Part shown: one piece after another, positions 1 through 64,000 of the stretch
Position numbering within the stretch: the first letter of the stretch is position 1
Layout of the letters: every line of letters starts with the position of its first letter
The notes under the pieces: model-generated
Databases searched by the model: none
Seen by the model: the letters and a program-made list of their open reading frames with translations, nothing else
Told to the model about the DNA's origin: nothing
Translations under genes and position numbers: made by a program
Assembly: GCA_021786105.1 (NCBI GenBank)
Contig: JAJYNW010000010.1
Span: 26,301-90,300, forward strand
Length of the DNA stretch: 64,000 nucleotides
DNA from: a bacterium
GTDB lineage: Bacteria > Patescibacteriota > Microgenomatia > Daviesbacterales > UBA10151
Reading direction: 5' to 3'

Positions 1-1
1 A

Positions 2-541
2 CAGTGGAGGAAATGGAAAACTTCAGATGGCAGAATTATTGATCAATTAGGCTGGGTGATTAAAGAACTCAAAACCACTCCTTTCAGGAAATCAATTCTG
101 GTATCAGCTTGGAATCCGGAGTTCATTTACGAGATGGCCTTGCCGGGAAAATCCATGGCTTTGCCGCCTTGTCATACCTTGTACCAATTTAATACCACCG
201 ACGACCGATTATCTTTGCAGCTATACCAGCGCAGCGCTGACTCTTTTTTGGGAGTGCCGTTTAACATTGCGTCATACGCTTTGTTTACGATGATGATGGC
301 TCAAGTGGTGGGGTTAAAACCCGGGGAATTTGTTCATACATTTGGTGATGTACACATTTACAGTAACCACATAGCTCAAGTCAAAGAGCAGCTAAAAAGA
401 AAACCCCGGCCTTTTCCGGTCATGAAAATAAATCCCAAAATCAAAAATATTGATGATTTCAAAATTGAAGATTTTACTGTAGAAGGTTATGATCCCTACC
501 CGCCAATTAAAGGTGAAGTCACGGTAGTAGGAGGATTTTGA
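2..541 (+). CDS. thyA: thymidylate synthase, 5' end truncated by the window edge
   Basis: The frame is open from nt 2. Translation carries ThyA motifs ([22 protein letters not shown]) and the 3' end overlaps folA. Confidence 0.9.
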
Positions 542-1026
542 TGGTTAGCATTATTGTGGCCATTGCCGGCCAAAAAAGAGTAATTGGGACTCAAGGGGGG
601 ATGCCCTGGTATATCCCCCAAGAGTTAAAAAGGTTTAAGGAGATTACCATGGGTCACCCGATTATCATGGGCAGGAAAACCTTTGAATCGATTGGCAAGG
701 CTTTACCCGGCAGAACCAATATTGTGATTACTCGGGATCCATCTTTTCAATCAGAAGGCGTAATTGTGGTAAATTCCCTGGAAGAAGCCCTTCAAAAAGC
801 CAAAGGCCAACCAGGGGATGAGGAAATTTTTATTATTGGCGGAGGAGAAATCTACAAACAGGCTTTGCCGCTGACTGACAAGCTTTACCTGACAATGATT
901 GATAAGGAAATTAAAGGCGATACCTTTTTCCCGGATTATTCTGATTTTAAAAAAGTGGTTTCAGGGTCAGCGGAGCAGCGGTCGGATGGGTTTAAGTATA
1001 AATTTTTGGAACTGGAAAGAATTTAG
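538..1026 (+). CDS. folA: dihydrofolate reductase
   Basis: The 162 aa product has DHFR motifs (IGxxGx[12 protein letters not shown]). It overlaps thyA by 4 nt, the classic thyA-folA pair. Confidence 0.9.
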
Positions 1027-1130
1027 CTCCTTTGTGGTTTAGCAGGTAAAACGAAGAAAAGAAAAATTAGGTACCTAAAATTGCTTCATAGGGTGTGTAA
1101 GTAATTGTAAAGTCCTATAGTTGATAGAAA

Positions 1131-1742
1131 GTGGCTTTTGTAGTAAAATTCCCAACTATGCTTACTATAGAAGAATTAGATGCATATTGTCTTTCATATC
1201 TGCTGCCTGAACCAGAGGTTGTTAGTACGCCTGTTGTTTCCACAGACCTAGGAAAAGTTATTGCAAAGCTTATGAAAGAAGTGGCAGGGAAAAATGGTAT
1301 TTTGTCTTGCAATATTAAATATTTAGCCTTGGCTGCGGGACAAGCGTATAAAGAACTTGCATTTGCAGAAGAGCTGAATATTAACAACCGTGATGTAACT
1401 TTGGTGGATAGAAAATATCAAGATGGTGACGAACGCTGGTTTAGAAGATTTCCAGGCATTAGGGTTGTAACATCTGGCATATTTGCTTTTCTAACACAAC
1501 CGCTTGAGAAAGATTTTACGCTCGTTTCTGTTTTCGGTATAGAATATTCATTAAAAGATTCACGTCGTATGAAAGCGCTAATTTCTTTGTTGCCAAATGT
1601 TTTAAGGCGGTCTGGGTTAGTTTGTATCGATCCATATGACGGTGCAGCTATGCAAGAAATTTGGCAACAGAATAGATTTCAGCCACTATATAATCCAGCA
1701 GCTTTGCCTGATTCTCCAATCGTATATTTATTTAATCCTTAA
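1131..1742 (+). CDS. hypothetical protein, no recognizable family
   Basis: 203 aa ORF followed by a hairpin (AGGCTTG..CAAGCCT). Codon usage is richer in A/T at third positions than the neighbouring housekeeping genes. Confidence 0.4.
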   Translation: MAFVVKFPTMLTIEELDAYCLSYLLPEPEVVSTPVVSTDLGKVIAKLMKEVAGKNGILSCNIKYLALAAGQAYKELAFAEELNINNRDVTLVDRKYQDGDERWFRRFPGIRVVTSGIFAFLTQPLEKDFTLVSVFGIEYSLKDSRRMKALISLLPNVLRRSGLVCIDPYDGAAMQEIWQQNRFQPLYNPAALPDSPIVYLFNP

Positions 1743-1851
1743 TGGTTAAACATAGGCTTGTTTTATTGGACCAAGCCTGTTAAAATACAACTTATTACAC
1801 ACTCATAGTTTAAGTCTCTAAAACCACTAACTATGAGGAGGAACAAGAGAC

Positions 1852-1935
1852 ATGTATAAGAACCTGTCGGTTCTTGCGATAGTTCCGCGCTTCGCGCGTA
1901 GTAACTATCTAAAATTACCTTTTTCCTTGGTGTAA
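1852..1935 (+). promoter_or_regulatory. 27-codon upstream ORF with a strong SD (GAGGAGG) that duplicates the rpsB start (ATG TAT AAG); part of a ~87 nt structured insertion in the rpsB leader
   Basis: ATGTATAA occurs at 1852 behind a perfect SD and again at 1947 (true rpsB start, no SD). Hairpins AAGAACC..GGTTCTT and CGCGC-TTC-GCGCG lie between them, and the uORF stops 12 nt before rpsB. Confidence 0.3.
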
Positions 1936-1946
1936 AATAGAAACTT

Positions 1947-2807
1947 ATGTATAAACTACCGACATTGCAAGAACTGCTGGAAGCCGGGGTGCATTTTGGG
2001 CACCAGGTTAGACGCGGCCATCCCAGGATGCGGCCATATATTTATGGAGCCCGGGAAGGCGTGCATGTTATTGATTTAACCCAATCCGAAAAATACTTAA
2101 AAGAAGCTGCTGAGTTTGTCTACAATTTAGGCAAAGAGGGCAGAGTACTGCTTTTCGTGGGTACTAAAAAACAAGCCCAGCCGATTATTGAAGAATTTGC
2201 CAAAGAGCTGGGAGCACCGTATTTAGCGGAAAGATGGATGGGCGGATTTTTAACTAATTTTGAACAAATGCAGAAAAATATCAAAAGGCTCAAAGAATAT
2301 TTAGAGCAAAAGAAAAAGGGTGAACTTTCCAAATATACCAAAAAAGAGCAATTGTTGTTGGAGAGAAAAATGGGCAAATTGGAAAAAGATTTTGCCGGAG
2401 TAATGGATCTGGCAAAATTGCCCGATGTTATTTTTGTAGTTGATGCAGTATCGGATAATATTGCTATCAGGGAAGCTAAAAGGTTAAACATTAAAGTAGT
2501 GGCGATCGCCGATTCAAATTCTGATCCTACACAAATTGACTACCCAATCCCAGGCAATGATGATGCAATCAAATCAATTAAAATATTAGTAGGGGCGGTA
2601 GCTTCTGCTTACGGAGAAGGCAAAAAATCCTCCTCCGCCAAGGCTTCGGAGGCAGAAGAAAAAACTGCTGAAAAGCCGGCTAAAGAAGGTAAAAAAGAAA
2701 CAGAGGAGAAAACTGAAGAGGGAATAGCAGAAGAATTAAAAGAGGAAGTGGCAGCAGCTGAGGAAATGGTGGAAAAAGAATCTGTTAAGGAATCAGAAGG
2801 GTTGTAG
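1947..2807 (+). CDS. rpsB: 30S ribosomal protein S2 with an acidic K/E-rich C-terminal tail
   Basis: N-terminus reads LLEAGVHFGHQ...RWNP-like. It is followed by tsf, the conserved rpsB-tsf pair. Confidence 0.95.
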   Translation: MYKLPTLQELLEAGVHFGHQVRRGHPRMRPYIYGAREGVHVIDLTQSEKYLKEAAEFVYNLGKEGRVLLFVGTKKQAQPIIEEFAKELGAPYLAERWMGGFLTNFEQMQKNIKRLKEYLEQKKKGELSKYTKKEQLLLERKMGKLEKDFAGVMDLAKLPDVIFVVDAVSDNIAIREAKRLNIKVVAIADSNSDPTQIDYPIPGNDDAIKSIKILVGAVASAYGEGKKSSSAKASEAEEKTAEKPAKEGKKETEEKTEEGIAEELKEEVAAAEEMVEKESVKESEGL

Positions 2808-2817
2808 AATAATATTT

Positions 2818-3273
2818 ATGGATATTAAGCTTGAAGATATCAAAAAACTACGCGAACAAATCGGGGCAGGAATTGCCGATTGCAAAGAAGCTTTAAAGCA
2901 GTCAAATGGTGATATAGAAAAAGCCAAAGAGTATTTAAAGAAAAAAGGTTTTGAAAAGGGGGCTTCCAAAGGTGAAAGGGAAACTAAAGCTGGTATTGTG
3001 GATGTCTACTCGCATGGCGGAAGAGTAGGAGTTTTGGTTGAACTGCTTTGTGAAACAGATTTTGTCGGGAGAACTGAAGATTTTAAAAATCTGGCCCACG
3101 AAATAGCTTTGCAAATTGCTTCCATGAACCCTTCTAGTGTTGAAGATCTTTTATCGCAAGAGTATATTAGAGATAATTCTTTGACGATAGATCAATTAGT
3201 TAAATCCGTAATAGGAAAATTAGGAGAAAATATTCAAGTTGGCAGGTTTGAAAGAATAGCAATCGGGGAATAA
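2818..3273 (+). CDS. tsf: elongation factor Ts, short 151 aa form
   Basis: UBA-like N-terminus (LREQIGAGIADCKEAL) and core motif (VLVELLCETDFVGRTEDF). Confidence 0.85.
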   Translation: MDIKLEDIKKLREQIGAGIADCKEALKQSNGDIEKAKEYLKKKGFEKGASKGERETKAGIVDVYSHGGRVGVLVELLCETDFVGRTEDFKNLAHEIALQIASMNPSSVEDLLSQEYIRDNSLTIDQLVKSVIGKLGENIQVGRFERIAIGE

Positions 3274-3828
3274 ATGGATCCAGTTTTAACTGAACCTAAT
3301 CAAAAGATTGAAGCTGCACTGAATCACTTTAAAGTGGAAATTGCCGGGATCAGAGCCGGCCGGGCTAATCCATCATTAATCGAAAACATTCCGGTTGAGG
3401 CTTACGGCTCCAGAATGAAACTTAATGAAGTGGGAAATATTTCCGTTCCTCAGCCTTCTCTGTTAACAGTTCAGGTTTGGGATGCCTCTGTTTTGGATAA
3501 GGTAATTAAAGCTATTCAGGAAGCAAATTTAGGTTTAAATCCCTCCAATGAAGGTACTTTGATCCGTTTGCCGATTCCCCCATTAACTACGGAAAGACGG
3601 GAAGAGTTTATTAAACTATTACATAAAAAGGTGGAAGAGGCTCACGTTTCAATTCGACAGATCAGGCAGGATTTTCGAAATGAGTGGAAAAAGCAGTCAG
3701 AAGAAGGTCAATTTGGAGAAGATGAATTCTTCCGGAGAGAAAAGATTTTACAAGAATTAATAGATAAAAAAACTGCTGAAATTGAAGAATTGGCTAAGGT
3801 AAAAGAAGAAGAGTTAACACAAATTTAA
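3274..3828 (+). CDS. frr: ribosome recycling factor
   Basis: 184 aa with RRF motifs (IRAGRANPSLIE, LNPSNEGTLIRLPIPPLT). Confidence 0.9.
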   Translation: MDPVLTEPNQKIEAALNHFKVEIAGIRAGRANPSLIENIPVEAYGSRMKLNEVGNISVPQPSLLTVQVWDASVLDKVIKAIQEANLGLNPSNEGTLIRLPIPPLTTERREEFIKLLHKKVEEAHVSIRQIRQDFRNEWKKQSEEGQFGEDEFFRREKILQELIDKKTAEIEELAKVKEEELTQI

Positions 3829-3829
3829 G

Positions 3830-4933
3830 ATGGTTCTTTCCGCCGTCATCTTTATTATTACGCTTCTGGTGTTAGTTTTAATCCATGAATTTGGCCATTT
3901 TTTGGTAGCCAAAAAATTTGGGATTAAAGTAGAAGAATTTGGTTTTGGGATTCCACCTAGGCTGTGGGGTAAAAAAATCGGCGAGACTTTATATTCTATC
4001 AACTGGCTGCCGTTTGGGGGGTTTGTCAAACTCCTGGGGGAAGATGAAGTAGATACAATCATGGTAAGCAAAAAAGACAAAAGCCGGGATTTCCGGGTTA
4101 AGTCGGTTTGGCAAAGGATTGCGGTGGTGGTGGCGGGAGTAGCAATGAACTTAATTTTGGCGTGGGTGCTTTTGTATATTGTGATTATAGCGCAAAATTT
4201 TAAAATTATTTATCCGACTTTAGAACCGGCAGTTTATATAGCGCAAGTAGAAAATAATTTTCCCGCCCAAAAAGCCGGTGTCCAGCCGGGAGAAAAGCTG
4301 GAGGCGGTTGATAACCAAAAAGTTTCAGATATTGATACTGCCAGGAAGCTGATTAAATCCAAAGACGAAAAGCCCGTGACTTTGACATTAGCTGACAGCG
4401 ATGGCAGAAACCCGCGAAAAATAAGCGTTACTCCGCAAAAGCAGCCCAATGGGGATGTGCTAATCGGAGTGGTGTTTAGCCCAATTCCATTCAGGGAATA
4501 TCAAACTGTTCCTCAAAAACTTTTTTCCGGAATTACTTATTCTTGGGATTTAGTCAGGCTGACTTTTGCCGGCTTGGGCAGATTACTGCATGATTTGATT
4601 TATGGAAATTTTGGAGCAGCTTCTCAATCAGTTAGCGGGCCAGTTGGTCTGGCTGTTGTCACCAATGATATCTTATCTTCCGGCGGCCTGGCGACGGTAA
4701 TTCTGCCGTATCTTTGGTTTGTGGGGGTAATCTCTTTAACCTTGAGCGTATTTAATGTTTTACCGATTCCGGCTTTGGATGGAGGCAGGTTGTTGTTTTT
4801 GGTGATTGAGGCCGTGACCGGCAAAAAGGTAAAGGAAGATGTTGAAAAGAATGTGCACATGATAGGTTTTATTATCTTGCTTGCTTTGGCTGTATTGATT
4901 ACTTTTTCGGATATCCGCAAACTGCTTCCGTAG
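3830..4933 (+). CDS. rseP: RIP zinc metalloprotease (site-2 protease, RseP family)
   Basis: HEFGH zinc motif in TM1, a PDZ-like middle region and a C-terminal LDGG motif. Confidence 0.85.
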   Translation: MVLSAVIFIITLLVLVLIHEFGHFLVAKKFGIKVEEFGFGIPPRLWGKKIGETLYSINWLPFGGFVKLLGEDEVDTIMVSKKDKSRDFRVKSVWQRIAVVVAGVAMNLILAWVLLYIVIIAQNFKIIYPTLEPAVYIAQVENNFPAQKAGVQPGEKLEAVDNQKVSDIDTARKLIKSKDEKPVTLTLADSDGRNPRKISVTPQKQPNGDVLIGVVFSPIPFREYQTVPQKLFSGITYSWDLVRLTFAGLGRLLHDLIYGNFGAASQSVSGPVGLAVVTNDILSSGGLATVILPYLWFVGVISLTLSVFNVLPIPALDGGRLLFLVIEAVTGKKVKEDVEKNVHMIGFIILLALAVLITFSDIRKLLP

Positions 4934-4941
4934 TCAACCAT

Positions 4942-5259
4942 ATGATAGCTGAATATGAATTAAGGAAACTATCTAATTCTAGGAGCATTTTTGCAGAAGG
5001 ACTTAAGAGGACAGAAGATCGTTATGGTTTTGAAGCTCCTGTAACAAAACTTGCTACTAGGTTGTGGGATAAGTGCGGATTATTACAACTACCGCAAGGA
5101 TATATAGAAAAAAAATCAGAAATTTGTGAAGTGATTGCCAAATCTTTTGTTGTGACACATTTCAGTATACCAGCTGTAACTTTAGATATTGCCCTTAACC
5201 TTTCTAGGTATATCCTCTGCACAACAGAGATAGCTTGGGAAAGAATACAGCAAAAATAG
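4942..5259 (+). CDS. hypothetical protein
   Basis: 105 aa ORF with no recognizable motifs. Codon usage (AGG/AGA/CTA-rich) is atypical for the neighbourhood. Confidence 0.35.
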   Translation: MIAEYELRKLSNSRSIFAEGLKRTEDRYGFEAPVTKLATRLWDKCGLLQLPQGYIEKKSEICEVIAKSFVVTHFSIPAVTLDIALNLSRYILCTTEIAWERIQQK

Positions 5260-5288
5260 TTAATTTACTACCCCGGATTGTTCCGTAA

Positions 5289-5317
5289 TTTAAAATCACC
5301 CCGATCTCCGCTATAAT
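5289..5317 (+). promoter_or_regulatory. candidate sigma70-type promoter for proS (-35 TTTAAA, 17 nt spacer, -10 TATAAT)
   Basis: The hexamers were read directly. A GAGGAGG SD follows 4 nt after the -10 and the ATG is at 5332. Confidence 0.3.
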
Positions 5318-5331
5318 GAAGAGGAGGTAAT

Positions 5332-6555
5332 ATGAAATATTCAAAACTTTTTCCGAAAACTATAAAACAGGTTCCAATTGGAGCTGAATCAGTAAATCAC
5401 CAGCTGTTGGTTCGTGCCGGATTTATCCATCAGGAAATGGCCGGGGTTTATACCTATTTGCCTTTGGGTTGGAGAGTAATCGAGAAAATCTCCAATATTG
5501 TGAGGGAGGAGATGAATAAAGTTAACGGTCAGGAAATACTGATGCCGGTTTTGCACCCCGGCGAAAATTGGAAGAAAACCGGCAGATTTGATAGCTTTGA
5601 TGTTTTGTTTAAGTTAAAGGGTGCAGGAGATAAAGATTTAGTGCTTGGGCCTACTCATGAAGAAATTATTTATCCTTTGCTTGCTGAGTATGTAAATTCA
5701 TATAAAGATTTACCGCTTCATTTATATCAGATCCAGACCAAATTTCGTAATGAGCCAAGAGCGAAGGCTGGGCTACTTCGTACCAGGGAATTTATTATGA
5801 AGGATTTGTATGCTTTTCATGAAAGCGATGAAGATAGGGATGAATATTATAAAATTGTTAGAGAGGCTTACTTGAGGATTTTTAAGAAATTAGAATTGCC
5901 TGTACTGATAACTAAAGCCTCGGGAGGAACTTTTTCTGATCTTTCGGAAGAATTTCAGGTAGTTACTCCTTCCGGCGAAGATACCATATTAATTTGCAGC
6001 AAATGTGATGTTGTAATTAACAAAGAAATTGCCGGAAAGGATTGTTCGGAATGCGGCGGGGTTATAAAAGAAGAAAAAGCTATTGAGGTGGGGAACATTT
6101 TCCCGCTTAAACGGGCTTATGCAGAAGTTTTTAACTTAAGTTTTACGGATAAAAAAGGAGAAAAGAAAATTGTTTCGGCAGGATGTTACGGTTTGGGGAT
6201 TTCCCGGGTAATGGGAGCTATTGTGGAAGTATCTCACGATGATAAGGGGATGATTTGGCCGGAAAGTGTGGCTCCGTTCCGGGTTCATTTGGTGGGTTTG
6301 GATTTGGAAGATAAAAGCGTAATGGAAATGGCAGAGAAGGTTCATAAATTGCTGGAGGCGGAAGGAATTGAGGTGTTGTTTGATGATCGGGTAGGAGTTT
6401 CAGCCGGGGCCAAATTTGCTGATGCGGACCTAATTGGCATTCCTTATAGAATTGTGATTTCTAAAAAGACCACAGAGGATAAATTGGAAGTTAAAAAGAG
6501 AAGCGAAAAAGAGACAAAATTTATGTCTTTTAAACAATTTCTGGAAATTGTTTAA
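5332..6555 (+). CDS. proS: prolyl-tRNA synthetase, bacterial type, minimal (no INS editing domain)
   Basis: Class II motifs (QIQTKFRNE, GCYGLGISR) and a C-terminal anticodon-binding domain. A CxxC-x13-CxxC zinc knuckle sits where the INS domain would be. Confidence 0.85.
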   Translation: MKYSKLFPKTIKQVPIGAESVNHQLLVRAGFIHQEMAGVYTYLPLGWRVIEKISNIVREEMNKVNGQEILMPVLHPGENWKKTGRFDSFDVLFKLKGAGDKDLVLGPTHEEIIYPLLAEYVNSYKDLPLHLYQIQTKFRNEPRAKAGLLRTREFIMKDLYAFHESDEDRDEYYKIVREAYLRIFKKLELPVLITKASGGTFSDLSEEFQVVTPSGEDTILICSKCDVVINKEIAGKDCSECGGVIKEEKAIEVGNIFPLKRAYAEVFNLSFTDKKGEKKIVSAGCYGLGISRVMGAIVEVSHDDKGMIWPESVAPFRVHLVGLDLEDKSVMEMAEKVHKLLEAEGIEVLFDDRVGVSAGAKFADADLIGIPYRIVISKKTTEDKLEVKKRSEKETKFMSFKQFLEIV

Positions 6556-6976
6556 AGTATTGCTTACCGAACCGAGAAGGGTGATGAATTTTCTGATAAA
6601 ATTCACTAGCCTCAGGATCATAATTTTCTAAGATAATGTCACCTACGAGGGCTTCTAGTGCTTCATCACGGTTTTGGGGACGTTTTCCTGTAAGCACTTC
6701 TATAATACCGAAGATACCAAGGCTTCTTCTTCTGAGCCAAAAAGAAGATCTATCTGTATTACTGATATTACAAGAACCGTCTCCGTAAATACGATCCTCG
6801 ATTATATCCTGAGTAAGATTTAATTCTTTGATGCCCTCCTGGTAAGACAATCCTTTTACCAGCCAACATTCCAAGATTTGTCTGTGCACTGGGAGGAAAG
6901 GATTGATTGGGGATAGGCAAAGTTGTCCCTCTATTCCTAAGCCTCTTTTCAATACTTGTTCTGTTGCTACTGCCAT
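6530..6976 (-). CDS. hypothetical protein
   Basis: 148 aa ORF convergent with proS, overlapping its 3' end by 26 nt. No confident family; codon usage is atypical. Confidence 0.35.
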   Translation of the reverse strand: MAVATEQVLKRGLGIEGQLCLSPINPFLPVHRQILECWLVKGLSYQEGIKELNLTQDIIEDRIYGDGSCNISNTDRSSFWLRRRSLGIFGIIEVLTGKRPQNRDEALEALVGDIILENYDPEASEFYQKIHHPSRFGKQYFKQFPEIV

Positions 6977-7076
6977 CGCGATAGTATATTATAGGGTAAC
7001 TAAAAAATCAACAGACTGATTTGAATAAACCTCTTCATTGATTTTAAAGCTGATTTCTGGTACATTAGCTGATTAG

Positions 7077-7124
7077 TGTCGTCAGGACAATTATTTATGG
7101 ATCCCGATTTTCATCGGGATGACA
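7077..7124. repeat. short palindromic element (family termini TGTCGTCAGGAC...ATCGGGATGACA) immediately upstream of tig
   Basis: An inverted repeat ATCCCGAT-TTTC-ATCGGGAT lies inside TGTCRTC/GATGACA termini. It ends 7 nt before the tig ATG and provides AAAGGA. Confidence 0.5.
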
Positions 7125-7131
7125 AAAGGAT

Positions 7132-8223
7132 ATGATTACTCAAAATATTGAAAAACTTCCTAAAAGTATTGTTGAAGTCACGGTGACAGTGCCGTGGATT
7201 GATTTGCAGCCGACTTGGGATGCTACTTTGCAAAGGATGGCCCAAGAGGTAGAGTTGCCGGGTTTTAGAAAAGGCCAGGCGCCTATTAACATGGCAGAAC
7301 AAAACCTGGGGATCAAGCTTCAGGATGAGGTTTTAAAAAATGCCATGCCCAATTTTTTGATTGAGGCTTTGAAGGGCACGGATATTGTCCCGATTGATTA
7401 TCCAAAATACGACCTGATTTCTTTTACTAAAGGCCAACAACTGCAATTTAAAGCCACTATTACCAACAGACCGGCGGTGACAGTGGGTAATTACAAAAAC
7501 ATTAAAGTTACTAAACCTACTCCCAAAGCAGTAACTGAAGAAGAAGTTAATAAAGTGGTTGATGATTTGTTTAAAAGATGGAAAGCCAGAGCAGGAGCTC
7601 AGCCAGCGGCCGGATCACAACCGGCAGCAGGCGGACAAACAGGTTCAATTAATTTTCAGGGCAATCAACCTCAGGCTCCAACCGGCGGGCAATCAGCTGG
7701 TCCTGATGATACTTTTGCCAGAGCCATGGGAGCTTTGGGTTTAACTGACCTAAAAGGCAAAATCAGAAAAGACCTGGAGGCCAATGTTTCCTACAATAAT
7801 GAATTAGACTATGAGGAGGCAATTTTGCAAGAAGTGGAGAAAATTACTACCGTAGAAATACCGGAAATTTTAATCCAGGACGAGCTCAACAGGATGTTGG
7901 TTTCGCTTCAAAGAAGAGTGGCAGATATGGGGCTTTTGCTTGAGGATTACTTAAAAAGCCAGGGGAAAACTTTAGAACAACTGAAAAGCGAATGGAGGGT
8001 ACAAGCTGAAAAAAATGTCCGGATGGAGCTTGGTTTGGCAGAAGTGGCCAGACTGGAAAATGTTTCAATTTCTGATGCTGAGTTGCAGGCAGAAGTAGAC
8101 AAGATCCAGGATGCCAAAGTCAAAGCGCAATTTGAGGCTCAGGAACCAAGATTGCACCTAAGACATGCTTTAAGACAGACTCGAACACTCGATCTTCTTA
8201 AGAAGATGGTTGCCAGCTCCTAA
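7132..8223 (+). CDS. tig: trigger factor; the PPIase domain is replaced by a G/Q/P/A-rich linker
   Basis: N-terminal ribosome-binding domain with the GFRKGQAPINM signature and a TF C-terminal arm domain. ~45 aa of low-complexity sequence sit where the FKBP domain normally is. Confidence 0.8.
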   Translation: MITQNIEKLPKSIVEVTVTVPWIDLQPTWDATLQRMAQEVELPGFRKGQAPINMAEQNLGIKLQDEVLKNAMPNFLIEALKGTDIVPIDYPKYDLISFTKGQQLQFKATITNRPAVTVGNYKNIKVTKPTPKAVTEEEVNKVVDDLFKRWKARAGAQPAAGSQPAAGGQTGSINFQGNQPQAPTGGQSAGPDDTFARAMGALGLTDLKGKIRKDLEANVSYNNELDYEEAILQEVEKITTVEIPEILIQDELNRMLVSLQRRVADMGLLLEDYLKSQGKTLEQLKSEWRVQAEKNVRMELGLAEVARLENVSISDAELQAEVDKIQDAKVKAQFEAQEPRLHLRHALRQTRTLDLLKKMVASS

Positions 8224-8261
8224 CCCCAAGAGGTATAATTTAACTGCCTTAAATTTAAATT

Positions 8262-8591
8262 ATGGATGATATCTTTTGCAAAATTATCAGGAAAGAAATA
8301 CCAAAAGAATTTATCTATGAATCGGAAAATTTAGTGGCTTTTGAGGATATCAATCCGTCGGCAGATGTTCATATTCTGATTGTGCCCAAGCAGCATATTG
8401 AGAGTATTAGAGATGTTAAGTCAGAACACGGACAGTTGCTGACAGAGGTTTATCAGGCAGTAAATAAATTAGTGACTGATAATAATCTGGAGAATGGCCT
8501 TTATCGGGTAGTAGTAAATGGGGGTAAAGCACAACACGTGCCTCATTTACATTTCCACCTTTTGGGTGGACAATGGAAAAAGATGGTTTAG
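8262..8591 (+). CDS. HIT family (histidine triad) hydrolase
   Basis: 109 aa with the HVPHLHFHLLGG histidine triad. Confidence 0.8.
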   Translation: MDDIFCKIIRKEIPKEFIYESENLVAFEDINPSADVHILIVPKQHIESIRDVKSEHGQLLTEVYQAVNKLVTDNNLENGLYRVVVNGGKAQHVPHLHFHLLGGQWKKMV

Positions 8592-8625
8592 TGAAACAAA
8601 AAAAAGGAGGTGTTTTTTATATTTT

Positions 8626-8823
8626 ATGTCAATAGTAGTAAAAGCAGGTCCGGGCGACAGCACGGATTCGGTGATCAGGAAATTTCAGAAAAGAGTTGTA
8701 GCAGAGGGAATTGTCCAAGAAATTAGGGACAGGTCTGTTTATAGAAAACCTTCTGAACTCCGACAGGAATACTTGGCGGAAAAACGCAGAAAAATTATGC
8801 GTGCAAGAAGATATAGCAAGTGA
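8626..8823 (+). CDS. rpsU: 30S ribosomal protein S21
   Basis: AAGGAGG SD 9 nt upstream. The basic 65 aa product (KFQKRVVAEGIVQEIRDR...RRKIMRARR) is S21-like. The longer track ORF 8518-8823 is a spurious 5' extension. Confidence 0.8.
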   Translation: MSIVVKAGPGDSTDSVIRKFQKRVVAEGIVQEIRDRSVYRKPSELRQEYLAEKRRKIMRARRYSK

Positions 8824-8828
8824 TTTTT

Positions 8829-9296
8829 ATGTTACTGGATCAGATTCAAACAGATTTAAAGAATGCTCAATTGGCCCGTGATGAGGTCAAGGTTTCAACT
8901 TTAAGGTTGCTTCTGTCTGAAGCCAAGAATAAGGAAATTGCCAAAGGCGAGAGTTTGACTGATGAGGAGGTGGTTTCCCTAATCCAGCGGGAAGTAAAAA
9001 AGAGAACAGAGGCTGCTGAAGGTTTTCGGAAAGGCGGCCGAGAAGACTCAGTATTAAAGGAAGAGAGTGAGGCAAAAGTTTTAGAAAACTATTTGCCAGC
9101 CCGTCTGTCAACTGAGGAATTGACTAAAATTGTTGAGGGTACTATAAATGAGTTGGGAGCCAGTACTATGCAGGATATGGGAAGAGTGATAGGAGCGGTG
9201 ATGGGTAAGGTTAAGGGTCAAGCGAGTGGCGGTGCAGTATCGGCTATTGTTAAAGAAAAGTTGTCAACTCTACAAGAAGGCTCTTCGGAGCCGTAG
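8829..9296 (+). CDS. yqeY: GatB/YqeY domain protein
   Basis: Sits directly after rpsU, a conserved pair. The product has a YqeY-like helical sequence. Confidence 0.75.
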   Translation: MLLDQIQTDLKNAQLARDEVKVSTLRLLLSEAKNKEIAKGESLTDEEVVSLIQREVKKRTEAAEGFRKGGREDSVLKEESEAKVLENYLPARLSTEELTKIVEGTINELGASTMQDMGRVIGAVMGKVKGQASGGAVSAIVKEKLSTLQEGSSEP

Positions 9297-9372
9297 GCCT
9301 GAGCGGTTAGCGAAGGATTGCGGTCGGAATGTGGAAGATTGCCACGTCGCCTTCGGCTTCTCGCAATGACAG
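9296..9372. repeat. ~77 nt palindromic element (CCTGAGCGGTTAGCGAAGGATTGCGG...GGAAGATTGCCACGTCGC...CTCGCAATGACAG), near-identical to the copy at 39632-39711
   Basis: Direct comparison of the two loci shows shared blocks GGAAGATTGCCACGTCGC and TCGCAATGACA. It overlaps the yqeY stop and ends 10 nt before the ybeY ATG. Confidence 0.55.
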
Positions 9373-9382
9373 AGAAACATTT

Positions 9383-9796
9383 ATGGTAAATATCATTGTA
9401 AATTCTGACCCCAGATATAATATTAATAAAGACAGCATTAAGACTGCAGTATCAGAGATTTTATCCCAGCATCGTATCTCTGGTAAGGTTGAATTAGGGA
9501 TTAATATTGTGGGTGACCGGAAAATGCATGAACTCAATCGTAAGTATCGCGGTTTAGACTCTACCACCAATATTTTATCTTTTGCCTTAGAAGATTCTAA
9601 TCCGGCCAACTTGCAACATATTCCCAGGATTGGTTTTGTGGCAGCACCTGATAAGTGGTTGAGGTTGGGTGATATTATCATTTCCTACCCACAAGCTTTG
9701 GAAGATGCTTCAATGGACGGAATTTCGGTTGATGAGGAGATTAGGGATTTAGTAGAGCATGGGTTAAACCATTTATTAGGGATTCACCACAATTAA
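9383..9796 (+). CDS. ybeY: rRNA maturation endoribonuclease YbeY
   Basis: C-terminal HGxLHLLGxxH zinc motif (VEHGLNHLLGIHH). The upstream 54 nt of the track ORF is encoded by the repeat element and was trimmed. Confidence 0.85.
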   Translation: MVNIIVNSDPRYNINKDSIKTAVSEILSQHRISGKVELGINIVGDRKMHELNRKYRGLDSTTNILSFALEDSNPANLQHIPRIGFVAAPDKWLRLGDIIISYPQALEDASMDGISVDEEIRDLVEHGLNHLLGIHHN

Positions 9797-11349
9797 TGGA
9801 AAACATTGCCTATTACTTAAAGTATCGTCCCCAAACTCTTGGCGAACTGGTAGGCCAGACATCGGTAAAAAAAACTCTCCTGTCATCTTTTCAAAATAAT
9901 AAGCTGTCTCACGCGTATCTTTTTGTCGGTCCCCGCGGTACCGGCAAAACCTCAACCGCCAGAATCTTGGCCAAGATGGTCAATTGTTCCGCAGAGCAAA
10001 ATATTCCTTGCAATAAGTGCGAAGCGTGTATATCTATAACAGACGGATCAAACCTTGATCTTATTGAAATTGATGCTGCTTCCAATCGCGGTATCGAAGA
10101 TATCAGATTGCTGCGCGACAAAATCAAACTCGCCCCCACTAGTGCTAAAAAGAAAGTTTACATCATTGACGAAGTGCATATGCTAACCACGGAGGCTTTT
10201 AATGCGCTTTTGAAGACTTTGGAAGAACCTCCTAAACATGCTTTATTTATTCTGGCAACTACGGAGGGTAATAAAGTTCCCCCAACAATTTTGTCCCGGG
10301 TGCAGAAGTTAGATTTTAAGTTGGCCACCTCAGAAGAATTGTTAGAAGCTTTGAAAAAAATTGTCACGGTGGAAAAAATTGATATTGACGAAGAGGCTTT
10401 AAAAAACCTGGTTAAAAAATCAAACGGTTCTTTTAGGGATGGAGTGAAATTATTGGACCAAGTTTCAATGGGAGAGAAAATTACTGTAAAGCTCGTTGAT
10501 GAAAGCTTAAAATCTTCCCAATTTGAAAATATTTTGGAGTTAGTGCAAAGCCTAAAAAACAAAAATGCCGAGGCCTGTTTATTGAGCTTATCGGGGCAAA
10601 TAGAAAATGGGGTTGATGTTAAAGAGCTAATGCTGTCTTTGATGGATATTTTGAGGAATTTAGTTTTCATAAAAAATGGATTAGGTGAACAATTAGTAAA
10701 AGTCCATTTAACGGAAGATAAATATAAACAACTGGAAGAGCTGGCGGAAAATTTTAGCCCTGATAATCTAATCAGAGCTTTAGATATTCTGCAAATCAGT
10801 CTTGAGAAAATGAAATTTGCTCCAATACCGTCATTGCCGCTGGAATTGGCAATTGTGGAAATCTGTGGGTTAGTAAATCAGCAGGTCAGAGCATCAGCAA
10901 GTCAGCAAGTCAGTGAACCAATGGATTCTGCCGATACTCCGATCTCATCTGAAACGCAGGTAGATGATCAGATTCCGGAAGCGCCTGTCTCAGGTAATGC
11001 TGATATTGCCAAACTGAAGGAAAAATGGACTTTTGTATTAGAGACAATAAGACCCTTTAATTTTTCTCTGGAAGCATTGTTAAGATCCATTAATATTGCA
11101 GAATGCACTGAAAGTTCAGTGATCATGGAAGTGCCATACTCGTTTCATCAAAGAATTTTAGAAGCTCCAAAAAATAGGGATTTGGTGGAAGGAATTCTGT
11201 CGGATATTTTAGGAAGAAGCATTAGGATCTCTGCCGTATTGGGAAGCCGGCCGGCCAAAAAAGATGATGTTGCCAATATTGAGGTAGCCCAGGATGATGA
11301 AATTATTAGAGCAGCTGCTGAAATCTTTAACTCTGATTCTGTTAACTAA
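9796..11349 (+). CDS. dnaX: DNA polymerase III subunit gamma/tau
   Basis: Walker A (GPRGTGKTS), a zinc module (CNKCEAC) and an SRC motif. Its start overlaps the ybeY stop (TAATG). Confidence 0.9.
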   Translation: MENIAYYLKYRPQTLGELVGQTSVKKTLLSSFQNNKLSHAYLFVGPRGTGKTSTARILAKMVNCSAEQNIPCNKCEACISITDGSNLDLIEIDAASNRGIEDIRLLRDKIKLAPTSAKKKVYIIDEVHMLTTEAFNALLKTLEEPPKHALFILATTEGNKVPPTILSRVQKLDFKLATSEELLEALKKIVTVEKIDIDEEALKNLVKKSNGSFRDGVKLLDQVSMGEKITVKLVDESLKSSQFENILELVQSLKNKNAEACLLSLSGQIENGVDVKELMLSLMDILRNLVFIKNGLGEQLVKVHLTEDKYKQLEELAENFSPDNLIRALDILQISLEKMKFAPIPSLPLELAIVEICGLVNQQVRASASQQVSEPMDSADTPISSETQVDDQIPEAPVSGNADIAKLKEKWTFVLETIRPFNFSLEALLRSINIAECTESSVIMEVPYSFHQRILEAPKNRDLVEGILSDILGRSIRISAVLGSRPAKKDDVANIEVAQDDEIIRAAAEIFNSDSVN

Positions 11350-11740
11350 ATCTCGGCATCTATACCATCAAAACAAGGAAGTATTCAGAATAAATATCCC
11401 TAGTATCTAGGGCTAAAAAATTGACATTCTTGAAGCTAGATTTCTTAAATTTACGTCCTTACTATTTATAATATAACTATGATTTCTGTTTTTTCTTTCA
11501 TGTTGATATATAATAAAAACAATGAAAAGAAGACTAGTAGGGAAAGATAAAAAATCGAAAGAGTTAATAGAATTTCTAAAAAAAGGTGGCAGGGAAAGAT
11601 CAAAAGAAGATTTTAAAAAATTACTTAAAAAGGCTGTGCAGTCAATAAAGAAATAACTATAGAGATATTCAAATCTTGTAATTTGGTATTTTTATTGCAA
11701 TAATAAATTAATAATTACAAAATAATCAATTTATAGATAA

Positions 11741-12268
11741 ATGGAAAAAACAGACAAAATCATTTTAGGTTTAAGAGGAAATGAAATTTTTGCGTATACA
11801 TTATTTGTAGTTGTATTTGGTGGACTGCCAATAATAGGTGGTCTGATGTTTCTTCAACTTCCACAAGTCCAACTATTAGGATTAATTCTTTTAATTGTAG
11901 GTTTAGTTCTTACTGGATATTTTGTATTCCTTGTAATTCTGCAAAGCAAAAAAAGCGTTTCAATAGACAAAAAAATCTTAACATTGATGACTCCAAACTG
12001 GAATGGTTCCTGGATAAAAAAGACAGTAGATCTATCAAAAACAAAAAGCATTGGATTTGTAAAAACAACAAGCTTACTCTATATGAAAAACGCAATAATG
12101 CCAGTGGGTATTCAGCACTTGGCTTTTATTTACGAAGATCAAAGTATTAATCAACTACCTATAAACCAATTTAAAACCACAGATGTTAAGAAAATATTAA
12201 ACTTAATTCATCAGAATAGTCCTTCTATTGGATTTGCTCCAGAAATAACTACTTATTTGAATAGCTAA
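11741..12268 (+). CDS. hypothetical membrane protein (two N-terminal TM helices plus a bPH/YdbT-like soluble domain)
   Basis: 175 aa ORF in an AT-rich accessory region. Hydrophobic segments were read from the translation. Confidence 0.4.
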   Translation: MEKTDKIILGLRGNEIFAYTLFVVVFGGLPIIGGLMFLQLPQVQLLGLILLIVGLVLTGYFVFLVILQSKKSVSIDKKILTLMTPNWNGSWIKKTVDLSKTKSIGFVKTTSLLYMKNAIMPVGIQHLAFIYEDQSINQLPINQFKTTDVKKILNLIHQNSPSIGFAPEITTYLNS

Positions 12269-12325
12269 ATAGTAGATAAAAAGCGGGTTTAAATTGTTTT
12301 TAAAAGACAGGAGGTGAAAATTTGT

Positions 12326-12484
12326 ATGAATAACAACATCATAAAAGTGGGAGCAATTGTTTGCATAGTGACAGGATCAGGATTAGCCTTTTCAAATTTA
12401 AGTGGAAGCAATGATCATATCCCCCTACTGTACCATGGAGCGATAATTGCATTTGGTTTTTATATGCTACTAAAGAAAAATTAA
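12326..12484 (+). CDS. small hydrophobic protein (52 aa, 2 predicted TM)
   Basis: Strong SD AGGAGGTG 8 nt upstream of the ATG and a palindromic terminator downstream. Confidence 0.35.
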   Translation: MNNNIIKVGAIVCIVTGSGLAFSNLSGSNDHIPLLYHGAIIAFGFYMLLKKN

Positions 12485-12514
12485 AGTGTCAGATAAATTT
12501 ACCATCCTTAAAAA

Positions 12515-12550
12515 AGTACCTACGCGTAGGTACTAAAATTTGTTGTTTTT
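12515..12550. terminator. bidirectional rho-independent terminator candidate (perfect 20 nt palindrome AGTACCTACGCGTAGGTACT followed by a T-run)
   Basis: Palindrome read directly. A-rich upstream and T-rich downstream, lying between the convergent small ORF and the transposase. Confidence 0.5.
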
Positions 12551-12559
12551 GAGGCTGAA

Positions 12560-13620
12560 TTTGTTAAAAACACAGACTCTTTATTCTTATATAAATATAA
12601 GATGATGCAAACTAAGCAACTTTGACTTGAGAGATAACTTTTATATTAGCTATTTCACTTAGTAACTTTTCAAACATTTTATCCTGATATTTTCTGTTAT
12701 TGTATCTCCAACTATATTCATCAATATATGCCTGTAAGTATTTTTTAGATACAACTCTGTACACTCCATAAATACCTCGTTTTAGAATTGACCAAAGATT
12801 TTCAACATTCTGGGTATAAATATCACCAACTACATAAGTTTCTTTATGTTTTACAAAATCATGTTTATAACAGTGATATTTTAATTGGGTATATCCATAA
12901 TATTCATCAGTTATAACTCGGGCTTTTGCATCGACATGATTTTTAATCTGCTCAAGCAGTGTCCATTTGCCAGTATTGGGGATATGTTTTAAATATACTT
13001 TGTTGCCTCCTGTATCTGTCCCGTTTTTGTCTTGTTCATTTCTTTGCACCATTCCCATAACGACCTCTTTTGGTATTTCATTAAAGTTTGGTTTAAAAGC
13101 TCTATTTTTTCCTTTTCCTCCAATAAAAGTTTCATCTATTTCAACTGTGCCATCAAGTAGCTCACCATTACCACCTGAGCTTTCTGTACCAATCGTATTT
13201 ACCATAAGCATTCTTATTTGCTTAAACATTCTCCAGGCAGTTTTGTAGGTTACACCAAGCATCCGTTCTAATTGTTTTGCAGAAGTACCACTCCTGGTTT
13301 GGGTCATCAGATACATGGCAAAAAACCAAAGATCAAGTGGGGTTGTAGTTTTTTCAAAAATAGTTCCAGCAAGTGGATAAATGTGATGACCGCAATTATT
13401 GCAAGCGTAAGCAGTTCTTCCTTTAACAGTATAAAACTTTTCTTTTCCTTTGCATTTGGGACATTCCATTAAGTCGGAGAAACGAAGTCTTTTAATTACC
13501 TCAAGACACTGCTCATGAGTACCATATTCTTGTCTAAATTCTTTGAGGCTAAATTTCATAGGATAAACTTATCTTAGCATGAATCTTCCTTGTCGTCAAG
13601 GGATAAATGCCTAAATCTCC
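12560..13620 (-). mobile_element. IS1595-family insertion sequence (ISXO2-like); exact ends not resolved
   Basis: Single transposase ORF. A possible imperfect terminal repeat AGATAACTTTTAT (12632) versus AGATAAGTTTAT (rc of 13561-13572) is visible. The element sits immediately upstream of glyA. Confidence 0.5.
12612..13559 (-). CDS. IS1595 family transposase (ISXO2-like DDE)
   Basis: N-terminal zinc ribbon (CPKC...CNNCGHH) and a DDE transposase-like core, 315 aa. Confidence 0.85.
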   Translation of the reverse strand: MKFSLKEFRQEYGTHEQCLEVIKRLRFSDLMECPKCKGKEKFYTVKGRTAYACNNCGHHIYPLAGTIFEKTTTPLDLWFFAMYLMTQTRSGTSAKQLERMLGVTYKTAWRMFKQIRMLMVNTIGTESSGGNGELLDGTVEIDETFIGGKGKNRAFKPNFNEIPKEVVMGMVQRNEQDKNGTDTGGNKVYLKHIPNTGKWTLLEQIKNHVDAKARVITDEYYGYTQLKYHCYKHDFVKHKETYVVGDIYTQNVENLWSILKRGIYGVYRVVSKKYLQAYIDEYSWRYNNRKYQDKMFEKLLSEIANIKVISQVKVA

Positions 13621-13649
13621 CCTTGACAACCGGCTTCTTGTGGTTAACA

Positions 13650-14957
13650 ATGGTTTCTTCCATGTCATCAAAGGTTTTTAAATTAATTGCAGAAGAAGCC
13701 CACCGTCAAAAGTATGGTTTGGAAATGATCCCTTCAGAAAATTATGTTTCCAAAGATGTTTTAAGAGCTTTGGGGTCTATCCTGACTAATAAATATTCAG
13801 AAGGTTTTCCCGGCAGACGTTATTATGGCGGCAATGAAGTGATTGATAAAATTGAAAATTATGCTGTGGATTTGGCAAAGGAATTGTTCGGTGTGCCGGC
13901 CGCGTTTGTCCAATCTTATTCCGGTTCCCCGGCCAATCAGGCTATCACGATGGCAGTTTGTGAGCCGGGTGAGATAGTGATGGGGTTGGCTTTGTCTTCC
14001 GGCGGACATTTAACCCACGGTGCTAAATTAAATTTTTCCAGTATTTTCTTTAAAGCAGTTAATTATACTGTCGGTGAAGACTGGAAAATAAATTTTGGAG
14101 AACTGGAAGCTTTGGCCAAAAAACATAAACCAAAAATGATTTGGGTGGGAACGACTGCATATCCTTTTAAGCTGGATTATAAGAAATTCAGAAAAATTGC
14201 CGATGAAGTAAATGCCACACTGGTTGCAGATATTTCCCACATTACCGGGTTAATTATCGGCGGTGTTCACGAGTCACCAGTACCTTACGTTGACATCATT
14301 ATGACAACTACCCATAAAACTTTGCGGGGTCCGAGGGGAGCCATGATTTTGGTAACTGACCGGGGATTAAAAAGGGATCCGGAAATCAAAGGAAAAATTG
14401 AAAGAGCGATAATTCCCGGGATCCAGGGCGGGCCGCATAATCATCAAACAGCCGCTATTGCAGTAAGTTTAGAAGAAGCTTTAAAACCTTCGTTTAAAAA
14501 ATATGCTGCCCAAGTTGCTAAAAATGCGGCAGTGCTGGCCAGAGAATTGGGAACAGTTTCAGAAACTCATTTGATACTTTTGACTTTAACTGAATATGGT
14601 TATGGTATGGGTTATCAGGCCCAATATGCATTGGAGGAAGCGGGGATTACAGTTAATAAAAATACGATCCCCGGAGAACCAGCTTCTCCTTTTTATCCTT
14701 CAGGTATCCGCTTGGGAACGCCGGCTTTAACAACCAGAGGGATGAAGGAAAAAGATATGGTTAAGGTGGCCAGTTGGATTAAGATGGTTTTGGAAGAAAT
14801 TAGGAGTTTGGATTTGCCGGAAGAACAGGAAAAAAGAAAAGATTTCTTAAAAGAAGTTAGAGTTAAATTGCACCAAAATAAAAATTTGAAAAAAATCAGA
14901 AAAGAAGTGGAGAAATTTGCTGGAAAATTTCCTATGCCAGGTGTAGATGATATTTAG
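13650..14957 (+). CDS. glyA: serine hydroxymethyltransferase
   Basis: SHMT motifs (IPSENYVS, LTNKYSEGFPGRRYYGG, TTTHKTLRGPRG). The track ORF start at 13590 is a spurious extension into the IS flank. Confidence 0.9.
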   Translation: MVSSMSSKVFKLIAEEAHRQKYGLEMIPSENYVSKDVLRALGSILTNKYSEGFPGRRYYGGNEVIDKIENYAVDLAKELFGVPAAFVQSYSGSPANQAITMAVCEPGEIVMGLALSSGGHLTHGAKLNFSSIFFKAVNYTVGEDWKINFGELEALAKKHKPKMIWVGTTAYPFKLDYKKFRKIADEVNATLVADISHITGLIIGGVHESPVPYVDIIMTTTHKTLRGPRGAMILVTDRGLKRDPEIKGKIERAIIPGIQGGPHNHQTAAIAVSLEEALKPSFKKYAAQVAKNAAVLARELGTVSETHLILLTLTEYGYGMGYQAQYALEEAGITVNKNTIPGEPASPFYPSGIRLGTPALTTRGMKEKDMVKVASWIKMVLEEIRSLDLPEEQEKRKDFLKEVRVKLHQNKNLKKIRKEVEKFAGKFPMPGVDDI

Positions 14958-15011
14958 TTTCCCAATCCCGGTTTGTAATTTCAAATCCAAACCCGGATTG
15001 TAGGTTCAATT

Positions 15012-15857
15012 ATGAAAGTATCTGGTAAAGCAGTTGCAGCAGCCATCTCCAAAAAGCTCCAAAAAAAAATTGAAAAATTAACAGTAAAACCAACCCTCGC
15101 CATTATTTTGGTCGGAGAAGATCCTTCCTCCCGGATGTATGTTGATTTTAAAATTAAGGCGGCCAAACGAATTGGGGTGGGGATAAAATTTTATGAATTT
15201 TCCGAAGATCAATACAGAGAAACTTTAAAAACCATCCAAAAGTTAAATGCCGATAAACAAGTTCACGGGATAATAATTCAATACCCAATTTATAAAAGTT
15301 GGGACTTTGATGAGCTGTTTTCAGCAGTTGATCCAGAAAAAGATGTAGATGGCTTTCATGAAAACTCTCCTTTTGGCGGGGCTACCGCCATTGGAGTTTG
15401 GGAAATGCTGACTGCTTTTGCGCTGATTGAGGGATTTAAAAAAACAGAGGAATTTTTGAAAGATAAAAAGATTGTGGTTTTAGGTAGAGGCAAAACAGCC
15501 GGCGGCCCGATTATAAAACTTTTGGGAAGTCATGGTTTGCAGGTAACGGTGGTAGCTCACGATACTGAAAATCCGCAAAGCGTAATCAAAAGCGGAGATG
15601 TGATAATCTCGGCAACCGGGGTGAAAAATATTGTTAATAAAACTAATCTTAAAAACGGCAGCTTTGTGATTGGAGTTGGGGTGGGTAAAGAAATAGTGGA
15701 CGGGCAGTCCAAAGTTTATGGAGATATTAATGAAGAAGATGTAGAAAAAATTGCCAAATTATATTGCCCGACCATTGGTGGGATTGGGCCTTTGACAATT
15801 GTGAGTTTGCTCGAGAATACGATAGAGGCAAGTATCAGACAACAAAAAAAAGATTAA
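15012..15857 (+). CDS. folD: bifunctional methylene-THF dehydrogenase/cyclohydrolase
   Basis: 281 aa with FolD-like N-terminal catalytic and C-terminal NAD(P)-binding domains. Confidence 0.9.
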   Translation: MKVSGKAVAAAISKKLQKKIEKLTVKPTLAIILVGEDPSSRMYVDFKIKAAKRIGVGIKFYEFSEDQYRETLKTIQKLNADKQVHGIIIQYPIYKSWDFDELFSAVDPEKDVDGFHENSPFGGATAIGVWEMLTAFALIEGFKKTEEFLKDKKIVVLGRGKTAGGPIIKLLGSHGLQVTVVAHDTENPQSVIKSGDVIISATGVKNIVNKTNLKNGSFVIGVGVGKEIVDGQSKVYGDINEEDVEKIAKLYCPTIGGIGPLTIVSLLENTIEASIRQQKKD

Positions 15858-16450
15858 TACTCTTTTCTTCCTTCCAAAGCTCTGGATAAGGTTGTTTCAT
15901 CAGCATATTCCAAATCAGACCCCACCGGCAAGCCTCGGGCAATCCGGGTAACTTTTACTCCCAAAGGAGAAATCAATCTTTGGATATACATGGCAGTGGC
16001 TTCTCCTTCCATAGTCGGATTGGTGGCCAAAATTATTTCTTTAACTTTGCCATTTTTGAGTCTTGGTAAAAGTTCCCTAATATGAATTTCTGAAGGACCG
16101 ATATTTTCCAAGGGGGAAATTACTCCATGCAAGACATGGTAAAGCCCTTTAAAGTTGGCTTTCTCCAAAGCCAAAACATCCAAAGGATTTTCTACTACTG
16201 TAATTACGGTTTGGTCGCGGTTTTGGTCGGAACAAATTTGGCAGGGATCTTCTTCTCCAATATTAAAACAAATTGAACAGATTTTGGTTTTTTCTTTCAT
16301 GCCTAATGCGGCCTCAGCCAAAGCTTTGGTTTCAGTATCCGGCGCATGCAGAAGGTAATAGGTGAGTCTTTGGGCGGTTTTTGGCCCAATGCCGGGGAGC
16401 CTTTCAAATGCCTCGATTAAATTTTGTACTGACTTGGGGATTTGTGCCAT
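15854..16450 (-). CDS. recR: recombination protein RecR
   Basis: HhH (LPGIGPKTAQR), a C4 zinc finger (CSIC...CQIC) and a Toprim domain. Confidence 0.9.
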   Translation of the reverse strand: MAQIPKSVQNLIEAFERLPGIGPKTAQRLTYYLLHAPDTETKALAEAALGMKEKTKICSICFNIGEEDPCQICSDQNRDQTVITVVENPLDVLALEKANFKGLYHVLHGVISPLENIGPSEIHIRELLPRLKNGKVKEIILATNPTMEGEATAMYIQRLISPLGVKVTRIARGLPVGSDLEYADETTLSRALEGRKEY

Positions 16451-16516
16451 GGTGGGTGAATTTTACCATTTATAGGAGACCATTGCGAGCGCTAGAGGAT
16501 TGAATTGGTATAAGTT

Positions 16517-16795
16517 TTACATTCCGGGGATGCCTAAACCGCCCATCATACCTTTCATCTCGTCAGCTGCTACTTTTTGGGATTGTTTTAAGGCTTCGTT
16601 TACTGCTTCGGTAATTTTGTCAAAATTTTGTTCACCGGAAATGGAAATTATCTTTTGGTCAGCAGTCATGATTACTGTTACGCCTTTATGTTCCACTGTA
16701 ATCTTAATCCCGGCCAGCTTTTTTTGCATTTCCAGGGCCTGATCCCGCATTTTCTTGAGGTCTCCAAGTTGTTTTAAATTATCCATTAAACCCAT
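16517..16795 (-). CDS. ybaB: nucleoid-associated protein YbaB/EbfC
   Basis: 92 aa YbaB-like product immediately upstream of recR in the same orientation, a conserved pair. Confidence 0.85.
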   Translation of the reverse strand: MGLMDNLKQLGDLKKMRDQALEMQKKLAGIKITVEHKGVTVIMTADQKIISISGEQNFDKITEAVNEALKQSQKVAADEMKGMMGGLGIPGM

Positions 16796-16853
16796 ATGCA
16801 GGAATTATATAATATCTTGAAAGTGAAGTCGAGATTTATGTTAAGATATCTGC

Positions 16854-17282
16854 ATGAATAGCGGAGTTAAGCAATTTGCCGGGGAGGTAAAACAGGCCAC
16901 GGGGGAAGTGGCTCAAGATGTGAAAGACCAGTTTGGGCAGGCGTTGGAACAGGGTGCTCAATCAATTGCCGGCAGCCAACTTACCCCGCAACAAATTCAG
17001 CAAAAACAACAGGAAGACCAAAAAAAAGAGTTAGAAAGACAAAGACAGCTGGTTTATACCAGGAAGTGGCTTAAGGATTTGGAAATGTCTCAGCAAAAAG
17101 CCAGGATGGAAAATAAACAGAAAGAACAGCAAAGATTGCAAGGCCAGCAGCGAGAGGTGCAGGAGAAAAAGATGGCGGAAATCCAAAAAACACAGGCCAC
17201 CAAAAGACCTGGTGGTACTACCCAAGATGCCATTCAAAGATCTCAGGCAGAACTAAAAGTTGGAAAAGGAGTCGGAGGGTAG
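16854..17282 (+). CDS. hypothetical Q/K/E-rich coiled-coil protein
   Basis: 142 aa of low-complexity Q-rich sequence with no family assignment. Confidence 0.4.
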   Translation: MNSGVKQFAGEVKQATGEVAQDVKDQFGQALEQGAQSIAGSQLTPQQIQQKQQEDQKKELERQRQLVYTRKWLKDLEMSQQKARMENKQKEQQRLQGQQREVQEKKMAEIQKTQATKRPGGTTQDAIQRSQAELKVGKGVGG

Positions 17283-17284
17283 GG

Positions 17285-18652
17285 ATGTTAAAGCTATATA
17301 ACACACTATCACGAAAAGTTGAGGACTTTGTTCCTATAAATACACCAAAGGTTGGACTTTATACTTGTGGCCCGACCGTTTATAACTTTGTCCATATCGG
17401 CAATTTAAGAACTTATATTTTTGAAGATATTTTGCAGAGGGTTTTAGAGGCTGATAGTTATGAAGTCAACAGAGTGATAAATATTACTGATATCGAAGAC
17501 AAAATTATCAAAAAAGCTGAGGAAGAAAGAGTAAGTATTGAGGTCATTACCAAGCCGTACGAGCAGGCTTTTTTGGAAAATTTACAAAAACTTAATATTA
17601 AATCAGCCAATGTTTATCCTAGGGCCACCGAGCACATTGGCAAAATGATCAAATATATTGAAGTTTTGATTGAAAAGGGTTTGGCGTATGTGGAAAAAGA
17701 TGGGTCAGTGTATTTTGATATTTCCAAATTCCCGGAATATGGGAAGTTATCTCAGCTTGATAAACGGGAAATTAAAGCCGGAGCTAGGGTAAAAGCTGAT
17801 GAATATTCCAAAGAAGATGTTGTCGATTTTGCCTTATGGAAAGCAGTCGGGTCGGATGAAATTGGTTATGATTCGCCGTGGGGCAAGGGTCGGCCGGGTT
17901 GGCATATTGAATGTTCGGTGATGAGTCAGGAATATTTGGGGGATACTTTTGATATTCACGCCGGAGCGGTTGATTTAATTTTTCCTCATCATGAAAATGA
18001 GATAGCTCAGTCTGAGGGTAAAACCGGTAAGAAGTTTGCTAATTTTTTTATTGAAGGCGAGCATTTGTTGGTAGACGGCCAAAAAATGGCCAAGTCTTTG
18101 GGTAATTTTTTCACCTTGAAGGATATTGAAGCCAAAGGATTTGACCCTTTGGCTTTCAGGTATTTGGTATTAACTGCCCATTACAGGGACAAATTAAATT
18201 TCACCTGGGAATCTTTGCAGGCTGCCCAAAATGCTTTAAATAATTTAAGGGAAATTATTCGTGATTGGCCTTCTTCTGTCATTGCGAGCCCCGAAGGGGT
18301 GCGGCAATCTTATTACCAGAAATTTATGAGTGCTGTCAATAATGATTTAAATATACCCCAAGCTTTGGCGGTAATGTGGGATATGGTCAAATCTGATAAT
18401 CCAACTTCTGCCAAAGCCAAATCAATTTTGGAAATGGATAAAATTTTAGGCTTAAAGTTAGATGAATATTTAGGGAAAAAACTGGAAATTCCGGAAGAAG
18501 TACAAAAGTTAGTTAACCAAAGGGAACAAGCGCGTAAATCTGGAGACTTCAAAAAATCAGATGAACTGCGCCATGAAATTAAAAAACTAGGTTTTGAAAT
18601 CGAAGATACTCCTCAAGGTCCCAAAATAAAAATTGACAAACAGCCCTCCTAG
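17285..18652 (+). CDS. cysS: cysteinyl-tRNA synthetase
   Basis: Class I HIGH-like (CGPTVYNFVHIGN) and KMSKS (KMAKSLGN) motifs. Confidence 0.9.
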   Translation: MLKLYNTLSRKVEDFVPINTPKVGLYTCGPTVYNFVHIGNLRTYIFEDILQRVLEADSYEVNRVINITDIEDKIIKKAEEERVSIEVITKPYEQAFLENLQKLNIKSANVYPRATEHIGKMIKYIEVLIEKGLAYVEKDGSVYFDISKFPEYGKLSQLDKREIKAGARVKADEYSKEDVVDFALWKAVGSDEIGYDSPWGKGRPGWHIECSVMSQEYLGDTFDIHAGAVDLIFPHHENEIAQSEGKTGKKFANFFIEGEHLLVDGQKMAKSLGNFFTLKDIEAKGFDPLAFRYLVLTAHYRDKLNFTWESLQAAQNALNNLREIIRDWPSSVIASPEGVRQSYYQKFMSAVNNDLNIPQALAVMWDMVKSDNPTSAKAKSILEMDKILGLKLDEYLGKKLEIPEEVQKLVNQREQARKSGDFKKSDELRHEIKKLGFEIEDTPQGPKIKIDKQPS

Positions 18653-18671
18653 ATATAAACTATCGGATAAT

Positions 18672-19190
18672 ATGACAGCAGAGTTTGAACAATTACCGAC
18701 AACCCATTTTTTAGTAAGACAAGGAATAATTGGATCAGGAAATTCAGTGTTGCCTTGGAAAGGGCGAATTTTTGAGAGAGTTCCTATTAATGTAACAGTG
18801 AATTGGAAACCAGGAATTACAGATGTAGAAATTAGCAATCAATTTGTTGCAGAGAGATTGCAGATCAGAGAAGTATTTGCTGATATGGTTATGCTAAGGC
18901 AAAATGCGTTTGGTATAAAAGGAATCATTCTGGAGCCAGACAACAAAGATTTTGACTGGTATTTTGGTTCTTTTGACCCAAATTCTCGTGATCTTTATTT
19001 AAAAAGAGAGGGCCGCGATTGGATAACAGTACCTACAAATATTGGAAGCTTTCCACAAAGAATAGTAGCTGATATTGATAGAGAGAAAACAGAAAGATAT
19101 TTACCTAAAGGGGGAACAGTGGATGAAGCTATTGAAGCATTTATGAGAATTAGAAGAATAATAGAATCTGCAATTCCGTTTACAACCTAA
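18672..19190 (+). CDS. hypothetical protein
   Basis: 173 aa from the internal Met (MTAEFEQL). No family recognized; A-ending codons dominate, unlike cysS. Confidence 0.4.
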   Translation: MTAEFEQLPTTHFLVRQGIIGSGNSVLPWKGRIFERVPINVTVNWKPGITDVEISNQFVAERLQIREVFADMVMLRQNAFGIKGIILEPDNKDFDWYFGSFDPNSRDLYLKREGRDWITVPTNIGSFPQRIVADIDREKTERYLPKGGTVDEAIEAFMRIRRIIESAIPFTT

Positions 19191-19242
19191 TTTATTTCCT
19201 GATTTTTATTTTCTTCACGGCTGTGAACATTTTGGAAATCAA

Positions 19243-19298
19243 GATTGCTTTGTCGCTTTTTGTCATCGCGAGACCAGAAGCGACAAAATAGCCAATGG
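19243..19298. repeat. palindromic element related to the TGTCAT..CGCGAG family (GATTGCTTTGTCGCTTTTTGTCATCGCGAGACCAGAAGCGACAAAATAGCC)
   Basis: Hairpin arms TTTGTCGCTT/AAGCGACAAA. The GATTGCTT and TGTCATCGCGAG blocks recur at other loci. Confidence 0.4.
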
Positions 19299-19326
19299 TT
19301 GTGGTATATTTTGTATAAAATCCTTA

Positions 19327-19358
19327 GGTGTAGCTACACTTCCACCTCGGAGGTGGAA
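19327..19358. repeat. two adjacent perfect palindromes (GTGTAGCTACAC and TTCCACCTCGGAGGTGGAA)
   Basis: The second is related to the CACCTCGAAGG/CCTTCGAGGTG palindrome found twice inside purL. Confidence 0.4.
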
Positions 19359-19411
19359 TCAGAATTACATAGATAGTTTTGAGCGGTTGAATTGTGGTAA
19401 ACTAGATCCTT

Positions 19412-20110
19412 GTGGAAACTGAAGTTATTACAATTGACGGGCCGACCAGTTCCGGGAAAAACAGCGTGGGTTTTTTACTGGCGCAAAAATTAGGCTACCA
19501 ATATATTGATTCCGGTTCAATTTACCGGGCCGGCAGTATTTTCGTTTTGCGGAACAATATTTCCCCAGATAGCGAAAAAGTTGCGGAAGTTTTCAAAAAT
19601 CTGCAAATAGAAACTAAAACTCAAGATCATGAGGTGAGGTTTTTGGTAAATGGGGAAGATATCACAGATCATTTGCATGATCCCGAGGTGACTAAAACTG
19701 TTCCAATTGTTGCTGCTATTGGGGAGGTTAGAGAAGAGGTTAAAAAAATCCAATACAATTTAGTAAATTCTAAAAATACGGTTATGACCGGTAGGGATAT
19801 CGGTTCAGAAATTTTTCCCGATGCCATGCATAAGTTTTATTTAACTGCTTCAGTTGAAGTAAGAGCCCAAAGGCGTTTTAAGCAGTTAGTGGAAAAAGAT
19901 CCAAAAGTAAAATATGAGGAAATTTTGAAGAGTATGGAAGACAGGGATGAGAAGGATATGACTAGAGAGGTGTCCCCCTTACGGATTCCGGAAGATGCGG
20001 TGGTGATAGATAACTCGGATTTAACTATTGAACAAACAGTGGAAAAGATGTTGAAGTATATACAATCAAATGTCATTGCGAACGAAGTGAAGCAATCTGG
20101 GTCGGGTTAA
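19412..20110 (+). CDS. cmk: cytidylate kinase (GTG start)
   Basis: P-loop GPTSSGK and CMP-binding motifs, 232 aa. Confidence 0.85.
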   Translation: METEVITIDGPTSSGKNSVGFLLAQKLGYQYIDSGSIYRAGSIFVLRNNISPDSEKVAEVFKNLQIETKTQDHEVRFLVNGEDITDHLHDPEVTKTVPIVAAIGEVREEVKKIQYNLVNSKNTVMTGRDIGSEIFPDAMHKFYLTASVEVRAQRRFKQLVEKDPKVKYEEILKSMEDRDEKDMTREVSPLRIPEDAVVIDNSDLTIEQTVEKMLKYIQSNVIANEVKQSGSG

Positions 20111-20120
20111 ACATTAACTA

Positions 20121-20156
20121 GATTGCTTCGTCACTCCGTTCCTCGCAATGGCAAGG
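20121..20156. repeat. degenerate copy of the palindromic element (GATTGCTTCGTCACTCCGTTCCTCGCAATGGCAAGG) just upstream of the M16 peptidase gene
   Basis: It shares the GATTGCTTCGTC and CTCGCAATG blocks with 32870-32903 and supplies AAGGAG upstream of the ATG at 20166. Confidence 0.4.
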
Positions 20157-20165
20157 AGTAGTTCT

Positions 20166-21431
20166 ATGCATAAGATGTTTACATTAAAAAATGGCTTAAC
20201 GGTGATGACCATAGATATGCCACATCTCGATTCGTTAACTACGTTGGTAGCCATAGGAGCGGGTTCAAGGTACGAGCAAAAAAGAACCAATGGTATTTCT
20301 CATTTTTTGGAGCACATGTTTTTCAAAGGATCGGTAAAATACCCCACCGCCGAACAGATTGCTACTTTAGTTGACGGCATCGGGGCAGTTAATAATGCTG
20401 CAACTGACAAAGAAATTACTTATTATTGGATTAAATCATCAGCCAAAAATGTCAAGTTAGCTTCCGATCTTCTTTCTTCGATGATCAAGGAATCACTGCT
20501 TGCAGAGGAAGAAATAGAACGCGAAAAAGGAGTGATTGTGGAAGAGCTGAGGATGTACCGGGATAACCCGACCAGGTATGTTTGGGAATTGTATGAAAGA
20601 TTGCAGTTTGGGAACCAGCCTTTAGGTTGGGATATCGGAGGGGATGAAAAAACAGTTACCAATATCAGCCGACAAGATTTAATTTCTTATATGGATTCGC
20701 TTTATTCCCCTAAAAATATAGCACTTATTTACGTCGGGAAATTACCAGAAGATATTAGAAAAATTGCCCAAGAGTATTTTGCAGATTTACCTGAACGGTC
20801 AGAGTATTCTCCCAAAGCCTATCAGAGGAAGAAGCAAATCGAGCCGAAAGCCAGGGCCTTTTATAAAGCTACGGATCAGGCAAACCTGGTTTTAGGAATG
20901 GAAGGTTTTGATCGTTATGATGACAAACGTTATCCTGCCAAGGTTTTAGCCTCAATCTTAGGAGAGGGAATGTCTTCGAGATTATTTATTCAGGTTAGGG
21001 AACGAAGAGGTTTGGCTTATCATATTAGTGCCCACCACAGCAGCTATAAAGATATCGGTACTTTTACTGTTTATGCCGGATTGAAACTGGAAAAAGTGTA
21101 TGAAGGGTTAGAAGTAATTTTAGCAGAGTTGCAAATTTTGACTTCCGAAAAAGTGACAGATGATGAGCTTAAAAAAGCCAAGGAAATGATTAGAGGGAGA
21201 ATTGCTTTGCAGTCCGAGTCCACTAATTTCTTGGCGGAATATTTTGGCACTAACTTTGTTTTGGATAGAAAAGTTGAAACCTTTGATGAAATTTTGAAAA
21301 AGGTTGACAAAACTACTAAAGAAGATATACAAAATCTGGCGCAAGAATTATTTGTCAAAAATAAGTATAACCTGCAGGTTATCGGTCCTTTTAAAAATGC
21401 CAATAAATTTGAGATTATCTTAAACAAGTAA
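20166..21431 (+). CDS. M16 family zinc peptidase (insulinase-like)
   Basis: HFLEHM inverted zincin motif. The start was trimmed to the Met after the repeat-encoded MARSSS extension. Confidence 0.8.
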   Translation: MHKMFTLKNGLTVMTIDMPHLDSLTTLVAIGAGSRYEQKRTNGISHFLEHMFFKGSVKYPTAEQIATLVDGIGAVNNAATDKEITYYWIKSSAKNVKLASDLLSSMIKESLLAEEEIEREKGVIVEELRMYRDNPTRYVWELYERLQFGNQPLGWDIGGDEKTVTNISRQDLISYMDSLYSPKNIALIYVGKLPEDIRKIAQEYFADLPERSEYSPKAYQRKKQIEPKARAFYKATDQANLVLGMEGFDRYDDKRYPAKVLASILGEGMSSRLFIQVRERRGLAYHISAHHSSYKDIGTFTVYAGLKLEKVYEGLEVILAELQILTSEKVTDDELKKAKEMIRGRIALQSESTNFLAEYFGTNFVLDRKVETFDEILKKVDKTTKEDIQNLAQELFVKNKYNLQVIGPFKNANKFEIILNK

Positions 21432-21438
21432 ATAAAAG

Positions 21439-22686
21439 ATGAATACTTTTGACTCTGCGCTTTCAAGGCTTACGCAGGCAGCAAAATATGAGTCTTTGCC
21501 GGAGTGGTTTTTAGAAACTTTATCTGTTCCTGAAAGGACTATCCAATTAAATTTTCCAGTCAAAAGAGATTCAGGAAAAATTGAGATAATGAGTGGTTAC
21601 CGGGTTCAATACAATAATTTGTTAGGTCCTTACAAAGGCGGTTTGCGTTTTCATACTAAGGTAGATATGGATGAAGTTAAGTCTTTGGCTTTTTGGATGA
21701 TGATTAAAAATGCCGTAATCAATATTCCTTTTGGCGGCGGTAAGGGCGGAGTCGAAGTTAATCCGAAAGATTTATCCAAGGCAGAACTGGAAAGATTAAC
21801 CAGGCAATTTACCAAAAAATTAGCTCCGAATATTGGTCCCTATACGGATGTGCCGGCACCGGATGTGAACACCAATGCCAAAATTATGGATTGGATAACT
21901 GATGAGTTTAGAGTCAGGAGCGAAGAACTAAAAATTAAATACAATGAGAATGAATCAAAGGCAGTAGTGACGGGAAAGTCGGTAGAGAACGGCGGATCCT
22001 TAGGGCGGGAAGAGGCAACGGGACTGGGGGGATTTTTTGTGCTAGAGCAGCTGATTAAAAAGTTAGATTTTAATAAGCCGTTAACTGTGGCAGTACAGGG
22101 TTTTGGAAATGTTGGTTCGCATATGGCGGCGCTGCTTTTTGAAAATGGTTATAAAGTTGTCGGACTTTCTGATTCCAAGGGAGGAATTGTTGAACAATCG
22201 GGCAAAGGTTTTAACGTTAATTCAGTAAAAAGTTGTAAGCTAGAAAAAGGCTTAATCAGCAGTTGCTCTCCCATCAATATTTCTAATGAAGAGTTATTTG
22301 AAATGGAGGTAGATATTTTAATTCCGGCTGCTTTGGAAAATGTTATAACTTCTGAAAACGCCAATAAAATAAAAGCCAAAATTGTTTTTGAGATGGCCAA
22401 CGGGCCGGTGATGGCAGAGGCTGATGAGATTTTAAAAGAAAAGGGAATTATTGTTGTGCCGGATGTTTTGGCCAATTCCGGAGGGGTGACTGTATCGTAT
22501 TTTGAATGGTTGCAGAATATTGAAGGTAAAAAGTGGACTTTGGAAGAAGTCAATAAAAAACTGCAAGAAAAAATGGAAACGGCTTTTGAAGAAGTCTGGA
22601 AGATGTATGCGGAGAAAAAAGTAGATCTGAGAACTGCAGCTTATGTTTTAGCGTTGCAAAGATTAGCGCAAAAAGCGGGCCTCTAA
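21439..22686 (+). CDS. gdhA: glutamate dehydrogenase
   Basis: GDH motifs (GPYKGGLRFH, GGGKGG) and a Rossmann GFGNVG. Confidence 0.9.
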   Translation: MNTFDSALSRLTQAAKYESLPEWFLETLSVPERTIQLNFPVKRDSGKIEIMSGYRVQYNNLLGPYKGGLRFHTKVDMDEVKSLAFWMMIKNAVINIPFGGGKGGVEVNPKDLSKAELERLTRQFTKKLAPNIGPYTDVPAPDVNTNAKIMDWITDEFRVRSEELKIKYNENESKAVVTGKSVENGGSLGREEATGLGGFFVLEQLIKKLDFNKPLTVAVQGFGNVGSHMAALLFENGYKVVGLSDSKGGIVEQSGKGFNVNSVKSCKLEKGLISSCSPINISNEELFEMEVDILIPAALENVITSENANKIKAKIVFEMANGPVMAEADEILKEKGIIVVPDVLANSGGVTVSYFEWLQNIEGKKWTLEEVNKKLQEKMETAFEEVWKMYAEKKVDLRTAAYVLALQRLAQKAGL

Positions 22687-23184
22687 ATTTTTTTTGATTT
22701 GTAAGGAAATAAAGATTGCCACAATTGCTGTTACAAATCCTCCCAATATATCCAAAGGATAATGTACGCCGACAAAAATCCTTGATAGTCCTACCCAACA
22801 CATGATAAACAATAAAAGCAGTGACCACCTGGATTTGAAATAAGTATAGGCAAAAGCCAATACAGCAGTAATGGCAGCATGATGGGAGGGAAAGGAGGCG
22901 CCTGCTTTTTCGGGAACAATAGGGGTGAAATGAAAATTGGCAAAAGGTCTGGGTTCAAAAAAGAAAAGGTGGATGATAACAATCAGTAAAAGGGCTATGG
23001 GTACGCTGACTAAAATTAATAACAGGGCTTTTTTCTCGCGGATGCTGCCTTTAATTCCCAGAATTAAAACCAGTAACAGCGCCAGATAGATCAAGTAAGT
23101 GGCACCAAACACCATTAATTTATCTAGGACTGGAAAGCGTCCGTTTAAATTAAATATTTGAAAGAAAAGGCTAACGTTGTCCAT
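22663..23184 (-). CDS. PAP2 family phosphatase (undecaprenyl-diphosphatase-like)
   Basis: PAP2 motifs PSHH and SRIFVGVHYPLD in a 173 aa membrane protein. Confidence 0.7.
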   Translation of the reverse strand: MDNVSLFFQIFNLNGRFPVLDKLMVFGATYLIYLALLLVLILGIKGSIREKKALLLILVSVPIALLLIVIIHLFFFEPRPFANFHFTPIVPEKAGASFPSHHAAITAVLAFAYTYFKSRWSLLLLFIMCWVGLSRIFVGVHYPLDILGGFVTAIVAIFISLQIKKNLEARFLR

Positions 23185-23193
23185 TATTTCGCT

Positions 23194-23559
23194 TCAGAAT
23201 GACAAAATGTAAGGCCAAAAGATTATGATCCCCAAAATTGCGGAAGTGATAGCAGCAATTAAAACTGCCCCGGCGGAAATATCTTTGGCATACTTGGCTC
23301 TCGGGTGTTCTTTGTCTGTAAATGCATCAACTACTGCCTCGACTGCGGTATTGGTTAATTCTACGGAAATGACAAACCCGATTAAGAAGACAATAATTAA
23401 CCAGTCCTGGCGGGAAAGATTTAAAATGAGAGAGACGATAATAACAGCTAATCCTGCAACAAAATGAAATTTTAAATTTGGTTCTTCTCTTAAGGCGGCA
23501 ATAATTCCGGCGCAAGCATATTTAAAAGAGAGTATTCTCCTGTTTGCCAAATTTTCCAT
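23194..23559 (-). CDS. dgkA: diacylglycerol kinase (prokaryotic DgkA/undecaprenol kinase family)
   Basis: 121 aa, three TM helices, NTAVEAVVD signature. Confidence 0.8.
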   Translation of the reverse strand: MENLANRRILSFKYACAGIIAALREEPNLKFHFVAGLAVIIVSLILNLSRQDWLIIVFLIGFVISVELTNTAVEAVVDAFTDKEHPRAKYAKDISAGAVLIAAITSAILGIIIFWPYILSF

Positions 23560-23592
23560 AACCTAATTTTAGTATACCATTTTTTAATACAC

Positions 23593-23621
23593 TTGACTCA
23601 TAGCTTAAATTTGGTTATATT
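23593..23621 (+). promoter_or_regulatory. candidate promoter for purF (-35 TTGACT, 17 nt spacer, -10 TATATT), 5 nt from the ATG, implying a near-leaderless transcript
   Basis: Hexamers read directly. There is no SD before purF. Confidence 0.35.
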
Positions 23622-23626
23622 AGGCT

Positions 23627-25045
23627 ATGGGAAAGAGATTGAAAGAGAAATGTGGAATATTTGGAGTTTATGGAACGGGATTTGAGGCAGCCCGATTAGT
23701 TCACCCCGGGCTTTGGGCCTTGCAACATCGAGGCCAAGAATCTTCCGGAATTGCATCTTCTGACGGTAAAAAGATCTATCTTCATAAAGGCATGGGCTTA
23801 GTTTCTCACGTTTTCGGAGAAGAAGACTTAAAAAAATTAAAAGGATATTTAGCAATTGGTCATAATCGTTATTCCACCTCAGGCGATTCAATTGACTCCC
23901 ACGCCCAACCAATTTTAGAAAAAATTAATGCTAATAAATTCATTGCCTTAGTCCATAACGGCAACCTTCCCTCCACTCAAAAGTTAGCAGAATTCCTAAA
24001 GGATAAAAAGGTTAGTGCATCCGGTCTTAATGATTCGGAAATGATTACTAAGGCAATTGCAGTTTTAGTCAAAGAAGGTTTAAGTTTGGAAGCGGCTATT
24101 AAAAAAGCATACCCTTTATTTACCGGTGTATTTTGTTTGTTGATTATGAATGAGGAAAAAATAATTGCGGTCAGGGATGGTTTCGGAATCAGGCCGCTTT
24201 GTTTGGGGAAATTAAACGGAGGGTTTATTGTAGCATCTGAAACCTGTGCCTTAGACATTATCGGAGCCAAATTTTTGCGGGAGGTGAAACCTGGTGAGAT
24301 GGTTATACTTGATGATAAAGGTTTACAAGGTGTCCAGATTGAAAAAGGTCAACAAAAGCTGGATGTTTTTGAATATGTCTATTTTGCCAGACCCGACAGT
24401 ATAATTTTGGGAAAAAGCGTTGATGAAGTCAGACAGAATTTAGGCAAAGAATTGGCTCGGGAAAATCAGATCAAAGCTGATATGGTCATCCCGGTTCCCG
24501 ATTCTGCAATACCGGCAGCCATAGGTTTTTCTAAAGAGTCAAAAATCCCTTTTGAAATGGGCCTTATTAAAAACCGCTATATTCACCGAACTTTTATTTC
24601 TCCGGAAGTACATGCCCGTCATAAAATGGTCCAATTAAAGCTTAACCCGATGCCGCATGTCCTCAAAGGGAAAAAGGTGATTATTATTGATGATTCAATA
24701 GTTAGAGGAACAACTTCAAAACAAATTATTAAAATGATTAAAGATGCCGGGGCTAAAGAAGTTCATTTATTGGTTTCCTCGCCTCCGGTGAAATTCCCGG
24801 ATTTTTATGGTATCGATACTCCTAAACAAAAGGATTTGATCGCGGCAGAAAAAAATATCAAGCAGATTGCCCAGGAGTTAGGGGTAGATTCCTTGCATTA
24901 TTTATCTTATCAAGGTTTGATAAAAGCCATTGGTTTGCCTGAAAATCTACTCTGCACCGCCCTTTTTAATGGCAATTATCCTGTGGATATCGGGGAAAGA
25001 AGGAAAGAGATAGTTTATGAAAAAAATAGCAGTTTTAATATCTAA
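23627..25045 (+). CDS. purF: amidophosphoribosyltransferase
   Basis: N-terminal CGIFGV glutamine amidotransferase nucleophile and a PRTase domain (VIIIDDSIVRGTT). Confidence 0.9.
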   Translation: MGKRLKEKCGIFGVYGTGFEAARLVHPGLWALQHRGQESSGIASSDGKKIYLHKGMGLVSHVFGEEDLKKLKGYLAIGHNRYSTSGDSIDSHAQPILEKINANKFIALVHNGNLPSTQKLAEFLKDKKVSASGLNDSEMITKAIAVLVKEGLSLEAAIKKAYPLFTGVFCLLIMNEEKIIAVRDGFGIRPLCLGKLNGGFIVASETCALDIIGAKFLREVKPGEMVILDDKGLQGVQIEKGQQKLDVFEYVYFARPDSIILGKSVDEVRQNLGKELARENQIKADMVIPVPDSAIPAAIGFSKESKIPFEMGLIKNRYIHRTFISPEVHARHKMVQLKLNPMPHVLKGKKVIIIDDSIVRGTTSKQIIKMIKDAGAKEVHLLVSSPPVKFPDFYGIDTPKQKDLIAAEKNIKQIAQELGVDSLHYLSYQGLIKAIGLPENLLCTALFNGNYPVDIGERRKEIVYEKNSSFNI

Positions 25046-26966
25046 CAAAGGTACAGGTACTAATCTACAAGCAATCATTAACGGGGTAGAAAGCGGAAAA
25101 ATTCCGGCTAAAATTGCAGCGGTAATTTCTGATACACCTGAAGCGCAAGGTTTAACAAGAGCCAAAAAACACAGACTTCCAATTAAAATAGTTCCGAAAA
25201 AAGAAGGACTGTCAGCAGTATTAAAAAAGCTGAACCCTGATTATATTTGTTTGGCTGGATGGAAACAGATTATTTTGGATGAGGTGATTGAGGCATTTCC
25301 TAATCGAATTTTAAATGTTCACCCCGGGCTTATACCGGATACAATGGACGGAGTTGTTAAAAATCCGGACGGAACCAACGGTCTATGGAATAAAGGGAAA
25401 ATGACCGATAAGGCCATGCAGAACTTTTTTGATAATAAGGCAACATATGCCGGTTCAAGCATTCATTTCTTAACTTTGGAATTTGATTTCGGACCGGTAT
25501 TGGGTAGAGGTTTTGAAGAGATAAGACGCGGGGATACCGTTGAATCTTTATATTCTAGATTAAAAATCAAAGAGAATAAATTGTATGCAGAGGTTTTGGC
25601 AAAACTTTGTTCTTCCCAAACCGTCTTAATTATTGATGGAGGCGGAAGAGGGTCAGTGCTGGTTGATAAATACGGGCAAAGCGAACAAATAGGGAAAATT
25701 TTAGTTATTCCCGGTAACGATCTGATGCAAATCAATACCAAAAAGCCGGTGATGACTTACCAACATTTGAAAACTACATCAGTTGACGAAATTTTAGAAA
25801 TTTGCCAAAAAGAAAAAGTGGATTTAGTGGATGTAGCTCAGGATAATGCAGTGGAAGTTGGGTTAGTAGATAAGCTGCAAAAAAATAAAATACCGGTAGT
25901 TGGTCCAACCAGGTTAGCCGGACAAATCGAATGGGATAAAGGATGGTCAAGGGATTTTATGAGAAAATATCAAATTGCGCACCCTAAGTATTATGTTTTC
26001 TCAACGGAAAAGGATGGAATAAAATTTGCAGAAGAATCAGAAAACCCTAAATGGTTTGTGAAAGCGGCTGGTTTGGCAGAGGGTAAAGGGGTGATACCGG
26101 CAGAGAATAAAAAAGATGTAATTAACGCTATCAAGCAAATGAGTAAATTTGGCAGCTCCGGCAAAACTTACTTATTGGAGGAATGGCTAACAGGTGAAGA
26201 ATTCTCGGCTTTTGCAATTTGCGATGGGAAAACTTTTAAATTGGTAGGTTTTGCTCAAGACCATAAAAGGGTAGATGATGGCGATCAAGGTCCTAATACC
26301 GGAGGGATGGGTTGTGTGTCCAGTCCTTTAATAGTTGATAAAAATATTAAAAGCCAGATAGAGGAAATCTTTAAAAAAGCTATGGCAGGTTTAAAAAAAG
26401 AAAAAAGGCCATACCAAGGAGTTTTGTATTTGGGTGGGATAGTAGTTGGAGGAAAAACTTATGTAATTGAATTTAATGCCAGGTGGGGAGATCCGGAGGC
26501 AGAAGTAATTGTGCCGTCTATCAAAAATGATTTGTTTGATTTATCAAAGGTTATAATTTCGGGAAGGATTAAAGACTTTGATGTCAGAACAGATAACAAA
26601 GTTAGAGTGGCAGTAGCGGGTGCAGCAAAAGGTTATCCGGTTGATTATTCTAAAGTTAAAGGTAAAAAAGTGTTGGGAATTGATAAAGCTATGCAAACAG
26701 GAGTTAAAATTTATGGCGCGGGTATTAAAAAAATTGACGGAGATTTTGTAGTTAATGGTGGCAGGGTTTTATATATGGTGGCGGAAGGAAAGAATATTAT
26801 GGACGCAAGAGAAAAAGCTTATAAAGCTATGAAATTGATAAAAATTGAGGGAGATAACTTGCATTACAGAAAAGATATTGGTTGGAGGGATGTTGAGCGA
26901 ATGCGAAATCCTGAGCGAGCGAAGCGAGTCGAAGGAGAAAGGCTGAAAAATGATACAAAAAGTTAG
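25017..26966 (+). CDS. purN-purD: fused GAR transformylase (PurN, N-terminal) and GAR synthetase (PurD, C-terminal)
   Basis: N-terminal PurN motifs (NVHPGLIPD) followed by a PurD ATP-grasp, 649 aa in total. The 3' tail is encoded by a degenerate copy of the GAGCGAAGCGAG element. Confidence 0.85.
   Translation: MKKIAVLISNKGTGTNLQAIINGVESGKIPAKIAAVISDTPEAQGLTRAKKHRLPIKIVPKKEGLSAVLKKLNPDYICLAGWKQIILDEVIEAFPNRILNVHPGLIPDTMDGVVKNPDGTNGLWNKGKMTDKAMQNFFDNKATYAGSSIHFLTLEFDFGPVLGRGFEEIRRGDTVESLYSRLKIKENKLYAEVLAKLCSSQTVLIIDGGGRGSVLVDKYGQSEQIGKILVIPGNDLMQINTKKPVMTYQHLKTTSVDEILEICQKEKVDLVDVAQDNAVEVGLVDKLQKNKIPVVGPTRLAGQIEWDKGWSRDFMRKYQIAHPKYYVFSTEKDGIKFAEESENPKWFVKAAGLAEGKGVIPAENKKDVINAIKQMSKFGSSGKTYLLEEWLTGEEFSAFAICDGKTFKLVGFAQDHKRVDDGDQGPNTGGMGCVSSPLIVDKNIKSQIEEIFKKAMAGLKKEKRPYQGVLYLGGIVVGGKTYVIEFNARWGDPEAEVIVPSIKNDLFDLSKVIISGRIKDFDVRTDNKVRVAVAGAAKGYPVDYSKVKGKKVLGIDKAMQTGVKIYGAGIKKIDGDFVVNGGRVLYMVAEGKNIMDAREKAYKAMKLIKIEGDNLHYRKDIGWRDVERMRNPERAKRVEGERLKNDTKS
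26895..26940. repeat. degenerate GAGCGAAGCGAG-type element forming the C-terminal codons of purN-purD
   Basis: CCTGAGCGAGCGAAGCGAGTCGAAGG resembles the TGTCATTCTGAGC..GCGAAGAATC elements at 28590 and 36124. Confidence 0.35.
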
Positions 26967-29736
26967 AGTACAAACAATAGGGCAACAAAACATTAAAGTT
27001 TATCGACTAGAGGGAATATTAGAAAAAGACGCCAAAATTTTGGCTGAAAAATTACTATCGGAATCAATCAACCAAAGGTATGCAATTAACCGTCCAATCC
27101 ACCTCGAAGGAGTTAAAGCCCACCTTCGAGGTGTGGCTGTAATAGAAATTGCTTATAAACCAGGGGTCATGAACCCGGAAGTAACATCGATTATGAAAGC
27201 TGCTTCTGATTTGGGGATTAAACTAATTGCCTGCGATAGCTCCATGGAGTACCTTAATAAAAAGGTTTCCTTTAATCCTTTAATAGAACATATAGTGACA
27301 GAAGAACCGCAAACACTTTTAATCAAAGAAAAACAAAGTCAAACTCAAATAATCCCAATCAGAAATCTTAATGATAAAGAGCTTTTGGATTTATCCAAAG
27401 ATAAACTTTTCTTAAATTTGGAAGAAATGCAAACCATCCAAAAATATTTTCAAAAAATCAACAGAGATCCGACTGATTTAGAACTGGAAACTTTAGCTCA
27501 AACTTGGAGCGAGCACTCCGGTCATAAAACTTTTAAAGCGAAATTAATTGTCGACGGCAAAGAAAAAGAACCGCTAATCCAAAGGATCAAAAAAGAGGCT
27601 TTGAAACATAATAAAAATATTGTGTCAGCATTTGAGGATAATTCCGGGGTGATGGATTTTTATGATGGTTTCGGAATTTGCGGCAAAGTGGAAACCCACA
27701 ATGCTCCGTCAGCTATTGAACCATATGGCGGGGCAATGACCGGTTCGGGTGGGGTGTTTCGCGATATCGCGGCAACCGGAAAAGGCGCAAAAAATATAGC
27801 CTCAACCGATATCTTTTGTTTTGCGCCGGTTGATTTACCTATTGAGAAATTACCTCAAGGTTGTTTGCCGCCGGAATATTTATTAAAAAGGGTGGTAGCC
27901 GGAGTGAGGGATTACGGGAATAGAATGGGAATTTCGACTAATAACGGATCAGTGCATTTCCAGGAAGATTTTCGGGCCAGACCAACAGTGATTGTGGGGG
28001 CATACGGCATAGTGCCGAAAAAATATGCTTTAAAAGACAAGCCGAAAATTGGAGATTTGATAATTTGTGTGGGCGGGCGGACAGGCAGGGATGGAATTCA
28101 CGGAGCCACTTTTTCTTCCGGTGAAATGACTGAACGGACAATTGAAGTGCATTCTTCAGCGGTGCAAATTGGCAATGCCATTGAGGAAAAAAGAATGTTT
28201 GATGCGCTCTTGGAAGCTAGAGACAGAGATTTAATCAGGTTGATACAGGATGTCGGTGGTGGAGGATTCTCGTCAGCTGTCGGTGAAATTGGAGAAAGTT
28301 TAGGGGTATCAGTTGATATTAAAAATGCGCCGTTAAAATACCAGGGTTTAGCACCTTGGGAAATTTGGGTGTCAGAGTCCCAGGAAAGAATGGTGGTGGT
28401 TTTAGAGGAAAAGAATCTGGAAGGATTTAAAGACCTTTGCAAAAAACATAACGTGGAGATGGCAGTTTTAGGAAAGTTTGATGGCAGTAAAAAATTAAAC
28501 GTGACTTTTGGAGAGGAAGTTGTCGGCGATTTAGATATGCATTTTTTGCATAAAGGGTTACCGAAAAGAATTCTTAAAGCCACCTCTCCTGTCATTCTGA
28601 GCACAGCGAAGAATCTCGAGATTAATGAATTTAGAGATCCTTCACTAATCGTTCAGGATGACAAAATTGAAGAGCCAAAAACAGAAAAAGAATGGATTGA
28701 AGTTTTGAAAAAGGTTTTGGGTCACGGTAATGTTTGTTCAAAAGAGCCAATTGTCCGGATGTATGACCATTCGGTCCAGGGGACTAATGATTTGCAGCCC
28801 TTTTCCGGTGTAACTTTAGACGGGCCAAATGATTCTCCGGTTTTGCGGCCATTCTTGGATAAAAAATATGGCATGGTAATTTCTCATGGATTAAATCCGA
28901 TACTAAATAATATTGATCCATATTGGGGGAGTATTTGGGCAGCAACAGAAAGCTTATCAAATTTTGTGGCAGTGGGAGGAGACTATAAAGAAGCTTGTCT
29001 GATAAATAATTATATTTGGCCGTTTCCGGATGAGGAATCACTTTGGTCATTGGATAGATCTGTTGATGCAGTAGTAGATTTTATGAAAGTTTTCCAAATC
29101 CCGGTAATTTCAGGCAAGGATAGTTTGTCCTCAACTTACCGGGCAGCAAACGGCACGATTATTAAAATTCCCCCAACACTTTGTATGTCAGTTTTTGGCA
29201 GAATTCTTGATGTCGATAAAACTGTCACTGCTGATTTTAAGAAAGTTGGTTCAACAATTTTGTTGGTAGGAAAAACGGATAAAAGTTTAGGCGGATCCAT
29301 ATATTATCAAGTAAATAATTTAGAAGGAAATTCTTTGCCGAAAGTAGATTTGAAATTATTGTCAGAAGTTTTTACAGCAGTTAATAACGCAATAACAAAT
29401 GGAAAAGCATTAGCAGTTCACGATGTATCAGAAGGGGGAATAATTTCTACAATCTTTGAAATGTGTGTGGGCGGAGGGATGGGGGCAGATATCCACCTCG
29501 AAGGAGTCAAAGCCCACCTTCGAGGTGATCAGATTTTGTTTAACGAAACTGCAGGGTGTTTTATTGTTGAGGTGGAAAACAAAAAAGTCGCTGAGCGACT
29601 TTTTAAAAATATTCCTTATCACATCTTAGGAGAAACAAAAGTAGATCAAAAAATAGAAGTAAAAAATCTGTTTAAAGCCGACGTTAATGATTTGAAAAAA
29701 GCTTGGCAGGAACCAATGAGGAGGTGCTTCAAATGA
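26950..29736 (+). CDS. purL: FGAM synthase PurL with an N-terminal PurS-like extension; carries three in-frame repeat insertions
   Basis: 928 aa with PurL AIRS-domain motifs (VETHNAPSAIEPYGGA, GDYKEACLINNYIWPF). purQ follows. Confidence 0.85.
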   Translation: MIQKVRVQTIGQQNIKVYRLEGILEKDAKILAEKLLSESINQRYAINRPIHLEGVKAHLRGVAVIEIAYKPGVMNPEVTSIMKAASDLGIKLIACDSSMEYLNKKVSFNPLIEHIVTEEPQTLLIKEKQSQTQIIPIRNLNDKELLDLSKDKLFLNLEEMQTIQKYFQKINRDPTDLELETLAQTWSEHSGHKTFKAKLIVDGKEKEPLIQRIKKEALKHNKNIVSAFEDNSGVMDFYDGFGICGKVETHNAPSAIEPYGGAMTGSGGVFRDIAATGKGAKNIASTDIFCFAPVDLPIEKLPQGCLPPEYLLKRVVAGVRDYGNRMGISTNNGSVHFQEDFRARPTVIVGAYGIVPKKYALKDKPKIGDLIICVGGRTGRDGIHGATFSSGEMTERTIEVHSSAVQIGNAIEEKRMFDALLEARDRDLIRLIQDVGGGGFSSAVGEIGESLGVSVDIKNAPLKYQGLAPWEIWVSESQERMVVVLEEKNLEGFKDLCKKHNVEMAVLGKFDGSKKLNVTFGEEVVGDLDMHFLHKGLPKRILKATSPVILSTAKNLEINEFRDPSLIVQDDKIEEPKTEKEWIEVLKKVLGHGNVCSKEPIVRMYDHSVQGTNDLQPFSGVTLDGPNDSPVLRPFLDKKYGMVISHGLNPILNNIDPYWGSIWAATESLSNFVAVGGDYKEACLINNYIWPFPDEESLWSLDRSVDAVVDFMKVFQIPVISGKDSLSSTYRAANGTIIKIPPTLCMSVFGRILDVDKTVTADFKKVGSTILLVGKTDKSLGGSIYYQVNNLEGNSLPKVDLKLLSEVFTAVNNAITNGKALAVHDVSEGGIISTIFEMCVGGGMGADIHLEGVKAHLRGDQILFNETAGCFIVEVENKKVAERLFKNIPYHILGETKVDQKIEVKNLFKADVNDLKKAWQEPMRRCFK
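27097..27133. repeat. 37 nt palindromic element (CACCTCGAAGG-loop-CCTTCGAGGTG) in-frame inside purL, encoding IHLEGVKAHLRG
   Basis: It matches 29491-29527 at 36 of 37 nt inside the same gene, while the flanking protein sequences are unrelated. Confidence 0.6.
28590..28663. repeat. 74 nt MITE-like element in-frame inside purL (TGTCATTCTGAGCACAGCGAAGAATCTCGAG...TCGTTCAGGATGACA), encoding VILSTAKNLEINEFRDPSLIVQDD
   Basis: Almost identical to the intergenic copy at 36124-36196, with the same termini and internal AGAGATCCTTCACTAATCGTTCAGGATGACA. Confidence 0.6.
29491..29527. repeat. second copy of the 37 nt CACCTCGAAGG/CCTTCGAGGTG palindrome in-frame in purL
   Basis: See 27097-27133. Confidence 0.6.
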
Positions 29737-30515
29737 GACCAAAAGTTTTAGTTTTAAAAGCAGATGGAACAAACCGGGATGAAGAAATGGCTTTTGCTTT
29801 TAAGATTGCAGGTGGGGATCCGAAAATAATTCATGTAAACGAATTGCGAAATGGATCAGAGAGAATGGAAAATTTTCAAATTTTGGCTTTACCGGGCGGG
29901 TTTGCTTATGGGGATGATATTGTGTCGGGAAAGATTTTAGCAATTGAATTAACCTCATTTTTTGCAGAAGAACTAAGGAAATTTATTGATAGGAAAGATA
30001 CGGCAATTTTGGGAATTTGTAATGGATTTCAAGTTTTGGTCCGAACAGGTTTGCTTCCATTTAGAAATGTGGGAAGAATGGATGTGACTTTGACTAATAA
30101 TGATTCCGGGCATTTTGAGTGCAGATGGGTGAAAGTAAAAGTTAATAAAAACAGTAGGTCTAAATTTTTGCGGGGACTTGAGGAGCGAATTATTTGGTAT
30201 CCGGTGGCACACGGTGAAGGAAAATTCTTTACAGACAATAAAACTTTAAAAAAAATAGAAGATAATAATTTAGTTGCATTTAGGTATGTTGATAATAATG
30301 GGAATCAGACCCAAAATTATCCGGCAAACCCTAACGGTTCTTTAAATGCGGTAGTAGGAATTTCTGATGAGACTGGCAGAATTTTAGGAATGATGCCGCA
30401 TCCGGAGTGTTTTGTGAGAGTTGAGCAGCACCCAAACTGGCGGCGTGGTAAAGTTAAAGTAATGGGTTTACCGCTTTTTGAAAATATAGTGGAATTCGTG
30501 AAAGGAGTAAAATGA
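29733..30515 (+). CDS. purQ: FGAM synthase glutaminase subunit
   Basis: GGAG SD, then MRPKVLVLKADGTN...GICNGFQ. Class I glutamine amidotransferase motifs present. Confidence 0.9.
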   Translation: MRPKVLVLKADGTNRDEEMAFAFKIAGGDPKIIHVNELRNGSERMENFQILALPGGFAYGDDIVSGKILAIELTSFFAEELRKFIDRKDTAILGICNGFQVLVRTGLLPFRNVGRMDVTLTNNDSGHFECRWVKVKVNKNSRSKFLRGLEERIIWYPVAHGEGKFFTDNKTLKKIEDNNLVAFRYVDNNGNQTQNYPANPNGSLNAVVGISDETGRILGMMPHPECFVRVEQHPNWRRGKVKVMGLPLFENIVEFVKGVK

Positions 30516-32047
30516 TAATACTTATTGATTTTGGATCACAAACAGCACATTTAATAGCCCGAAGAATTCGGGAGCTAGGGGTAGGGTGTGAAATTGTGGT
30601 GCCGTCTGAGGCAGCTGAAACAATAAAGCAGAAAAAACCGGAAGGAATTATTTTTTCCGGTGGACCCGCTTCAGTTTACGAAGATGATTCTCCAACTATT
30701 GAAAAAGAGATTTTTGAACTAGGGATTCCGATTTTGGGAATTTGTTACGGTCAGCAATTGATGTGCCAGCTTTTAGGGGGAGAGGTAAAGCCAGGATTTA
30801 AAAAAGAATATGGACCAGCAGTTCTGGAGTCAGTGGATCAGCGGATTGGCGAATCAGGGTTATTTCATGGTATTCCAAGCGGGATAACGGTTTGGATGAG
30901 CCACGGGGATGAGGTGGTTAAAATCCCGGCAGGTTTCCAAACTTTTGCTGTGACAAAAACAATCCCACACGCCGTGATTGAAAATAAAGACAAAAAGATT
31001 TACGGCATTCAATTTCATCCGGAAGTAGTCCATACAGAATTTGGTACCGAGATCTTGGAAAACTTTATTAAGATTTGTGGATTAACCCCCAAAAGGTCAG
31101 AAATAAATGAAGAGTTTGTTAAAAATATTATTGAAGATGTGAAAGATTCGGTGGGGGGCGAAAAAGCAATTTGTGCATTATCCGGAGGTGTTGATTCTTC
31201 TGTTGCAGCCCTCTTAGTTTTTAAAGCAATTGGTAGGAATTTAACCTCTCTTTATATTGATTCAGGACTCATGAGGGAAGGTGAGACAGATGCTTTGCGA
31301 CAAGTTTTTTCCAAACATTATGACATGAATATAAAAGTAATAGATGCAAAAGAAGAATTTTTAAAGAATCTAAAAGAAGTTACAGATCCAGAGCAAAAAA
31401 GAAAAATAATTGGTAAAATTTTTATTGAAGTTTTTGAAAAAGCTGCCAAAGAAAATGGGGCCAAGTTTTTAGTCCAGGGAACAATTTATCCGGATGTAAT
31501 CGAAAGTGCTGGCACCAAACATGCTAAAGTCATTAAATCCCACCATAACGTTGGTGGATTACCGGAAAATATGAATTTGGTTTTAATAGAACCACTCCGG
31601 AATTTTTATAAAGATGAAGTAAGAAAAATTGGTAAAGTCTTGGGATTGCCTGAGGAAATAATTAACCGGCAGCCTTTTCCGGGACCGGGGCTGGCGGTCA
31701 GAATTATCGGTGATGTGACAGAAAAGAAATTAGAGATTTTAAGAAAAGCGGATAAGATAATTCAGGAAGAAATCGGAAAAACTGAATGGTCAGAAAAACT
31801 TTGGCAAGTGTTTGCGGTATTTACCGGAGTAAAAACCACCGGAGTTCGGGGAGATGAACGGGCTTATGGGGAAACAATTGCCATTAGGGCAATTGAGGCT
31901 CAAGATGCCATGTCAGCCAATTTTGCCAAATTACCCTATGAACTTTTAGAAAAAATCTCCACTAGAATTGTGAATGAAGTAAAGGAAGTAAACAGGGTAG
32001 TCTACGACATCACCAACAAGCCTCCTGCTACCATGGAGTGGGAATAA
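30512..32047 (+). CDS. guaA: GMP synthase (glutamine-hydrolysing)
   Basis: Glutamine amidotransferase domain (GICYGQQ), ATP-PPase SGGVDSS and a C-terminal dimerisation domain, 511 aa. Confidence 0.9.
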   Translation: MIILIDFGSQTAHLIARRIRELGVGCEIVVPSEAAETIKQKKPEGIIFSGGPASVYEDDSPTIEKEIFELGIPILGICYGQQLMCQLLGGEVKPGFKKEYGPAVLESVDQRIGESGLFHGIPSGITVWMSHGDEVVKIPAGFQTFAVTKTIPHAVIENKDKKIYGIQFHPEVVHTEFGTEILENFIKICGLTPKRSEINEEFVKNIIEDVKDSVGGEKAICALSGGVDSSVAALLVFKAIGRNLTSLYIDSGLMREGETDALRQVFSKHYDMNIKVIDAKEEFLKNLKEVTDPEQKRKIIGKIFIEVFEKAAKENGAKFLVQGTIYPDVIESAGTKHAKVIKSHHNVGGLPENMNLVLIEPLRNFYKDEVRKIGKVLGLPEEIINRQPFPGPGLAVRIIGDVTEKKLEILRKADKIIQEEIGKTEWSEKLWQVFAVFTGVKTTGVRGDERAYGETIAIRAIEAQDAMSANFAKLPYELLEKISTRIVNEVKEVNRVVYDITNKPPATMEWE

Positions 32048-32074
32048 AGATTGATTCAATGATTCAACTCATAG

Positions 32075-34014
<1,940 letters not shown>

Positions 34015-34016
34015 TT

Positions 34017-35033
34017 ATGGGAATTAAAAATTACACAATTGTAACTTTAGGTTCTCACTCCGCCCTGCAAATTTTAAAAGGGGCAAAAGACGAAGGGTTC
34101 AAAACTGCGGTCGTAGCAACTCCCAACAGAATTCCCCTTTATAAATCTTACCCAAACTTTATTGACGAAATTTTAGAGGTAAAATCCTGGAATGAGTTTC
34201 CAAAACTTGAAAGTGAGTTAGTCAAAAGAAATTGTATTGTTATTCCTCATGGATCCTTTGTGGCATATTTGGGAATGGATGAAAATAAAGAAATGAAAGT
34301 GCCTTATTTCGGAAACAAGGCAGTTTTAGATTGGGAGGAAAACCGGAAAATGCAAAGGACTTGGATGGAAGAGTCGGGGGTAAAAGTGCCGCATAGATTC
34401 AAAAGAGGAGATAAGATAGACCGGCCGGTGATTGTAAAATCCCATGGGGCCTCTGGTGGAAAAGGCTATTTTACAGCCAGAAACCAAAAAGAATTTGATG
34501 AAAAATTAAAGAAATATAATGAGGAAAAATTTATGGTTCAAGAATATGTGATCGGAGTACCGCTTTATTTTTCATTTTTCTATTCACCCTTAACAAAAAA
34601 AGTAGAAATAATGAGTATTGATAAACGGTATGAAACGAACGTTGATTCCTTAGGTAGGATTCCGGCGAAAAACCAGAGAGGGTTAAATATTGAGCCATCC
34701 TTTGAGGTGGTGGCAAATATTCCATTGGCTGTTAGGGAATCAATGTTGGCGGAGGCAGTTTCAATGGCGGAAAGGGTGGTTGAAACTTCCCGGAAACTCA
34801 TACCGGAGAAAGGCCTTTTTGGACCATTTTGTCTGGAAACAATTATTACATCAAGTGAGGAAATTTATGTAATTGAAATATCAGCTAGGATTGTTGCCGG
34901 AACTAATTTTTTCATAAATGGTTCGCCTTATACATATCTTTTGTATGATGAACCGATGTCAACAGGTAGACGGATTGCCAGAGAGATTAAAAATGCAATA
35001 AACTTAAATAAATTGAAAGAGGTGTTAGATTGA
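34017..35033 (+). CDS. purP: archaeal-type formate-dependent FAICAR synthetase (PurP family, ATP-grasp)
   Basis: N-terminal TLGSHSALQILKGAKDEGF signature typical of PurP (DUF1246/DUF1297), 338 aa. Confidence 0.7.
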   Translation: MGIKNYTIVTLGSHSALQILKGAKDEGFKTAVVATPNRIPLYKSYPNFIDEILEVKSWNEFPKLESELVKRNCIVIPHGSFVAYLGMDENKEMKVPYFGNKAVLDWEENRKMQRTWMEESGVKVPHRFKRGDKIDRPVIVKSHGASGGKGYFTARNQKEFDEKLKKYNEEKFMVQEYVIGVPLYFSFFYSPLTKKVEIMSIDKRYETNVDSLGRIPAKNQRGLNIEPSFEVVANIPLAVRESMLAEAVSMAERVVETSRKLIPEKGLFGPFCLETIITSSEEIYVIEISARIVAGTNFFINGSPYTYLLYDEPMSTGRRIAREIKNAINLNKLKEVLD

Positions 35034-36118
35034 TGAATAATTACACAATTGCTGTTTTAGGTTCTCACTCTGCTTTAGACGTTTGCCGGGGTGCAAAAGA
35101 TTTAGGATTTAGGACTTTAGTGATTTGCAAAAAGGGAAGAGAAAAAACTTACAAAGATTATTATGCTTCTAATGGCAAATTAGGTTGTGTTGATGAAGTG
35201 ATTGTGCTGGATGAATTTAAAGATATTTTAAATAAAGAGATCCAAGAAGAACTCCTTAAAAAAAATTGTATTTTTGTTCCCCACCGGTCTTTTGAAGTTT
35301 ACATCAATGATTACAATGCGATTGAGAAAAAATTTAAAGTGCCGATGTTTGGGAACAGGTTCTTATTAAAAGCGGAAGAACGGGGAGTCAAACCAAACCA
35401 ATATGATTTATTGGATGCGGCCAAAATCCGCTACCCCAAACAATTTAAAAATCCGGAAAGTATTGACCGGCTTTGTATTGTTAAAGTTTTGGAAAAAGAA
35501 CGGGGATTTGAAAGGGCATTTTTCTTTGCCGAATCTTTTGAAGAGTATAAAGTGGGAGTAGCTCATGGATTGGGTCTAGGCAAGTTTACTGAGGAGCAGA
35601 TAAAAGCAGCAGTGATTGAGGAATTTATTGTGGGGGTGCAAGTAAATTTTAATTTCTTTTATTCACCAGTAAACAAACGGCTCGAACTAATTGGGACTGA
35701 TACCAGAAGGCAAACTAATATTGAGGGTTTAACTAAATTACCATCTATTTACGAAGAAGAGTTAATTAAAAAGATTGGAGTCAAATATGAAGAAGCCGGA
35801 CATATTGCGGTGACGGTTTTAGAATCACTTTTGGAAGATGCATTCGCAATGGGGGAAAGATTTGTAGAGGCTACTCAAAAAATGGTTAAGACCGGTGTGA
35901 TTGGTCCATTTGGTTTGCAAACTATGATTACGGCTGGTCCGCCTAAAAAAGAAATAATTGTTTTTGATGTTTCACCCAGAATGCCGGGGAGCCCGGGAAT
36001 TTTTGCAACTCCGTACGGTAATTATTTATATGGTGAGCATTTATCGATGGGTAAAAGAGTCGCCATGGAAATAAAGGAAGCTTTAGAGAAAGGAGAGTTA
36101 GACAAAGTTTTAACTTAA
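35030..36118 (+). CDS. second PurP-family paralog (ATP-grasp)
   Basis: VLGSHSALDVCRGAKDLGF. It is a paralog of the upstream gene and overlaps its stop by 4 nt. Confidence 0.7.
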   Translation: MMNNYTIAVLGSHSALDVCRGAKDLGFRTLVICKKGREKTYKDYYASNGKLGCVDEVIVLDEFKDILNKEIQEELLKKNCIFVPHRSFEVYINDYNAIEKKFKVPMFGNRFLLKAEERGVKPNQYDLLDAAKIRYPKQFKNPESIDRLCIVKVLEKERGFERAFFFAESFEEYKVGVAHGLGLGKFTEEQIKAAVIEEFIVGVQVNFNFFYSPVNKRLELIGTDTRRQTNIEGLTKLPSIYEEELIKKIGVKYEEAGHIAVTVLESLLEDAFAMGERFVEATQKMVKTGVIGPFGLQTMITAGPPKKEIIVFDVSPRMPGSPGIFATPYGNYLYGEHLSMGKRVAMEIKEALEKGELDKVLT

Positions 36119-36123
36119 CATAT

Positions 36124-36196
36124 TGTCATTCTGAGGCGTAGCCGAAGAATCTCAAGATTTAGTCCAGAGATCCTTCACTAATCGTTCAGGATGACA
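36124..36196. repeat. 73 nt MITE-like element (TGTCATTCTGAGG...TTCAGGATGACA) between purP2 and purH
   Basis: Near-identical to the in-frame copy at 28590-28663. Its 3' end (AGGATGACAG) lies 7 nt from the purH ATG. Confidence 0.6.
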
Positions 36197-36203
36197 GAAA
36201 CAT

Positions 36204-37742
36204 ATGAAAACTGATAAACGATTCGCCTTGCTGAGTGTTTATGATAAAACCGGAATTGCTGATTTTGCTAAAGTGCTCCAAAAGTTAGAATATACCATCA
36301 TTTCCACAGGCGGCACACTAAATGTTCTAGAAGAAAACGGCGTTAAGGTAATACCGATTGATGAAATTACCGGTAACCCTAGGGATTCGTTTGACGGCCG
36401 GATGAAAACCATTAGTTTCCAAATTGAGTCAGGTATTTTATTTGATAGAAAAAATTTCAAGCATGTGACAGAAGCTAATAAACTGAATGTGCCGCAAATC
36501 GATATGGTGGTTTGTAATCTTTACCCGTTTGAAGAAAAACCCGGTATTGAAACAATTGATGTGGGTGGTCCAACTATGATCAGGGCAGCTGCCAAAAATC
36601 ATAGCAATGTTTTAGTTGTAGTTAGCCCGGATGATTATGGATTAGTAGCTGATGCTTTGGAGAAAGGAAAGGTAACTGATAAATTAAGAAAGGAATTAGC
36701 ATCAAGAGCCTTTTACCATTTATCGTTTTATGATTCCCAAATTGGCAACTTTTTCTCTGATAAAAAATTTCCTAAGGAATTAACAGTACCACTTAGAAGA
36801 TTAAGCGTTTTGCGGTATGGGGAAAACCCGCACCAGGCCGGTGCTTTATATTTAATGCCAAAGGCTAATTCTCCTTTAGGTAAATTGAAACATCTTTGGG
36901 GTAGGGAATTATCCGGTACAAATATCGGAGATATCTATACCGGCTTGGAAACTGTTAGGCAATTTAGCGAACCGGCGGCAGCAGTGATGAAACATTTGAG
37001 TCCTTGCGGGATAGCTACCGGTAAGACGGCCGAAGAAGCATTAGACAGAGCAGTAAAAGCAGATCCGGTTTCCGCCTTTGGCGGGGTAGTTGTTTTGAAT
37101 AAACCAATGGACTTGAAGGCGGCCAAAATTATTGCCACTTTTAAAAACGAAAAAGAAGGTAATACGGATATCGTGGCAGTGCCGGAAATTTCTGCAGATG
37201 CTTTGGAGCTTTTGAAAAAAGTTAGAAAAACTATGGGAGTTTATACCTTTGGTAAGATTCCTGCAAACAGGACTGAAAATTGGGATTTGAAATATTTTGC
37301 CGGGGCAGTACTGTTGCAGGATTATGATGATAATGTAGAAAAAAGTTTTGCTAGTTGGAAAGTCGTGACTAAGAAAAAGCCAACTCAAAAACAGCTGGAG
37401 CTAATGCATTTTGGTTTTAAGGCAGTAAAGGCGGTTAAATCAAATTCTGTTTTGGTGGTGGATAAAAATATCCCAATGACGCGAGGAATTGGTTCCGGAC
37501 AAACTTCCCGGATTGGAGCTACTAAAATTGCTTTGGAACAAGCCGGGGATTTGGCCAAAAGTGGTATTCTAATAAGTGACAGCTTTTTTCCGTTTGATGA
37601 TAGCGTTAAGATGGCGGTGAAATTTGGCATTGGGGTAATCGCGGAACAGGGCGGATCGATAAATGACCAGATGTCCGTGATAGCTGCTGATGAGGCTGGT
37701 ATTGCAATGGTGTTTACCGGAAGGAGGGCATTCAGACACTAA
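36204..37742 (+). CDS. purH: bifunctional AICAR transformylase/IMP cyclohydrolase
   Basis: MGS-like IMPCH N-terminal domain (LSVYDKTG, ISTGGT) and an AICARFT C-terminal domain, 512 aa. Its stop overlaps the purB ATG (TAATG). Confidence 0.9.
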   Translation: MKTDKRFALLSVYDKTGIADFAKVLQKLEYTIISTGGTLNVLEENGVKVIPIDEITGNPRDSFDGRMKTISFQIESGILFDRKNFKHVTEANKLNVPQIDMVVCNLYPFEEKPGIETIDVGGPTMIRAAAKNHSNVLVVVSPDDYGLVADALEKGKVTDKLRKELASRAFYHLSFYDSQIGNFFSDKKFPKELTVPLRRLSVLRYGENPHQAGALYLMPKANSPLGKLKHLWGRELSGTNIGDIYTGLETVRQFSEPAAAVMKHLSPCGIATGKTAEEALDRAVKADPVSAFGGVVVLNKPMDLKAAKIIATFKNEKEGNTDIVAVPEISADALELLKKVRKTMGVYTFGKIPANRTENWDLKYFAGAVLLQDYDDNVEKSFASWKVVTKKKPTQKQLELMHFGFKAVKAVKSNSVLVVDKNIPMTRGIGSGQTSRIGATKIALEQAGDLAKSGILISDSFFPFDDSVKMAVKFGIGVIAEQGGSINDQMSVIAADEAGIAMVFTGRRAFRH

Positions 37743-39151
37743 TGGAAAATCAAAAATCAAAAATCAAAAATCAAAAATATGATAGTTATCAAAGCCCATT
37801 TTCCTGGAGATATGGCTCAGAAGAAATGAGAGGAATATTCTCTGAGGAAAATAAATACAAACTTTGGAGAAAAGTTTGGGTAGCATTGGCTCGGGCAGAA
37901 CATAGGGAAGGTTTGGTATCAAAGGAAGAACTGGAAGATTTAGAAAAAAATCAAGATAACATCGATATAGCAAGAATTTGGGAAATTGAAAAAGATACCC
38001 GGCATGACGTGGTGGCGGCCATCAGGGAGTTTTCCGAAAAAGCCAAAATCGGCGGGGGAAAAATCCACCTTGGCGCCACATCAATGGATATTTCTGATAA
38101 TGCAGAAACGATCAGAATCTTAGAAGCATTAGGATTGGTGGAAGATGGGTTAAAAAGACTGCTTAAAACTTTTAGTGCAAAAATAGAGAAATATGCTGAT
38201 TTTTCTTGTATGGGTTATACGCATTTGCAGCCGGCAGAACCAACTACTTTGGGTTACCGGTTTGCTTTTTATGCTCAAGATCTTTTGATGGATTTAGAGC
38301 TTTTGCAATTTGTTAAAGAGAGCTTAAAAAGCAAGGGGGTTAAAGGTGCAGTGGGAACTTCAGCCAGTTATGTAAAATTGCTGGATGAGACAAAAGCCAA
38401 AGAAATGGAAAATGGAATAATGGAGGAATTAGGGGTGGAGGCATTTGAAATTACTAATCAGACAGCTCCCCGAAAGATTGAATTTTGGTTGGGAAGTTTA
38501 CTTTCCTCAATTGCAGAGAGTCTTAATAAATTTGCTTTTGATTTAAGGATTATGCAGTCGCCGGGATTCGGAGAATGGCAGGAATCATTTGGCAGTTCAC
38601 AGATTGGTTCGTCCGCTATGCCTTTTAAGAAGAATCCCATTAAGGCTGAACAAATTTGTTCATTGGCGAGGCTGGTGGTTAACCTGTCAAAAACTGCCTG
38701 GGATAATGCCGCATATATGCTTTTGGAAAGGACACTGGATGATTCAGCTAATAGAAGAGTGGTGACTCCGGAAATGTTTTTGGCAGTGGACGAGATGCTA
38801 AATTCTTCTATAAAAATTGTTGATGGATTAATTATTAATGAAAGCAGGATACATAAAAATCTGGAAACCTATTGGCCTTTTTCTGCAACTGAGGGAATTA
38901 TCCTGGAATCAGTGAAAAAGGGGGCAGACCGGCAACAGATGCATGAGATACTCCGGGAGATTTCCATGAAAGCTTGGGAAACTATTTCCGGAGGTAATCC
39001 TAATCCAATGGAGAATTTATTAGAAGAGAACCCTATTATCAGGCTCTACTTAAAACCAATTGAAGTTGAAGAAATTTTAGATGCCAAAAATCATATTGGA
39101 AATGCCAAAGAAAAAGCTTTGAAGATTGCTGATATAATTAAAAAATTATGA
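37742..39151 (+). CDS. purB: adenylosuccinate lyase
   Basis: Fumarate lyase signature GSSAMPFKKNP and an N-terminus aligning to PurB (RYG...MRGIFSE). Confidence 0.9.
   Translation: MENQKSKIKNQKYDSYQSPFSWRYGSEEMRGIFSEENKYKLWRKVWVALARAEHREGLVSKEELEDLEKNQDNIDIARIWEIEKDTRHDVVAAIREFSEKAKIGGGKIHLGATSMDISDNAETIRILEALGLVEDGLKRLLKTFSAKIEKYADFSCMGYTHLQPAEPTTLGYRFAFYAQDLLMDLELLQFVKESLKSKGVKGAVGTSASYVKLLDETKAKEMENGIMEELGVEAFEITNQTAPRKIEFWLGSLLSSIAESLNKFAFDLRIMQSPGFGEWQESFGSSQIGSSAMPFKKNPIKAEQICSLARLVVNLSKTAWDNAAYMLLERTLDDSANRRVVTPEMFLAVDEMLNSSIKIVDGLIINESRIHKNLETYWPFSATEGIILESVKKGADRQQMHEILREISMKAWETISGGNPNPMENLLEENPIIRLYLKPIEVEEILDAKNHIGNAKEKALKIADIIKKL
37746..37778 (+). repeat. 7 nt tandem repeat (AAAAATC) x ~4.7 in codons 2-12 of purB
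   Basis: Read directly. The unit length is not a multiple of 3. Confidence 0.6.
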
Positions 39152-39642
39152 CAAAAGTAATGATCATAACTGGTTCTGATTCTGATTTGCCGGTGATGAA
39201 GGAGGTGGCAAAAGTTATGGAGGAATTTGGGGTAAGTTTCGAAATGACAATTTCTTCAGCGCACCGATCACCGGAAAGAACCAAGGAGCTAGTGGAAAAT
39301 GCCAAAAGCAGCGGAATAAAAGTAATTATTGCCGGGGCGGGAATGGCAGCACATCTTGCCGGCGTATTGGCGGCAGAATTTCCTTTGCCGGTGATTGGAG
39401 TACCTCTCCAAAGCGGAGTTTTGCATGGGATAGATGCTTTACTTTCGACAATGCAAATGCCCTCGGGGATTCCGGTAGCAACTGTAGCGATAAACGGAAC
39501 AAAAAATGCCGGGATTTTGGCAGTGCAAATTTTAGCAACTTCGGATAAAAGTTTGGAAGAAAAGCTGGTGGAATACAAAAAGAAATTAGCTGAAGGTGTT
39601 TTAGAAAAGGCAAAAAAATTGGCACAAGAAATGTCGTCCTGA
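39148..39642 (+). CDS. purE: AIR carboxylase / N5-CAIR mutase PurE
   Basis: 164 aa with SAHR and GAGMAAHLAGV motifs. No purK is present in the window. Confidence 0.9.
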   Translation: MTKVMIITGSDSDLPVMKEVAKVMEEFGVSFEMTISSAHRSPERTKELVENAKSSGIKVIIAGAGMAAHLAGVLAAEFPLPVIGVPLQSGVLHGIDALLSTMQMPSGIPVATVAINGTKNAGILAVQILATSDKSLEEKLVEYKKKLAEGVLEKAKKLAQEMSS

Positions 39643-39711
39643 GTGATTAGCCGAAAGATTTCCCACGGACTGGGAAGATTGCCACGTCGCTACGCTCCTC
39701 GCAATGACAAG
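39632..39711. repeat. ~80 nt palindromic element (TGTCGTCCTGAGTG...GGAAGATTGCCACGTCGC...CCTCGCAATGACA), paralog of 9296-9372, overlapping the purE stop and the purC start
   Basis: Direct comparison with 9296-9372. It supplies the ATG that gives the track ORF its spurious MTRY extension. Confidence 0.55.
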
Positions 39712-39715
39712 GTAT

Positions 39716-40696
39716 ATGGTTGATGAAAAAACTGTTATCGCAAATATTCATAATGTTTTAAAAACTGTAAATCTGTCTGGTTTTGGTAAAAAGCATTCCG
39801 GTAAAGTCCGCGATAGCTATGAATTGGACGGTAAGCGGATTATCATTACCACTGATCGCCAATCCGCTTTTGATAAAATTCTCGGTTTCATTCCTTTTAA
39901 AGGACAAGTGTTAACAAAACTTTCAGAATTTTGGTTTAAAAAAACAGCAGATATTATCCAAAATCATTTAATTTCCGTCCCTGATCCCAATGTTATGGTA
40001 GTAAAAAATTGCCAGGTAATCCCAATTGAAATGGTGGTTCGCGGTTACATTACCGGCGTGACCGATACTTCGATTTGGGGATCATATGAAAAAAGGGAAA
40101 GGGTAATTTACGGCATTAAATTTCCGGAGGGTTTGCGAAAAAATCAAAAATTAGCAAGCCCGGTAATCACCCCAACCACCAAAGCGGAAAAAGGACATGA
40201 TGAAAGGTTAACTGAAAAAGAAATTATCCAAAGAAAAATTGTGACTCCGGCAATTTGGAAACAAATGAAGAAGGTAGCTTTAGAACTTTTTGAAAAGGGA
40301 CAAAAAGTTTGTGAAAAGGCGGGAATAATTTTGGTGGATACAAAGTATGAGTTTGGCTTGGATGAAAAGGGGAAACTAATTTTAGTTGATGAAATACATA
40401 CTCCTGATTCTTCCAGGTACTGGGTTAAAAAAACTTATCAGGCAAGATTTAAAAAAGGGTTAGAGCCGGAAAGTTATGACAAAGAACCGTTAAGGATTTG
40501 GTTTAAAACTCATGGTTACACCGGCAAAGGAAAAATTCCTCAAATGCCCCCGGAGTTTATTGCCAAAATGAGCAGGCTTTATATGGGAATTTATGAAAAA
40601 ATCACCGGCCAAAAGATTATCCCGGATACAACTAAAGACGCTGATAATAGAATCAAAAATAATCTGTTAAAATCTGAGTTTGCAAAAGATCGATAA
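39716..40696 (+). CDS. purC: SAICAR synthetase
   Basis: GKVRDSYE and DRQSAFD motifs. Start trimmed to the second ATG, after the repeat. Confidence 0.9.
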   Translation: MVDEKTVIANIHNVLKTVNLSGFGKKHSGKVRDSYELDGKRIIITTDRQSAFDKILGFIPFKGQVLTKLSEFWFKKTADIIQNHLISVPDPNVMVVKNCQVIPIEMVVRGYITGVTDTSIWGSYEKRERVIYGIKFPEGLRKNQKLASPVITPTTKAEKGHDERLTEKEIIQRKIVTPAIWKQMKKVALELFEKGQKVCEKAGIILVDTKYEFGLDEKGKLILVDEIHTPDSSRYWVKKTYQARFKKGLEPESYDKEPLRIWFKTHGYTGKGKIPQMPPEFIAKMSRLYMGIYEKITGQKIIPDTTKDADNRIKNNLLKSEFAKDR

Positions 40697-40722
40697 GACA
40701 GATATAATTTAATATAAGCTTT

Positions 40723-41706
40723 ATGGCAAGTAGCAACGGTTTTGTATTATTAACAGGAACTGCAAATTTAAAGCTGGCAAGAGATATTGCTAAAGCTTTA
40801 GGTAAAGATGCTGACGAAACCGTGACGGTTTTTTCTGACGGCGAAAAAAGAGTTATCATCCCCGAGAATTTACGTAAACGCGATGTTTTCATTATCCAAC
40901 CAACCTGTCCGCCGGTTGATGCTAATATCGTCGAGCTTCTTTTAATCATTGATGCAGCCAAAAGGTCATCCGCCAATGAAGTTTCTGCAGTTATTCCTTA
41001 TTTCGGTTATTCAAGACAAGACAGAAAAGACAGGCCTAGGGTCCCGATATCTGCATCTTTAATTGCCAGATTAATAGAATTTGCTGGTGCAGATCGGATT
41101 ATTTCAGTTGATATCCATAGTGAACAAGAGCCGGGTTTTGTCGAAATCCCCTGGGATGTCTTATATGGAAGCTATGCACTTCTGCCGGAGCTAAAAAAGA
41201 ATTTTCCTGATGGAGATTTAGTGATAGCATCACCGGATAAAGGCGGGGTTCCTAAGGCCACCTTTTATGCGGATTTACTTAAAGCGTCAGGCGTGGCCAT
41301 TGTTTATAAGGAAAGAGATGTGATGAAAGCAAACGAGAGTCAGGTGATGGATATGATAGGTGATGTTAAGGGTAAAAATGTATTAATTGTTGATGACATG
41401 ATTGATACAGCCGGCACTATTTGCAACGCTGCCCAACTAATTAGGGAAAGAGGAGCAAAAAGCGTATCTGCTGCAGCCACTCACGGGATTTTCTCCGGTT
41501 CGGCGCCCGAAAGAATCAAGGCTGCTGATTTTGATAAAATTTTTATCACTGATACTGTGCCAATCAGAAAAGAAATGATGGATAATCCGAAGTTGACAGT
41601 AGTTTCTATCGCTAATCTTTTAGCAGAAGCTATTAAACGTATTTATCAAGGTGATTCGCTTTCTGAAGAATTAATTCCCAAAGGCCATAAAGAAGAAAGA
41701 AACTGA
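40723..41706 (+). CDS. prs: ribose-phosphate pyrophosphokinase
   Basis: PRPP synthetase motifs (DIHSEQ, VIASPDKGG, VLIVDDMIDTAGT). Confidence 0.9.
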   Translation: MASSNGFVLLTGTANLKLARDIAKALGKDADETVTVFSDGEKRVIIPENLRKRDVFIIQPTCPPVDANIVELLLIIDAAKRSSANEVSAVIPYFGYSRQDRKDRPRVPISASLIARLIEFAGADRIISVDIHSEQEPGFVEIPWDVLYGSYALLPELKKNFPDGDLVIASPDKGGVPKATFYADLLKASGVAIVYKERDVMKANESQVMDMIGDVKGKNVLIVDDMIDTAGTICNAAQLIRERGAKSVSAAATHGIFSGSAPERIKAADFDKIFITDTVPIRKEMMDNPKLTVVSIANLLAEAIKRIYQGDSLSEELIPKGHKEERN

Positions 41707-41729
41707 AAATTCTGAGCAACGTCGAAGGA

Positions 41730-42890
41730 TTAACGTAAATCCAAAGTTTCGCCCCCAAAGGTAATATTTTTTGACTTGATAACAACTTGTCTTTTTCCTT
41801 CTTCCAAATATCCAGCGTCCAAGCTTTCAAAACCATTTTCCTTGATAATTTCTTGAGCTTTTTCGACATCCTCAGTCGGTAAGAATATTGCATAATCTTG
41901 CCCCATGTTATAAGTGCCGTACATTTCCTCATCGGACAAATTGCTGTGTTTCTGAATAAAAGCAAATAATTCCGGGGCGGGATAAACCTTTTCTATCACG
42001 TAAACGAAATCTTGAGGCGCCCGCATAACTTTGCGAAGTCCATGGCCGGTTATATTGGAGATGTAATGGATATTCACCCATTGATCAAGTAAGCTCTGGA
42101 TTAATTTGACATAAATATTAGTTTTGGAAAGAAGTGCTTCGCCGTACAATTGTCCGCTGGGAAGTTTGGTTGCGTATCCATCAGGTAATTCTTTAGCAAC
42201 TGCTCTGGCCAGCGAAACTCCATTAGCATTAATGCCGTTGCTTTTTAAGAAAATAATTCTGTCTCCTTTTTGTAAATTCCCGGCTTTGATTAACCGGCCA
42301 TTTTTAATGGTTCCTATGGCTGATCCGGCCAGATCAACAGTTCCTTCCTTAATAATTCCTTTAAGCGTAGGTGTTTCTCCGCCGCCCCAAGCTACTCCTG
42401 ACTCATTACAAGCATTTTTCCAGCCTTGGATTAAATCTTTCATTCTTTCTTCGTCCTGCAGCCAGCTGTTATCCTCGATGGCCCAATAGGCATGCAACAC
42501 AAACGGCTTAGCTCCTGAGGTAATAAGGTCGTTTATTATTGTAGCCACGGTATCATGGGCGATAATATCGTAATAAGTTTTCTTGGTGATTGTTCTCATC
42601 TCGTCCGCCACTAAGTTTTTTGTCCCCAATCCTTCAATTACCGAAGCCATGAAGGTTTTTTCATCAACTTGCCAAACAAAGGCTGATTCGCCCCGGCTGT
42701 CTGATATTTCTTTATAATTAATTGCTGCTAAATTTTTAGCGGTTTGGGCTGCCGCGGTTTGGGCTAATTTTTTAATCGGATCTTTGGTGCCGTAGTTGTC
42801 TCCGACTTGAGAATAAGTCAAGCTTGTCGCTGCGCGATAAGTGATAGATTGTTTATTACGAAGTGACAAACTTGTTTTATCTTGTGCCAT
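41730..42890 (-). CDS. purM: AIR synthetase (phosphoribosylformylglycinamidine cyclo-ligase), divergent
   Basis: The N-terminus MAQDKTSLSLR aligns to E. coli PurM MTDKTSLSYK. AIRS N/C domain motifs are present. Start trimmed from the longer track ORF. Confidence 0.7.
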   Translation of the reverse strand: MAQDKTSLSLRNKQSITYRAATSLTYSQVGDNYGTKDPIKKLAQTAAAQTAKNLAAINYKEISDSRGESAFVWQVDEKTFMASVIEGLGTKNLVADEMRTITKKTYYDIIAHDTVATIINDLITSGAKPFVLHAYWAIEDNSWLQDEERMKDLIQGWKNACNESGVAWGGGETPTLKGIIKEGTVDLAGSAIGTIKNGRLIKAGNLQKGDRIIFLKSNGINANGVSLARAVAKELPDGYATKLPSGQLYGEALLSKTNIYVKLIQSLLDQWVNIHYISNITGHGLRKVMRAPQDFVYVIEKVYPAPELFAFIQKHSNLSDEEMYGTYNMGQDYAIFLPTEDVEKAQEIIKENGFESLDAGYLEEGKRQVVIKSKNITFGGETLDLR

Positions 42891-42924
42891 TTGTGTGATT
42901 AATATACCATATTTATTACTCTCA

Positions 42925-43779
42925 ATGAAATTGAAATTGTCCAAAGAAAATAAATTACGCTCCGCAAAACACCACACCCGTTTATTATTAATTTTTCTTC
43001 TGGCATGTTCAGTTTTACTTTTAGTTACAGTATTGGATTACCAAGAGCTAATCTATCCGCCTCCTCACGAGAATCAGGTTTCCCCTAAGCAATATATTAA
43101 CGGTAAAGCGGAAGTAGTTGAGCATGGCCCCAGGGATAAAAAAAGAATAGCATTAACTTTTGATGCCGATATGACTCCGGGGATGTACCTACTTTTAGAA
43201 AAGGGGATTGTTAAATCTTGGTATAACAAGCCCATCAAAGAAACATTAGATCGCGAGCGGGTAAAAGCCACGGTATTTTTAGGAGGTCTTTGGACAAAAG
43301 CGTATCCCAAGGAAGCGTATAATTTGGCCCATGATTCACTGATAGAAATAGGAAACCATTCTTATAGCCATTATGCATTTACCAAAAACTGCTTTGGATT
43401 AAGTGTTTTGAAAGATGGGGGGCATACGGATGATGTAGGGGCTGCGCAAAGAGAAATTTTTAAGGCTACGGGGATTATCCCCAGGTACTTCCGTTTTCCC
43501 GGCGGTTGTTTTAATCAGGTTGATGTAGAAGCATTAGCTAAAAGAGGTTTGAAGGTGGTTCATTGGGATGTGATAGCCGGAGATGGATTTAATCAAAATG
43601 CCGATTCGATCGTGAGAAAAGTAGAAGGAAATGTGCAAAACGGGTCGATTGTAGTTTTCCATATCCATGATGGTCCTTATGCGCCCAAGACAAATGATGC
43701 TCTAATAAGAATTATCCCGGATTTAAAAAAAAGAGGTTTTGAATTTGTGACAATTTCTGAGATGATAGGAGATAGCTAA
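42925..43779 (+). CDS. polysaccharide deacetylase (NodB homology domain), membrane-anchored
   Basis: TFDAD..., GNHSYSH and RFPGG NodB motifs with an N-terminal TM helix. Confidence 0.75.
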   Translation: MKLKLSKENKLRSAKHHTRLLLIFLLACSVLLLVTVLDYQELIYPPPHENQVSPKQYINGKAEVVEHGPRDKKRIALTFDADMTPGMYLLLEKGIVKSWYNKPIKETLDRERVKATVFLGGLWTKAYPKEAYNLAHDSLIEIGNHSYSHYAFTKNCFGLSVLKDGGHTDDVGAAQREIFKATGIIPRYFRFPGGCFNQVDVEALAKRGLKVVHWDVIAGDGFNQNADSIVRKVEGNVQNGSIVVFHIHDGPYAPKTNDALIRIIPDLKKRGFEFVTISEMIGDS

Positions 43780-43834
43780 ATGATAAATTGGCCATTAAAT
43801 CCTTAGTTTACCCTGGCTTAATCACAGCAAACTT

Positions 43835-43843
43835 TGGTATAAT
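43835..43843 (+). promoter_or_regulatory. extended -10 promoter candidate (TGGTATAAT) upstream of the second deacetylase gene
   Basis: TGnTATAAT read directly, followed by a T-run. No good -35. Confidence 0.25.
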
Positions 43844-43857
43844 TTTTTTTAAACCTA

Positions 43858-44739
43858 ATGAGTAAACGTCATGTCCGTCATTTTCCCGTCTCCGTAATTT
43901 TAATCCTTTTATTTTTGTCGATCGTTTCAACTTTTAAAGCATCAAATTTCAAAAAATCTATTCCTGATGTTGTTGAAATGCCCAAAGACGTTAAGGAGTC
44001 GATTAAAAATACCAAACCGCAAAAAGTTTTATATGTACCGATTTTGATGTATCACTATGTTGAGTATGTTAAAGATCAGGGCGATACCATCAGGAAATCA
44101 CTAAATATCATGCCATATACATTTGATTTAGAAATAAAGACTTTAAAAGATGCCGGTTTTCATTTTATTACTACTGCTGATTTGGCAGAGGCTTTAGATG
44201 ATAAAAAAACCTTGCCTCCAAAATCTATAATTTTAACTTTTGATGACGGTTACCGGGATTTCTATACGGATGTATTTCCGATTTTGAAAAAATACCAAGC
44301 CAAGGCAGTGTCGTATGTCGTGCCCAACTTTTTAGATAAACCAAATAATTTAACAACTAGGCAGCTTAAAGAAATTGCTAAAAGCGGTTTGGTAGAAATC
44401 GGAGCGCATACAATGGATCATACTTATTTAGCCGGTTTGCCTTTGCATCGGGTGGAGTATGAAGTTGATCAAAGCAAAAAGACTCTTGAAAAATTATTAG
44501 GTATACCGGTGGTATCATTTGCTTATCCATATGGAGCGTTTGATAACCAGGCAATTGGTGTGGTGAAAAAAGCCGGTTTTAAATCTGCCGTCACCACTTT
44601 GCCCGGAATTTATACCTTGGATATTAACAGATTTTTCCTTTACCGGATTCGGCCGGGCGGCAGGATAGGAGAGATGCTTTTGGATTTATTTAAATCTGAA
44701 TCTTTGAAAACAAGTAGCTCCCCAGCACAAATAAAATAG
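43858..44739 (+). CDS. polysaccharide deacetylase (NodB homology domain), membrane-anchored
   Basis: TFDDGYRD and GAHTMDH motifs with an N-terminal TM helix. Confidence 0.75.
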   Translation: MSKRHVRHFPVSVILILLFLSIVSTFKASNFKKSIPDVVEMPKDVKESIKNTKPQKVLYVPILMYHYVEYVKDQGDTIRKSLNIMPYTFDLEIKTLKDAGFHFITTADLAEALDDKKTLPPKSIILTFDDGYRDFYTDVFPILKKYQAKAVSYVVPNFLDKPNNLTTRQLKEIAKSGLVEIGAHTMDHTYLAGLPLHRVEYEVDQSKKTLEKLLGIPVVSFAYPYGAFDNQAIGVVKKAGFKSAVTTLPGIYTLDINRFFLYRIRPGGRIGEMLLDLFKSESLKTSSSPAQIK

Positions 44740-45436
44740 CAGTTAAAACACCTAAGACTGTTAAGTCTAAGGATAATCCAAAGTGAGATGACCCGGTCAA
44801 AGTCTGTCTGAGGCCGTCGATGCCAAAAGACAGCGGGTTAACTTTAGAGATCGTCTGCAAAAAAGGAGGAGCGGATTGAAGGGGAAACAGGGCCCCGGAC
44901 AGGAAAAACAAGGGCATTACCAGAAAATTCATAATCAGTTGAAATCCCTGGAAGTCTTCGAGGGTAGAGGCAATGGCAGTGCCTAAAGCTGTAAAAAGCA
45001 GGGCAATTAAAAACATAATAAAAATTGCTCCCGGCACGGCCCATAAATTATTTGGCCTAAAGCCAACTAATAAAGTTAAAATTAAAACAATGACTCCCTG
45101 TATGGTAGCAATGGTAGCCCCGCCCAAAGTTCTGCCGATCATGATTTCCAATCTGGAAACCGGGGCAACTAACGTTTCTTTCAAAAATCCAAACTGCCGG
45201 TCCCAAATTAGCTCAATTCCGGAAAAGATGGCAGTAAAAAGAATACCTTGGGCAATGACTCCCGGGCCTAAAAATTCGATATAATTTCCGCCGCCGGCTT
45301 TTTGGAAAATCGGGCCGAATCCGAAACCAAGCGCCACTAGGAAAAGCAGAGGTTGTCCTAGTGATCCGATTATTCTGGATTTGGATCTAAGGTATCTTTT
45401 TATTTGTCTTAACCAAAGAATATAAATTGTTGACAT
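44690..45436 (-). CDS. ABC-2 type transporter permease
   Basis: 248 aa with 6 predicted TM helices, downstream of and overlapping the ATPase gene. Confidence 0.7.
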   Translation of the reverse strand: MSTIYILWLRQIKRYLRSKSRIIGSLGQPLLFLVALGFGFGPIFQKAGGGNYIEFLGPGVIAQGILFTAIFSGIELIWDRQFGFLKETLVAPVSRLEIMIGRTLGGATIATIQGVIVLILTLLVGFRPNNLWAVPGAIFIMFLIALLFTALGTAIASTLEDFQGFQLIMNFLVMPLFFLSGALFPLQSAPPFLQTISKVNPLSFGIDGLRQTLTGSSHFGLSLDLTVLGVLTAILFVLGSYLFSKIQI

Positions 45437-46239
45437 TATCGTCTTCCTGTAAACATTCTTCTTCTCATTCTCAAACGGTCAACTCCGCTGACTTCTTCTT
45501 CCCGGATTTTGCGGCCGGTTAAGGATAGGAAGGCTTCTTCCAAAGAGTTGGTTTTGGTTTGTTTCTCAAGTTGATTTGATGTGCCTTGGGCAACAATTTT
45601 GCCGTGGTCAATAATGGCAATCCTTTGAGCTACTTTTTCTGCTTCTTCCATATAATGAGTGGTGAAAAAAATGGTAATTTGTTCTGATTTGTTTAAATTT
45701 TGGATATATGACCACATTTGATTTCTGGTTTGCGGATCCAAGCCGATGGTCGGTTCATCCAGAAAAAAAACTTTCGGGTGGTGAAGTAGGCCGCGGGCAA
45801 TTTCCAGTCGTCTTTTCATGCCACCGGAGAAAGTTTTTACCAAATCATTCTTGCGGTCCCAAAGGTCAACTATCTCCAAAAGTTCTTTAATGCGGGATCT
45901 CCGTAAAGTACCGGAGACTTTATACAAAATGCCATGGAAATCCATGTTTTCGTATGCGGTTAACTCGTCGTCTAAACTTGGATCTTGGAAAACAATCCCA
46001 AAAGATTTTCTGGCTTGGTCTTGTTGGGTTTTTGGGTCAAAGCCATTGACCTCCATGCGGCCGCTGGTGGGAGACAGTAGAGTGGTCAGCATTTTAATGG
46101 TGGTGGATTTGCCAGCGCCGTTTGGTCCTAAAAAGGCAAAAATTTCTCCCTTTTTGACTTCAAAACTGATATTATCAACAGCGGTAAAATCGCCGAATTT
46201 TTTAGTGAGATCCTTAACTTCAATTGCTAAATCTGTCAT
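45436..46239 (-). CDS. ABC transporter ATP-binding protein
   Basis: Walker A GPNGAGKST, signature LSGGMKRRL and Walker B FLDEPT. Confidence 0.85.
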   Translation of the reverse strand: MTDLAIEVKDLTKKFGDFTAVDNISFEVKKGEIFAFLGPNGAGKSTTIKMLTTLLSPTSGRMEVNGFDPKTQQDQARKSFGIVFQDPSLDDELTAYENMDFHGILYKVSGTLRRSRIKELLEIVDLWDRKNDLVKTFSGGMKRRLEIARGLLHHPKVFFLDEPTIGLDPQTRNQMWSYIQNLNKSEQITIFFTTHYMEEAEKVAQRIAIIDHGKIVAQGTSNQLEKQTKTNSLEEAFLSLTGRKIREEEVSGVDRLRMRRRMFTGRR

Positions 46240-46258
46240 TTTTTTTTGCAGAATTATC

Positions 46259-47827
46259 TTAATCTAATTTCTCTTGATTGGTCAACATAAATTTTTGTAC
46301 AGTAAAACCACCAATGGTTTTTTGTTCAATCAATTTGCCATGATCTTGAGCCCAGGTTCTGCCTTTATTTTTAAAAACCTCGGGAATCCTGCCGGTTTCA
46401 GAAATCAATAAATAAAAGTACTTTTCTTTATTCGTGGCCTTGGGAAGCAAATCGTAGGGGTGGAGCTGGTCTCCGCCTAACCAGCCCGGCACATACCCAA
46501 AGTGATTTTTGCCGTACCAATTATACAAATAAGCCCACATGCCGTTATAGTAAAGAGGATAAGTAACGGCGTTGATGGCAAACGGTTCTCCGTTGGATTG
46601 TTGATAAGTAAAATCTATGACTTGTAACTGGGAATTAAGGTCTGTGGTTGAATCATAGACATTATCAAACAACTCGTAATTTTTATGGGATCTTGCAAGT
46701 ATTAAATTAGTATTACCCCAGACAATCAACAAAAGAACCGGCAGGATTAAAATAAGTTTTTTGAGTCTATAAAGTGCATATCCGGTAATTAAGGCGATGG
46801 CTCCCGGTAAACCAATCAAAAACCAGGGTTTTTGGTGATATCCCAAAATGAGAGTGACCAGAGGGGAAAATAAATATAGCAATAAAAAATAAATGCCGCG
46901 CTTCTCCTCTTTTATTGTTTTGCGCTGAATTAGGGGATAGACAGAAAGGAGAATTACTGTGACTGCAAACAATAGGCCTAAATCCAATCTCTGGGGATAG
47001 AGATTTAAAGAAAACTGCTTGCCAAAATCATGAATGAAAAAATTCAAACGTTCCGGGTAAGTAAACCTGGCTTCCGGAGAATTGGCAGACAAAGTTAGAA
47101 TGGTTTTAACTCCGGAAAAATTTAACTTAATCTCCGTTAAGATCATAGTAGAAACTGATAGAGTAAAAGCTATCAAGCTTAAAATAGTTAGTTTCAAACC
47201 GGGGATTTTGGGTTTGAAGATAAGCCAAAAGATTAAAGTTATGGGAATTAAGTAAATAAAAGATATAGAACTTTCTATAGATAATCCTAAGAAAATTGCC
47301 GAAAGTACCAACCCCCATTTTTTGTTTTTAAAGTAGCTCCATAAACCAAAATAAAACAAGGGCACCGTGGTAAAGGCTGTGGTTTCATTAAACAATAAAC
47401 CAGCAAACTTGATGGCTTCAAATGAAACGGCAGCTAAGATAGCCGTTAAAAGGGCGGGAAGTTTTTTCCCAAAAATTGATTTTGATAGGAAAAATAAAAT
47501 AACTGCAGAGAGTAAATTAAAAAAACTATTCCAGTAAGCGCTTGCTATCAGATCTCCGCCAGAGAAAAAGAAGGGGATAACATTGTAGTAAAAAAATAAC
47601 ACGCCGTGATGAAGTCTGGGATCACCATAGATAGCGCGCCCGATAATTGGCAGTTGGTGATCAACGGTGATCTTGTAGGTATAAAAGGCGTCCTCGATTT
47701 GATCAAAATCAAAAACTAAATTAAATCCCCGGATATTTTCGTATCTTAACCAACCACCTAAAGCTAAAAGGCTTAGTAGAATTAGAATGATTACTATTGT
47801 ATGTTTTTTAAAACCGATTTTAAGCAC
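46259..47827 (-). CDS. polytopic membrane protein, GT-C (ArnT/PMT-like) glycosyltransferase-like
   Basis: 522 aa, more than 10 hydrophobic segments, aromatic-rich loops. The family call is tentative. Confidence 0.4.
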   Translation of the reverse strand: MLKIGFKKHTIVIILILLSLLALGGWLRYENIRGFNLVFDFDQIEDAFYTYKITVDHQLPIIGRAIYGDPRLHHGVLFFYYNVIPFFFSGGDLIASAYWNSFFNLLSAVILFFLSKSIFGKKLPALLTAILAAVSFEAIKFAGLLFNETTAFTTVPLFYFGLWSYFKNKKWGLVLSAIFLGLSIESSISFIYLIPITLIFWLIFKPKIPGLKLTILSLIAFTLSVSTMILTEIKLNFSGVKTILTLSANSPEARFTYPERLNFFIHDFGKQFSLNLYPQRLDLGLLFAVTVILLSVYPLIQRKTIKEEKRGIYFLLLYLFSPLVTLILGYHQKPWFLIGLPGAIALITGYALYRLKKLILILPVLLLIVWGNTNLILARSHKNYELFDNVYDSTTDLNSQLQVIDFTYQQSNGEPFAINAVTYPLYYNGMWAYLYNWYGKNHFGYVPGWLGGDQLHPYDLLPKATNKEKYFYLLISETGRIPEVFKNKGRTWAQDHGKLIEQKTIGGFTVQKFMLTNQEKLD

Positions 47828-47896
47828 AGAATTTATTATATACTTTTCTTAAAGGAGACTATAACTTATTTTGTTTCGAGGATCGCTTAGGGAAGA

Positions 47897-48829
47897 TTAA
47901 AAAGAGATTAGCTTAATTAAGTTAGCTAGCAGGGATTGTTCTTGCGTTACTAAGTTACCTGATTCCGCTGAAACAAAAGCTGTGACCGGCGTGGAAATAG
48001 GTATAAACCCTAATACTTTATATTCTTTCTCACCATTTACTTTATAGACTACCGTTTGATCTTTTACCTCCAGTTTAATTGTTCCGTTGATATTTCCAAG
48101 TTTCGCAGATGGAGAGGCATTTGCTATTTGCCCTTGAATTTTGTTGATGATATTGGCGGAAAGAAGTGTTTGGATTGCTTGGTCAGGCAAAACTGTAACA
48201 GCTTTTTGACCGTTTGGCGTGGTCACGGTTAGTTGTCGGGTAGCGATATCAACTGATAAGGGAAAATCTATTTCGGCCTTGATATTATTTTTGGTAATTA
48301 CTGGTTTACCGCTCTCCGTGGAGATTTTAATGCCTTCATTTTCCAACTTATTATCAATATCTTCTTGAGCTTTTTCCATTCCATCATCTTTTAATTCCAC
48401 TTTTTTTCCATTCTTGTTTTCAGCGTCTATCTTAACTTGTCCGTTTTCTGATTCATATTTCAGTTTCAGCTTATCTTGTTCAATCTCTATCTTAGTTGCG
48501 CCATTATCCTCAACTTTGGTTTTTATTTTTTGGCCACTTAATGTTTCTGTTTCTGTTTCACTCTTTTGATTTGATTCTTTTTGTTGCTCCTGTTGTTTTT
48601 GTTGGGTTTCTTGCTGTTGTTCGGAGATTTTTTTAGCTGTTTCTTGGGCTTGTTCATTATTCTTATCTGTGTCTTCGCCTAGAACATATTGGGAGGTAGA
48701 AGTAGGGAATTGTTGTGTAGTAGTAATATTGGCTGAGGCAATAAGGCCTGTGGCCACTAAAACAGCTATTAAAAGCAGGATATGGCTAAATCCTTCTTCG
48801 TTTGAACAGTGGAGCGGTGATTTAGACAT
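47897..48829 (-). CDS. hypothetical secreted/membrane-anchored protein with a Q/E/K-rich segment
   Basis: N-terminal hydrophobic anchor (ILLLIAVLVATGLIA). No family recognized. Confidence 0.4.
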   Translation of the reverse strand: MSKSPLHCSNEEGFSHILLLIAVLVATGLIASANITTTQQFPTSTSQYVLGEDTDKNNEQAQETAKKISEQQQETQQKQQEQQKESNQKSETETETLSGQKIKTKVEDNGATKIEIEQDKLKLKYESENGQVKIDAENKNGKKVELKDDGMEKAQEDIDNKLENEGIKISTESGKPVITKNNIKAEIDFPLSVDIATRQLTVTTPNGQKAVTVLPDQAIQTLLSANIINKIQGQIANASPSAKLGNINGTIKLEVKDQTVVYKVNGEKEYKVLGFIPISTPVTAFVSAESGNLVTQEQSLLANLIKLISF

Positions 48830-48916
48830 TAAAATAACATTAAAGTATTGGCCAATATTTGTCAATTGATTAATGCTAATTTGACAAGACAGCTTGGCAG
48901 TGGGATAGTAAAATTA

Positions 48917-50041
48917 ATGAATCAAAAAGGCCTTGCCCCTATCTTTTTGATAGTTGCTGTTTTGGTTGTATCTGTAGTAGCTTTTTTGGGTTTATCAAAG
49001 TTTAATGGACAAAGATTTGGTCCCCCTCAAAACAATCCAGGTTGGGGCCAAAAGCCTGGAGGGGCCCAAGATTTTGGCGGGCCTCCTTCTACCATTCAAA
49101 AGCAGCGTTGGAACGGCCCAATTCCAAATCCTCCCAAAAATAAAATTACCTATTATAAAGGGCTTTGGGGAGCTGGCTGGTTTTATCCTGAAGAATTTAC
49201 TGGTTTAAAATTTGATCCCCAAAAATATGAAAAATGGGGAGTAAACATTGTTATGCTTCAGCCTGGTTTTGAGATCAACAGTAATGGTGATGTGCGATAT
49301 CCTCCTGACTTTCCCACCTATGTAGATATGGATGCCAGGATTGGGGAGCTAGCAACAAAGTTTTATCAGGCAAATGTACATATAGGCTTAACTCTGATTC
49401 TTACTTATAAAAAGGAATTTTCAAATGGAGGACAAGGAGATATGTGGGCCGGAGAACCGCAACCTTTTCCCAAGGAAATTGTGGAAAAACCCGGCTACTT
49501 TGATAAATTTAACAAGGTGGTTGAGGATATGGCTAAGATTGCCGAAAAATACCATGTTTATATGTTTGCTCCCATGGGAGAAGCGGATGGAATTTTTGGT
49601 ATGAAGGTGGCACCCTTCCTGACCCAGCAAATGGTACCTTTGGTCAGAAAATATTATACAGGCAAGCTGTATTATAAAGGGGATTTACATAATGGCGAGG
49701 GAGATAAGATGAATTTTAAAGGTTATGATGTATTAGGATTTGTCATAGGTCCTTCTGACCGTATTACTAATACAGAAGACTTAAGAAAGTTTTTTGATTC
49801 TAGTATGGACAGGGCTGTAGCTTGGGCAAAACGCGACAATATTCCGGAGGTGGTCGTTTCCGAACATGGATATATAGGGAATAATCAAATGGCATCCGCA
49901 GAAAATATCGGGTTAGCCTTAGAAGAAGGCAATAAAAAATTAAATGGCGTATTTTTGACAGAACCAATCCCTGATGTTTTTAAAACAGCCCAAGGGGATG
50001 AAATAGTAGAGCAAATGAAAAAGTGGTTTTTAGCCAACTAA
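48917..50041 (+). CDS. hypothetical secreted protein, possibly a TIM-barrel glycoside hydrolase (GH5-like)
   Basis: Signal anchor present. Motifs resembling GH5 acid/base and nucleophile (PMGEA, SEHGYIG). Weak. Confidence 0.35.
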   Translation: MNQKGLAPIFLIVAVLVVSVVAFLGLSKFNGQRFGPPQNNPGWGQKPGGAQDFGGPPSTIQKQRWNGPIPNPPKNKITYYKGLWGAGWFYPEEFTGLKFDPQKYEKWGVNIVMLQPGFEINSNGDVRYPPDFPTYVDMDARIGELATKFYQANVHIGLTLILTYKKEFSNGGQGDMWAGEPQPFPKEIVEKPGYFDKFNKVVEDMAKIAEKYHVYMFAPMGEADGIFGMKVAPFLTQQMVPLVRKYYTGKLYYKGDLHNGEGDKMNFKGYDVLGFVIGPSDRITNTEDLRKFFDSSMDRAVAWAKRDNIPEVVVSEHGYIGNNQMASAENIGLALEEGNKKLNGVFLTEPIPDVFKTAQGDEIVEQMKKWFLAN

Positions 50042-50116
50042 CTTATTAATTTCCCTCGGTACACTTTTGGCTTATTGTTGTATAATAGCTCATTCAAACT
50101 AAAGGGAGGTGAGGAG

Positions 50117-50263
50117 ATGTTAAATCGAAGAGTAATTATTCCGGTAGTGGCAGCTGCGGTCGTTACAGCAACTATTATTTTCGGTATTACCCATTCAAGA
50201 GTCAAAAATAGTCATCTGTTGTCTGGACTAGTTGGTATGGTAACTCAGCAGTATCATAAATAG
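50117..50263 (+). CDS. small membrane protein (48 aa)
   Basis: Strong SD GGGAGGTGAGGAG before the ATG, one TM helix and a TATAAT 40 nt upstream. Confidence 0.35.
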   Translation: MLNRRVIIPVVAAAVVTATIIFGITHSRVKNSHLLSGLVGMVTQQYHK

Positions 50264-50299
50264 TAACCGGTTTGGTATGATGGATAATAAAACTAACGG

Positions 50300-51232
50300 A
50301 TGAGTAGAAAATACCACAAAGTCACCCTCTTCCTGCCAATTGCCTATTTTGTAATTGTCAGCATCTTTTTAATCCGGCATGGAACTTGGCTTTCTCCTGA
50401 CCTTTTTTTCTTAGTTGCGCTTTTTATTACTCTCATTCTGGGCAGAACTAAGCAATTTATACATGATTGGTCTATCCCGATATTACTTTTGCTTAGTTAT
50501 GATTATCTTCGGGGGTTGGCGCCAAAGCTGACGCAGGCGGCCAATATTTATCCGATGATTAATTTCGACAAAGCGCTTTTTGGAAGCCTGCCGACAAATA
50601 GCTTGCAAAGTGCATTATTTTCTGACGGTTTAGTTCACTGGTATGACTATTTAGGAACGGCTTTATATATGTCGCATTTTATAGCCCCCATGATAATCGG
50701 TTTCATTTTTTGGTTAAAAGATAAAGAATACTTTCGCCGATTTTTTCTGGCGTTACTGCTACTTTCCTATGCTGCTTTTTTTACTTATGTAATTTTTCCG
50801 GCCACGCCGCCCTGGATGGCAGCTCAGCAAGGATTAATTCCGCCGGTTCACAAGGTGATGGATCAGGTGTTTGTTAATCTTCCGCATTCAATTAATCTGC
50901 CTTCAGTTTATAAATTTATCGGCGTTAATTTGGTAGCTGCAGTTCCCTCGCTTCATGCAGCTTATCCGTTTCTTATTCTGCTCTTTTTAGTCCGGAAATA
51001 TAAAGCTAAAGGGTTGTTATTCTTGCCGTATATGCTAGGCGTTTGGTTTTCAATTGTCTATTTTGGGGAACATTATGTTTTTGATATTGTAGTAGGGGTT
51101 ATATATGCCGTAGTAATTTTTAGTTTAGTAATAAATGCAGAAAAACTTTGGCAAAGATTGATGATGCCATTTTACAAAATTAATTTCAGGTATAATGAGA
51201 AAATATGGAATTTGATCCGGAGAAGGATTTAG
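50300..51232 (+). CDS. PAP2-superfamily integral membrane protein
   Basis: PSLH and GEHYVFD motifs in the PAP2 arrangement, with multiple TM helices. Confidence 0.45.
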   Translation: MSRKYHKVTLFLPIAYFVIVSIFLIRHGTWLSPDLFFLVALFITLILGRTKQFIHDWSIPILLLLSYDYLRGLAPKLTQAANIYPMINFDKALFGSLPTNSLQSALFSDGLVHWYDYLGTALYMSHFIAPMIIGFIFWLKDKEYFRRFFLALLLLSYAAFFTYVIFPATPPWMAAQQGLIPPVHKVMDQVFVNLPHSINLPSVYKFIGVNLVAAVPSLHAAYPFLILLFLVRKYKAKGLLFLPYMLGVWFSIVYFGEHYVFDIVVGVIYAVVIFSLVINAEKLWQRLMMPFYKINFRYNEKIWNLIRRRI

Positions 51233-52104
51233 AAATCTTCAGGCCAGTATTTGGTAAACGGCCGGAAGTGTCCAAAGAAGTTTTGAAGCAGGATTTGAAC
51301 AGATATTATCTGCCGTACATTCAAAAGTTAATTGAGGTCAAACAAAAAAAAGGCAATTCAATTGGTTTGATCGTTGGTGTTTCTGCCATCCAGGGTACCG
51401 GTAAAACTACCCAAGGCGAGATTTTGGAAATTTTACTTAAGCACCTGGGCCATTCTTCAATTTCTTTATCGATTGATGATCATTACCTGACTCATGCCGA
51501 ATTAAATGAACTTCGCCAAAAAGACCCCCGTTATATTAGACGCGGTGTTACTCATGATATTACTTTAGCCATCCAAAACTTAAAGGACCTGCAAGTTATG
51601 CAGAATGGAATGGAAGTAAAGATACCAATATATGACAAAGGGGCAGAGAGCGGAGATGGGGACAGGGTGGGTTGGAAAAGTGTTACCCAAAAACCGGATT
51701 TTATTTTTTATGACGGCTGGATGCTGGGGGCCAGGCGGGTGGAAGATGAATCAGTATTTGAGAGTGGTTTACCTGCTTTAGATACTCCGGAGCATATCCA
51801 GTTTGCCAAAGATATTAATAAAAAGTTGGATGAATATTTGTCTTTGTGGGATTTGATTGAATTTATGAATGTTTTATATGTGCCGAATTATCAAATTTCT
51901 TTAGAATGGAGGGATCAGGCTGAAGAGGTGTTGCGAAAGCAGGGAAAGGGTATGAGCAAAGAGGAAATCCGGGAATTTGTTTACTATTTTTGGCGGTCTG
52001 TCCACCCTGCCATCCAGATTAAAAATTTAGCTCATGATTCTGCCCATGCCCAGCAAGTCACTGTTATCAATGATGACCATTCGATAAAAGAGGTTCGGAA
52101 TTGA
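51205..52104 (+). CDS. P-loop kinase resembling D-glycerate 3-kinase (GLYK family)
   Basis: P-loop GVSAIQGTGKTT followed by LSIDDHYLT, as in plant/yeast-type glycerate kinases. Confidence 0.45.
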   Translation: MEFDPEKDLEIFRPVFGKRPEVSKEVLKQDLNRYYLPYIQKLIEVKQKKGNSIGLIVGVSAIQGTGKTTQGEILEILLKHLGHSSISLSIDDHYLTHAELNELRQKDPRYIRRGVTHDITLAIQNLKDLQVMQNGMEVKIPIYDKGAESGDGDRVGWKSVTQKPDFIFYDGWMLGARRVEDESVFESGLPALDTPEHIQFAKDINKKLDEYLSLWDLIEFMNVLYVPNYQISLEWRDQAEEVLRKQGKGMSKEEIREFVYYFWRSVHPAIQIKNLAHDSAHAQQVTVINDDHSIKEVRN

Positions 52105-52879
52105 TGAATAAACTTTTTTCCTCAGAAAACAACAAACTTATCTTTATCCTGGTTACCATGTTTTTAAACTTTCTGGGGTTTAGCATTCTTTTTCCCATCC
52201 TGCCGTTTATGGTGGAACAATATGTCCCAAATCCACACGAAATTGCTTTATATGTCGGATTACTTTTGTCTGTATATGCCTTTTGCCAATTTTTTGCTGC
52301 ACCGGGTTTAGGGGCGCTAAGCGACAGATTCGGCAGAAAGCCAATTCTTTTGATTAGTTTATTTGGTTCAGCCATCGGTTATATTTTGTTGGGGATAGGC
52401 GGAGCATTGTGGGTATTATTTTTAGGCCGGATTATTGATGGGTTAACGGGCGGGAATATCAGCACTATTTTTCCCAGGGGTTTTTAATCAATAAATTATT
52501 GCCAAAACTCGGTGAAATAAGAGTGGCGATATTGGGATTAGTGTTGACTTTTGTTGGATTTGTAATTGTAGCATCAACTGCTTTTTTTGCTTCTGTAATC
52601 TTGATTTATTTGGGTTTAATTATTCTCAATATCGGTGATGGTTTGTTTGAACCGGCAGAGGCTAGTTTAATTTCTGCCGCAGTCGGTCCCCAGATGCAGG
52701 GTAGGGTTTCGGGAGCAAATCAGGGCATGCAGTCAGTTGCCAGGATCATTGGTCCGTTTTTTGCCGCCTACATTTACCGTTACTTTAGGGGTTTGCCCTA
52801 TATGTCGGAAGCAGTGCTGGTGAGCTTATCTTTATTGGTATTTATTTTTTCTTTCTCCGTAATTCGAAGGAAAGCTTAA
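52101..52879 (+). pseudogene. degraded MFS transporter gene (N-terminal TM1-4 fragment plus C-terminal fragment, ~150 codons missing)
   Basis: Fragment 1 has the MFS motif GRIIDGLTGGNIS and then a stop. Fragment 2 resumes with distal TM helices. Together they give 254 aa against the ~400 aa expected. Confidence 0.5.
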
Positions 52880-52937
52880 AGAAAACAAAAACAATACTTT
52901 ATTAATTGAAATAAATTAGGCTACAATAAGATTAGGT

Positions 52938-55310
52938 ATGTCTGAGGGTTACATCAAACACTTTGAAGAGATTGATATTGGTGATGTTCCTGAGGTGGGA
53001 GGGAAAAATGCTTCTTTAGGGGAAATGATTCAGAGCTTTAAGGGGACGGATATTAATATTCCGGGCGGATTTGTGGTTACAGCGACTGCTTATAAACACT
53101 TCTTGTCGCAAACCGGACTCGCTGATTATATTAAAGAACAACTAAAGGACTTAAATACCAAGAATTTAGAAAACCTGCAAAACCGGGGCAAAAATATCCG
53201 GGAAAAAATTAAAAGTACTAATTTACCGGAAGATTTAAAACAAGCCATCAAAGTTGCTTTCGAAAAAGCTGAAAAACAGTACGGTAAGAATACTGCTTTT
53301 GCGGTTCGGTCATCTGCTACGGCTGAAGATTTGCCGGAAGCTTCCTTTGCCGGAGAGCAGGAAACCTTCTTAAATATTAGGGGGGTGGAAAATATTATGG
53401 AAGGGATTCGGGCTTGTATGGCTTCTTTGTTTACGGACCGGGCAATTTCCTACCGGGTTGATAAGGGGTTTGATCATCTGAAGGTTTATTTATCGGTTGG
53501 GGTGCAAAAAATGGTCCGTTCGGATTTGGCTTGTTCCGGAGTGATGTTTACGCTTGATACTGAAACAGGTTTTCCTAATGTGGTTTTGATCAATGGTTCC
53601 TGGGGGTTGGGGGAAATGATTGTTCAAGGGGAAGTTATCCCAGATGAGTTTTTGGTCTTTAAAAAAACCTCCTCCATCATCGAGAAAAAGCTGGGAACCA
53701 AAATGAGAAAGATGGTTTATGGCCAGGACAGGCCGACTAAAATAGTGGAAACTTCGGATAAAGAAAAAGAATCATTTACTTTAACCGATGCGGAAATTTT
53801 AAAGTTGGCTAGTTGGGGGATGAAAATTGAAGAGCATTACAGCAAGAAAAAAGGCAAATGGACGCCAATGGATACCGAGTGGGCTAAAGACGGAGTGGAC
53901 AGCAAGCTTTACATGATTCAGGCCAGGCCGGAAACAGTGCATGCGGTTAGGGATTTTTCGAAAATCCGCGAATATGTGTTAATAGGTAGCGGTGAAAAAA
54001 TAGTCAGCGGGTCATCAGTTGGTAATAAAATAGCCAGTGGCCAAGCCAAAGTTATTTTGGATCCCAAAGATATTGAGTCGTTTAAAGAGGGGGAGGTGTT
54101 GGTAACAAAGATGACTGACCCCGATTGGGAGCCGATTATGAAAATTGCCTCAGCGATTGTGACTGATCAAGGCGGACGGACTTCTCATGCGGCGATAGTT
54201 TCCCGGGAGTTGGGGATTCCGGCAGTTGTTGGCTGTGTTCACGCTACAACGAAAATCAAAAGCGGTGAGGAGATTACAGTTGATTGTTCCGGTACTGAAG
54301 GAGTAGTTTATCAAGGGAAATTGCATTTTAAGGTGGTGGAGCACGATGCCTCAAAAATTCCGGAAACTAAAACTCATATTATGATTAACATTGCTACTCC
54401 GGAAACCGCTTTTGAAAAATCCTTTCTGCCCAATAAAGGAGTGGGGCTGGCCCGTGAAGAATTTATTATTGCGTCTAATATCGGCATTCATCCGCTAACT
54501 TTAATTAATTATGAGAAACTGCCGCCAAAAGTTAAAGCTGCAGTTAATAAAAAAACTGAAGGATATCCTGATAAGAAAAAATTTTATGTTGAAAAACTGG
54601 CTTACGGCATTGCCAAAATTTCCGCGAGTTTTTATCCCAACCCGGTGATTGTTCGTTTTTCTGATTTTAAAACTAATGAATACAGGTCTTTGTTAGGCGG
54701 ATATTTATTTGAACCGGTTGAAGAAAATCCGATGATTGGTTGGAGGGGGGCATCCCGCTATTATTCACCCGAGTTTGCCCGAGCTTTCGTTTTGGAAATT
54801 GGAGCGATCAAAAAGGTGATCGGGGAAATGGGTTTAAATAATACCATGGTGATGGTGCCGTTTTGTCGGACTGCGGAAGAAGGTAGAAAAGTTATCAAAT
54901 TAATGGAAGACAATGGTTTGACTAAGAATAAGTTCCCCAAACTTAAAGTTTATGTAATGTGTGAGATTCCGGCCAACGTAATACTGGCTGATAAATTTTT
55001 GGATGTGTTTGACGGGATGAGTATCGGCAGCAATGATTTGACTCAACTAACTTTAGGAATTGACCGGGACGGTAATGAAAAAATTAAAGGTATTGCCAAT
55101 GAAAATGATGAAAGTGTAAAAGGTTTGATTACTCAAGTAATAAAAAAATGTAAAGCCCGGGGCAAATACATTGGCATTTGCGGTCAAGCGCCATCTGATT
55201 ACCCTGATTTTGTGGAATTTTTAGTCAAAGCCGGTATTGACAGTATTTCCTTAAACCCTGATACTCTTATCCAAACTACTCTCGCTGTCCACAAATTAGA
55301 ACGAAGTTGA
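52938..55310 (+). CDS. ppsA: phosphoenolpyruvate synthase (pyruvate, water dikinase)
   Basis: 790 aa with an ATP-grasp N-terminus, phosphohistidine motif GGRTSHAAIVSRELGIP and a PEP-utilizing C-terminus. Confidence 0.9.
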   Translation: MSEGYIKHFEEIDIGDVPEVGGKNASLGEMIQSFKGTDINIPGGFVVTATAYKHFLSQTGLADYIKEQLKDLNTKNLENLQNRGKNIREKIKSTNLPEDLKQAIKVAFEKAEKQYGKNTAFAVRSSATAEDLPEASFAGEQETFLNIRGVENIMEGIRACMASLFTDRAISYRVDKGFDHLKVYLSVGVQKMVRSDLACSGVMFTLDTETGFPNVVLINGSWGLGEMIVQGEVIPDEFLVFKKTSSIIEKKLGTKMRKMVYGQDRPTKIVETSDKEKESFTLTDAEILKLASWGMKIEEHYSKKKGKWTPMDTEWAKDGVDSKLYMIQARPETVHAVRDFSKIREYVLIGSGEKIVSGSSVGNKIASGQAKVILDPKDIESFKEGEVLVTKMTDPDWEPIMKIASAIVTDQGGRTSHAAIVSRELGIPAVVGCVHATTKIKSGEEITVDCSGTEGVVYQGKLHFKVVEHDASKIPETKTHIMINIATPETAFEKSFLPNKGVGLAREEFIIASNIGIHPLTLINYEKLPPKVKAAVNKKTEGYPDKKKFYVEKLAYGIAKISASFYPNPVIVRFSDFKTNEYRSLLGGYLFEPVEENPMIGWRGASRYYSPEFARAFVLEIGAIKKVIGEMGLNNTMVMVPFCRTAEEGRKVIKLMEDNGLTKNKFPKLKVYVMCEIPANVILADKFLDVFDGMSIGSNDLTQLTLGIDRDGNEKIKGIANENDESVKGLITQVIKKCKARGKYIGICGQAPSDYPDFVEFLVKAGIDSISLNPDTLIQTTLAVHKLERS

Positions 55311-55311
55311 G

Positions 55312-56493
55312 ATGAAGATTGGTCAAGTTAATCTAAAGATAATAAACGACTCCCGTAAAGAGCCAACGCTGGAAGCGGAATTGGTGGTGGATGGAGTACA
55401 GGGTGCTGCCAGTGTACCATCAGGCAAAAGCAAAGGTTCTAATGAGGTATTTGTTTTAGATCCTCAAGCAGTCATCCAAAAATTGGATGAGATAAAACCT
55501 AAGTTAATTCGGGATTTTAATTCATTGGAAGAATTTGACCAATTTTTGATTCAATTGGATGGAACTCCAAAGAAAGAAAATTTAGGTGGTAATTTAATTT
55601 TAGCCCTAAGTATTGCTTTTGTTAGGGCTTGGGCTAAACTGCAAAATCTGGAAACTTTTCAACTGATTTCCAAAATTTCTAAACAAGAGACAAAATTGCC
55701 CTTATGTTTTTTTAATTTAATAGAAGGCGGGGTGCATGCTGAAAACTCCTTGCCCTTTCAGGAATACTTATTTATTCCCCAAACAAATTCACCAAAGGAA
55801 AGTTTAAATATGGTTGGGGAATTTATTAAAGCATTGGCAGAATATGAACATGAAGAATTTGGCAAATTAAAAATGGGAGATGAGGGTGGATTTACTGTGC
55901 CTTCTAAAGATCCGGAAATTGGCCTAAGAATTTTGCAGGAAGTGATGGGCAAAATAACTGGAAATGCAAAATCGGGGCTTGATATTGCTGCTTCAACTTT
56001 TTTGGAAAATGATTCATATAATGTTAGCGGAAAGATTATGGATAGAGATGACTTAATCTCTTACTACCAGCTACTTGCTGTTAACTACCAACTACTTTCC
56101 ATAGAGGATCCTTTCGCGGAAAATGACTGGGAAGGGTTTGAAAAAATCATGACCAATTTAGGTGAAAAAGTTTGGATTGTGGGCGATGATTTAACAACAA
56201 CTAACGTAGAAAGTATTAAGCTGGCCTATGAGAGAAATGCTGTTAATGCCGTAATTATTAAACCCAATCAAATTGGTTCGGTAACAGAAGCGATCAATGC
56301 GGCAGTTTTGGCTAAAAGTTATGGTTGGAAAATTATTGTCTCTCATCGGTCCGGAGAAACTATGGATAATTTTATTGCCGATTTCGCAGCGGGGTTAGGG
56401 GCAGACGGATTAAAATCCGGCTGCCCTTTACAGCAGGAAAGGTTAGTTAAATATCGAAGACTGGAGGAGATTGAAAAAATATGGCGTATCTAA
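55312..56493 (+). CDS. eno: enolase (divergent)
   Basis: C-terminal IIKPNQIGSVTEA...SHRSGET enolase signature and an N-terminal domain. Confidence 0.8.
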   Translation: MKIGQVNLKIINDSRKEPTLEAELVVDGVQGAASVPSGKSKGSNEVFVLDPQAVIQKLDEIKPKLIRDFNSLEEFDQFLIQLDGTPKKENLGGNLILALSIAFVRAWAKLQNLETFQLISKISKQETKLPLCFFNLIEGGVHAENSLPFQEYLFIPQTNSPKESLNMVGEFIKALAEYEHEEFGKLKMGDEGGFTVPSKDPEIGLRILQEVMGKITGNAKSGLDIAASTFLENDSYNVSGKIMDRDDLISYYQLLAVNYQLLSIEDPFAENDWEGFEKIMTNLGEKVWIVGDDLTTTNVESIKLAYERNAVNAVIIKPNQIGSVTEAINAAVLAKSYGWKIIVSHRSGETMDNFIADFAAGLGADGLKSGCPLQQERLVKYRRLEEIEKIWRI

Positions 56494-57089
56494 TTTTGGC
56501 AAGACATGGAATAACTGAGTGGAATGCAGCTGGTAAGTGGCAAGGATTAACGGATATTCCCTTAAGCGAAGAAGGCAAAAGGCAGGCCAAAGAAATGGCA
56601 GGGTCTTTAAAAGGAATAAGAATTGATTTAGTTTATACCTCTGAGCTTAGCAGGGTTAAGCAGACCTCTGAAGAGATTTGTAATAGTTTAGGTTTGATTT
56701 GTCCGGTTGCAGCCAATCCGGCTTTAAATGAACGGGATTATGGAATATATACGGGTAAGAATAAATGGGAGATGGAAAATGAATTGGGACAGGAAAGGTT
56801 TACCCGCTTAAGGAGAGGTTGGGATTTTCCGGTGCCGGAGGGTGAAACCTTAAAGGATGTTTATAACAGGGTAGTGCCTTTTTACAGGGAAAAAATCTTG
56901 CCGGATTTACAAAAAGGCAAAAATGTTTTAGCGGTGGCGCATGGAAATTCTTTGCGGGCATTGGTTAAATTTCTGGAAAATATTTCCGATGAAAATATTG
57001 CTAAACTGGAAATCCCGATCGGCCAAATTTTAGTTTATTCAGTTGATAATAGTGGGAAAATTATTGATAAACAGATTTTAAACTCCTGA
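56481..57089 (+). CDS. gpm: phosphoglycerate mutase family (histidine phosphatase)
   Basis: LILARHGITEWN (RHG motif). Placed after ppsA-eno. Confidence 0.75.
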   Translation: MAYLILARHGITEWNAAGKWQGLTDIPLSEEGKRQAKEMAGSLKGIRIDLVYTSELSRVKQTSEEICNSLGLICPVAANPALNERDYGIYTGKNKWEMENELGQERFTRLRRGWDFPVPEGETLKDVYNRVVPFYREKILPDLQKGKNVLAVAHGNSLRALVKFLENISDENIAKLEIPIGQILVYSVDNSGKIIDKQILNS

Positions 57090-58121
57090 CTACTTTAAAT
57101 ATTTATCAAAAAAAGATATTGCTTGTGACATGACCTGGGAAAGACTGGGAGTTAAGTTGTGATCAGCGCCGGGGTACTCAATATAATCAACATTTTTGCT
57201 GGAGCTTTTCAGTTTGCCACTCAATGATGAGGAAAAGTTGGGTGGCACCGTATCATCAGCAGAGCCTACTTGGATCTGAATAGGAGTTGTAATATCGGTA
57301 ATGAATTGGGTCGGATCAATTGCATTCCAAAAGGTCGGATTTTCTTTTGGCAAACCCCGCTCTTTGATTATTTGTTGGATAGCATAATATGTATCTAAAT
57401 CATTGCCCGTAATCGTTTGGGCGGCAAAGCGTTGGTTCCACCAATTTAAGATATCAGTTTCATTTCCCACCACCCCGGAAATAATTTCCGCCGCTTTAAA
57501 ATCATGGGTTACGACTAACTCATGCAAAGTAACATTGCCGCCCATCGAATGACCAAAAACGCCGATTTTATTAGGATCAGCATCAGGATATTTTTTTATT
57601 GATGCCAAGGCATTCATGCTGTCGGTGACATAGCTTGGTGAGATATAAGGCTGCTCAGGTTTTCCTTGTGAGGAGCCGTTGCCCCGGTAATCAGGCTTGA
57701 AAACAATATATCCGGCGCTGGCAAGCGGTTCAACCATAACTGCATAACTTTCAGCAGTGGAGTATTGTGCTGGCGGGATATAGCCATGGTTAAAAATGAT
57801 CACCGGCCAGCCGCCATTTGGTTTTTGTCCTTGGGGAACAGTTAAAAGGGCAAATTGTTTTAAGCCTTCTGATTGATAGGAAACTATATATTGATTGTAA
57901 ATCGCGCCGGGCGTCAAAGTTTGCTCGATGGTGATATTGCTGCCTGGATAGGATTTTTGTTGCATGGCAGCAATGGTCAGCGGAGACTGGTTGGTGACCG
58001 GGGCTGAGGGTGCGGAAGAAGGGGAAACTGTTGGGGACGGAGCGGGTTTTTTAAGCCGGAGGTATAGGCCTAGCCCTAAAAAGATGACGATCAACAAGGT
58101 TATTACGGCCGCTAGTTTCAT
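57090..58121 (-). CDS. secreted alpha/beta hydrolase (dienelactone hydrolase / S9-like)
   Basis: Signal anchor, GHSMGG nucleophile elbow and a C-terminal D/H. Confidence 0.6.
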   Translation of the reverse strand: MKLAAVITLLIVIFLGLGLYLRLKKPAPSPTVSPSSAPSAPVTNQSPLTIAAMQQKSYPGSNITIEQTLTPGAIYNQYIVSYQSEGLKQFALLTVPQGQKPNGGWPVIIFNHGYIPPAQYSTAESYAVMVEPLASAGYIVFKPDYRGNGSSQGKPEQPYISPSYVTDSMNALASIKKYPDADPNKIGVFGHSMGGNVTLHELVVTHDFKAAEIISGVVGNETDILNWWNQRFAAQTITGNDLDTYYAIQQIIKERGLPKENPTFWNAIDPTQFITDITTPIQIQVGSADDTVPPNFSSSLSGKLKSSSKNVDYIEYPGADHNLTPSLSQVMSQAISFFDKYLK

Positions 58122-58199
58122 AGTCCAATTATTTCTTCCTTATTTATTACAGTGATTTTACCAAAAACTAGATAAATCTTTTGTAAGATTAAAAACACT

Positions 58200-58967
58200 A
58201 TGCCAAATGTCGGAACATCTGTGGTTGCAACTGTCACTGATACTTTTAATAGGATCATTTTGTTTATTCCGCAGTTTATAGCCGGGTTGGTTATTTTAGT
58301 GATTGGTTGGGCGTTGGCGGTGATTTTAAAATATGTTGCCAAAAGGCTGTTTGACTGGATCGGGCTGGATAGGTTTTTGACCAGGGTAGGTTTGGAGGAA
58401 AAAACCGGGACTCACCACATTTGGACGGAGATTGCTTCCCAGGTGGTTTTCTGGTTTGTCTTTTTAGCTTTTCTGATCCCGGCATTTAATGCCTGGCAGC
58501 TTACCAATGTGACGGCTCTTTTAAATCAAATTCTGTTTTACATTCCTAACGTCTTTGCGGCAGTGGTAATTGGGTTTATTGGTTATGTTATTGCCAATAT
58601 TGCTTATAATTTAGTGAAGAATGCCGCGAGCGGAGCAGGGACTGCGGGCGCTAGCCTGCTTGGTCAGGTGGCCAAATATGCTTTGTATATTTTTACTGCC
58701 CTGGTGGTTTTAAATCAGTTGCAAATTGCTTCTAATTTGATCCAGCTGTTTGTAGCAGGATTGGTGGCTATGGCGGCTTTAGCCGGAGGGTTAGCTTTTG
58801 GTTTAGGCGGGCAAGACGTTGCCAGGGATATGCTTAATCGGTTGTCCGGTTTAAAAGCAGCCCGTCAAATTGGTGGACAGGCTGGCAGGCAGGCAGTTTA
58901 TGCCAGCCAGGTTCGTCCGGGCAAAACTTCAAAGCATTCTCAAAACAAAGAAGAAAAGAAAGCATAA
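58200..58967 (+). CDS. hypothetical polytopic membrane protein (TM-helix repeat, MscS-N-terminal-like)
   Basis: 255 aa with repeated hydrophobic helices. The family call is tentative. Confidence 0.4.
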   Translation: MPNVGTSVVATVTDTFNRIILFIPQFIAGLVILVIGWALAVILKYVAKRLFDWIGLDRFLTRVGLEEKTGTHHIWTEIASQVVFWFVFLAFLIPAFNAWQLTNVTALLNQILFYIPNVFAAVVIGFIGYVIANIAYNLVKNAASGAGTAGASLLGQVAKYALYIFTALVVLNQLQIASNLIQLFVAGLVAMAALAGGLAFGLGGQDVARDMLNRLSGLKAARQIGGQAGRQAVYASQVRPGKTSKHSQNKEEKKA

Positions 58968-58972
58968 TTTCT

Positions 58973-59839
58973 TTAAGTGCGAAGCCACTCGATAATTATT
59001 GATTTCAGTTCATCTTCATATCTTCTGAACCAATGATCGGCATTGTCAATTAATTTTGTGGTGACTGCTGGTAGTTGTTGGCTAAGGATTTCTAAGGCAG
59101 AAGCAGGGTTTTCCTGGTATTGGGTTTTTGCTCCATACACAGCTAGTATAGGGCAATTAATTCTTTTTAATTCATTTAAATCATCACTAAAATGGAAAAG
59201 CTGGCCTTCTGCGGACTTTGGATCCGCCAAACTTAAAAACCGTTGGGCACTCAGCTCCACCCCGAAAGGAATCCAGTCAGGCATGGCTTTTTGGGGATTT
59301 CCTGAATCAATATATTCCCGGGCTATTCCTAAAGCCTCTTTGTACCGGCTACCCAAATCCTTTTTGGTTACGGCCGGATCATCAGTCGGTTCCAAAAGAA
59401 TTAAACCTTTGATATCTGTTTTTGTTTGAGATGCATAGTAAGCTGCTTTTTGGGAACCAGTGCTGTGGCCTTGCAGATAAAGGTTGTTGTAGCCTAGGCT
59501 TTGCATAAAATTAACAGCGGATTCGATGTCGATTAAGCAGTCTTCGAAGCGCTCCAAACTTCCGCCCAGTTTGGCATACTCAATATTCGAGCCATTCTTT
59601 TTCATAAATTCCTGCACAAATCCAGCTCCCCGGTTATTAAAAGTCAGAAAGGAAAAGCTTTTATCAATTAATCCCTGGGCAATATGCTCCAGGAAAATAT
59701 TTTCATAAAAATTGCCGGTCCAACCATGGATATGGATGACAGCACTTTTGGTTGGTTGTTCCGTTTCAAATAGCAAACCTTGCAGCTCTAAGTTATCTTT
59801 GGTTTGCAGTCTAACTATTTTTGCTTTTAATTTAGCCAT
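58973..59839 (-). CDS. alpha/beta hydrolase
   Basis: GHSTGS nucleophile elbow and an HGW oxyanion region. Start trimmed to MAKLK. Confidence 0.6.
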   Translation of the reverse strand: MAKLKAKIVRLQTKDNLELQGLLFETEQPTKSAVIHIHGWTGNFYENIFLEHIAQGLIDKSFSFLTFNNRGAGFVQEFMKKNGSNIEYAKLGGSLERFEDCLIDIESAVNFMQSLGYNNLYLQGHSTGSQKAAYYASQTKTDIKGLILLEPTDDPAVTKKDLGSRYKEALGIAREYIDSGNPQKAMPDWIPFGVELSAQRFLSLADPKSAEGQLFHFSDDLNELKRINCPILAVYGAKTQYQENPASALEILSQQLPAVTTKLIDNADHWFRRYEDELKSIIIEWLRT

Positions 59840-59874
59840 TGGGTTTATTATATACATTTTGTTATTATTGGGGT

Positions 59875-60735
59875 ATGTCAGATGTGAGCTTAAATGAAAC
59901 TTCGTATGTTTGGAAACAAATCGCCCAAAGTTGGGGGACTTATTTTGATTCTCCCAGCCGGCCCTCAAAAATGGAAGTGGACCAATACAAAAAATGGCTG
60001 AAAAATATTTCCGAAGGCAAAACCGGACTAAAGGGATTGGTATTAGGGGCTACGCCGGAACTGCGGGATGCACTGGTTGAAAGCAACTTTAATTCCTGCA
60101 TAATTGATATTAATTGGGAAATGATTTTGGCCATGACTGAACTTTTAAAGACCAAAAATCCCAATGAGGTGATTATCAAAGCCAACTGGTTAAATAACCC
60201 TTTACAGAACGGGTATTTTGATGTGGTGTTAGGAGATGCTGTTTTGCCGAATCTGCCGTGGGAAAAAAGGGATGAGTTTTATTGTGAGATTAAAAGATTG
60301 TTGAAAACAGGCGGCTATTTTATGAATCGGGCGTTTTTTGTGCCGGAAAAGAAGCCTTTTGCTAATATTGATGAATTACTAAAAGCTTTTGCACAAAAGC
60401 CAGCTTCGAATAAAACTGCTTTAGAGTTGGTTTTTGAAATCCAAATTCTGACCCACTCAGAAACTGATCATCTGGGATCAATGGAAAAAGTAGTGGCAGT
60501 GGTGGAAAAACTACGGGGCAACAACGGATTCAATTTTGACAGCGAAGAGCTTAATAAAACACTGGATATCGTGTGGGATTACTGGTTAAAGACTGCCCGT
60601 CAGAAGATTTGGATTTATCCCTTTGAAAGGGAGGAAGAGGCAGAGTATAAAAAGTATTTTGAAACCGAGGCCAAATTTTGCTCCACCGATCACCCTTACG
60701 GCAAAATTACCCCAATGTATCTGCTGAAATCATAA
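59875..60735 (+). CDS. putative class I SAM-dependent methyltransferase
   Basis: Weak motifs (VLGATPE, DVVLGDAV, LLKTGGYFM). The start was chosen at MSDVSL. Confidence 0.35.
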   Translation: MSDVSLNETSYVWKQIAQSWGTYFDSPSRPSKMEVDQYKKWLKNISEGKTGLKGLVLGATPELRDALVESNFNSCIIDINWEMILAMTELLKTKNPNEVIIKANWLNNPLQNGYFDVVLGDAVLPNLPWEKRDEFYCEIKRLLKTGGYFMNRAFFVPEKKPFANIDELLKAFAQKPASNKTALELVFEIQILTHSETDHLGSMEKVVAVVEKLRGNNGFNFDSEELNKTLDIVWDYWLKTARQKIWIYPFEREEEAEYKKYFETEAKFCSTDHPYGKITPMYLLKS

Positions 60736-60969
60736 CTGCAGCTCAAATACTTTATATTTTGATTTGGCTCCGGAAATAAGCTTCACATTTGATTTACTGG
60801 TTTTAAAATAATCTGCCAAAGCTTCACGGGTAGCTTTATTGGCTTTACCCTCCAAAGGCGGCTGGTTAACGTAAACATGCAAGGTTCCCAGTAAATCTTT
60901 TTCTATCCTTTCCCGTCTGGCTCCGGGATGAACAATAACGGTAATTTTCATGATTTGATCATACATCAA
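60730..60969 (-). CDS. DUF167 (YggU/UPF0235) family protein
   Basis: 79 aa with ITVIVHPGARRE...GKANKA, typical of YggU. Confidence 0.65.
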   Translation of the reverse strand: MMYDQIMKITVIVHPGARRERIEKDLLGTLHVYVNQPPLEGKANKATREALADYFKTSKSNVKLISGAKSKYKVFELQL

Positions 60970-61016
60970 TTTCTTACCAAAATCTTCCGGGATACTGATG
61001 GGGGATTATTACAGAT

Positions 61017-61607
61017 TTGTTAAGGTTAAGCTTCAAAATGAAAAGGAGGATTATTTTGGGAATATTTACCAGGCATGGAGATGCTGATAAGGCTTTGTTA
61101 CGTTTAAGAAAAGAAGGAATAGAAGTCAAAGAGATTTCAGTTATTGTCAGGCAAGACATAGTAAGCAGCTATCGTTCACCCAAAAATGAATCAGAGGGGA
61201 TTCTGACAGGGAGTGTTTTAGGAGGCTTGGCCGGTCTTTTAATCGGTCTGACCCCGGTGATTTTGCCGGGGATAGGTGCAGTTTTGGTGGTTGGACCACT
61301 GACGATGTTAACGACTACCTTAATGGGAGTTTTGGCCGGCGGGTTAATCGGCACGCTGGTGGAAATAGGCGTGCCGGAGCGTTCGGCCAAAATTTTTGAA
61401 AAAAGCATCAAAAAAGGGGGAGTTTTACTGGCTGTTACAGCTAATTACAAAAATGAGAAGCAGGTGCGGCAAATTTTGGACATGCATGATGTTAAGGACT
61501 TAACTATTATCCCTTCCGCTAGAAAGGTCAGCGGGCAACTGTTGGAACAACAAATCAGTGTAGCTTACCCAAGCAGGATTGCCAAGCCTGTCAGAAGAAA
61601 GGAGTAA
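61017..61607 (+). CDS. hypothetical membrane protein with a glycine-zipper TM region
   Basis: 196 aa with GxxxG-rich hydrophobic segments and no family call. Confidence 0.4.
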   Translation: MLRLSFKMKRRIILGIFTRHGDADKALLRLRKEGIEVKEISVIVRQDIVSSYRSPKNESEGILTGSVLGGLAGLLIGLTPVILPGIGAVLVVGPLTMLTTTLMGVLAGGLIGTLVEIGVPERSAKIFEKSIKKGGVLLAVTANYKNEKQVRQILDMHDVKDLTIIPSARKVSGQLLEQQISVAYPSRIAKPVRRKE

Positions 61608-61618
61608 GGTAAATAGTA

Positions 61619-61834
61619 ATGACGCAACTGGCTGTTCCGGTGGGAAAAGATGACCATACTTTAGGAAATCCTAAAGCTACGGTGATATTGTTGGAGTATG
61701 GGGATTTTGAATGCCCTAATTGCGGAGAAGCTTTTCCGGTTGTGCAGGTTGAGGAGCGGATACACCAGAATTTTATTAGCGGTGTTGAAAGTGGGGTTAA
61801 TGGCACGCCAACCTTTCTTATAAATGGAGGCTGA
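61619..61834 (+). pseudogene. DsbA/thioredoxin-like remnant (71 aa; CPNC active site fused directly to a GTPTFLING C-terminal strand)
   Basis: The CxxC motif and the cis-Pro loop are present, but the helical insertion and the C-terminal helix are missing. Confidence 0.35.
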
Positions 61835-61889
61835 AAAAACTAGAATTTTAATCTTCCAGAAAGTATAATTTTCAAGCCGGAATTTTTGG

Positions 61890-62807
61890 ATGGATAATAA
61901 TTATATTGTTGGTTTGAAATTAAAGCCGCAAAGACAAAAGAAAAAGGTATGGGCTTGGATACTATTGCTGATCCTTGTGGCGATTGGTATATCCGGAGTT
62001 TTTAAGCGGTCTCCGGAATTGATCAGTCCATTAAGTAGAATAAACAATTCCCTAAGAAATATCGTAGATGAATCTTTAACAGGAGCCAGGGGTACATATG
62101 GGATTGCTATAAAAAACTTAAAAAGTGGTGAAAGTTATTATTTTAATGAGCATAGAGTTTTTGAAACCGGAAGTCTTTATAAATTATGGATTATGGCCAC
62201 GGTTTTTAAACAAATTCAAGACGGTGGGTTAACCGAAGACCAAGTTTTGAGTGAGGATATCGCCGCTTTAAATGAAAAATTTAACATCGATCCTGATTCG
62301 GCAGAGCTTAAGGAAGGGACAGTAACTTTGACAGTACATGATGCGTTATTGCAGATGATTGCTATTTCCCATAACTATGCAGCTTTGCTCCTGACTGAAA
62401 AAGTTAAATTATCTTCTGTGGCTGCTTTTTTGAAAGAAAATGGCTTTAGTGAATCATCTGTTGGAACTGATGGCGACCCGCCGAAATCTACCCCTGCCGA
62501 TATCGCCCTTTTTTATGAAAGGCTATACAAAGGTGAATTAGCTAATCAGCAATATACACAGGAGATGGCTGATTTATTAAAGAATCAACAATCCGATGAT
62601 GGGTTACCTAAATATTTGCCGGATGAAGTACCCGTCGCTAACAAAACCGGGGATATTGGTTGGTTTAAGCATGATGCCGGGATCATTTACACCGGTAATG
62701 GAGATTACATAATAACCATCATGTCAGAAAGTGATTATCCCCCGGGAGCCCAGGAAAGAATAGCCATGATTTCTAAAGAGGTTTATGAATACTTCACTAA
62801 AAAGTAA
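61890..62807 (+). CDS. class A beta-lactamase-like serine hydrolase
   Basis: SxxK (ETGSLYK), SDN-like (SHN) and KTG motifs at canonical spacing, plus an N-terminal TM anchor. Confidence 0.65.
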   Translation: MDNNYIVGLKLKPQRQKKKVWAWILLLILVAIGISGVFKRSPELISPLSRINNSLRNIVDESLTGARGTYGIAIKNLKSGESYYFNEHRVFETGSLYKLWIMATVFKQIQDGGLTEDQVLSEDIAALNEKFNIDPDSAELKEGTVTLTVHDALLQMIAISHNYAALLLTEKVKLSSVAAFLKENGFSESSVGTDGDPPKSTPADIALFYERLYKGELANQQYTQEMADLLKNQQSDDGLPKYLPDEVPVANKTGDIGWFKHDAGIIYTGNGDYIITIMSESDYPPGAQERIAMISKEVYEYFTKK

Positions 62808-62817
62808 CTAAGCAACT

Positions 62818-63534
62818 TCATATCTCTAAGATCATATATGGTTGGTGGGGTGAGATTCTGGAGAGCAGGGGGAAAGAGACATTGTAAACCGGAACACCTC
62901 GGGCAGTTTTACCCTTCGGACTGCCGTGATGAGCATGGCCATGAAAGACTGCTGTTACGCCAAAATTTTCAATCGGTTCAATCAATCGGCTGCTTCCTAA
63001 CATCGGGTAGATTTCTAAAGATTCACCCACCACTGTTTGACGGATGGGGGAATAGTGAAGCAGGACAACCTTTTTGTCAGTCTCCAGTCTTATTAAGGAT
63101 TCCTCTAACTTTATGGATTCATTGACTGCTTCATAAACAAATTGTTTAAGGACTCGTTCTCCAAAGGGGTCGGTTTGGTGATTATCAAAACCGCCGCAAA
63201 AGCCTTTGACACCGGCAAAACCGATTCCTTTATAAATATAGGGGTGATTTCCTAAAAGAAATAAATGTTCGGCCGAAAGAATTTTTTTAATTTCCTCATG
63301 TTGGTTATTTTCGTGATCGTGATTTCCCAATACTCCGACCATCGGTATTTTGCAAAAGCTTAACTCCTCAGCCAACACTTTCGCCTCAGAAACCAAGCCT
63401 TCGTTGGTTAAGTCTCCGCAAATTAATAAGATATCAGCCTTCCCGGAGACTTCTTCAAAGACTTGTCTGAAAGCTCCTACGTTTTCTTCTTGAGTATGTA
63501 AATCAGCCATGGCGGCAATACGGACTTTGGTCAT
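62818..63534 (-). CDS. calcineurin-like metallophosphoesterase
   Basis: Motifs D-x-H, GDLT, GNHD and GHAHHG. Confidence 0.8.
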   Translation of the reverse strand: MTKVRIAAMADLHTQEENVGAFRQVFEEVSGKADILLICGDLTNEGLVSEAKVLAEELSFCKIPMVGVLGNHDHENNQHEEIKKILSAEHLFLLGNHPYIYKGIGFAGVKGFCGGFDNHQTDPFGERVLKQFVYEAVNESIKLEESLIRLETDKKVVLLHYSPIRQTVVGESLEIYPMLGSSRLIEPIENFGVTAVFHGHAHHGSPKGKTARGVPVYNVSFPLLSRISPHQPYMILEI

Positions 63535-63980
63535 GCTAAAACTTCAAATCCCAACTCAGTAATATCAAACTTATATTGGGTTCGGGAAAGCAGTGGCCCC
63601 CGGCAAATTTTATCCTGGGGGATTGGATTTTGGATTTGGTACTTTACGCGGGAAATGAGTTCTTCCAGGAGCCAGTTGGGGATAATATCCCTTTCTGAAG
63701 GGTAAACAAAGCGGAAGTTAAGGATCAGTGATAAAAGTATTTCCCAGTGATTTTCCATGCGGACGAGTAGTCTTTTCCAATTTAACTGCCTGCCGGTTAT
63801 TAAAATAAGGTGGTTGATATCAGCGCCGTCATAATGATCGCGGTCTTGGATATACGCTTTGCACCAAATTAATTCTTCTTTTGGGATAAGTTTGACCTGG
63901 TAGCCCAGAAGCTTAATATAAACGGCATTTTCAAACCAGGAATCGTCAACAGTGATGATATAGTTTGGTGAAGAAAACAA
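63531..63980 (-). CDS. hypothetical protein
   Basis: 149 aa ORF overlapping the phosphoesterase start by 4 nt. No family recognized. Confidence 0.35.
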   Translation of the reverse strand: MFSSPNYIITVDDSWFENAVYIKLLGYQVKLIPKEELIWCKAYIQDRDHYDGADINHLILITGRQLNWKRLLVRMENHWEILLSLILNFRFVYPSERDIIPNWLLEELISRVKYQIQNPIPQDKICRGPLLSRTQYKFDITELGFEVLA

Positions 63981-64000
63981 TATGTCAACATGATCCTTGG

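Follow-up and report, generated by a model that had tools for sequence, protein, structure and literature searches.

In-frame hairpin repeats in purL as probable members of a short dispersed repeat family of Daviesbacteria and other Microgenomates

Introduction

The Rickettsia palindromic elements RPE-1 to RPE-10 (Ogata et al. 2000, summarised in PMC10969869 and PMC3733652) are, as far as described in these summaries, roughly 100–150 bp in size and confined to Rickettsia; the short RPE-4 and RPE-6 are CGTC-tagged, and about half of the RPEs are located in ORFs. REPs are 20–40-nt GC-rich imperfect palindromes, occasionally intragenic (e.g., in uvrA), for which an IS200-like Y1 transposase is suspected; REP/REPIN systems with RAYT transposases comprise GTAG- and CGTC-tagged superfamilies (PMC3733652). 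Intragenic MITEs (ERIC, Correia, RU-1/2/3) are larger (100–400 bp), with target-site duplications and a cognate IS (PMC10969869, PMC2759123).

Palindromic “selfish DNA” residing in frame within proteins has so far been essentially a matter of Rickettsia, with scattered intragenic REPs elsewhere. Among organelles, the yeast mitochondrial GC clusters and “byp” elements are GC-rich palindromic mini-elements of ~30–50 nt in AT-rich, compact genomes; they are mobile, fall into several families and are sometimes found in protein-coding genes. The byp elements, as Lang et al. are said to have described in 2014, are skipped by the ribosome, so that the frame need not be kept.

In this study, we are discussing two hairpin repeats in the purL gene of a window, i.e., the whole 64,000-nt stretch of DNA that was analysed (GCA_021786105.1, contig JAJYNW010000010.1), and the family to which they belong. 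No prior description of this element was found in the literature, including searches for CPR.

Two Hairpin Copies in purL

The host ORF is a member of a purine-biosynthesis operon, and the Pfam domains FGAR-AT_linker, AIRS and AIRS_C are found in its product. The relevant features of the window are:

26950..29736, + strand: host gene, fused PurS-like N-domain / FGAR-AT linker / PurL (FGAM synthase II), 928 aa
27098..27133, + strand: hairpin copy 1, from sequence and fold; PurL aa 50–61, (I)HLEGVKAHLRG; TC flank 27098–27099, left arm 27100–27110 (CACCTCGAAGG), loop 27111–27122 (AGTTAAAGCCCA, a rare T variant), right arm 27123–27133 (CCTTCGAGGTG)
29492..29527, + strand: hairpin copy 2, from sequence and fold; PurL aa 848–859, (I)HLEGVKAHLRG; TC flank 29492–29493, left arm 29494–29504, loop 29505–29516 (AGTCAAAGCCCA, the consensus loop of the hairpin family), right arm 29517–29527
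19340..19358, no strand: perfect palindrome TTCCACCTCGGAGGTGGAA, intergenic, between the ORFs 18633..19190 and 19412..20110

An earlier note on this DNA had reported two near-identical copies of a “37 nt palindrome” in the purL frame. Both copies are confirmed on the + strand of one 928-aa ORF: the repeat ATCCACCTCGAAGGAGTTAAAGCCCACCTTCGAGGTG at 27097–27133 and a second one at 29491–29527, which differs at one of the 37 bases (T>C, in the loop). They are 2394 nt (798 codons) apart and thus share one reading frame, in which each encodes the peptide I-H-L-E-G-V-K-A-H-L-R-G (IHLEGVKAHLRG), at aa 50–61 and aa 848–859, within the stretches ...NRPIHLEGVKAHLRGVAVIEIAYK... and ...GADIHLEGVKAHLRGDQILFNE.... 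As for the word palindrome, with an 11-bp stem (CACCTCGAAGG / CCTTCGAGGTG) around a 12-nt loop the unit is a hairpin and not a true palindrome. Folded as DNA, the copies reach a ΔG of about -12 kcal/mol (z = -6.0 and -6.3), and as RNA -21.5 and -19.5 kcal/mol.

A scan of the window for further matches to the 37-nt repeat with up to three mismatches gave none beyond the two, and 100 dinucleotide-preserving shuffles of the window gave 0 matches. An Rfam search of 26800–29900 returned no credible match, the sole listing having E = 7.1 and 16.4 bits vs. a gathering score of 55. Identical purL genes with both copies are present in the assemblies L001 (ENA ERZ27237183) and L002 (GCA_027424735.1), which makes a one-off assembly artefact unlikely; all these assemblies represent the same strain, however, and being 99.995% (L001) and 100% (L002) identical to the window, they are uninformative on within-strain polymorphism.

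A Hairpin Family in Microgenomates

The census was a pattern scan with one genome per species and yielded at least 119 stretches; among the scan matches listed, at least 111 unique true elements were recovered, so that the search for other copies proposed in the earlier note was fruitful. The family follows the consensus 5'-(T-Y)-CACCT-N4-GG-AGTCAAAGCCCA-CC-N4'-AGGTG-3', with a 34-nt core (36 nt with the preferred 5' dinucleotide) and the invariant columns CCT...GGAGT..AA.CCCACC...AGGT. All listed elements with a good hairpin originate from Daviesbacteria, Curtissbacteria, Gottesmanbacteria, Levyibacteriota, other Microgenomates, or mislabelled bins with Daviesbacteria-type genes; in non-CPR matches, only 4–8 of the 11 stem positions pair, as would be expected of a few chance matches. 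The element is multi-copy within genomes (at least 5–9 copies each) and common to several of them, at a low density of roughly one per tens of kb. The two purL copies are independent members of this family and not duplicates of each other.

Pairing is found in 99.3% of the stem cells of the listed copies, and the four middle pairs co-vary, with compensatory types; both-sided stem changes occur in 117 cells vs. 32.6 in shuffles, a value reached in 0 of 500 shuffles. In the loci L110 and L200, whose flanks are 95% identical, the sole difference inside the element is one exactly compensatory pair. The 12-nt loop is nearly invariant and was never seen with other stems. On the 5' side, T-Y is conserved in all frames and in intergenic copies; on the 3' side, T prevails. 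Orthologous copies are ~91% identical (loop 95%), their flanks about 60–75% (72%), where the former estimate comes from a sample ascertained by the loop pattern and is too high, given that 19 of the 34 positions were set by the scan pattern. Inversion of the loop on identical arms is seen in L112 vs. L126, and L127/L149 form at least one inverted doublet, with L149 vs. L127 also providing a second case of decay. The replication-strand bias is weak (G-rich strand in 70/113). With regard to phage as a vector, the viral contigs of IMG/VR gave no match to the element.

There are also sister hairpins, which share the stem of the element but carry other loops; at orthologous sites, their boundaries coincide exactly with those of the element. 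The 13-mers CACC-N4-AGGTG are found far more often than expected (~137 matches vs. 4–7 in shuffles); nearly all of them are arms of such sister hairpins, about 12 being isolated, and the idea that solo 13-mers are excision footprints was, thus, dropped as a general explanation. The palindrome at 19340, which had been noted before as related to the purL repeats, is indeed present and intergenic; it is made up of the family stem sequence (variant CGGA/TCCG) without a loop, and with only the stem in common it is a relative and not a copy of the element, one of a small group of isolated palindromes made up of the stem only.

Reading Frames and Host Proteins

Among the listed copies, 98 of 111 (88%) are inside ORFs of at least 120 aa, vs. 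an ORF coverage of 88.5% at the same loci, and 13 of 111 are outside any such ORF. The genic copies listed use the frames S0 (HLEGVKAHLRG, 31), S2 (TSKESKPTFEV, 29), O2 (TSKVGFDSFEV, 25), S1 (11) and O1 (2), while the sixth frame, containing TGA, is used 0 times. Both orientations are common, with a modest bias towards sense (71:27 among the listed genic copies), and no listed genic copy breaks the reading frame of its host. Depending on the gene, the element is read as TSKESKPTFEV, TSKVGFDSFEV, PRRSQSPPSR or PRRWALTPSR, also at the same PurL loops. Five frame/orientation combinations in unrelated genes rule out a protein motif, and the earlier statement that the repeats represent element insertion, not protein homology, is supported by these at least 111 copies. 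Given that every genic copy is in frame and that the stop frame is avoided, read-through translation is the simplest reading of the sequences; genic copies would, hence, contribute ~12 extra amino acids to surface loops.

In the hosts examined (PurL, RF1 and an AspRS-like gene), the element lies in variable loops or linkers. The AspRS-like gene carries different frames of the element at one loop. In RF1, the element is contained in a linker of similar length across all orthologs, several of which, in a sample not selected for the element, carry decayed forms (DTSGVVFDSLKV, NTSEVGSDSSEV, NTSKESGPTFEV and similar). The host ORF of L095 is one which we take to be UvrA-like, judged by eye from its sequence, and other host ORFs resemble AspRS and RecG in sequence.

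The PurL Loops

An alignment of 50 PurL orthologs shows a hypervariable loop at each site; the 11–12 residues are missing from the majority of sequences, as had been anticipated, and a few carry HLxGVKAHxRG at the same sites. The same residues are not conserved in distant PurL lineages. On the PurL tree, the distribution of the element is patchy, with sister taxa devoid of it. Some orthologs have the element at these two loops as well, but differ in its frame, orientation or stem variant: at site 1, the frame is S0 in the window and S2 in L003 and L115; at site 2, L004 has an identical core in forward orientation, while L003 has the inverted loop on identical arms and a different frame. The residue changes E>G and L>P go together with compensatory changes of the stem.

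An AlphaFold2 model of PurL places both sites in loops between secondary-structure elements, with reduced confidence, in agreement with the surface-loop position that the earlier note had proposed to model. Site 1 is predicted to be a loop of the N-terminal PurS-like domain (pLDDT <50 at residues 54–61), and site 2 a loop between a strand (845–848) and a helix (859–863), the block 851–860 having a mean pLDDT of 70 vs. 92–97 in neighbouring blocks. At site 2, the element partly replaces the native loop and is not a clean 12-residue addition; aligned to the window, Thermus PurL (3VIU) shows a gap of 5 residues at this site. The best pair of related loci is L003 vs. L006 (flanks 95% identical), with 36 nt in place of 15 unrelated nt. 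A clean empty site was looked for among related loci and none was found; the loop regions are too variable. The string “ESKPD” in ortholog loops was considered as a DNA-level relic and rejected, since it is written in different codons and the native loop has K-P-D as its consensus.

Proposed Origin and Alternative Explanations

On this basis, we consider it probable (roughly 0.8) that the purL repeats belong to a non-coding hairpin element dispersed in Daviesbacteria and other Microgenomates (CPR), with orthologs differing in presence/absence, orientation and frame of the element. Such an element may be selfish or neutral, and a mechanism acting in trans would copy it to new sites. Selection would spare only those insertions that are in frame, free of stops and located in permissive loops, and for this reason the same two PurL loops would have been struck repeatedly. 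Template switching between the arms during replication, a known mutational process (PMC8794818, PMC8604942), could keep the arms complementary and occasionally invert the loop; finally, copies would be lost through point decay and in-frame deletion.

Several observations count against this explanation. A mobilising enzyme linked to the element was not found in the examined loci, nor was a clean empty site among related loci, and an autonomous element or IS with the same arms was not seen in the 1.5 Mb of loci analysed. Target-site duplication is not significant, with 23 2-bp cases observed vs. 15.5 expected (maximum 27 in 1000 shuffles) and 3–4-bp cases at chance level. The near-invariance of the loop at diverged orthologous sites, in a sample ascertained by the loop pattern, exceeds simple neutral decay and could be explained by selection or recurrent conversion; sister hairpins at identical boundaries are not predicted by simple random transposition; and the copy number per genome is modest.

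A bolder and, in our opinion, rather doubtful idea is that the hairpins, instead of being passive junk, are substrates of a hitherto undescribed hairpin-specific DNA transaction system in Microgenomates, for which the shared 11–13-bp stem (CACCT-N4-(A)GGTG) would serve as recognition or recombination handle, with the short loops exchanged as cassettes at fixed chromosomal sites. Hints in this direction are the sister-loop families at the same boundaries, the near-invariant loop and the conserved 5' T-Y. If true, this would be the smallest known bacterial mobile unit (~36 nt), one that homes into and persists in the loops of housekeeping proteins, continually remodelling them.

It is unlikely that the element is a cis-acting signal, i.e., a hairpin of ssDNA or RNA, kept by purifying selection, with a loop that a Microgenomates-specific protein would recognise, coding regions being merely tolerant. 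The almost invariant loop, the co-varying stem, the identity of orthologous copies (~91%, loop 95%) relative to their flanks (72%), the 5' T-Y in all frames and in intergenic copies, and the modest sense (71:27) and strand (70/113) biases are in line with a signal; however, both orientations relative to transcription are common, the density is as low as about one per tens of kb, the element is missing from the same sites in sister taxa, samples not selected for the element often contain decayed copies, and no Rfam match was obtained. Furthermore, complementary arms can be kept by template switching without selection (PMC8794818, PMC8604942), and the identity estimate is inflated by the 19 of 34 positions fixed in the scan pattern.

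Likewise improbable is a genuine REP/REPIN, moved as a single-stranded hairpin by a REP-associated (IS200-like, Y1 HUH) tyrosine transposase. Size and hairpin form, the conserved 5' dinucleotide and at least one inverted doublet (L127/L149) fit, and a conserved 223-aa Y1_Tnp protein, encoded once per examined locus, is widespread in Daviesbacteria. However, the palindrome on either side of the Y1_Tnp genes is a different one, CCGATCCNGGATCGG (in L168, L204 and L205; only degenerate remnants of it in L206 and L208), which is found nowhere else in 1.5 Mb, and a Y1_Tnp gene is present in only 2 of 119 listed element loci. The latter is about the chance expectation, assuming ~1-Mb genomes with one or two such genes each. 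In addition, 88% of the listed copies are intragenic, while REPs are predominantly extragenic, and the GTAG or CGTC tag of REPs (PMC3733652) is absent.

That IHLEGVKAHLRG is conserved as a peptide motif, has a function in the protein and came to occur twice in PurL via convergence or internal duplication could be argued from the shared frame and peptide of the two copies and from the few orthologs with HLxGVKAHxRG, yet it is refuted by the frame and orientation data, the same DNA giving other peptides elsewhere and even at the same PurL loops, with 13 of 111 listed copies outside ORFs of at least 120 aa, most orthologs lacking the residues, and E>G and L>P following the stem. A local origin by template switching or quasipalindrome formation, which can make perfect hairpins (PMC8794818), or by gene conversion between the two sites in the one gene, all in the absence of a dispersed element, is hardly credible, as the cross-genome census, with the identical 12-nt loop and arm ends at >100 unrelated sites in dozens of genomes, makes an independent origin impossible; the same low standing applies to an assembly artefact, given the copies in separate assemblies.

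Implications

The dispersed hairpin repeat would represent the phenomenon known from Rickettsia in a much smaller unit, in streamlined CPR genomes and mostly within genes. It can bring variation into the loops and linkers of core enzymes (PurL and RF1, as well as the AspRS-, UvrA- and RecG-like ORFs, which we assign presumptively) and calls for caution in CPR annotation, phylogenetics and structure modelling, where HLEGVKAHLRG, TSKESKPTFEV and TSKVGFDSFEV should be regarded as element-derived. Furthermore, it offers a compact natural system for studying hairpin copying, inversion and the upkeep of perfect arms.

Comparison with Known Systems

Like MITEs, the element possesses terminal inverted repeats, is non-autonomous and allows in-frame fusions; in contrast, neither the 100–400-bp length nor a target-site duplication around the terminal inverted repeats nor, in the 1.5 Mb of loci analysed, a cognate IS was found. 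The byp elements are organellar and eukaryotic, with frame and stops irrelevant to them, whereas the Microgenomates genic copies are, from sequence, all in frame, with the TGA frame unused.

With REPs, the element shares the form of a dispersed, GC-rich imperfect palindrome of 20–40 nt with a stable hairpin, repeated at least 5–9 times per genome, and the Y1 transposase family is present in Daviesbacteria. It differs in its low copy number, its mostly intragenic instead of predominantly extragenic location and the lack of a GTAG/CGTC end tag; among the handful of Y1_Tnp genes examined, no cognate RAYT flanked by the same repeats was found.

The earlier note had drawn an analogy to the Rickettsia palindromic elements. 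In sequence, length and host, the element is not a member of that family: it is 34–36 nt long and unrelated in sequence, lacks the CGTC tag, resides in CPR hosts and has an invariant loop, a co-varying four-pair stem cassette and sister families with other loops; 88% of the listed copies are in ORFs vs. about half of the RPEs in the summaries cited above. The analogy holds for the way in which the element works: as is described there for RPEs, it is a lineage-specific, non-coding palindromic repeat without a transposase encoded inside, inserted in frame in unrelated housekeeping genes (98 of 111 listed copies; loops of PurL, RF1 and the AspRS-like gene), probably translated with its host protein, whose surface loops tolerate it.

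Two Copies of a Hairpin Element in purL

The purL gene of the window harbours two near-identical 37-nt stretches in its reading frame, as the earlier note had claimed, and such a pair was obtained in none of 100 dinucleotide-preserving shuffles of the window.

27097-27133, + strand: element copy 1, 37 nt, ATCCACCTCGAAGGAGTTAAAGCCCACCTTCGAGGTG, exact match
29491-29527, + strand: element copy 2, one-mismatch match, with a single T>C loop substitution relative to copy 1
26950..29736, + strand: host ORF, 928 aa, comprising a PurS-like N-domain, an FGAR-AT linker and PurL (Pfam PF18072, PF00586, PF02769)

The copies are spaced by 2394 nt, i.e., 798 codons; hence, both are read in the same frame and encode the peptide IHLEGVKAHLRG, at PurL aa 50-61 (copy 1) and aa 848-859 (copy 2). 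Each folds into a hairpin with an 11-bp stem (CACCTCGAAGG / CCTTCGAGGTG) and a 12-nt loop (DNA folding dG about -12 kcal/mol, z about -6). The neighbourhood is a purine operon with purF, purN-purD, purL, purQ, guaA, purA and further genes, and the organism, judged from homolog names, is Candidatus Daviesbacteria (Microgenomates, CPR). Two further assemblies of essentially the same strain contain the purL sequence with both copies.

When 50 PurL orthologs (65-80% identity) are aligned, both sites prove to be hypervariable loops that in most sequences hold 3-8 residues unrelated to the element. A minority carries recognisable relatives in the same two loops—HLGGVKAHPRG, HLWGVQAHPRG and HLEGVKARLPG at site 1; HLEGVKALLRGD, HLKGVKAHLRGD and HLEGVKAHLRGN at site 2—and alternative readings of the element DNA occur as well: the homologs P0004 and P0030 have TSKVGFDSFEV at site 2, while P0004, P0012 and P0019 have xESKPTSxV at site 1. 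On the DNA level, site 2 of locus L003 from another assembly (PurL 78% identical) holds the identical 34-nt core, its loop inverted and its frame different, and site 1 of L003 a variant with swapped arms; site 2 of L004 (PurL 67% identical) holds that core in forward orientation; and in the site-1 copies of L005 and L007 the stem is changed from CGAA/TTCG to CGGG/CCCG. Element presence is patchy on a neighbour-joining PurL tree, where the nearest kin of bearers lack it (the window's PurL and P0005; P0004 and P0006).

An AlphaFold2 model of PurL (mean pLDDT 77) places both inserts in loops of lowered pLDDT. Site 1 joins strands 42-46 and 65-69 (pLDDT <50 at residues 54-61), while site 2 leads from strand 845-848 to helix 859-863, its 10-residue block averaging 70 versus 92-97 in neighbouring blocks; comparison with Thermus PurL (3VIU) gives a 5-residue gap at site 2. 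The interpretation of the purL copies as in-frame insertions of an element is supported.

Other Repeats in the Purine Operon

A third palindromic insert of purL (28591-28662, + strand; PurL aa 548-571) is a member of another dispersed family: an imperfect hairpin, about 72 nt long (GTCATTCTGAGC..GCGAAGAATCTC / GAGATCCTTCAC..GTTCAGGATGAC), that encodes VILSTAKNLEINEFRDPSLIVQDDK in an inter-domain linker with pLDDT <50; most orthologs lack it, and its left arm has eleven relatives in other loci. Another GC-rich dispersed repeat, CCTGAGCGAGCGAAGCGAGTCGAAGG (26907-26935; five related copies in other loci), lies at the 3' end of the purN-purD ORF and encodes its C-terminal tail ...NPERAKRVEGERLKNDTKS; the peptide (S)HPERAKRVEG of this tail also fills the PurL linker of several orthologs. 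Both purN-purD (25017..26966; Formyl_trans_N + GARS, 649 aa) and PurS-like/PurL (26950..29736; 928 aa) are fusions, which overlap by 17 nt. In L004, purN and purD are separate genes; CAZKCV (= L003) has the operon of the window in unchanged order.

A Dispersed Family in Microgenomates-Type Genomes

GTDB representatives (one genome per species) were searched with a degenerate pattern leaving the stem middle free. At least 119 stretches matched, and at least 111 unique elements were obtained by demanding the loop and at least 9 of 11 stem pairs. Their hosts are Daviesbacteria (majority), Curtissbacteria, Gottesmanbacteria, Levyibacteriota and 'Microgenomates/Patescibacteria group' MAGs; the remainder are 'uncultured Gammaproteobacteria' or 'Flavobacteriales' bins encoding Daviesbacteria-type genes. 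The few matches from other phyla, with 4-8 of 11 stem positions paired, are expected chance matches. Individual genomes contain at least 5-9 copies, and IMG/VR viral contigs gave no match. Daviesbacteria-type genes are found in L086, L090, L094, L097, L098 and others (TPA 'uncultured Gammaproteobacteria' bins) and in L092 ('Flavobacteriales', 2.2 kb); these records look wrongly labelled or mis-binned, and CAZKCV (= L003), with the operon order noted above, is one example.

The consensus is (T-Y)-CACCT-N4-GG-AGTCAAAGCCCA-CC-N4'-AGGTG, and its loop was never seen on other stems. The four middle stem pairs occur in at least nine versions, all perfectly complementary, the commonest among the matches listed being CGAA (29), CCGA (21), CGGG (18), TCCA (13), GGAA (8) and CGGA (7). 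Over the listed elements, 99.3% of stem cells are paired, compared with 42-52% in slid controls; 117 cells are altered on both sides versus 32.6 in shuffles (0/500 as high).

Among the matches listed, 66% of copies have T and 27% have C at position -2, 88% have C or T at position -1, and 51% have T at position +1. These preferences are the same in every frame and in intergenic copies, suggesting either that the unit measures 36 nt (12 codons) or that certain targets are preferred; no significant target-site duplication was detected among these matches. No clean empty site was found among the loci compared, and in the nearest pair (L003 vs L006, flanks 95% identical) one has 36 nt where the other has 15 unrelated nt.

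The 13-mer CACC-N4-AGGTG shows an excess of about 20-fold, mostly because sister hairpin families combine the same stem, CACCT-N4-(A)GGTG, with other loops, e.g., TAATCGCATTTCTT, AGTCCATTCGGCCA and GGCCGAATGGACT (L160:2202, L175:1144, L201:7200, L124:1276, L032:4521, L115:3182-3260). Sister and canonical hairpins have exactly equal boundaries at orthologous sites (L160 vs L142 and L099; L175 vs L122 and L162; L201 vs L194; L124 vs L156 and L134); loops are apparently swapped on a common stem. The palindrome at 19340 of the window, regarded as related in the earlier note, does share the stem but is stem-only and of a small isolated-palindrome class. The canonical hairpins at L004:16432 and L100:2727 have an enlarged, 33-nt loop containing a second palindrome, GAGAGTCCGGTGGACTCTTGAGA; this looks like a nested insertion.

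Host Genes and Reading Frames

Among the matches listed, 98 of 111 elements (88%) lie inside stop-to-stop ORFs of at least 120 aa, which cover 88.5% of the same loci; thus, coding sequence is not avoided.

Reading frames of the element (S, sense; O, opposite orientation) and copies among the matches listed
S0: HLEGVKAHLRG, 31
S2: TSKESKPTFEV, 29
O2: TSKVGFDSFEV, 25
S1: PRRSQSPPSR, 11
O1: PRRWALTPSR, 2
O0: contains TGA, 0

The five open frames deviate from uniform use (chi-square about 32, hand-calculated), which indicates that insertions are filtered by the peptide they encode. RF1 is among the host ORFs (source names and Pfam domains); others, from translations judged by eye only, resemble UvrA, RecG, an aminopeptidase, a ComM-like ATPase and AspRS. 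At the orthologous site of the AspRS-like gene, S0 is used in four genomes and S2 in one; L112 and L126 differ at orthologous sites by a loop inverted on identical arms. About 12 of 40 RF1 orthologs, sampled irrespective of the element, carry it. Roughly half of these copies are diverged (e.g., DTSGVVFDSLKV, NTSEVGSDSSEV, NTSKESGPTFEV) and shorter remnants (STQDIPTSKVGSPN) are present; hence, copies decay and get deleted.

Spread and Persistence

The element is multi-copy, lineage-restricted DNA that keeps the host frame, is predicted to be translated with the host protein and is tolerated in loops; between orthologs it has been gained, lost, inverted or left to decay. We propose that a trans-acting process copies it to new sites and that selection would then spare only in-frame, stop-free insertions in permissive loops, which would explain why the same PurL loops were used more than once. 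Template switching during replication, an established mutational route (PMC8794818, PMC8604942), may homogenise arms and invert loops, and would account for perfect stems, 'compensatory' variants and the two orientations; the elements of L110 and L200 (flanks 95% identical) are alike except for exactly one complementary pair.

A selected cis-acting function would fit the strikingly constant loop of this sample, which was ascertained by loop pattern; however, the patchy distribution, low density and visible decay make it unlikely. Orientation biases are weak, and no RNA family in Rfam credibly matches 26800-29900 of the window.

Conserved IS200-like Y1_Tnp genes (223 aa, PF01797; 60-86% identity) occur across Daviesbacteria.

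L168:3865-4641: Y1_Tnp gene, with the palindrome CCGATCCNGGATCGG on either side
L204 and L205:3945-4717: Y1_Tnp genes, bracketed likewise

In the 1.5 Mb of loci compared, the CCGATCCNGGATCGG hairpin is not dispersed, being absent away from these genes, and no autonomous element sharing the same arms was found. Another palindrome, ACGAGGTC-N-GACCTCGT, occurs three times at a Curtissbacteria Y1_Tnp gene (L109:1563-2082), once just upstream and twice within the coding sequence.

Comparison with Known Systems

By size and composition, the element comes closest to mitochondrial GC clusters and to byp elements; it differs from the latter in that every genic copy among the matches listed keeps the host frame. 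MITE hallmarks were not found in the loci compared. Rickettsia palindromic elements (RPE) are selfish palindromes within proteins (PMC10969869), and the likeness to them drawn in the earlier note holds for the phenomenon, a palindrome inserted in frame inside proteins, but not for the RPE-defining features, given that sequence, length and host all differ. The location inside genes is shared with the rare intragenic REPs (PMC3733652), whereas the element has no GTAG or CGTC tag, is not mainly extragenic and does not flank a RAYT gene among the handful of Y1_Tnp genes compared. No earlier description was found in the searchable literature, and the element is a clear and well-supported case of a very small hairpin repeat sitting in frame within genes of CPR bacteria.

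What the first reader, a model, noticed from the sequence alone, without database searches (positions are those of the whole stretch)
28590..28663. 74 nt MITE-like element translated in-frame inside purL, nearly identical to an intergenic copy upstream of purH
The purL segment TGTCATTCTGAGCACAGCGAAGAATCTCGAG...AGAGATCCTTCACTAATCGTTCAGGATGACA encodes PVILSTAKNLEINEFRDPSLIVQDD. It matches intergenic 36124-36196 base for base over most of its length, including both terminal inverted repeats. An element that is non-coding at one site is therefore coding at another without breaking an essential purine-biosynthesis ORF.
Basis: seen in the sequence. Interest (0 to 1): 0.65.

Follow-up and report, generated by a model that had tools for sequence, protein, structure and literature searches.

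The report
Palindromic repeat translated inside purL
A 74-base hairpin-forming repeat, of a kind scattered through many bacterial genomes, sits in frame in a flexible linker of the purine enzyme PurL of an ultra-small (Daviesbacteria) bacterium and adds 25 amino acids without breaking the gene; this is real, but it is the same phenomenon already described in Rickettsia and other bacteria.

Summary
Window 28590-28663 lies inside an uninterrupted 928-aa PurL ORF and encodes PVILSTAKNLEINEFRDPSLIVQDD. A second copy (36124-36196) lies in the spacer before purH. They share 61 of 74 positions, so "nearly identical" overstates it.

The element is not a classical MITE. It is an inverted dimer of two ~30-nt REP-type hairpin units: a TGTC head, a stem starting with AT, and a CTC tail. 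This matches the CGTC/TGTC-tagged REP superfamily of Di Nocera et al. 2013, which includes Rickettsia RPE-4/-6 and Neisseria dRS3. I found no target-site duplication and no transposase.

About 30 of 33 PurL orthologs lack the segment. It lies in the hypervariable linker between PurL's two halves. The same repeat type occurs in more than 100 species of most bacterial phyla. In related Microgenomates it is in frame in pheS, valS, tsaD and rplA.

Copies at unrelated loci resemble each other more than the purL copies of different lineages do. The linker therefore looks like a recurrent landing or replacement site.

Verdict: real, and a new member of a known kind. Interest is moderate. The mobilising enzyme is unknown, and translation is inferred, not shown.

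The parts
28590..28663 (+). REP-type inverted dimer, read in frame inside purL (aa 547-571, PVILSTAKNLEINEFRDPSLIVQDD)
28590..28617 (+). 5' unit: TGTC head, stem ATTCTGAG/CGAAGAAT (6 Watson-Crick pairs plus a tandem G.A/A.G), loop CACAG, tail CTC
   Evidence: within-unit covariation
28618..28633 (+). 16-nt spacer between the two units. This is the part that varies in length (in multiples of 3) between the purL copies of different lineages.
28634..28663 (-). 3' unit in inverted orientation. Read on the - strand it is TGTC-ATCCTGAA-CGATTAG-TGAAGGAT-CTC. It is identical to 36167-36196 and to the purL copy of P0007.
26950..29736 (+). purL (FGAM synthase II, 928 aa), the host gene. The insert lies between AIRS_C (ending at aa 519) and the second PurM-like half (from about aa 598).
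36124..36196 (+). Second dimer copy (73 nt), intergenic between the PurP-like ORF (35030-36118) and purH (36204-37742). An orthologous copy with compensatory stem changes is in L004; L006 has an empty site.
32866..32902 (-). Single REP unit of the sister subfamily (TGTCATTGCGAG...GCAATCT), in frame in purA ([11 protein letters not shown]). L004 has a different REP type at the same junction; L006 has none.
18277..18311 (+). Single REP unit in frame in cysS (SVIASPEGVRQSY), replacing the DEPKIGCAE of orthologs
20072..20153 (+). REP dimer (ATTGCGA subfamily) spanning the last codons and stop of the cytidylate-kinase ORF and the spacer before the M16 peptidase gene
39632..39709 (+). REP dimer whose head supplies the TGA stop of purE (ORF ending at 39642); purC follows
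23190..23204 (-). REP head remnant (TGTCATTCTGAAG) supplying the TGA stop of the DAGK ORF 23194-23559
9336..9371 (-). Single REP unit (TGTCATTGCGAGAAGCCGAAGGCGACGTGGCAATCT) at the 5' edge of the YbeY ORF, upstream of the Pfam-matched part
7098..7124 (-). Single textbook CGTC-1-like unit (TGTC-ATCCCGAT-GAAA-ATCGGGAT-CCA), just upstream of the trigger-factor gene

Best explanation
The 74-nt segment is a copy of a dispersed, non-autonomous palindromic repeat. It is a REP-type inverted dimer, REPIN-like in build.

Anatomy. It has two ~30-nt units placed back to back with their TGTC heads outward. Each unit forms its own small hairpin: an AT-initiated 8-pair stem containing a tandem G.A/A.G, a 5-7-nt loop and a CTC tail. 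The pair can also fold into one long hairpin.

Family. It belongs to, or is a close variant of, the CGTC/TGTC-tagged REP superfamily. That family is found across bacteria and includes Rickettsia RPE-4/-6 and Neisseria dRS3.

How it persists in purL. One copy landed in, or replaced an earlier repeat in, the hypervariable surface linker joining the two PurM-like halves of PurL. It survives there for two reasons. This length class (2 mod 3) joins the only stop-free frame of its 3' unit (DPSLIVQDD) to a stop-free frame of its 5' unit (VILS...). And the linker tolerates about 25 extra, probably disordered, residues. The insert is therefore carried through transcription and translation as neutral or nearly neutral 'selfish DNA in a gene'.

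What is shown: repeat identity, anatomy, insertion relative to orthologs, intact frame, dispersal, and recurrence in other genes.

What is inferred: that the insert is translated; that copies move as whole dimers through a single-stranded hairpin intermediate without target duplication; and that an unidentified enzyme moves them.
For: Insertion relative to orthologs:
- In a 34-sequence alignment only P0002 and P0007 share the peptide. P0003 has a different REP dimer (VIPADAGIQ...DPRLRGDD) at the same site. The other ~30 have a 25-33-aa gap.

Location:
- The insert falls between the Pfam domains.
- It lies in a gapped linker when aligned to T. thermophilus PurL 3viu.
- It coincides with a low-confidence coil at 549-572 in the AlphaFold model.

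Repeat family:
- The window has 14 heads of this type: 4 dimers and 6 singlets.

Unit hairpin under selection:
- ATYCT/AGRAT covary within a unit in 110 copies, with 2 discordant.
- The orthologous intergenic copy in L004 has compensatory changes in both units.

No target-site duplication.

Match to published CGTC-REP rules and to intragenic dimers encoding 20-30 aa.

Evidence that inserts are translated:
- The purL copies are 74, 86 and 110 nt, differing by 12 and 36 nt.
- All nine intragenic copies (purL x3, valS x2, tsaD x2, pheS, rplA) have core length 2 mod 3, the same strand and the same frame. Intergenic copies fall in all three length classes.
- purL shows strong purifying selection: 75% nt identity overall but 55% at third codon positions.

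Mobility as whole dimers:
- The window purL copy is 91% identical to a copy between L10- and L7/L12-like ORFs of another organism. It is 79% and 62% identical to the purL copies of P0007 and P0002.
- The P0007 purL copy is closest to a tsaD copy, at 84%.
Against: - There is no transcript or peptide evidence, so translation is inferred.
- No mobilising enzyme was found. There is no transposase domain in the ORFs I scanned in the window: purine cluster 25.0-39.2 kb, eight ORFs between 6.5 and 32.7 kb, and twenty between 40.7 and 63.5 kb. ORFs at 1-6.5 and 11.7-17.3 kb, and several shorter ones, were not scanned. No gene family is enriched near 120 copies. The source paper also reports none for CGTC REPs.
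- Loop length (5 and 7 nt), tail (CTC rather than CCA) and the G.A pairs in the stem deviate from the published CGTC consensus. I could not see that paper's figure of consensus sequences.
- The 74-nt core alone would shift the frame, and the exact inserted unit cannot be delimited because empty-site linkers are not alignable.
- The AlphaFold model is poor overall (mean pLDDT 65), so 'disordered loop' rests on weak structural evidence.
- Single insertion versus repeated insertion is not resolved, because the PurL tree backbone is star-like.
Confidence: 0.85

Rival explanations
1. Single ancient insertion. The dimer entered purL once in an ancestor of several Daviesbacteria lineages and has been inherited vertically. 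Most relatives lost it. Its arms stay identical because the DNA or RNA hairpin itself is under strong purifying selection, not because of repeated insertion or replacement.
For: - The junctions are homologous: ACCTCTCC|TGTC and GACA|AAAT in both the window and L002.
- The intergenic purH copy and the purA insertion are shared at orthologous positions with L004.
- The P0002 and P0007 purL copies share the spacer CTCGCGAATGCGAG...CAAACAAGTTGAG.
- The arms are 44/44 and 42/44 identical, against 55% and 51% identity at third codon positions.
Against: - The three carriers were monophyletic in none of 200 NJ bootstraps, and each groups with empty-site orthologs.
- Each purL copy is closer to a copy at an unrelated locus than to the other purL copies.
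- At purL and purA the same junction holds different REP subfamilies in the window and in L004. Point mutation is unlikely to produce that at about 25% divergence.
Confidence: 0.3
2. Exapted element. The insert has acquired a host function. It could act as a protein linker or interaction peptide in PurL, or as an mRNA hairpin that tunes translation or decay within the pur operon.
For: - The hairpin is stable: -31 kcal/mol, z = -5.5.
- The insert is retained in three lineages, always in frame.
- REP hairpins are proposed post-transcriptional regulators (PMC3733652).
Against: - About 30 of 33 orthologs work without it.
- The same sequence is intergenic elsewhere and sits in unrelated proteins.
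- Conservation is at the nucleotide level, including synonymous positions.
- The encoded segment is predicted to be coil at low confidence.
Confidence: 0.1
3. The segment is removed before the mature protein is made, as an intron, an intein or by translational bypass.
For: It is a discrete insertion with strong secondary structure, and Patescibacteria are known for introns in rRNA and tRNA genes (titles found).
Against: - 74 nt is far too short for a group I or II intron, and 25 aa is too short for an intein.
- Rfam gives nothing at gathering threshold in the whole window, and only chance-level hits (E > 2) on the element.
- The insert is stop-free and in phase.
- The strict 2-mod-3 length class of all intragenic copies would not be needed if the segment were excised.
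Confidence: 0.03
4. Artefact or ordinary sequence: either an assembly chimera, or native PurL linker sequence that happens to resemble an intergenic stretch.
For: The source is metagenome-assembled and repeats can mis-join contigs. The linker is hypervariable.
Against: - The gene is identical in three separately assembled contigs.
- Diverged orthologs from other samples carry an element at the same site.
- The 31-mer match has zero chance expectation.
- The family is found across bacteria.
Confidence: 0.02

Closest known systems
CGTC/TGTC-tagged REPs (Di Nocera, De Gregorio & Rocco 2013, BMC Genomics 14:522; includes Neisseria dRS3 and Rickettsia RPE-4/RPE-6)
   Same: - Unpaired 4-nt head (TGTC is a listed variant of CGTC).
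- Stem of 8-9 pairs beginning with A-T and T-A.
- Short tail.
- Mostly inverted dimers that can fold separately or as one long hairpin.
- Dispersed, mostly intergenic near gene ends, sometimes supplying stop codons.
- A minority are intragenic, where dimers encode 20-30 aa.
- No associated transposase known.
- The P0003/L004 insert at the same purL site (VIPADAGIQ...DPRLRGDD) reads like that paper's CGTC-1 peptides (VIPAKAGI, DSRFRGND).
   Different: - The stem is ATTCTGAG/CGAAGAAT with a tandem G.A instead of a fully paired ATTCCCGC-type stem.
- Loops are 5 and 7 nt, against 4-5.
- The tail is CTC, not CCA.
- The host is a CPR/Microgenomates bacterium, and the subfamily occurs in far more phyla than the 5 reported in 2013.
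- I could not check it against the four published family consensus sequences, because the figure is not held.
Rickettsia palindromic elements, RPE-1 and relatives (Ogata et al. 2000 Science; 2002 Genome Res; as summarised in PMC10969869)
   Same: Palindromic repeats inserted in frame into unrelated housekeeping genes of a small-genome bacterium. They are retained in the ORF and thought to sit at surface-exposed, tolerant positions. The same families also occur in non-coding DNA.
   Different: RPE-1 is about 100-150 bp, was reported to encode a conserved peptide, and is restricted to Rickettsia. The element here is 68-110 bp, is built of two REP units, and belongs to a family found across bacteria.
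REPINs mobilised by RAYT (Y1/HUH) transposases (Bertels & Rainey 2011; Nunvar et al. 2010, PMC2817692)
   Same: An inverted doublet of REP units forms a hairpin. The doublet, including its spacer, behaves as the replicating unit. Singlets look like decayed doublets. There is no target-site duplication. Copies persist at orthologous sites.
   Different: RAYT-associated REPs carry a GTAG-type head. Here the head is TGTC, and no RAYT or other Y1 gene was found in the DNA I could examine.
Classical bacterial MITEs (e.g. Correia, ERIC, Nezha)
   Same: Short, non-autonomous and multi-copy, with terminal inverted repeats. They are occasionally intragenic and form in-frame fusions.
   Different: MITEs have target-site duplications and termini matching a parent IS. 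Neither is seen here.

Membership tests
CGTC/TGTC-tagged REP superfamily (PMC3733652) | Unpaired tetranucleotide head CGTC (variants TGTC, CCTC) at one end of each unit | tested here: met
   TGTC sits at both outer ends of both window copies. The 126 genome-scan copies were selected by a pattern that begins with this head and ends with its complement, so they do not test this feature independently.
CGTC/TGTC-tagged REP superfamily (PMC3733652) | Stem of 8-9 bp whose first two pairs are A-T and T-A | tested here: met
   The stems are ATTCTGAG/CGAAGAAT and ATCCTGAA/TGAAGGAT. Each has 8 positions: 6 Watson-Crick pairs plus a tandem G.A/A.G. Within-unit covariation is 110 concordant to 2 discordant.
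CGTC/TGTC-tagged REP superfamily (PMC3733652) | Loop of 4-5 nt | tested here: inconclusive
   The loop is 5 nt in the 5' unit and 7 nt in the 3' unit. Many copies across bacteria carry extra mini-hairpins in the loop.
CGTC/TGTC-tagged REP superfamily (PMC3733652) | 3-nt unpaired tail, consensus CCA | tested here: inconclusive
   A 3-nt tail is present but reads CTC. The textbook CCA tail is seen in the unit at 7098-7124 and in the L004 units.
CGTC/TGTC-tagged REP superfamily (PMC3733652) | Units mostly paired as inverted dimers with a spacer; dispersed multi-copy family; some intragenic copies | tested here: met
   The window has 4 dimers and 6 singlets. The exact 3' unit occurs in 28 metagenome stretches, at about 20 distinct sites. 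Intragenic copies occur in purL, purA, cysS, valS, tsaD, pheS and rplA.
MITE in the strict sense | Target-site duplication flanking the terminal inverted repeats | tested here: not met
   Matching flanks are at chance level in 126 copies: 8 observed against 7.9 expected for k = 2, and 2 against 2.0 for k = 3.
MITE in the strict sense | Termini shared with a full-length IS encoding the transposase | not tested
   No IS or transposase domain appeared in the window ORFs I scanned, but part of the window (1-6.5 and 11.7-17.3 kb) was not scanned. Nothing was enriched near 120 copies. The whole genome could not be examined.
REPIN-RAYT system | Inverted REP doublet forming a hairpin, replicating as a unit | tested here: met
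   The fold gives z about -5. Dimers with the same spacer occur at non-homologous loci.
REPIN-RAYT system | Single-copy RAYT (Y1 transposase) gene flanked by the cognate REPs, with a GTAG-type head | tested here: not met
   The head is TGTC, not GTAG. No Y1_Tnp domain appeared among the ORFs scanned. Absence from the whole genome cannot be tested with these tools.
Rickettsia palindromic elements (RPE) | In-frame insertion of a palindromic repeat in housekeeping ORFs, retained in the product | tested here: inconclusive
   In-frame retention in the ORF is shown. Retention in mRNA and protein cannot be tested here.
Rickettsia palindromic elements (RPE) | Sequence membership in an RPE family | not tested
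   No RPE sequences were aligned. The only link is through the published statement that RPE-4/-6 are CGTC-type REPs.
Intein or self-splicing intron | Splicing domains or a catalytic RNA core | tested here: not met
   The insert is 25 aa / 74 nt. Rfam has no family at threshold, and the best hits on the element have E > 2. Pfam reports only PurL domains.

The most novel reading that the evidence does not exclude
Microgenomates may carry an active, still unidentified system that moves TGTC-headed REP dimers and repeatedly re-targets or overwrites the same few permissive linker sites in essential genes (purL, purA, valS, tsaD).

Three observations point that way:
- Different REP subfamilies occupy the same junction in sister lineages.
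- The arms are identical across species whose synonymous sites are about 45% diverged.
- The copies most similar to each other sit at unrelated loci.

If so, resident REPs act as landing pads or conversion templates. This family, found across bacteria and with no known transposase, would then be a continuing source of new linker peptides even in the most reduced bacterial genomes.
Probability: 0.3. Interest if true: 0.65.

Novelty: new member of a known kind. Interest (0 to 1): 0.45.

Why it matters
This extends the Rickettsia 'selfish DNA inside protein-coding genes' phenomenon to the candidate phyla radiation, whose ~1-Mb genomes are usually thought to be stripped of repeats.

One REP architecture (TGTC head, ATTCTGAG-type stem) is shared by more than 100 species across most bacterial phyla. 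Its mover is still unknown.

Annotators should expect spurious peptides such as VILSEAKNL, SFASLRMT or DPSLxxQDD, and 20-40-aa 'insertions' in housekeeping proteins of CPR bacteria.

The recurrent occupation of one PurL linker by different REP subtypes offers a tractable system for three questions: how such repeats choose sites, whether they replace each other in place, and how proteins acquire new linker sequence.

Tried and rejected
- Rfam: nothing at gathering threshold in the whole window, and only chance-level hits on the element.
- Hammerhead ribozyme: I considered reading CUGAG...GAAG as a hammerhead core. The commonest variant, CUGAGCGAAGCGAAG, lacks the CUGANGA/GAAA spacing, and Rfam is silent, so I dropped it.
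- Literature search for the literal repeat sequences returned only unrelated primers and eukaryotic hits. A search for 'MITE' plus 'candidate phyla radiation' returned arthropod-mite papers. Nothing was found on REPs in Patescibacteria.
- Target-site duplication: counts are at chance level.
- Conserved neighbouring gene: all-against-all BLAST of 2,498 ORFs from 120 loci found only common families such as response regulators.
- Transposase in the window: none among the 47 ORFs scanned. ORFs at 1-6.5 kb and 11.7-17.3 kb were not scanned.
- Generic unit finder: my own script had a background of about 4 hits per shuffled window and missed the ATTGCGAG subfamily. I used it only to describe stems, not for counting.
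- First tree attempt timed out. The second, an NJ tree, has a star-like backbone, so it argues against but cannot exclude a single origin.
- AlphaFold with a 34-sequence alignment gave a mediocre model (mean pLDDT 65). I used only its local low confidence, and ran no fold search.
- No covariance model was built, because variable loop inserts make the units hard to align.
Full report
**1. Observation**

The quoted sequence is at window 28590-28663. It lies inside an uninterrupted ORF, 26950-29736 (+, 928 aa). Pfam identifies that ORF as the small-type FGAM synthase PurL: FGAR-AT_linker, then AIRS/AIRS_C at aa 230-519, then a second PurM-like half from about aa 598. The segment is read as PVILSTAKNLEINEFRDPSLIVQDD (aa 547-571).

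A second copy lies at 36124-36196. It sits in the 85-nt spacer between a PurP-like ORF (DUF1246/DUF1297, ending at 36118) and PurH (starting at 36204).

The two copies share the first 12 nt and the last 31 nt exactly. In all, 61 of the 74 purL positions are identical, and the centre differs by substitutions and two indels.

The match is far beyond chance:
- The 31-mer occurs twice against 0.00 expected.
- The head motif occurs 7 times against 1.1 expected.
- Both copies fold into long hairpins with z-scores near -5 on either strand.

The gene, insert included, is identical in two other separately assembled contigs: L007 from ENA and L008 from GCA_027424735.1, with 0 differences in 2787 nt. Names attached to homologs place the organism in Candidatus Daviesbacteria (Microgenomates, CPR).

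**2. It is an insertion relative to orthologs, in a tolerant place**

I aligned 34 PurL sequences that are 65-80% identical to the query.
- Only P0002 and P0007 carry the same kind of peptide at this position: PVILSTFAALSVNSAKNLSRMRVSNKLRDPSLVVQDD and PVILSVAKNFSRMRDSNKLRDPSLIVQDD.
- P0003 carries a different one, VIPADAGIQ...DPRLRGDD.
- The remaining ~30 have a 25-33-residue gap and a short, hypervariable linker.

The site lies between the two PurM-like halves. It aligns to a gapped, poorly conserved linker of T. thermophilus PurL, 3viu. It also coincides with one of the low-confidence coil segments (549-572) of an AlphaFold model. That model is mediocre overall, with mean pLDDT 65.

**3. Anatomy: a REP-type inverted dimer, not a classical MITE**

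The element has three parts.
- A 28-nt unit at 28590-27617... specifically 28590-28617: TGTC-ATTCTGAG-CACAG-CGAAGAAT-CTC.
- A 16-nt spacer.
- A 30-nt unit in inverted orientation. Read on the - strand it is TGTC-ATCCTGAA-CGATTAG-TGAAGGAT-CTC.

Each unit is itself a hairpin, with six Watson-Crick pairs around a tandem G.A/A.G.

The hosts include Chloroflexota, Acidobacteriota, Proteobacteria, Bacteroidota, Firmicutes, Planctomycetota, Nitrospirota, Omnitrophota, Armatimonadota and several CPR groups.

The 126 copies all show the same plan: head, ATYCT, GAG, a variable mini-hairpin (most often GCGAAGC or GCGNAGC), GA, AGRAT, tail, and a variable spacer.

Within a unit the Y and R positions covary almost perfectly: 63 C/G, 47 T/A and only 2 discordant. 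The local unit hairpin is therefore the conserved structure, not merely the long inter-unit one.

GCGNAGC is the classic very stable DNA mini-hairpin (PMC13037366). That hints at a single-stranded DNA form. It is only a hint.

Flanking sequences show no target-site duplication. Matches are at chance level for k = 1-3.

**4. Match to the literature**

Di Nocera et al. 2013 (PMC3733652) define 'CGTC-tagged REPs' as follows:
- an unpaired head CGTC, often TGTC;
- an 8-9-bp stem almost always starting with A-T pairs;
- a 4-5-nt loop and a 3-nt tail;
- mostly inverted dimers;
- occasional intragenic copies, in which dimers encode 20-30 aa;
- no associated transposase.

They equate Rickettsia RPE-4/-6 and Neisseria dRS3 with this class.

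Their supplementary list of encoded peptides (VIPAKAGI, SFPRKRES, DSRFRGND) matches the P0003 insert at the purL site. It also matches the L004 insert in purA.

That supplement even records REP dimers, of the GTAG type, inside the purL of Opitutus terrae.

The MITE review PMC10969869 summarises the Rickettsia RPE precedent for in-frame insertion.

The window element fits the head, stem-start, dimer and distribution rules. It deviates in loop length, in its tail (CTC), and in the G.A pairs in the stem. I could not see the figure with the four family consensus sequences.

**5. The phenomenon is general in this genome and its relatives**

The window holds 14 heads of this type, making 4 dimers and 6 singlets.

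Single units lie in frame in two other genes:
- In purA the window reads [12 protein letters not shown]004 has VIPAKAGI-type units at the very same junction, GAGCTYCCTCCTTC|YGTCATT. L006 lacks the stretch.
- In cysS the window has SVIASPEGVRQSY where orthologs have DEPKIGCAE.

Dimers span the end of cmk and the stop codon of purE. A head remnant supplies the stop codon of the DAGK gene.

A metagenome scan for the exact 28-nt 3' unit found 28 stretches at about 20 distinct sites. The in-frame copies among them lie in these genes:
- PheS;
- ribosomal protein L1, in its N-terminal extension;
- a class-I aaRS, at one shared site in two organisms, between the catalytic and anticodon-binding domains (I call it valS, but Pfam does not resolve the amino acid);
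- TsaD, at one shared site in two organisms;
- the P0002 and P0007 purL genes.

**6. Evidence that the insert is translated (inferred, not shown)**

Of the three frames of the 3' unit, only GAT CCT TCA CTA ATC GTT CAG GAT GAC is free of stops. Of the three frames of the 5' unit, TGT... and GTC... are open. This follows from direct reading of the sequence.

All nine intragenic copies use the VI(L/P)S...DPSLIVQDD frame on the coding strand. Their core lengths are 74, 86, 110, 71, 68, 86, 110, 80 and 68 nt, all equal to 2 mod 3. Eight distinct intergenic copies have lengths 73, 88, 92, 75, 82, 81, 105 and 70, which fall in all three classes.

The three purL copies differ by 12 and 36 nt.

purL itself is under purifying selection: 75% nt identity overall against 55% at third codon positions between the window and L002.

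Because 74 is not a multiple of three, the DNA actually gained must include one or four more bases. A pyrimidine-rich run (CTCC, CTTC) precedes the head at many sites.

**7. History at the purL site**

Between the window and L002 the 44 arm positions are 44/44 identical, and against L001 they are 42/44 identical. Flanking purL DNA is 76-77% identical.

The three carriers never formed a clade in 200 NJ bootstraps. Each groups with empty-site orthologs, although the backbone is star-like.

The window purL copy is most similar (68/75, 91%) to a copy that lies between L10-like and L7/L12-like ORFs of another organism (I recognised those ORFs by eye). It is less similar to the purL copies of P0007 (79%) and P0002 (62%). 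The P0007 purL copy is closest to a tsaD copy (84%). An rplA copy is closest to a valS copy (93%).

On the other side, the intergenic copy before purH is present at the orthologous position in L004 with compensatory changes in both unit stems. L006 has no spacer there at all.

Taken together:
- whole dimers move, and some copies persist for long periods;
- the PurL linker, like the purA site, has been occupied more than once or overwritten in place.

I put about 0.3 on the alternative of one ancient insertion followed by many losses.

**8. Mechanism**

Shown: a dispersed palindromic repeat lies in frame in a variable inter-domain linker, and it has no target duplication.

Inferred: it moves through a hairpin-forming single-stranded intermediate, in the manner of IS200/IS605 elements and REPIN-RAYT systems, driven by an enzyme not yet identified.

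Searches for that enzyme were negative:
- No transposase domain was found in the window ORFs I scanned: the purine cluster at 25.0-39.2 kb, eight ORFs between 6.5 and 32.7 kb, and twenty ORFs between 40.7 and 63.5 kb. ORFs at 1-6.5 and 11.7-17.3 kb were not scanned.
- No gene family is enriched near 120 copies.
- The published class is likewise without a transposase.

Intron, intein and bypass readings have no support (and the length-class argument in section 6).

**9. Verdict**

The precise label is an intragenic REP dimer of the CGTC/TGTC-tagged class. It is the CPR counterpart of Rickettsia's protein-coding palindromes, so it is a new member of a known kind.

Two things are new, as far as the held literature shows. 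The host group is new. So is the breadth of this ATTCTGAG subfamily, which appears in most bacterial phyla rather than the five reported in 2013. The recurrent or replaced occupancy of the same linker sites is the most interesting loose end.

Noticed in passing
window 27097-27133 and 29491-29527 (both inside purL); also 19343-19355: A second, unrelated 37-nt palindrome (ATCCACCTCGAAGGAGTYAAAGCCCACCTTCGAGGTG, 97% identical) occurs twice in frame in the same purL gene. It encodes IHLEGVKAHLRG at aa 50-61 and 848-859. Orthologs have it variably at both sites (IHLGGVKAHPRG, HLGGVTSSHLRGDRM...). The first site is a low-pLDDT segment. A related small palindrome, CACCTCCGAGGTG, is intergenic at 19343.
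   Followed up: partly
window 32866-32902 (-), purA; L004 18480-18530: The window and L004 share the same insertion junction in purA but carry different REP subfamilies (ATTGCGAG against ATTCCTGC). L006 has no insert. The same pattern holds at the purL site, which suggests in-place replacement or conversion of REPs.
   Followed up: partly
window 18277-18311 (+), cysS: A single REP unit is in frame in cysteinyl-tRNA synthetase. It replaces about 9 native residues, for a net gain of 5 aa relative to three orthologs.
   Followed up: partly
window 20072-20153, 39632-39709, 23190-23204: REP units overlap gene ends. They provide the last 13 codons and stop of cmk, the TGA stop of purE, and the TGA stop of the DAGK gene. 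The right ends (CAATGGCA, CAATGACA) also create ATG codons in front of the next gene, but other gene callers did not use these as starts.
   Followed up: partly
L006 about 11590-11625 and L005 (purL linker of empty-site orthologs): Where the REP dimer is absent, the PurL linker DNA looks like a degenerate tandem heptamer, (GTCGTCA)n. It gives peptides such as SRQSSAVSYQT. Other orthologs have internally repeated linkers (EFRVQSSEFRV, KFKVQSSKFKV). The linker seems to be built from simple repeats in general.
   Followed up: no
L004 12417-12446 (inside its purL, C-terminal part) and 14588-14614: L004 carries further REP units inside purL and inside or near guaA. L005 and L006, which are equally related, have essentially none in 15-23 kb. 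REP load therefore differs sharply between sister lineages.
   Followed up: no
window 25017-26966, 26950-29736, 34017-36118: The purine cluster has unusual gene architecture. There is a PurN-PurD fusion (Formyl_trans_N plus GARS). PurL has a ~150-aa N-terminal extension that carries a PurS domain (PF02700) in several homologs. Two tandem archaeal-type PurP-like genes (DUF1246/DUF1297) sit next to a bacterial PurH.
   Followed up: no
window 46259-50041: Three consecutive large ORFs (522, 322 and 397 aa; two on the - strand, one on the +) have no Pfam match at E <= 1e-5.
   Followed up: no
window 1-64000: No Rfam family reaches its gathering score anywhere in the 64 kb. That means no tRNA, riboswitch or leader was detected.
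   Followed up: no
L077 7560-7876; L016 7581-7724; L051 2329-3231: In some other phyla (a gammaproteobacterium, a Lachnospiraceae MAG) the same dimers occur in tandem arrays of two or three at about 75-115-nt spacing, or as exact duplicates about 800 nt apart.
   Followed up: no

Follow-up and report, generated by a model that had tools for sequence, protein, structure and literature searches.

A bacterial counterpart of the archaeal PurP II/PurP III couple in the purine operon of Candidatus Daviesbacteria

Why should a bacterium with a full-length, folate-dependent purH place two genes of the PurP family directly upstream of it? The question is raised by a 64,000-nucleotide stretch of DNA (the window) from a tiny, uncultured member of Candidatus Daviesbacteria (CPR), in which the pair sits inside a near-complete purine operon. 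The initial annotation had described tandem archaeal-type PurP paralogs, both formate/ATP-dependent FAICAR synthetases, coexisting with an intact purH, folD and purN. Both open reading frames are indeed present on the plus strand: PurP-A at 34017..35033 (338 aa, ATG start) and PurP-B at 35033..36118 (361 aa from the ATG at 35033), the latter being the database gene call, one codon later than the mechanical ORF at 35030..36118 (TTG start, 362 aa). Divergent from the PurP-A promoter region lies purA (32647..33960, minus strand; NF002223, 562.8 bits), and downstream follow purH (36204..37742, plus strand; NF002049, 512.6 bits against a cutoff of 402; Pfam MGS and AICARFT_IMPCHas) and the co-directional purB, purE and purC (37742..40696, plus strand; NCBIfam TIGR00928, TIGR01162 and NF009251, all above cutoff). 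A genome-contig scan with a single PurP protein reached close relatives only, and the wider taxonomic range was assembled from contig contexts and from cluster names, most of them blank. The order purA (on the minus strand), PurP-A, PurP-B, purH, purB, purE, purC is found again in about 33 of 37 Daviesbacteria/Microgenomates loci that were assembled independently, and the GC content of the pair is the same as that of its surroundings. Archaeal contamination or mis-binning is ruled out by this GC content, the bacterial flanking genes and the synteny in the 37 loci; the pair is real, the product of neither chance nor contamination.

The anatomy of the locus suggests joint expression. A consensus sigma-70 promoter (33983..34011, plus strand; TTGACA, 17 nt, TATAAT, a 12/12 match) precedes PurP-A, its -10 box ending 5 nt upstream of the ATG, a distance that implies a transcript with little or no leader. 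This promoter, likewise 5 nt from the ATG, is conserved in about 30 of 35 related loci, together with the spacer core TTTGGTAGT. The PurP-A stop and the PurP-B start overlap in TGATG, with a GAGG Shine-Dalgarno sequence upstream, so that the leaderless purP-A and a translationally coupled purP-B would be expressed together from one strong promoter. Between PurP-B and purH, an 85-nt spacer (36119..36203, plus strand) contains a long imperfect hairpin (fold energy -29.5 kcal/mol, z = -5.2) whose 3' arm covers the purH ribosome-binding region. The spacer is single-copy in the window, with one similar copy in a related locus (L030), and because the gap measures only 2-10 nt in most related loci, it is probably an inserted element. 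Scans of the window with Rfam at gathering thresholds and for tRNAs gave no matches; thus no ZTP or purine riboswitch was detected there.

Both proteins belong to the PurP family. Pfam DUF1246 and DUF1297 match at E = 1e-41 to 1e-67 (141 and 225 bits for PurP-A, 152 and 200 bits for PurP-B, cutoffs of about 24-25), and the two-domain architecture of PurP (N-terminal DUF1246, ATP-grasp DUF1297; PRK13278) extends over the full length of each. The PurP N-terminal signature that had been claimed for both ORFs was found (LGSHSALQILKGAKDEGF and LGSHSALDVCRGAKDLGF). Solved PurP structures are matched at E = 3e-103 by PurP-A, whose best solved relative is Pyrococcus furiosus PF1517, and at E = 4e-67 by PurP-B, with full-length alignments of the window proteins to 2R84 and 2R7K. 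Profile searches, which the initial annotation had named as one way in which its assignment might fail, moved neither protein to another ATP-grasp family: PurK, PurT, PylC, RimK and CPSase-like families gave marginal or weak matches for PurP-A and none for PurP-B, and were ruled out. The NCBIfam equivalogs NF009778-NF009783 are not reached (PurP-A best 393 against a cutoff of 580, PurP-B best 293.5 against 556), so that family membership does not license the automated transfer of the exact FAICAR synthetase function. To date this activity has been demonstrated only for a cluster Ia protein, Methanocaldococcus jannaschii MJ0136, the only biochemically characterised FAICAR synthetase (PMC3261824, PMC6486802). 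The name that the initial annotation gave to both ORFs therefore over-reaches.

To which subgroups do the two proteins belong? PurP-A and PurP-B share 35% identity, and a tree of family representatives, built by neighbour-joining only and not by maximum likelihood, separates clusters I and II with 100/100 bootstrap support. PurP-B falls in cluster II and PurP-A in the Asn258 clade near the Ib references, the bacterial PurP-A clade grouping with PF1517 at 81/100, while MJ0136 and Methanocella (cluster Ia) form a separate group (95/100). The term "tandem paralogs" in the initial annotation suggests a local duplication, but a recent tandem duplication is ruled out by the 35% identity and the separate, ancient clades. 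PurP-A bears the cluster I signature, Asn234 and an S/A-G-G-K-G P-loop at 146-150, whose first position is Ser or Ala instead of the Lys/Arg of the (K/R)GG(K/R)G motif (161-165 in family numbering) and whose remainder is invariant. PurP-B lacks the cluster I features: it has His258 in place of Asn, a loop of 13 residues instead of 11 (LEKERGFERAFFF) without the Gly-rich motif, and 'GSPG' at the 'GGTN' segment. Across 68 family representatives the correlation of Asn with the short loop and His with the long loop is perfect, and the signatures of PurP-A and PurP-B agree exactly with those of Brown 2011; all 38 His-type representatives in the tree have long loops, nearly all with a Glu-Arg pair. 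Judged by these signatures, the pair corresponds to the ancient archaeal couple of a cluster Ib/PurP II and a cluster II/PurP III protein. Systems of this kind are known, and GenBank automatically names PurP-A-type proteins as PurP (NCBI: formate--phosphoribosylaminoimidazolecarboxamide ligase), with PurP-B orthologues named only 'DUF1297 domain-containing protein'.

The initial annotation had also proposed to check the ATP-grasp catalytic residues, and catalytic and ligand-contact residues are kept in both proteins. Residue roles are taken via Brown 2011 (PMC3261824) and Cruz 2019 (PMC6486802). In MJ0136, His27 and Arg314 contact the formyl group and Ser94 and Ser266 the AICAR phosphate (Brown 2011, PMC3261824); the equivalents, His14, Arg291, Ser80 and Ser242 in PurP-A and His13, Arg317, Ser87 and Ser266 in PurP-B, are invariant in 36 genomes except for one S80T in PurP-A. 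Lys141, the (S/A)GGKG loop, Asn234, Glu287 and Ser289 of PurP-A are likewise invariant in the 36 genomes apart from the Ser/Ala exchange at position 146. PurP-B also retains Lys152, Asp313 and Ser315, and its Glu161-Arg162 pair is invariant in 36 genomes, as part of 'ERAFF' in most. Mean pairwise identity across 36 genomes is 0.84 for PurP-A and 0.77 for PurP-B, compared to 0.65-0.77 for the other pur genes, which places the pair at the top of the operon in conservation.

The coexistence with folate-dependent enzymes that had been noted stands as well. Alignments to solved PurH structures cover the whole of PurH, which contains the KH..PCG motif; its AICARFT residues Lys263/His264 and IMPCH residues Lys68, Tyr107, Asp119 and Lys131, which we take from ATIC to be catalytic, are invariant in 34 genomes. 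It is apparently an intact bifunctional IMP cyclohydrolase and folate-dependent AICAR transformylase. Decay of the transformylase as the reason for the coexistence is ruled out, since the AICARFT domain is no less conserved than the IMPCH domain (0.778 and 0.742) and its motif aligns; both routes from AICAR to FAICAR are therefore maintained. The folate one-carbon enzymes encoded by glyA (13590..14957, plus strand; NF000586, 480.7 bits) and folD (15012..15857, plus strand; FolD models up to 186.6 bits, below equivalog cutoffs) can supply 10-formyl-THF. A purN-purD fusion (25017..26966, plus strand) joins an N-terminal PurN domain (TIGR00639 at residues 2-201, 113 bits, below the cutoff of 150) to PurD (TIGR00877); alignment to solved PurN structures finds the Asn/His motif NVHPGLIP and the downstream Asp retained, showing that step 3 still uses 10-formyl-THF. 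In the annotated part of the window, neither purT nor the formate-producing genes pfl, fdh and purU turned up. Formate use at step 9, as first suggested, thus loses part of its rationale: sparing folate there makes less sense because step 3 relies on the folate-dependent PurN, with no purT in the window.

But is PurP not an archaeal enzyme? A survey of 1,403 complete genomes in 2019 stated that PurPs occur in archaea only (PMC6486802). The initial annotation had likewise called PurP characteristic of archaea, which does not strictly hold: the pair is widespread in Daviesbacteria/Microgenomates and the same pair is found in Eremiobacterota, so PurP is not confined to archaea. Keyword searches of the literature, one of them swamped by irrelevant matches, found nothing on PurP in CPR bacteria or Eremiobacterota. 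PurP-A and PurP-B lie side by side in the window, as they do in each related locus covering both, and cluster I and cluster II genes are adjacent or nearly so in all contexts examined, namely Daviesbacteria, Shapirobacteria, Eremiobacterota, an archaeon and three further lineages. The one-to-one pairing also holds in L038, L039, L041, L042 and L043, with one or two other genes between the PurPs in L039 and L041. Besides Daviesbacteria, five other lineages have the pair together with pur genes, and in Shapirobacteria (L034) it lies away from any of them. In L033, a natural PurP-B::PurB fusion links PurP-B to the enzyme that makes AICAR. The pur clusters of L033, L038 and L039 contain the pair with no purH within 17-21 kb, and the archaeal-style cluster of L043 combines it with purT. 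The Eremiobacterota operon also contains genes for proteins of 383 and 154 aa that have no Pfam match and no counterpart in the window; the shorter one looks PurS-like, by eye only. In the favoured explanation, a bacterial lineage acquired the couple from archaea, and it is now fixed in the Daviesbacteria purine operon.

What, then, does the pair do? Given the family and subgroup assignments, the conserved residues, the layout of the operon and the recurrence of the pair in other genomes and phyla, all of them observed, we favour, with a probability of roughly 55%, a bacterial copy of the PurP II/III couple that jointly acts as an ATP- and formate-dependent FAICAR synthetase and feeds the PurH cyclohydrolase. 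PurP-A and PurP-B would be co-dependent partners, plausibly in a hetero-oligomer such as an A3B3 arrangement of the kind speculated for archaeal PurP II/III heterohexamers (Cruz 2019, PMC6486802). In crystals of PF1517, contacts between the trimers are reportedly weak. [quoted passage not shown] That formate is the substrate, that this is the reaction and that A and B physically associate, we infer from sequence and gene arrangement. Within the locus and its relatives, the joint synthetase is supported by family membership, the Brown 2011 signatures, the invariant formyl and phosphate contacts, the highest conservation in the operon, the coupled start with its Shine-Dalgarno sequence, the conserved promoter, the recurrent adjacency of cluster I and II genes and the L033 fusion. 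The archaeal literature points the same way: cluster Ib and II proteins occur one-to-one in 61 archaeal taxa, often adjacent, and extracts of S. solfataricus, which has only these two, incorporate labelled formate when converting ZMP to IMP (PMC3261824); P. furiosus PurP II binds ATP and AICAR (PMC6486802); and the P. furiosus proteins PF1517 (Ib) and PF0421 (II) are each inactive alone (PMC3261824, PMC6486802). Against the joint synthetase stand scores far below the equivalog cutoffs and the confinement of demonstrated activity to cluster Ia; the intervening genes in L039 and L041 show that strict A-B coupling is not universal. The fully conserved AICARFT domain and a PurN that needs 10-formyl-THF speak against the need for a formate route, as does the lack of pfl, fdh, purU and purT in the annotated part of the window against formate use. 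On balance, the host probably builds purines from free formate via the pair.

It is reasonable that PurP-B differs from PurP-A in substrate or role, as the initial annotation had considered, and how far this difference goes separates the alternatives. The two proteins might be sequential enzymes, PurP-A alone being the FAICAR synthetase and PurP-B catalysing a different ATP-dependent step, most attractively the closure of FAICAR to IMP, so that the pair would duplicate PurH. PurP-B keeps the formyl and phosphate contacts, and the replacement of the carboxamide-contacting Asn258 by an invariant His, along with its own conserved Glu-Arg loop, suggests altered chemistry and not decay; moreover, organisms with duplicate purP tend to lack purO and purH2 (Brown 2011, PMC3261824), and the purH-free clusters of L033, L038 and L039 also count in its favour. 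Yet a purH missing from a locus need not be missing from the genome, the IMPCH domain is kept beside the pair in Daviesbacteria, L041, Methanosarcinales and Archaeoglobi (PMC3261824), with its catalytic residues invariant in Daviesbacteria, and PF1517, contrary to prediction, is not active as a FAICAR synthetase on its own (PMC6486802), all of which makes two sequential enzymes unlikely. Equally unlikely, in our estimate, is a PurP-B that is a non-catalytic pseudoenzyme, stabilising or regulating PurP-A as the sole catalyst. A possible non-catalytic PurP III was considered by Zhang et al., as cited in PMC6486802, and the missing (K/R)GG(K/R)G phosphate-binding loop, the 'GSPG' segment and generic ATP-grasp Pfam models that match PurP-A but not PurP-B would fit such a role. 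The invariance of Lys152, Asp313-x-Ser-x-Arg317, His13, Ser87 and Ser266, the family-wide conservation of the replacement Glu161-Arg162 loop and an identity (0.77) above that of most true enzymes of the operon form a pattern that is seen more often in active sites than in scaffolds.

Somewhat less probable still is a bolder form of the sequential scheme, in which the Ib/II couple would be a self-sufficient, folate-independent module leading from AICAR via FAICAR to IMP, with PurP-A formylating and PurP-B, through His258 and the Glu-Arg loop, acting as an ATP-dependent FAICAR cyclo-ligase. If true, PurP-B would be the IMP cyclohydrolase long missing from Crenarchaeota, Pyrococcus and the purH-less L033, L038 and L039 lineages, and Daviesbacteria would be able to run the last two steps of purine synthesis by either of two complete routes that are unrelated in mechanism. 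We give little credit to the idea that AICAR or a similar imidazole nucleotide is the substrate but free formate not the donor, the pair using another formyl or one-carbon donor or serving a non-purine branch, with PurH left as the sole route to IMP. Zhang et al. speculated on an alternative formyl source for P. furiosus PurP II, which bound ATP and AICAR but showed no formate-dependent activity (as relayed in PMC6486802), the window has an intact PurH and intact folate enzymes, and the Shapirobacteria pair stands apart from pur genes; but the tight linkage to purH, purB, purE and purC in about 33 genomes and to pur genes in five other lineages, the invariant formyl-contacting His and Arg, and the entry of formate into IMP in extracts of an archaeon with only Ib and II (PMC3261824) argue otherwise. 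Finally, a non-functional relic of horizontal transfer, or archaeal DNA misplaced in assembly or binning, might be read from the apparent redundancy with PurH and the sub-cutoff scores, but is very improbable and effectively refuted by the synteny in about 33 of 37 loci and by ORFs that are intact and the most conserved of the operon in 36 genomes from independent studies, with key residues invariant, promoter and gene overlap conserved, matching GC content and bacterial genes on both sides.

We would like to place the preferred joint synthetase into the context of known systems. It most resembles the PF1517 and PF0421 couple, found also in Crenarchaeota, Thaumarchaeota, Archaeoglobi and Korarchaeum, in which an Asn258/GG-G-loop protein is accompanied by a His258/long-loop protein, the genes as a rule neighbouring each other and associated with pur genes, as in the window; PurP-A is 52% identical to PF1517 in the trimmed tree alignment, and PurP-B carries the exact cluster II signature. 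Unlike Pyrococcus and Crenarchaeota, which lack PurH1, PurH2 and PurO, the window has its pair beside a full-length folate-dependent purH, purN, folD and glyA, and the host is a mesophilic CPR bacterium. With MJ0136 (cluster Ia, PDB 2R7K) the proteins share the fold, the domain pair and the His27/Ser94/Ser266/Arg314 equivalents, PurP-A also Asn258 and the GGKG loop; MJ0136, however, is a single-copy homohexamer working with PurO in a folate-free methanogen, whereas the window has a Ib and a cluster II protein. Folate-using archaea with a complete bifunctional PurH and purN beside the couple show the same apparent redundancy, but in the window the pair and purH follow one another within a single bacterial operon, with both routes equally constrained. 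The AICAR transformylase domain of PurH (PurH1/PurV) performs the same net step from AICAR to FAICAR with an unrelated fold, using 10-formyl-THF and no ATP. PurT offers a parallel at step 3: this ATP-grasp enzyme uses formate by way of formyl phosphate and can stand in for a transformylase without need of folate; it belongs to another ATP-grasp family, acts on GAR and was not found in the window. Both PurN and PurT occur in E. coli.

The full PurP II/III couple is thus fixed in at least two bacterial phyla, the CPR Microgenomates and the Eremiobacterota, as would follow from the archaea-to-bacteria transfer of a two-gene unit, and its constraint in Daviesbacteria exceeds that on most other purine-operon genes. 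This bears on how metabolism is reconstructed in CPR bacteria, a group often taken to be unable to make nucleotides. Most importantly, it touches the roughly 15-year-old question of what PurP II and PurP III do and whether they need to act jointly, for which mesophilic bacterial orthologues beside a standard purH may offer an easier experimental system than the proteins of hyperthermophiles.

Two adjacent plus-strand genes lie between purA and purH in the near-complete purine cluster of the window, and both encode members of the PurP family, as the initial annotation had proposed. PurP-A is an ORF of 338 residues (34017..35033); PurP-B extends over 35030..36118 if read from a TTG codon (362 residues), and public gene calls start it at the ATG at 35033 (361 residues). 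Both proteins feature the N-terminal GSHSAL..GAKDxGF motif, give full-length matches to Pfam DUF1246 and DUF1297 (E = 1e-41 to 1e-67), and match the NCBIfam PurP models as well as three solved PurP-family structures. In profile searches, matches to other ATP-grasp families were marginal for PurP-A and absent for PurP-B, which argues against placing either protein in a different family. The scores stay below every NCBIfam equivalog cutoff (393 vs 580 bits for PurP-A, 293.5 vs 556 bits for PurP-B); consequently, we regard the two as family members, not as close equivalents of the characterised enzyme. GenBank names A-type proteins formate--phosphoribosylaminoimidazolecarboxamide ligase and B-type proteins 'DUF1297 domain-containing protein'.

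Which PurP proteins are these? Archaeal PurP-like proteins fall into two clusters: Ia/Ib, with Asn258 and a (K/R)GG(K/R)G P-loop, and II, with His258 and a loop extended by two residues (PMC3261824). Cluster II is found one-to-one with cluster Ib (Brown et al. 2011, PMC3261824); clusters Ia, Ib and II were later renamed PurP I, II and III, and 61 taxa were found to have both II and III (Cruz et al. 2019, PMC6486802). When the numbering of Methanocaldococcus jannaschii MJ0136 (Ia) is mapped onto the window proteins, His27, Ser94, Ser266 and Arg314 correspond to His14, Ser80, Ser242 and Arg291 in PurP-A and to His13, Ser87, Ser266 and Arg317 in PurP-B. Asn258 corresponds to Asn234 in PurP-A and His258 in PurP-B, and the P-loop (161-165) reads SGGKG in PurP-A and ERGFERA, two residues longer, in PurP-B. 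The family is small (612 representatives among 1.84 billion proteins), and across its whole breadth the correlation of Asn with the short loop and His with the long loop is perfect in 68 full-length representatives; the long loop of the His type contains a conserved Glu-Arg-x-Phe-Phe motif. In neighbour-joining trees that included archaeal PurPs, the two types split with 100/100 bootstrap support, PurP-A lies beside Pyrococcus furiosus PF1517 (Ib), and MJ0136 and Methanocella (Ia) form a separate group. Residue signatures, loop length and tree placement together identify the window pair, at the sequence level, as the archaeal PurP II + PurP III couple. The initial description as tandem paralogs is accurate for adjacency and family, but the pair is an ancient Ib/II couple: an identity of only 35% and the 100/100 split rule out a recent tandem duplication.

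The names of close homologues (Candidatus Daviesbacteria, Microgenomates or Patescibacteria) mark the host as a CPR bacterium, and the window also holds the bacterial genes rpsB, rseP, proS, tig, dnaX, cysS, cmk, ppsA and eno. The purine cluster comprises purF (23627), a purN-purD fusion (25017-26966), purL (26950-29736), purQ (29703), guaA (30512), purA (32647, minus strand), PurP-A (34017), PurP-B (35033), purH (36204), purB (37742), purE (39148), purC (39704), prs (40723) and purM (41730-42977, minus strand), with glyA at 13590 and folD at 15012; the purH, folD and purN first reported alongside the pair are thus all located. Several members are unusual. PurN has an insertion of ~27 residues after its NVHPGLIP motif and scores 113 bits, below the cutoff of 150; PurL carries a ~155-aa N-terminal extension without a Pfam match, and PurM one of ~100 aa, scoring under its equivalog cutoff. 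A 191-aa ORF between guaA and purA (32075-32650) has no Pfam or NCBIfam match, and its sole detectable counterpart among 37 related loci is in L002, at 54% identity. An IS1595-family transposase (12612-13559, minus strand) immediately precedes glyA and folD, in the part of the window where GC is lowest (10001-14000; 0.345 vs ~0.39).

A genome scan for relatives returned 37 loci, ~33 of which are arranged as purA(-)/A/B/purH/purB/purE/purC. Over 34-36 genomes, pairwise identity averages 0.84 for PurP-A, 0.77 for both PurP-B and PurH, and 0.65-0.73 for purB, purA, purC, purE, guaA and purQ. Nearly all mapped contact and catalytic residues are invariant in both PurPs, so neither protein has lost its catalytic residues; the exceptions, both in PurP-A, are Ser80, replaced by Thr in one genome, and the position that opens the P-loop (Ser or Ala), whereas Glu161-Arg162 of PurP-B is invariant. 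The same holds for the AICARFT pair Lys263-His264 and the IMPCH residues Lys68, Tyr107, Asp119 and Lys131 of PurH, whose transformylase domain is no less conserved than its cyclohydrolase domain (0.778 vs 0.742), and PurN retains its Asn/His/Asp motif. Judging by this conservation, neither the PurP pair nor the folate-dependent PurH route is decaying. Three Daviesbacteria (L007:10185-11008, L025:10084-10880, L036:10120-10869) have a ~255-aa gene between PurP-B and purH whose product, judged by eye, resembles a HAD-type hydrolase (DxDGT motif, 'ALIIDCDGTLI'). The title 'uncultured Gammaproteobacteria bacterium' stands on many records (CAZ*/CAY*, 'binchicken' and SRP co-assemblies; L002-L004, L006, L007 and others) that hold the Daviesbacteria-type operon, with protein identities of 82-91% and ~38-40% GC; in these TPA assemblies the label is apparently mistaken or a mere placeholder.

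The promoter upstream of PurP-A matches the sigma-70 consensus perfectly (TTGACA, 17 nt, TATAAT; 33983..34011) and recurs at the same distance, with a conserved spacer core, TTTGGTAGT, in ~30 of 35 related loci. Only 5 nt separate the end of its -10 box from the PurP-A ATG, leaving no space for a Shine-Dalgarno sequence, and this conserved spacing implies a leaderless transcript; a purine regulator may use the spacer core as its operator. The PurP-B ATG overlaps the PurP-A stop codon (TGATG) with GAGG ~10 nt upstream, a classic arrangement for translational coupling. PurP-B and purH are separated by 85 nt in the window vs 2-10 nt in most relatives. This gap (36119-36203) forms an imperfect hairpin (-29.5 kcal/mol, z = -5.2) that lacks a T-tract, overlaps the purH ribosome-binding region with its 3' arm and is unique within the window, with one similar copy in the related locus L030 (minus strand, ~15665). 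Possible identities are a small mobile element, a REP-like element, or a structure that controls translation.

PurPs have been stated to be present only in archaeal genomes (PMC6486802), and the initial annotation treated the enzyme as an archaeal trait. With the couple present in CPR Daviesbacteria and in Candidatus Eremiobacterota, that statement is out of date; our literature searches found no paper reporting a bacterial PurP. Beyond the CPR clade, most of the relatives that bear a name are archaeal (Nitrosocosmicus, Nitrososphaerales, Methanocella, Diapherotrites, Heimdallarchaeota, Aenigmarchaeota), and one related contig, L042, is archaeal, with PolB and Pus10. The nearest non-CPR relative of PurP-A, 60% identical, lies on high-GC Eremiobacterota contigs (67-70% GC); homologues in that phylum, on contigs of up to 2.5 Mb, are named Vulcanimicrobiaceae, Baltobacteraceae and Velthaea and are abundant in the first two. 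One clade with 100% support unites the A-type proteins of CPR, of Eremiobacterota and of L038, a further lineage with 62% GC, and adjoins the Thermococcales-type group with 81%; the B-type tree places the three in one neighbourhood but is poorly resolved (~40%). This pattern fits a move of the couple from archaea to bacteria followed by spread among bacteria, with direction and number of events read from neighbour-joining trees only. In Eremiobacterota (L039:1520-11143 and L040), the couple sits inside a pur cluster with purB, purC, purL and purQ, a 154-aa ORF (PurS-like by eye), and an unannotated 383-aa Ala-rich ORF between the genes labelled PurP-I and PurP-II; no purH was found within 21 kb on these contigs. 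A Candidatus Shapirobacteria pair (L034:6710-8817, JAPLYY010000015.1), 76% and 69% identical to PurP-A and PurP-B, sits alone between ABC-transporter genes on a 10.8-kb contig without another pur gene. A Logan SRR22387755 contig (L041:3484-11254, 45% GC) has a full-length purH close to its PurP-I and PurP-II genes, which two unannotated minus-strand genes separate; its B-type protein is more closely sister to the CPR B clade than any other.

MJ0136 forms FAICAR from AICAR, formate and ATP; P. furiosus PurP II binds ATP and AICAR in an active site resembling that of MJ0136, neither it nor P. furiosus PurP III showed activity on its own, Sulfolobus solfataricus incorporates formate into IMP with only Ib and II, and II and III have been proposed to form a heterohexamer (PMC3261824; PMC6486802). 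Among the sequences compared here, A and B types co-occur strictly, adjacent or near-adjacent in seven lineages; constraint on PurP-A and PurP-B is high and similar, their genes overlap at the stop and start codons, and both proteins keep the formyl and phosphate contacts. A natural in-frame PurP-B::PurB fusion of 804 aa (L033:9017-11431, CAZGFG010000006.1, a Microgenomates-like MAG) ties PurP-B to the AICAR-producing enzyme. It comprises DUF1246, DUF1297 (cut short at profile position 166 of 188), Lyase_1 and ADSL_C in a pur cluster lacking purH and purA, and may be a true Rosetta-stone fusion that followed purH deletion or else an assembly artefact. We infer, with a probability of roughly 0.55, that PurP-A and PurP-B jointly act as a formate- and ATP-dependent AICAR formyltransferase; the inference extends to what they catalyse, to formate as donor and to the association of A with B. 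The FAICAR formed would be handed to the IMPCH domain of PurH, encoded immediately downstream, and PurH's own folate-dependent transformylase would run in parallel. PurN still ties step 3 to folate, so the pair cannot free purine synthesis from folate altogether. An identical redundancy of PurP couple and folate route is seen in Methanosarcinales (PMC3261824).

The His258 and longer loop of PurP-B would suit a step of its own, for instance closing the FAICAR ring with ATP, beside an intact IMPCH domain in PurH; we consider this unlikely, and just as unlikely that PurP-B is a non-catalytic partner, a role against which its retained contacts speak. A different formyl donor or substrate for the pair seems less probable still. 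To read the genes as relics, or as an artefact, is barely credible given their conservation.

The finding first made from the sequence is thus real and its family right, to be refined to a Ib/II couple of putative function that is not restricted to archaea. GenBank auto-annotation of the PurP pair existed already, and the couple itself was known from archaea. The main value of the present system is that it is tractable, mesophilic and adjoins a standard purH, for settling the roles of PurP II and PurP III.
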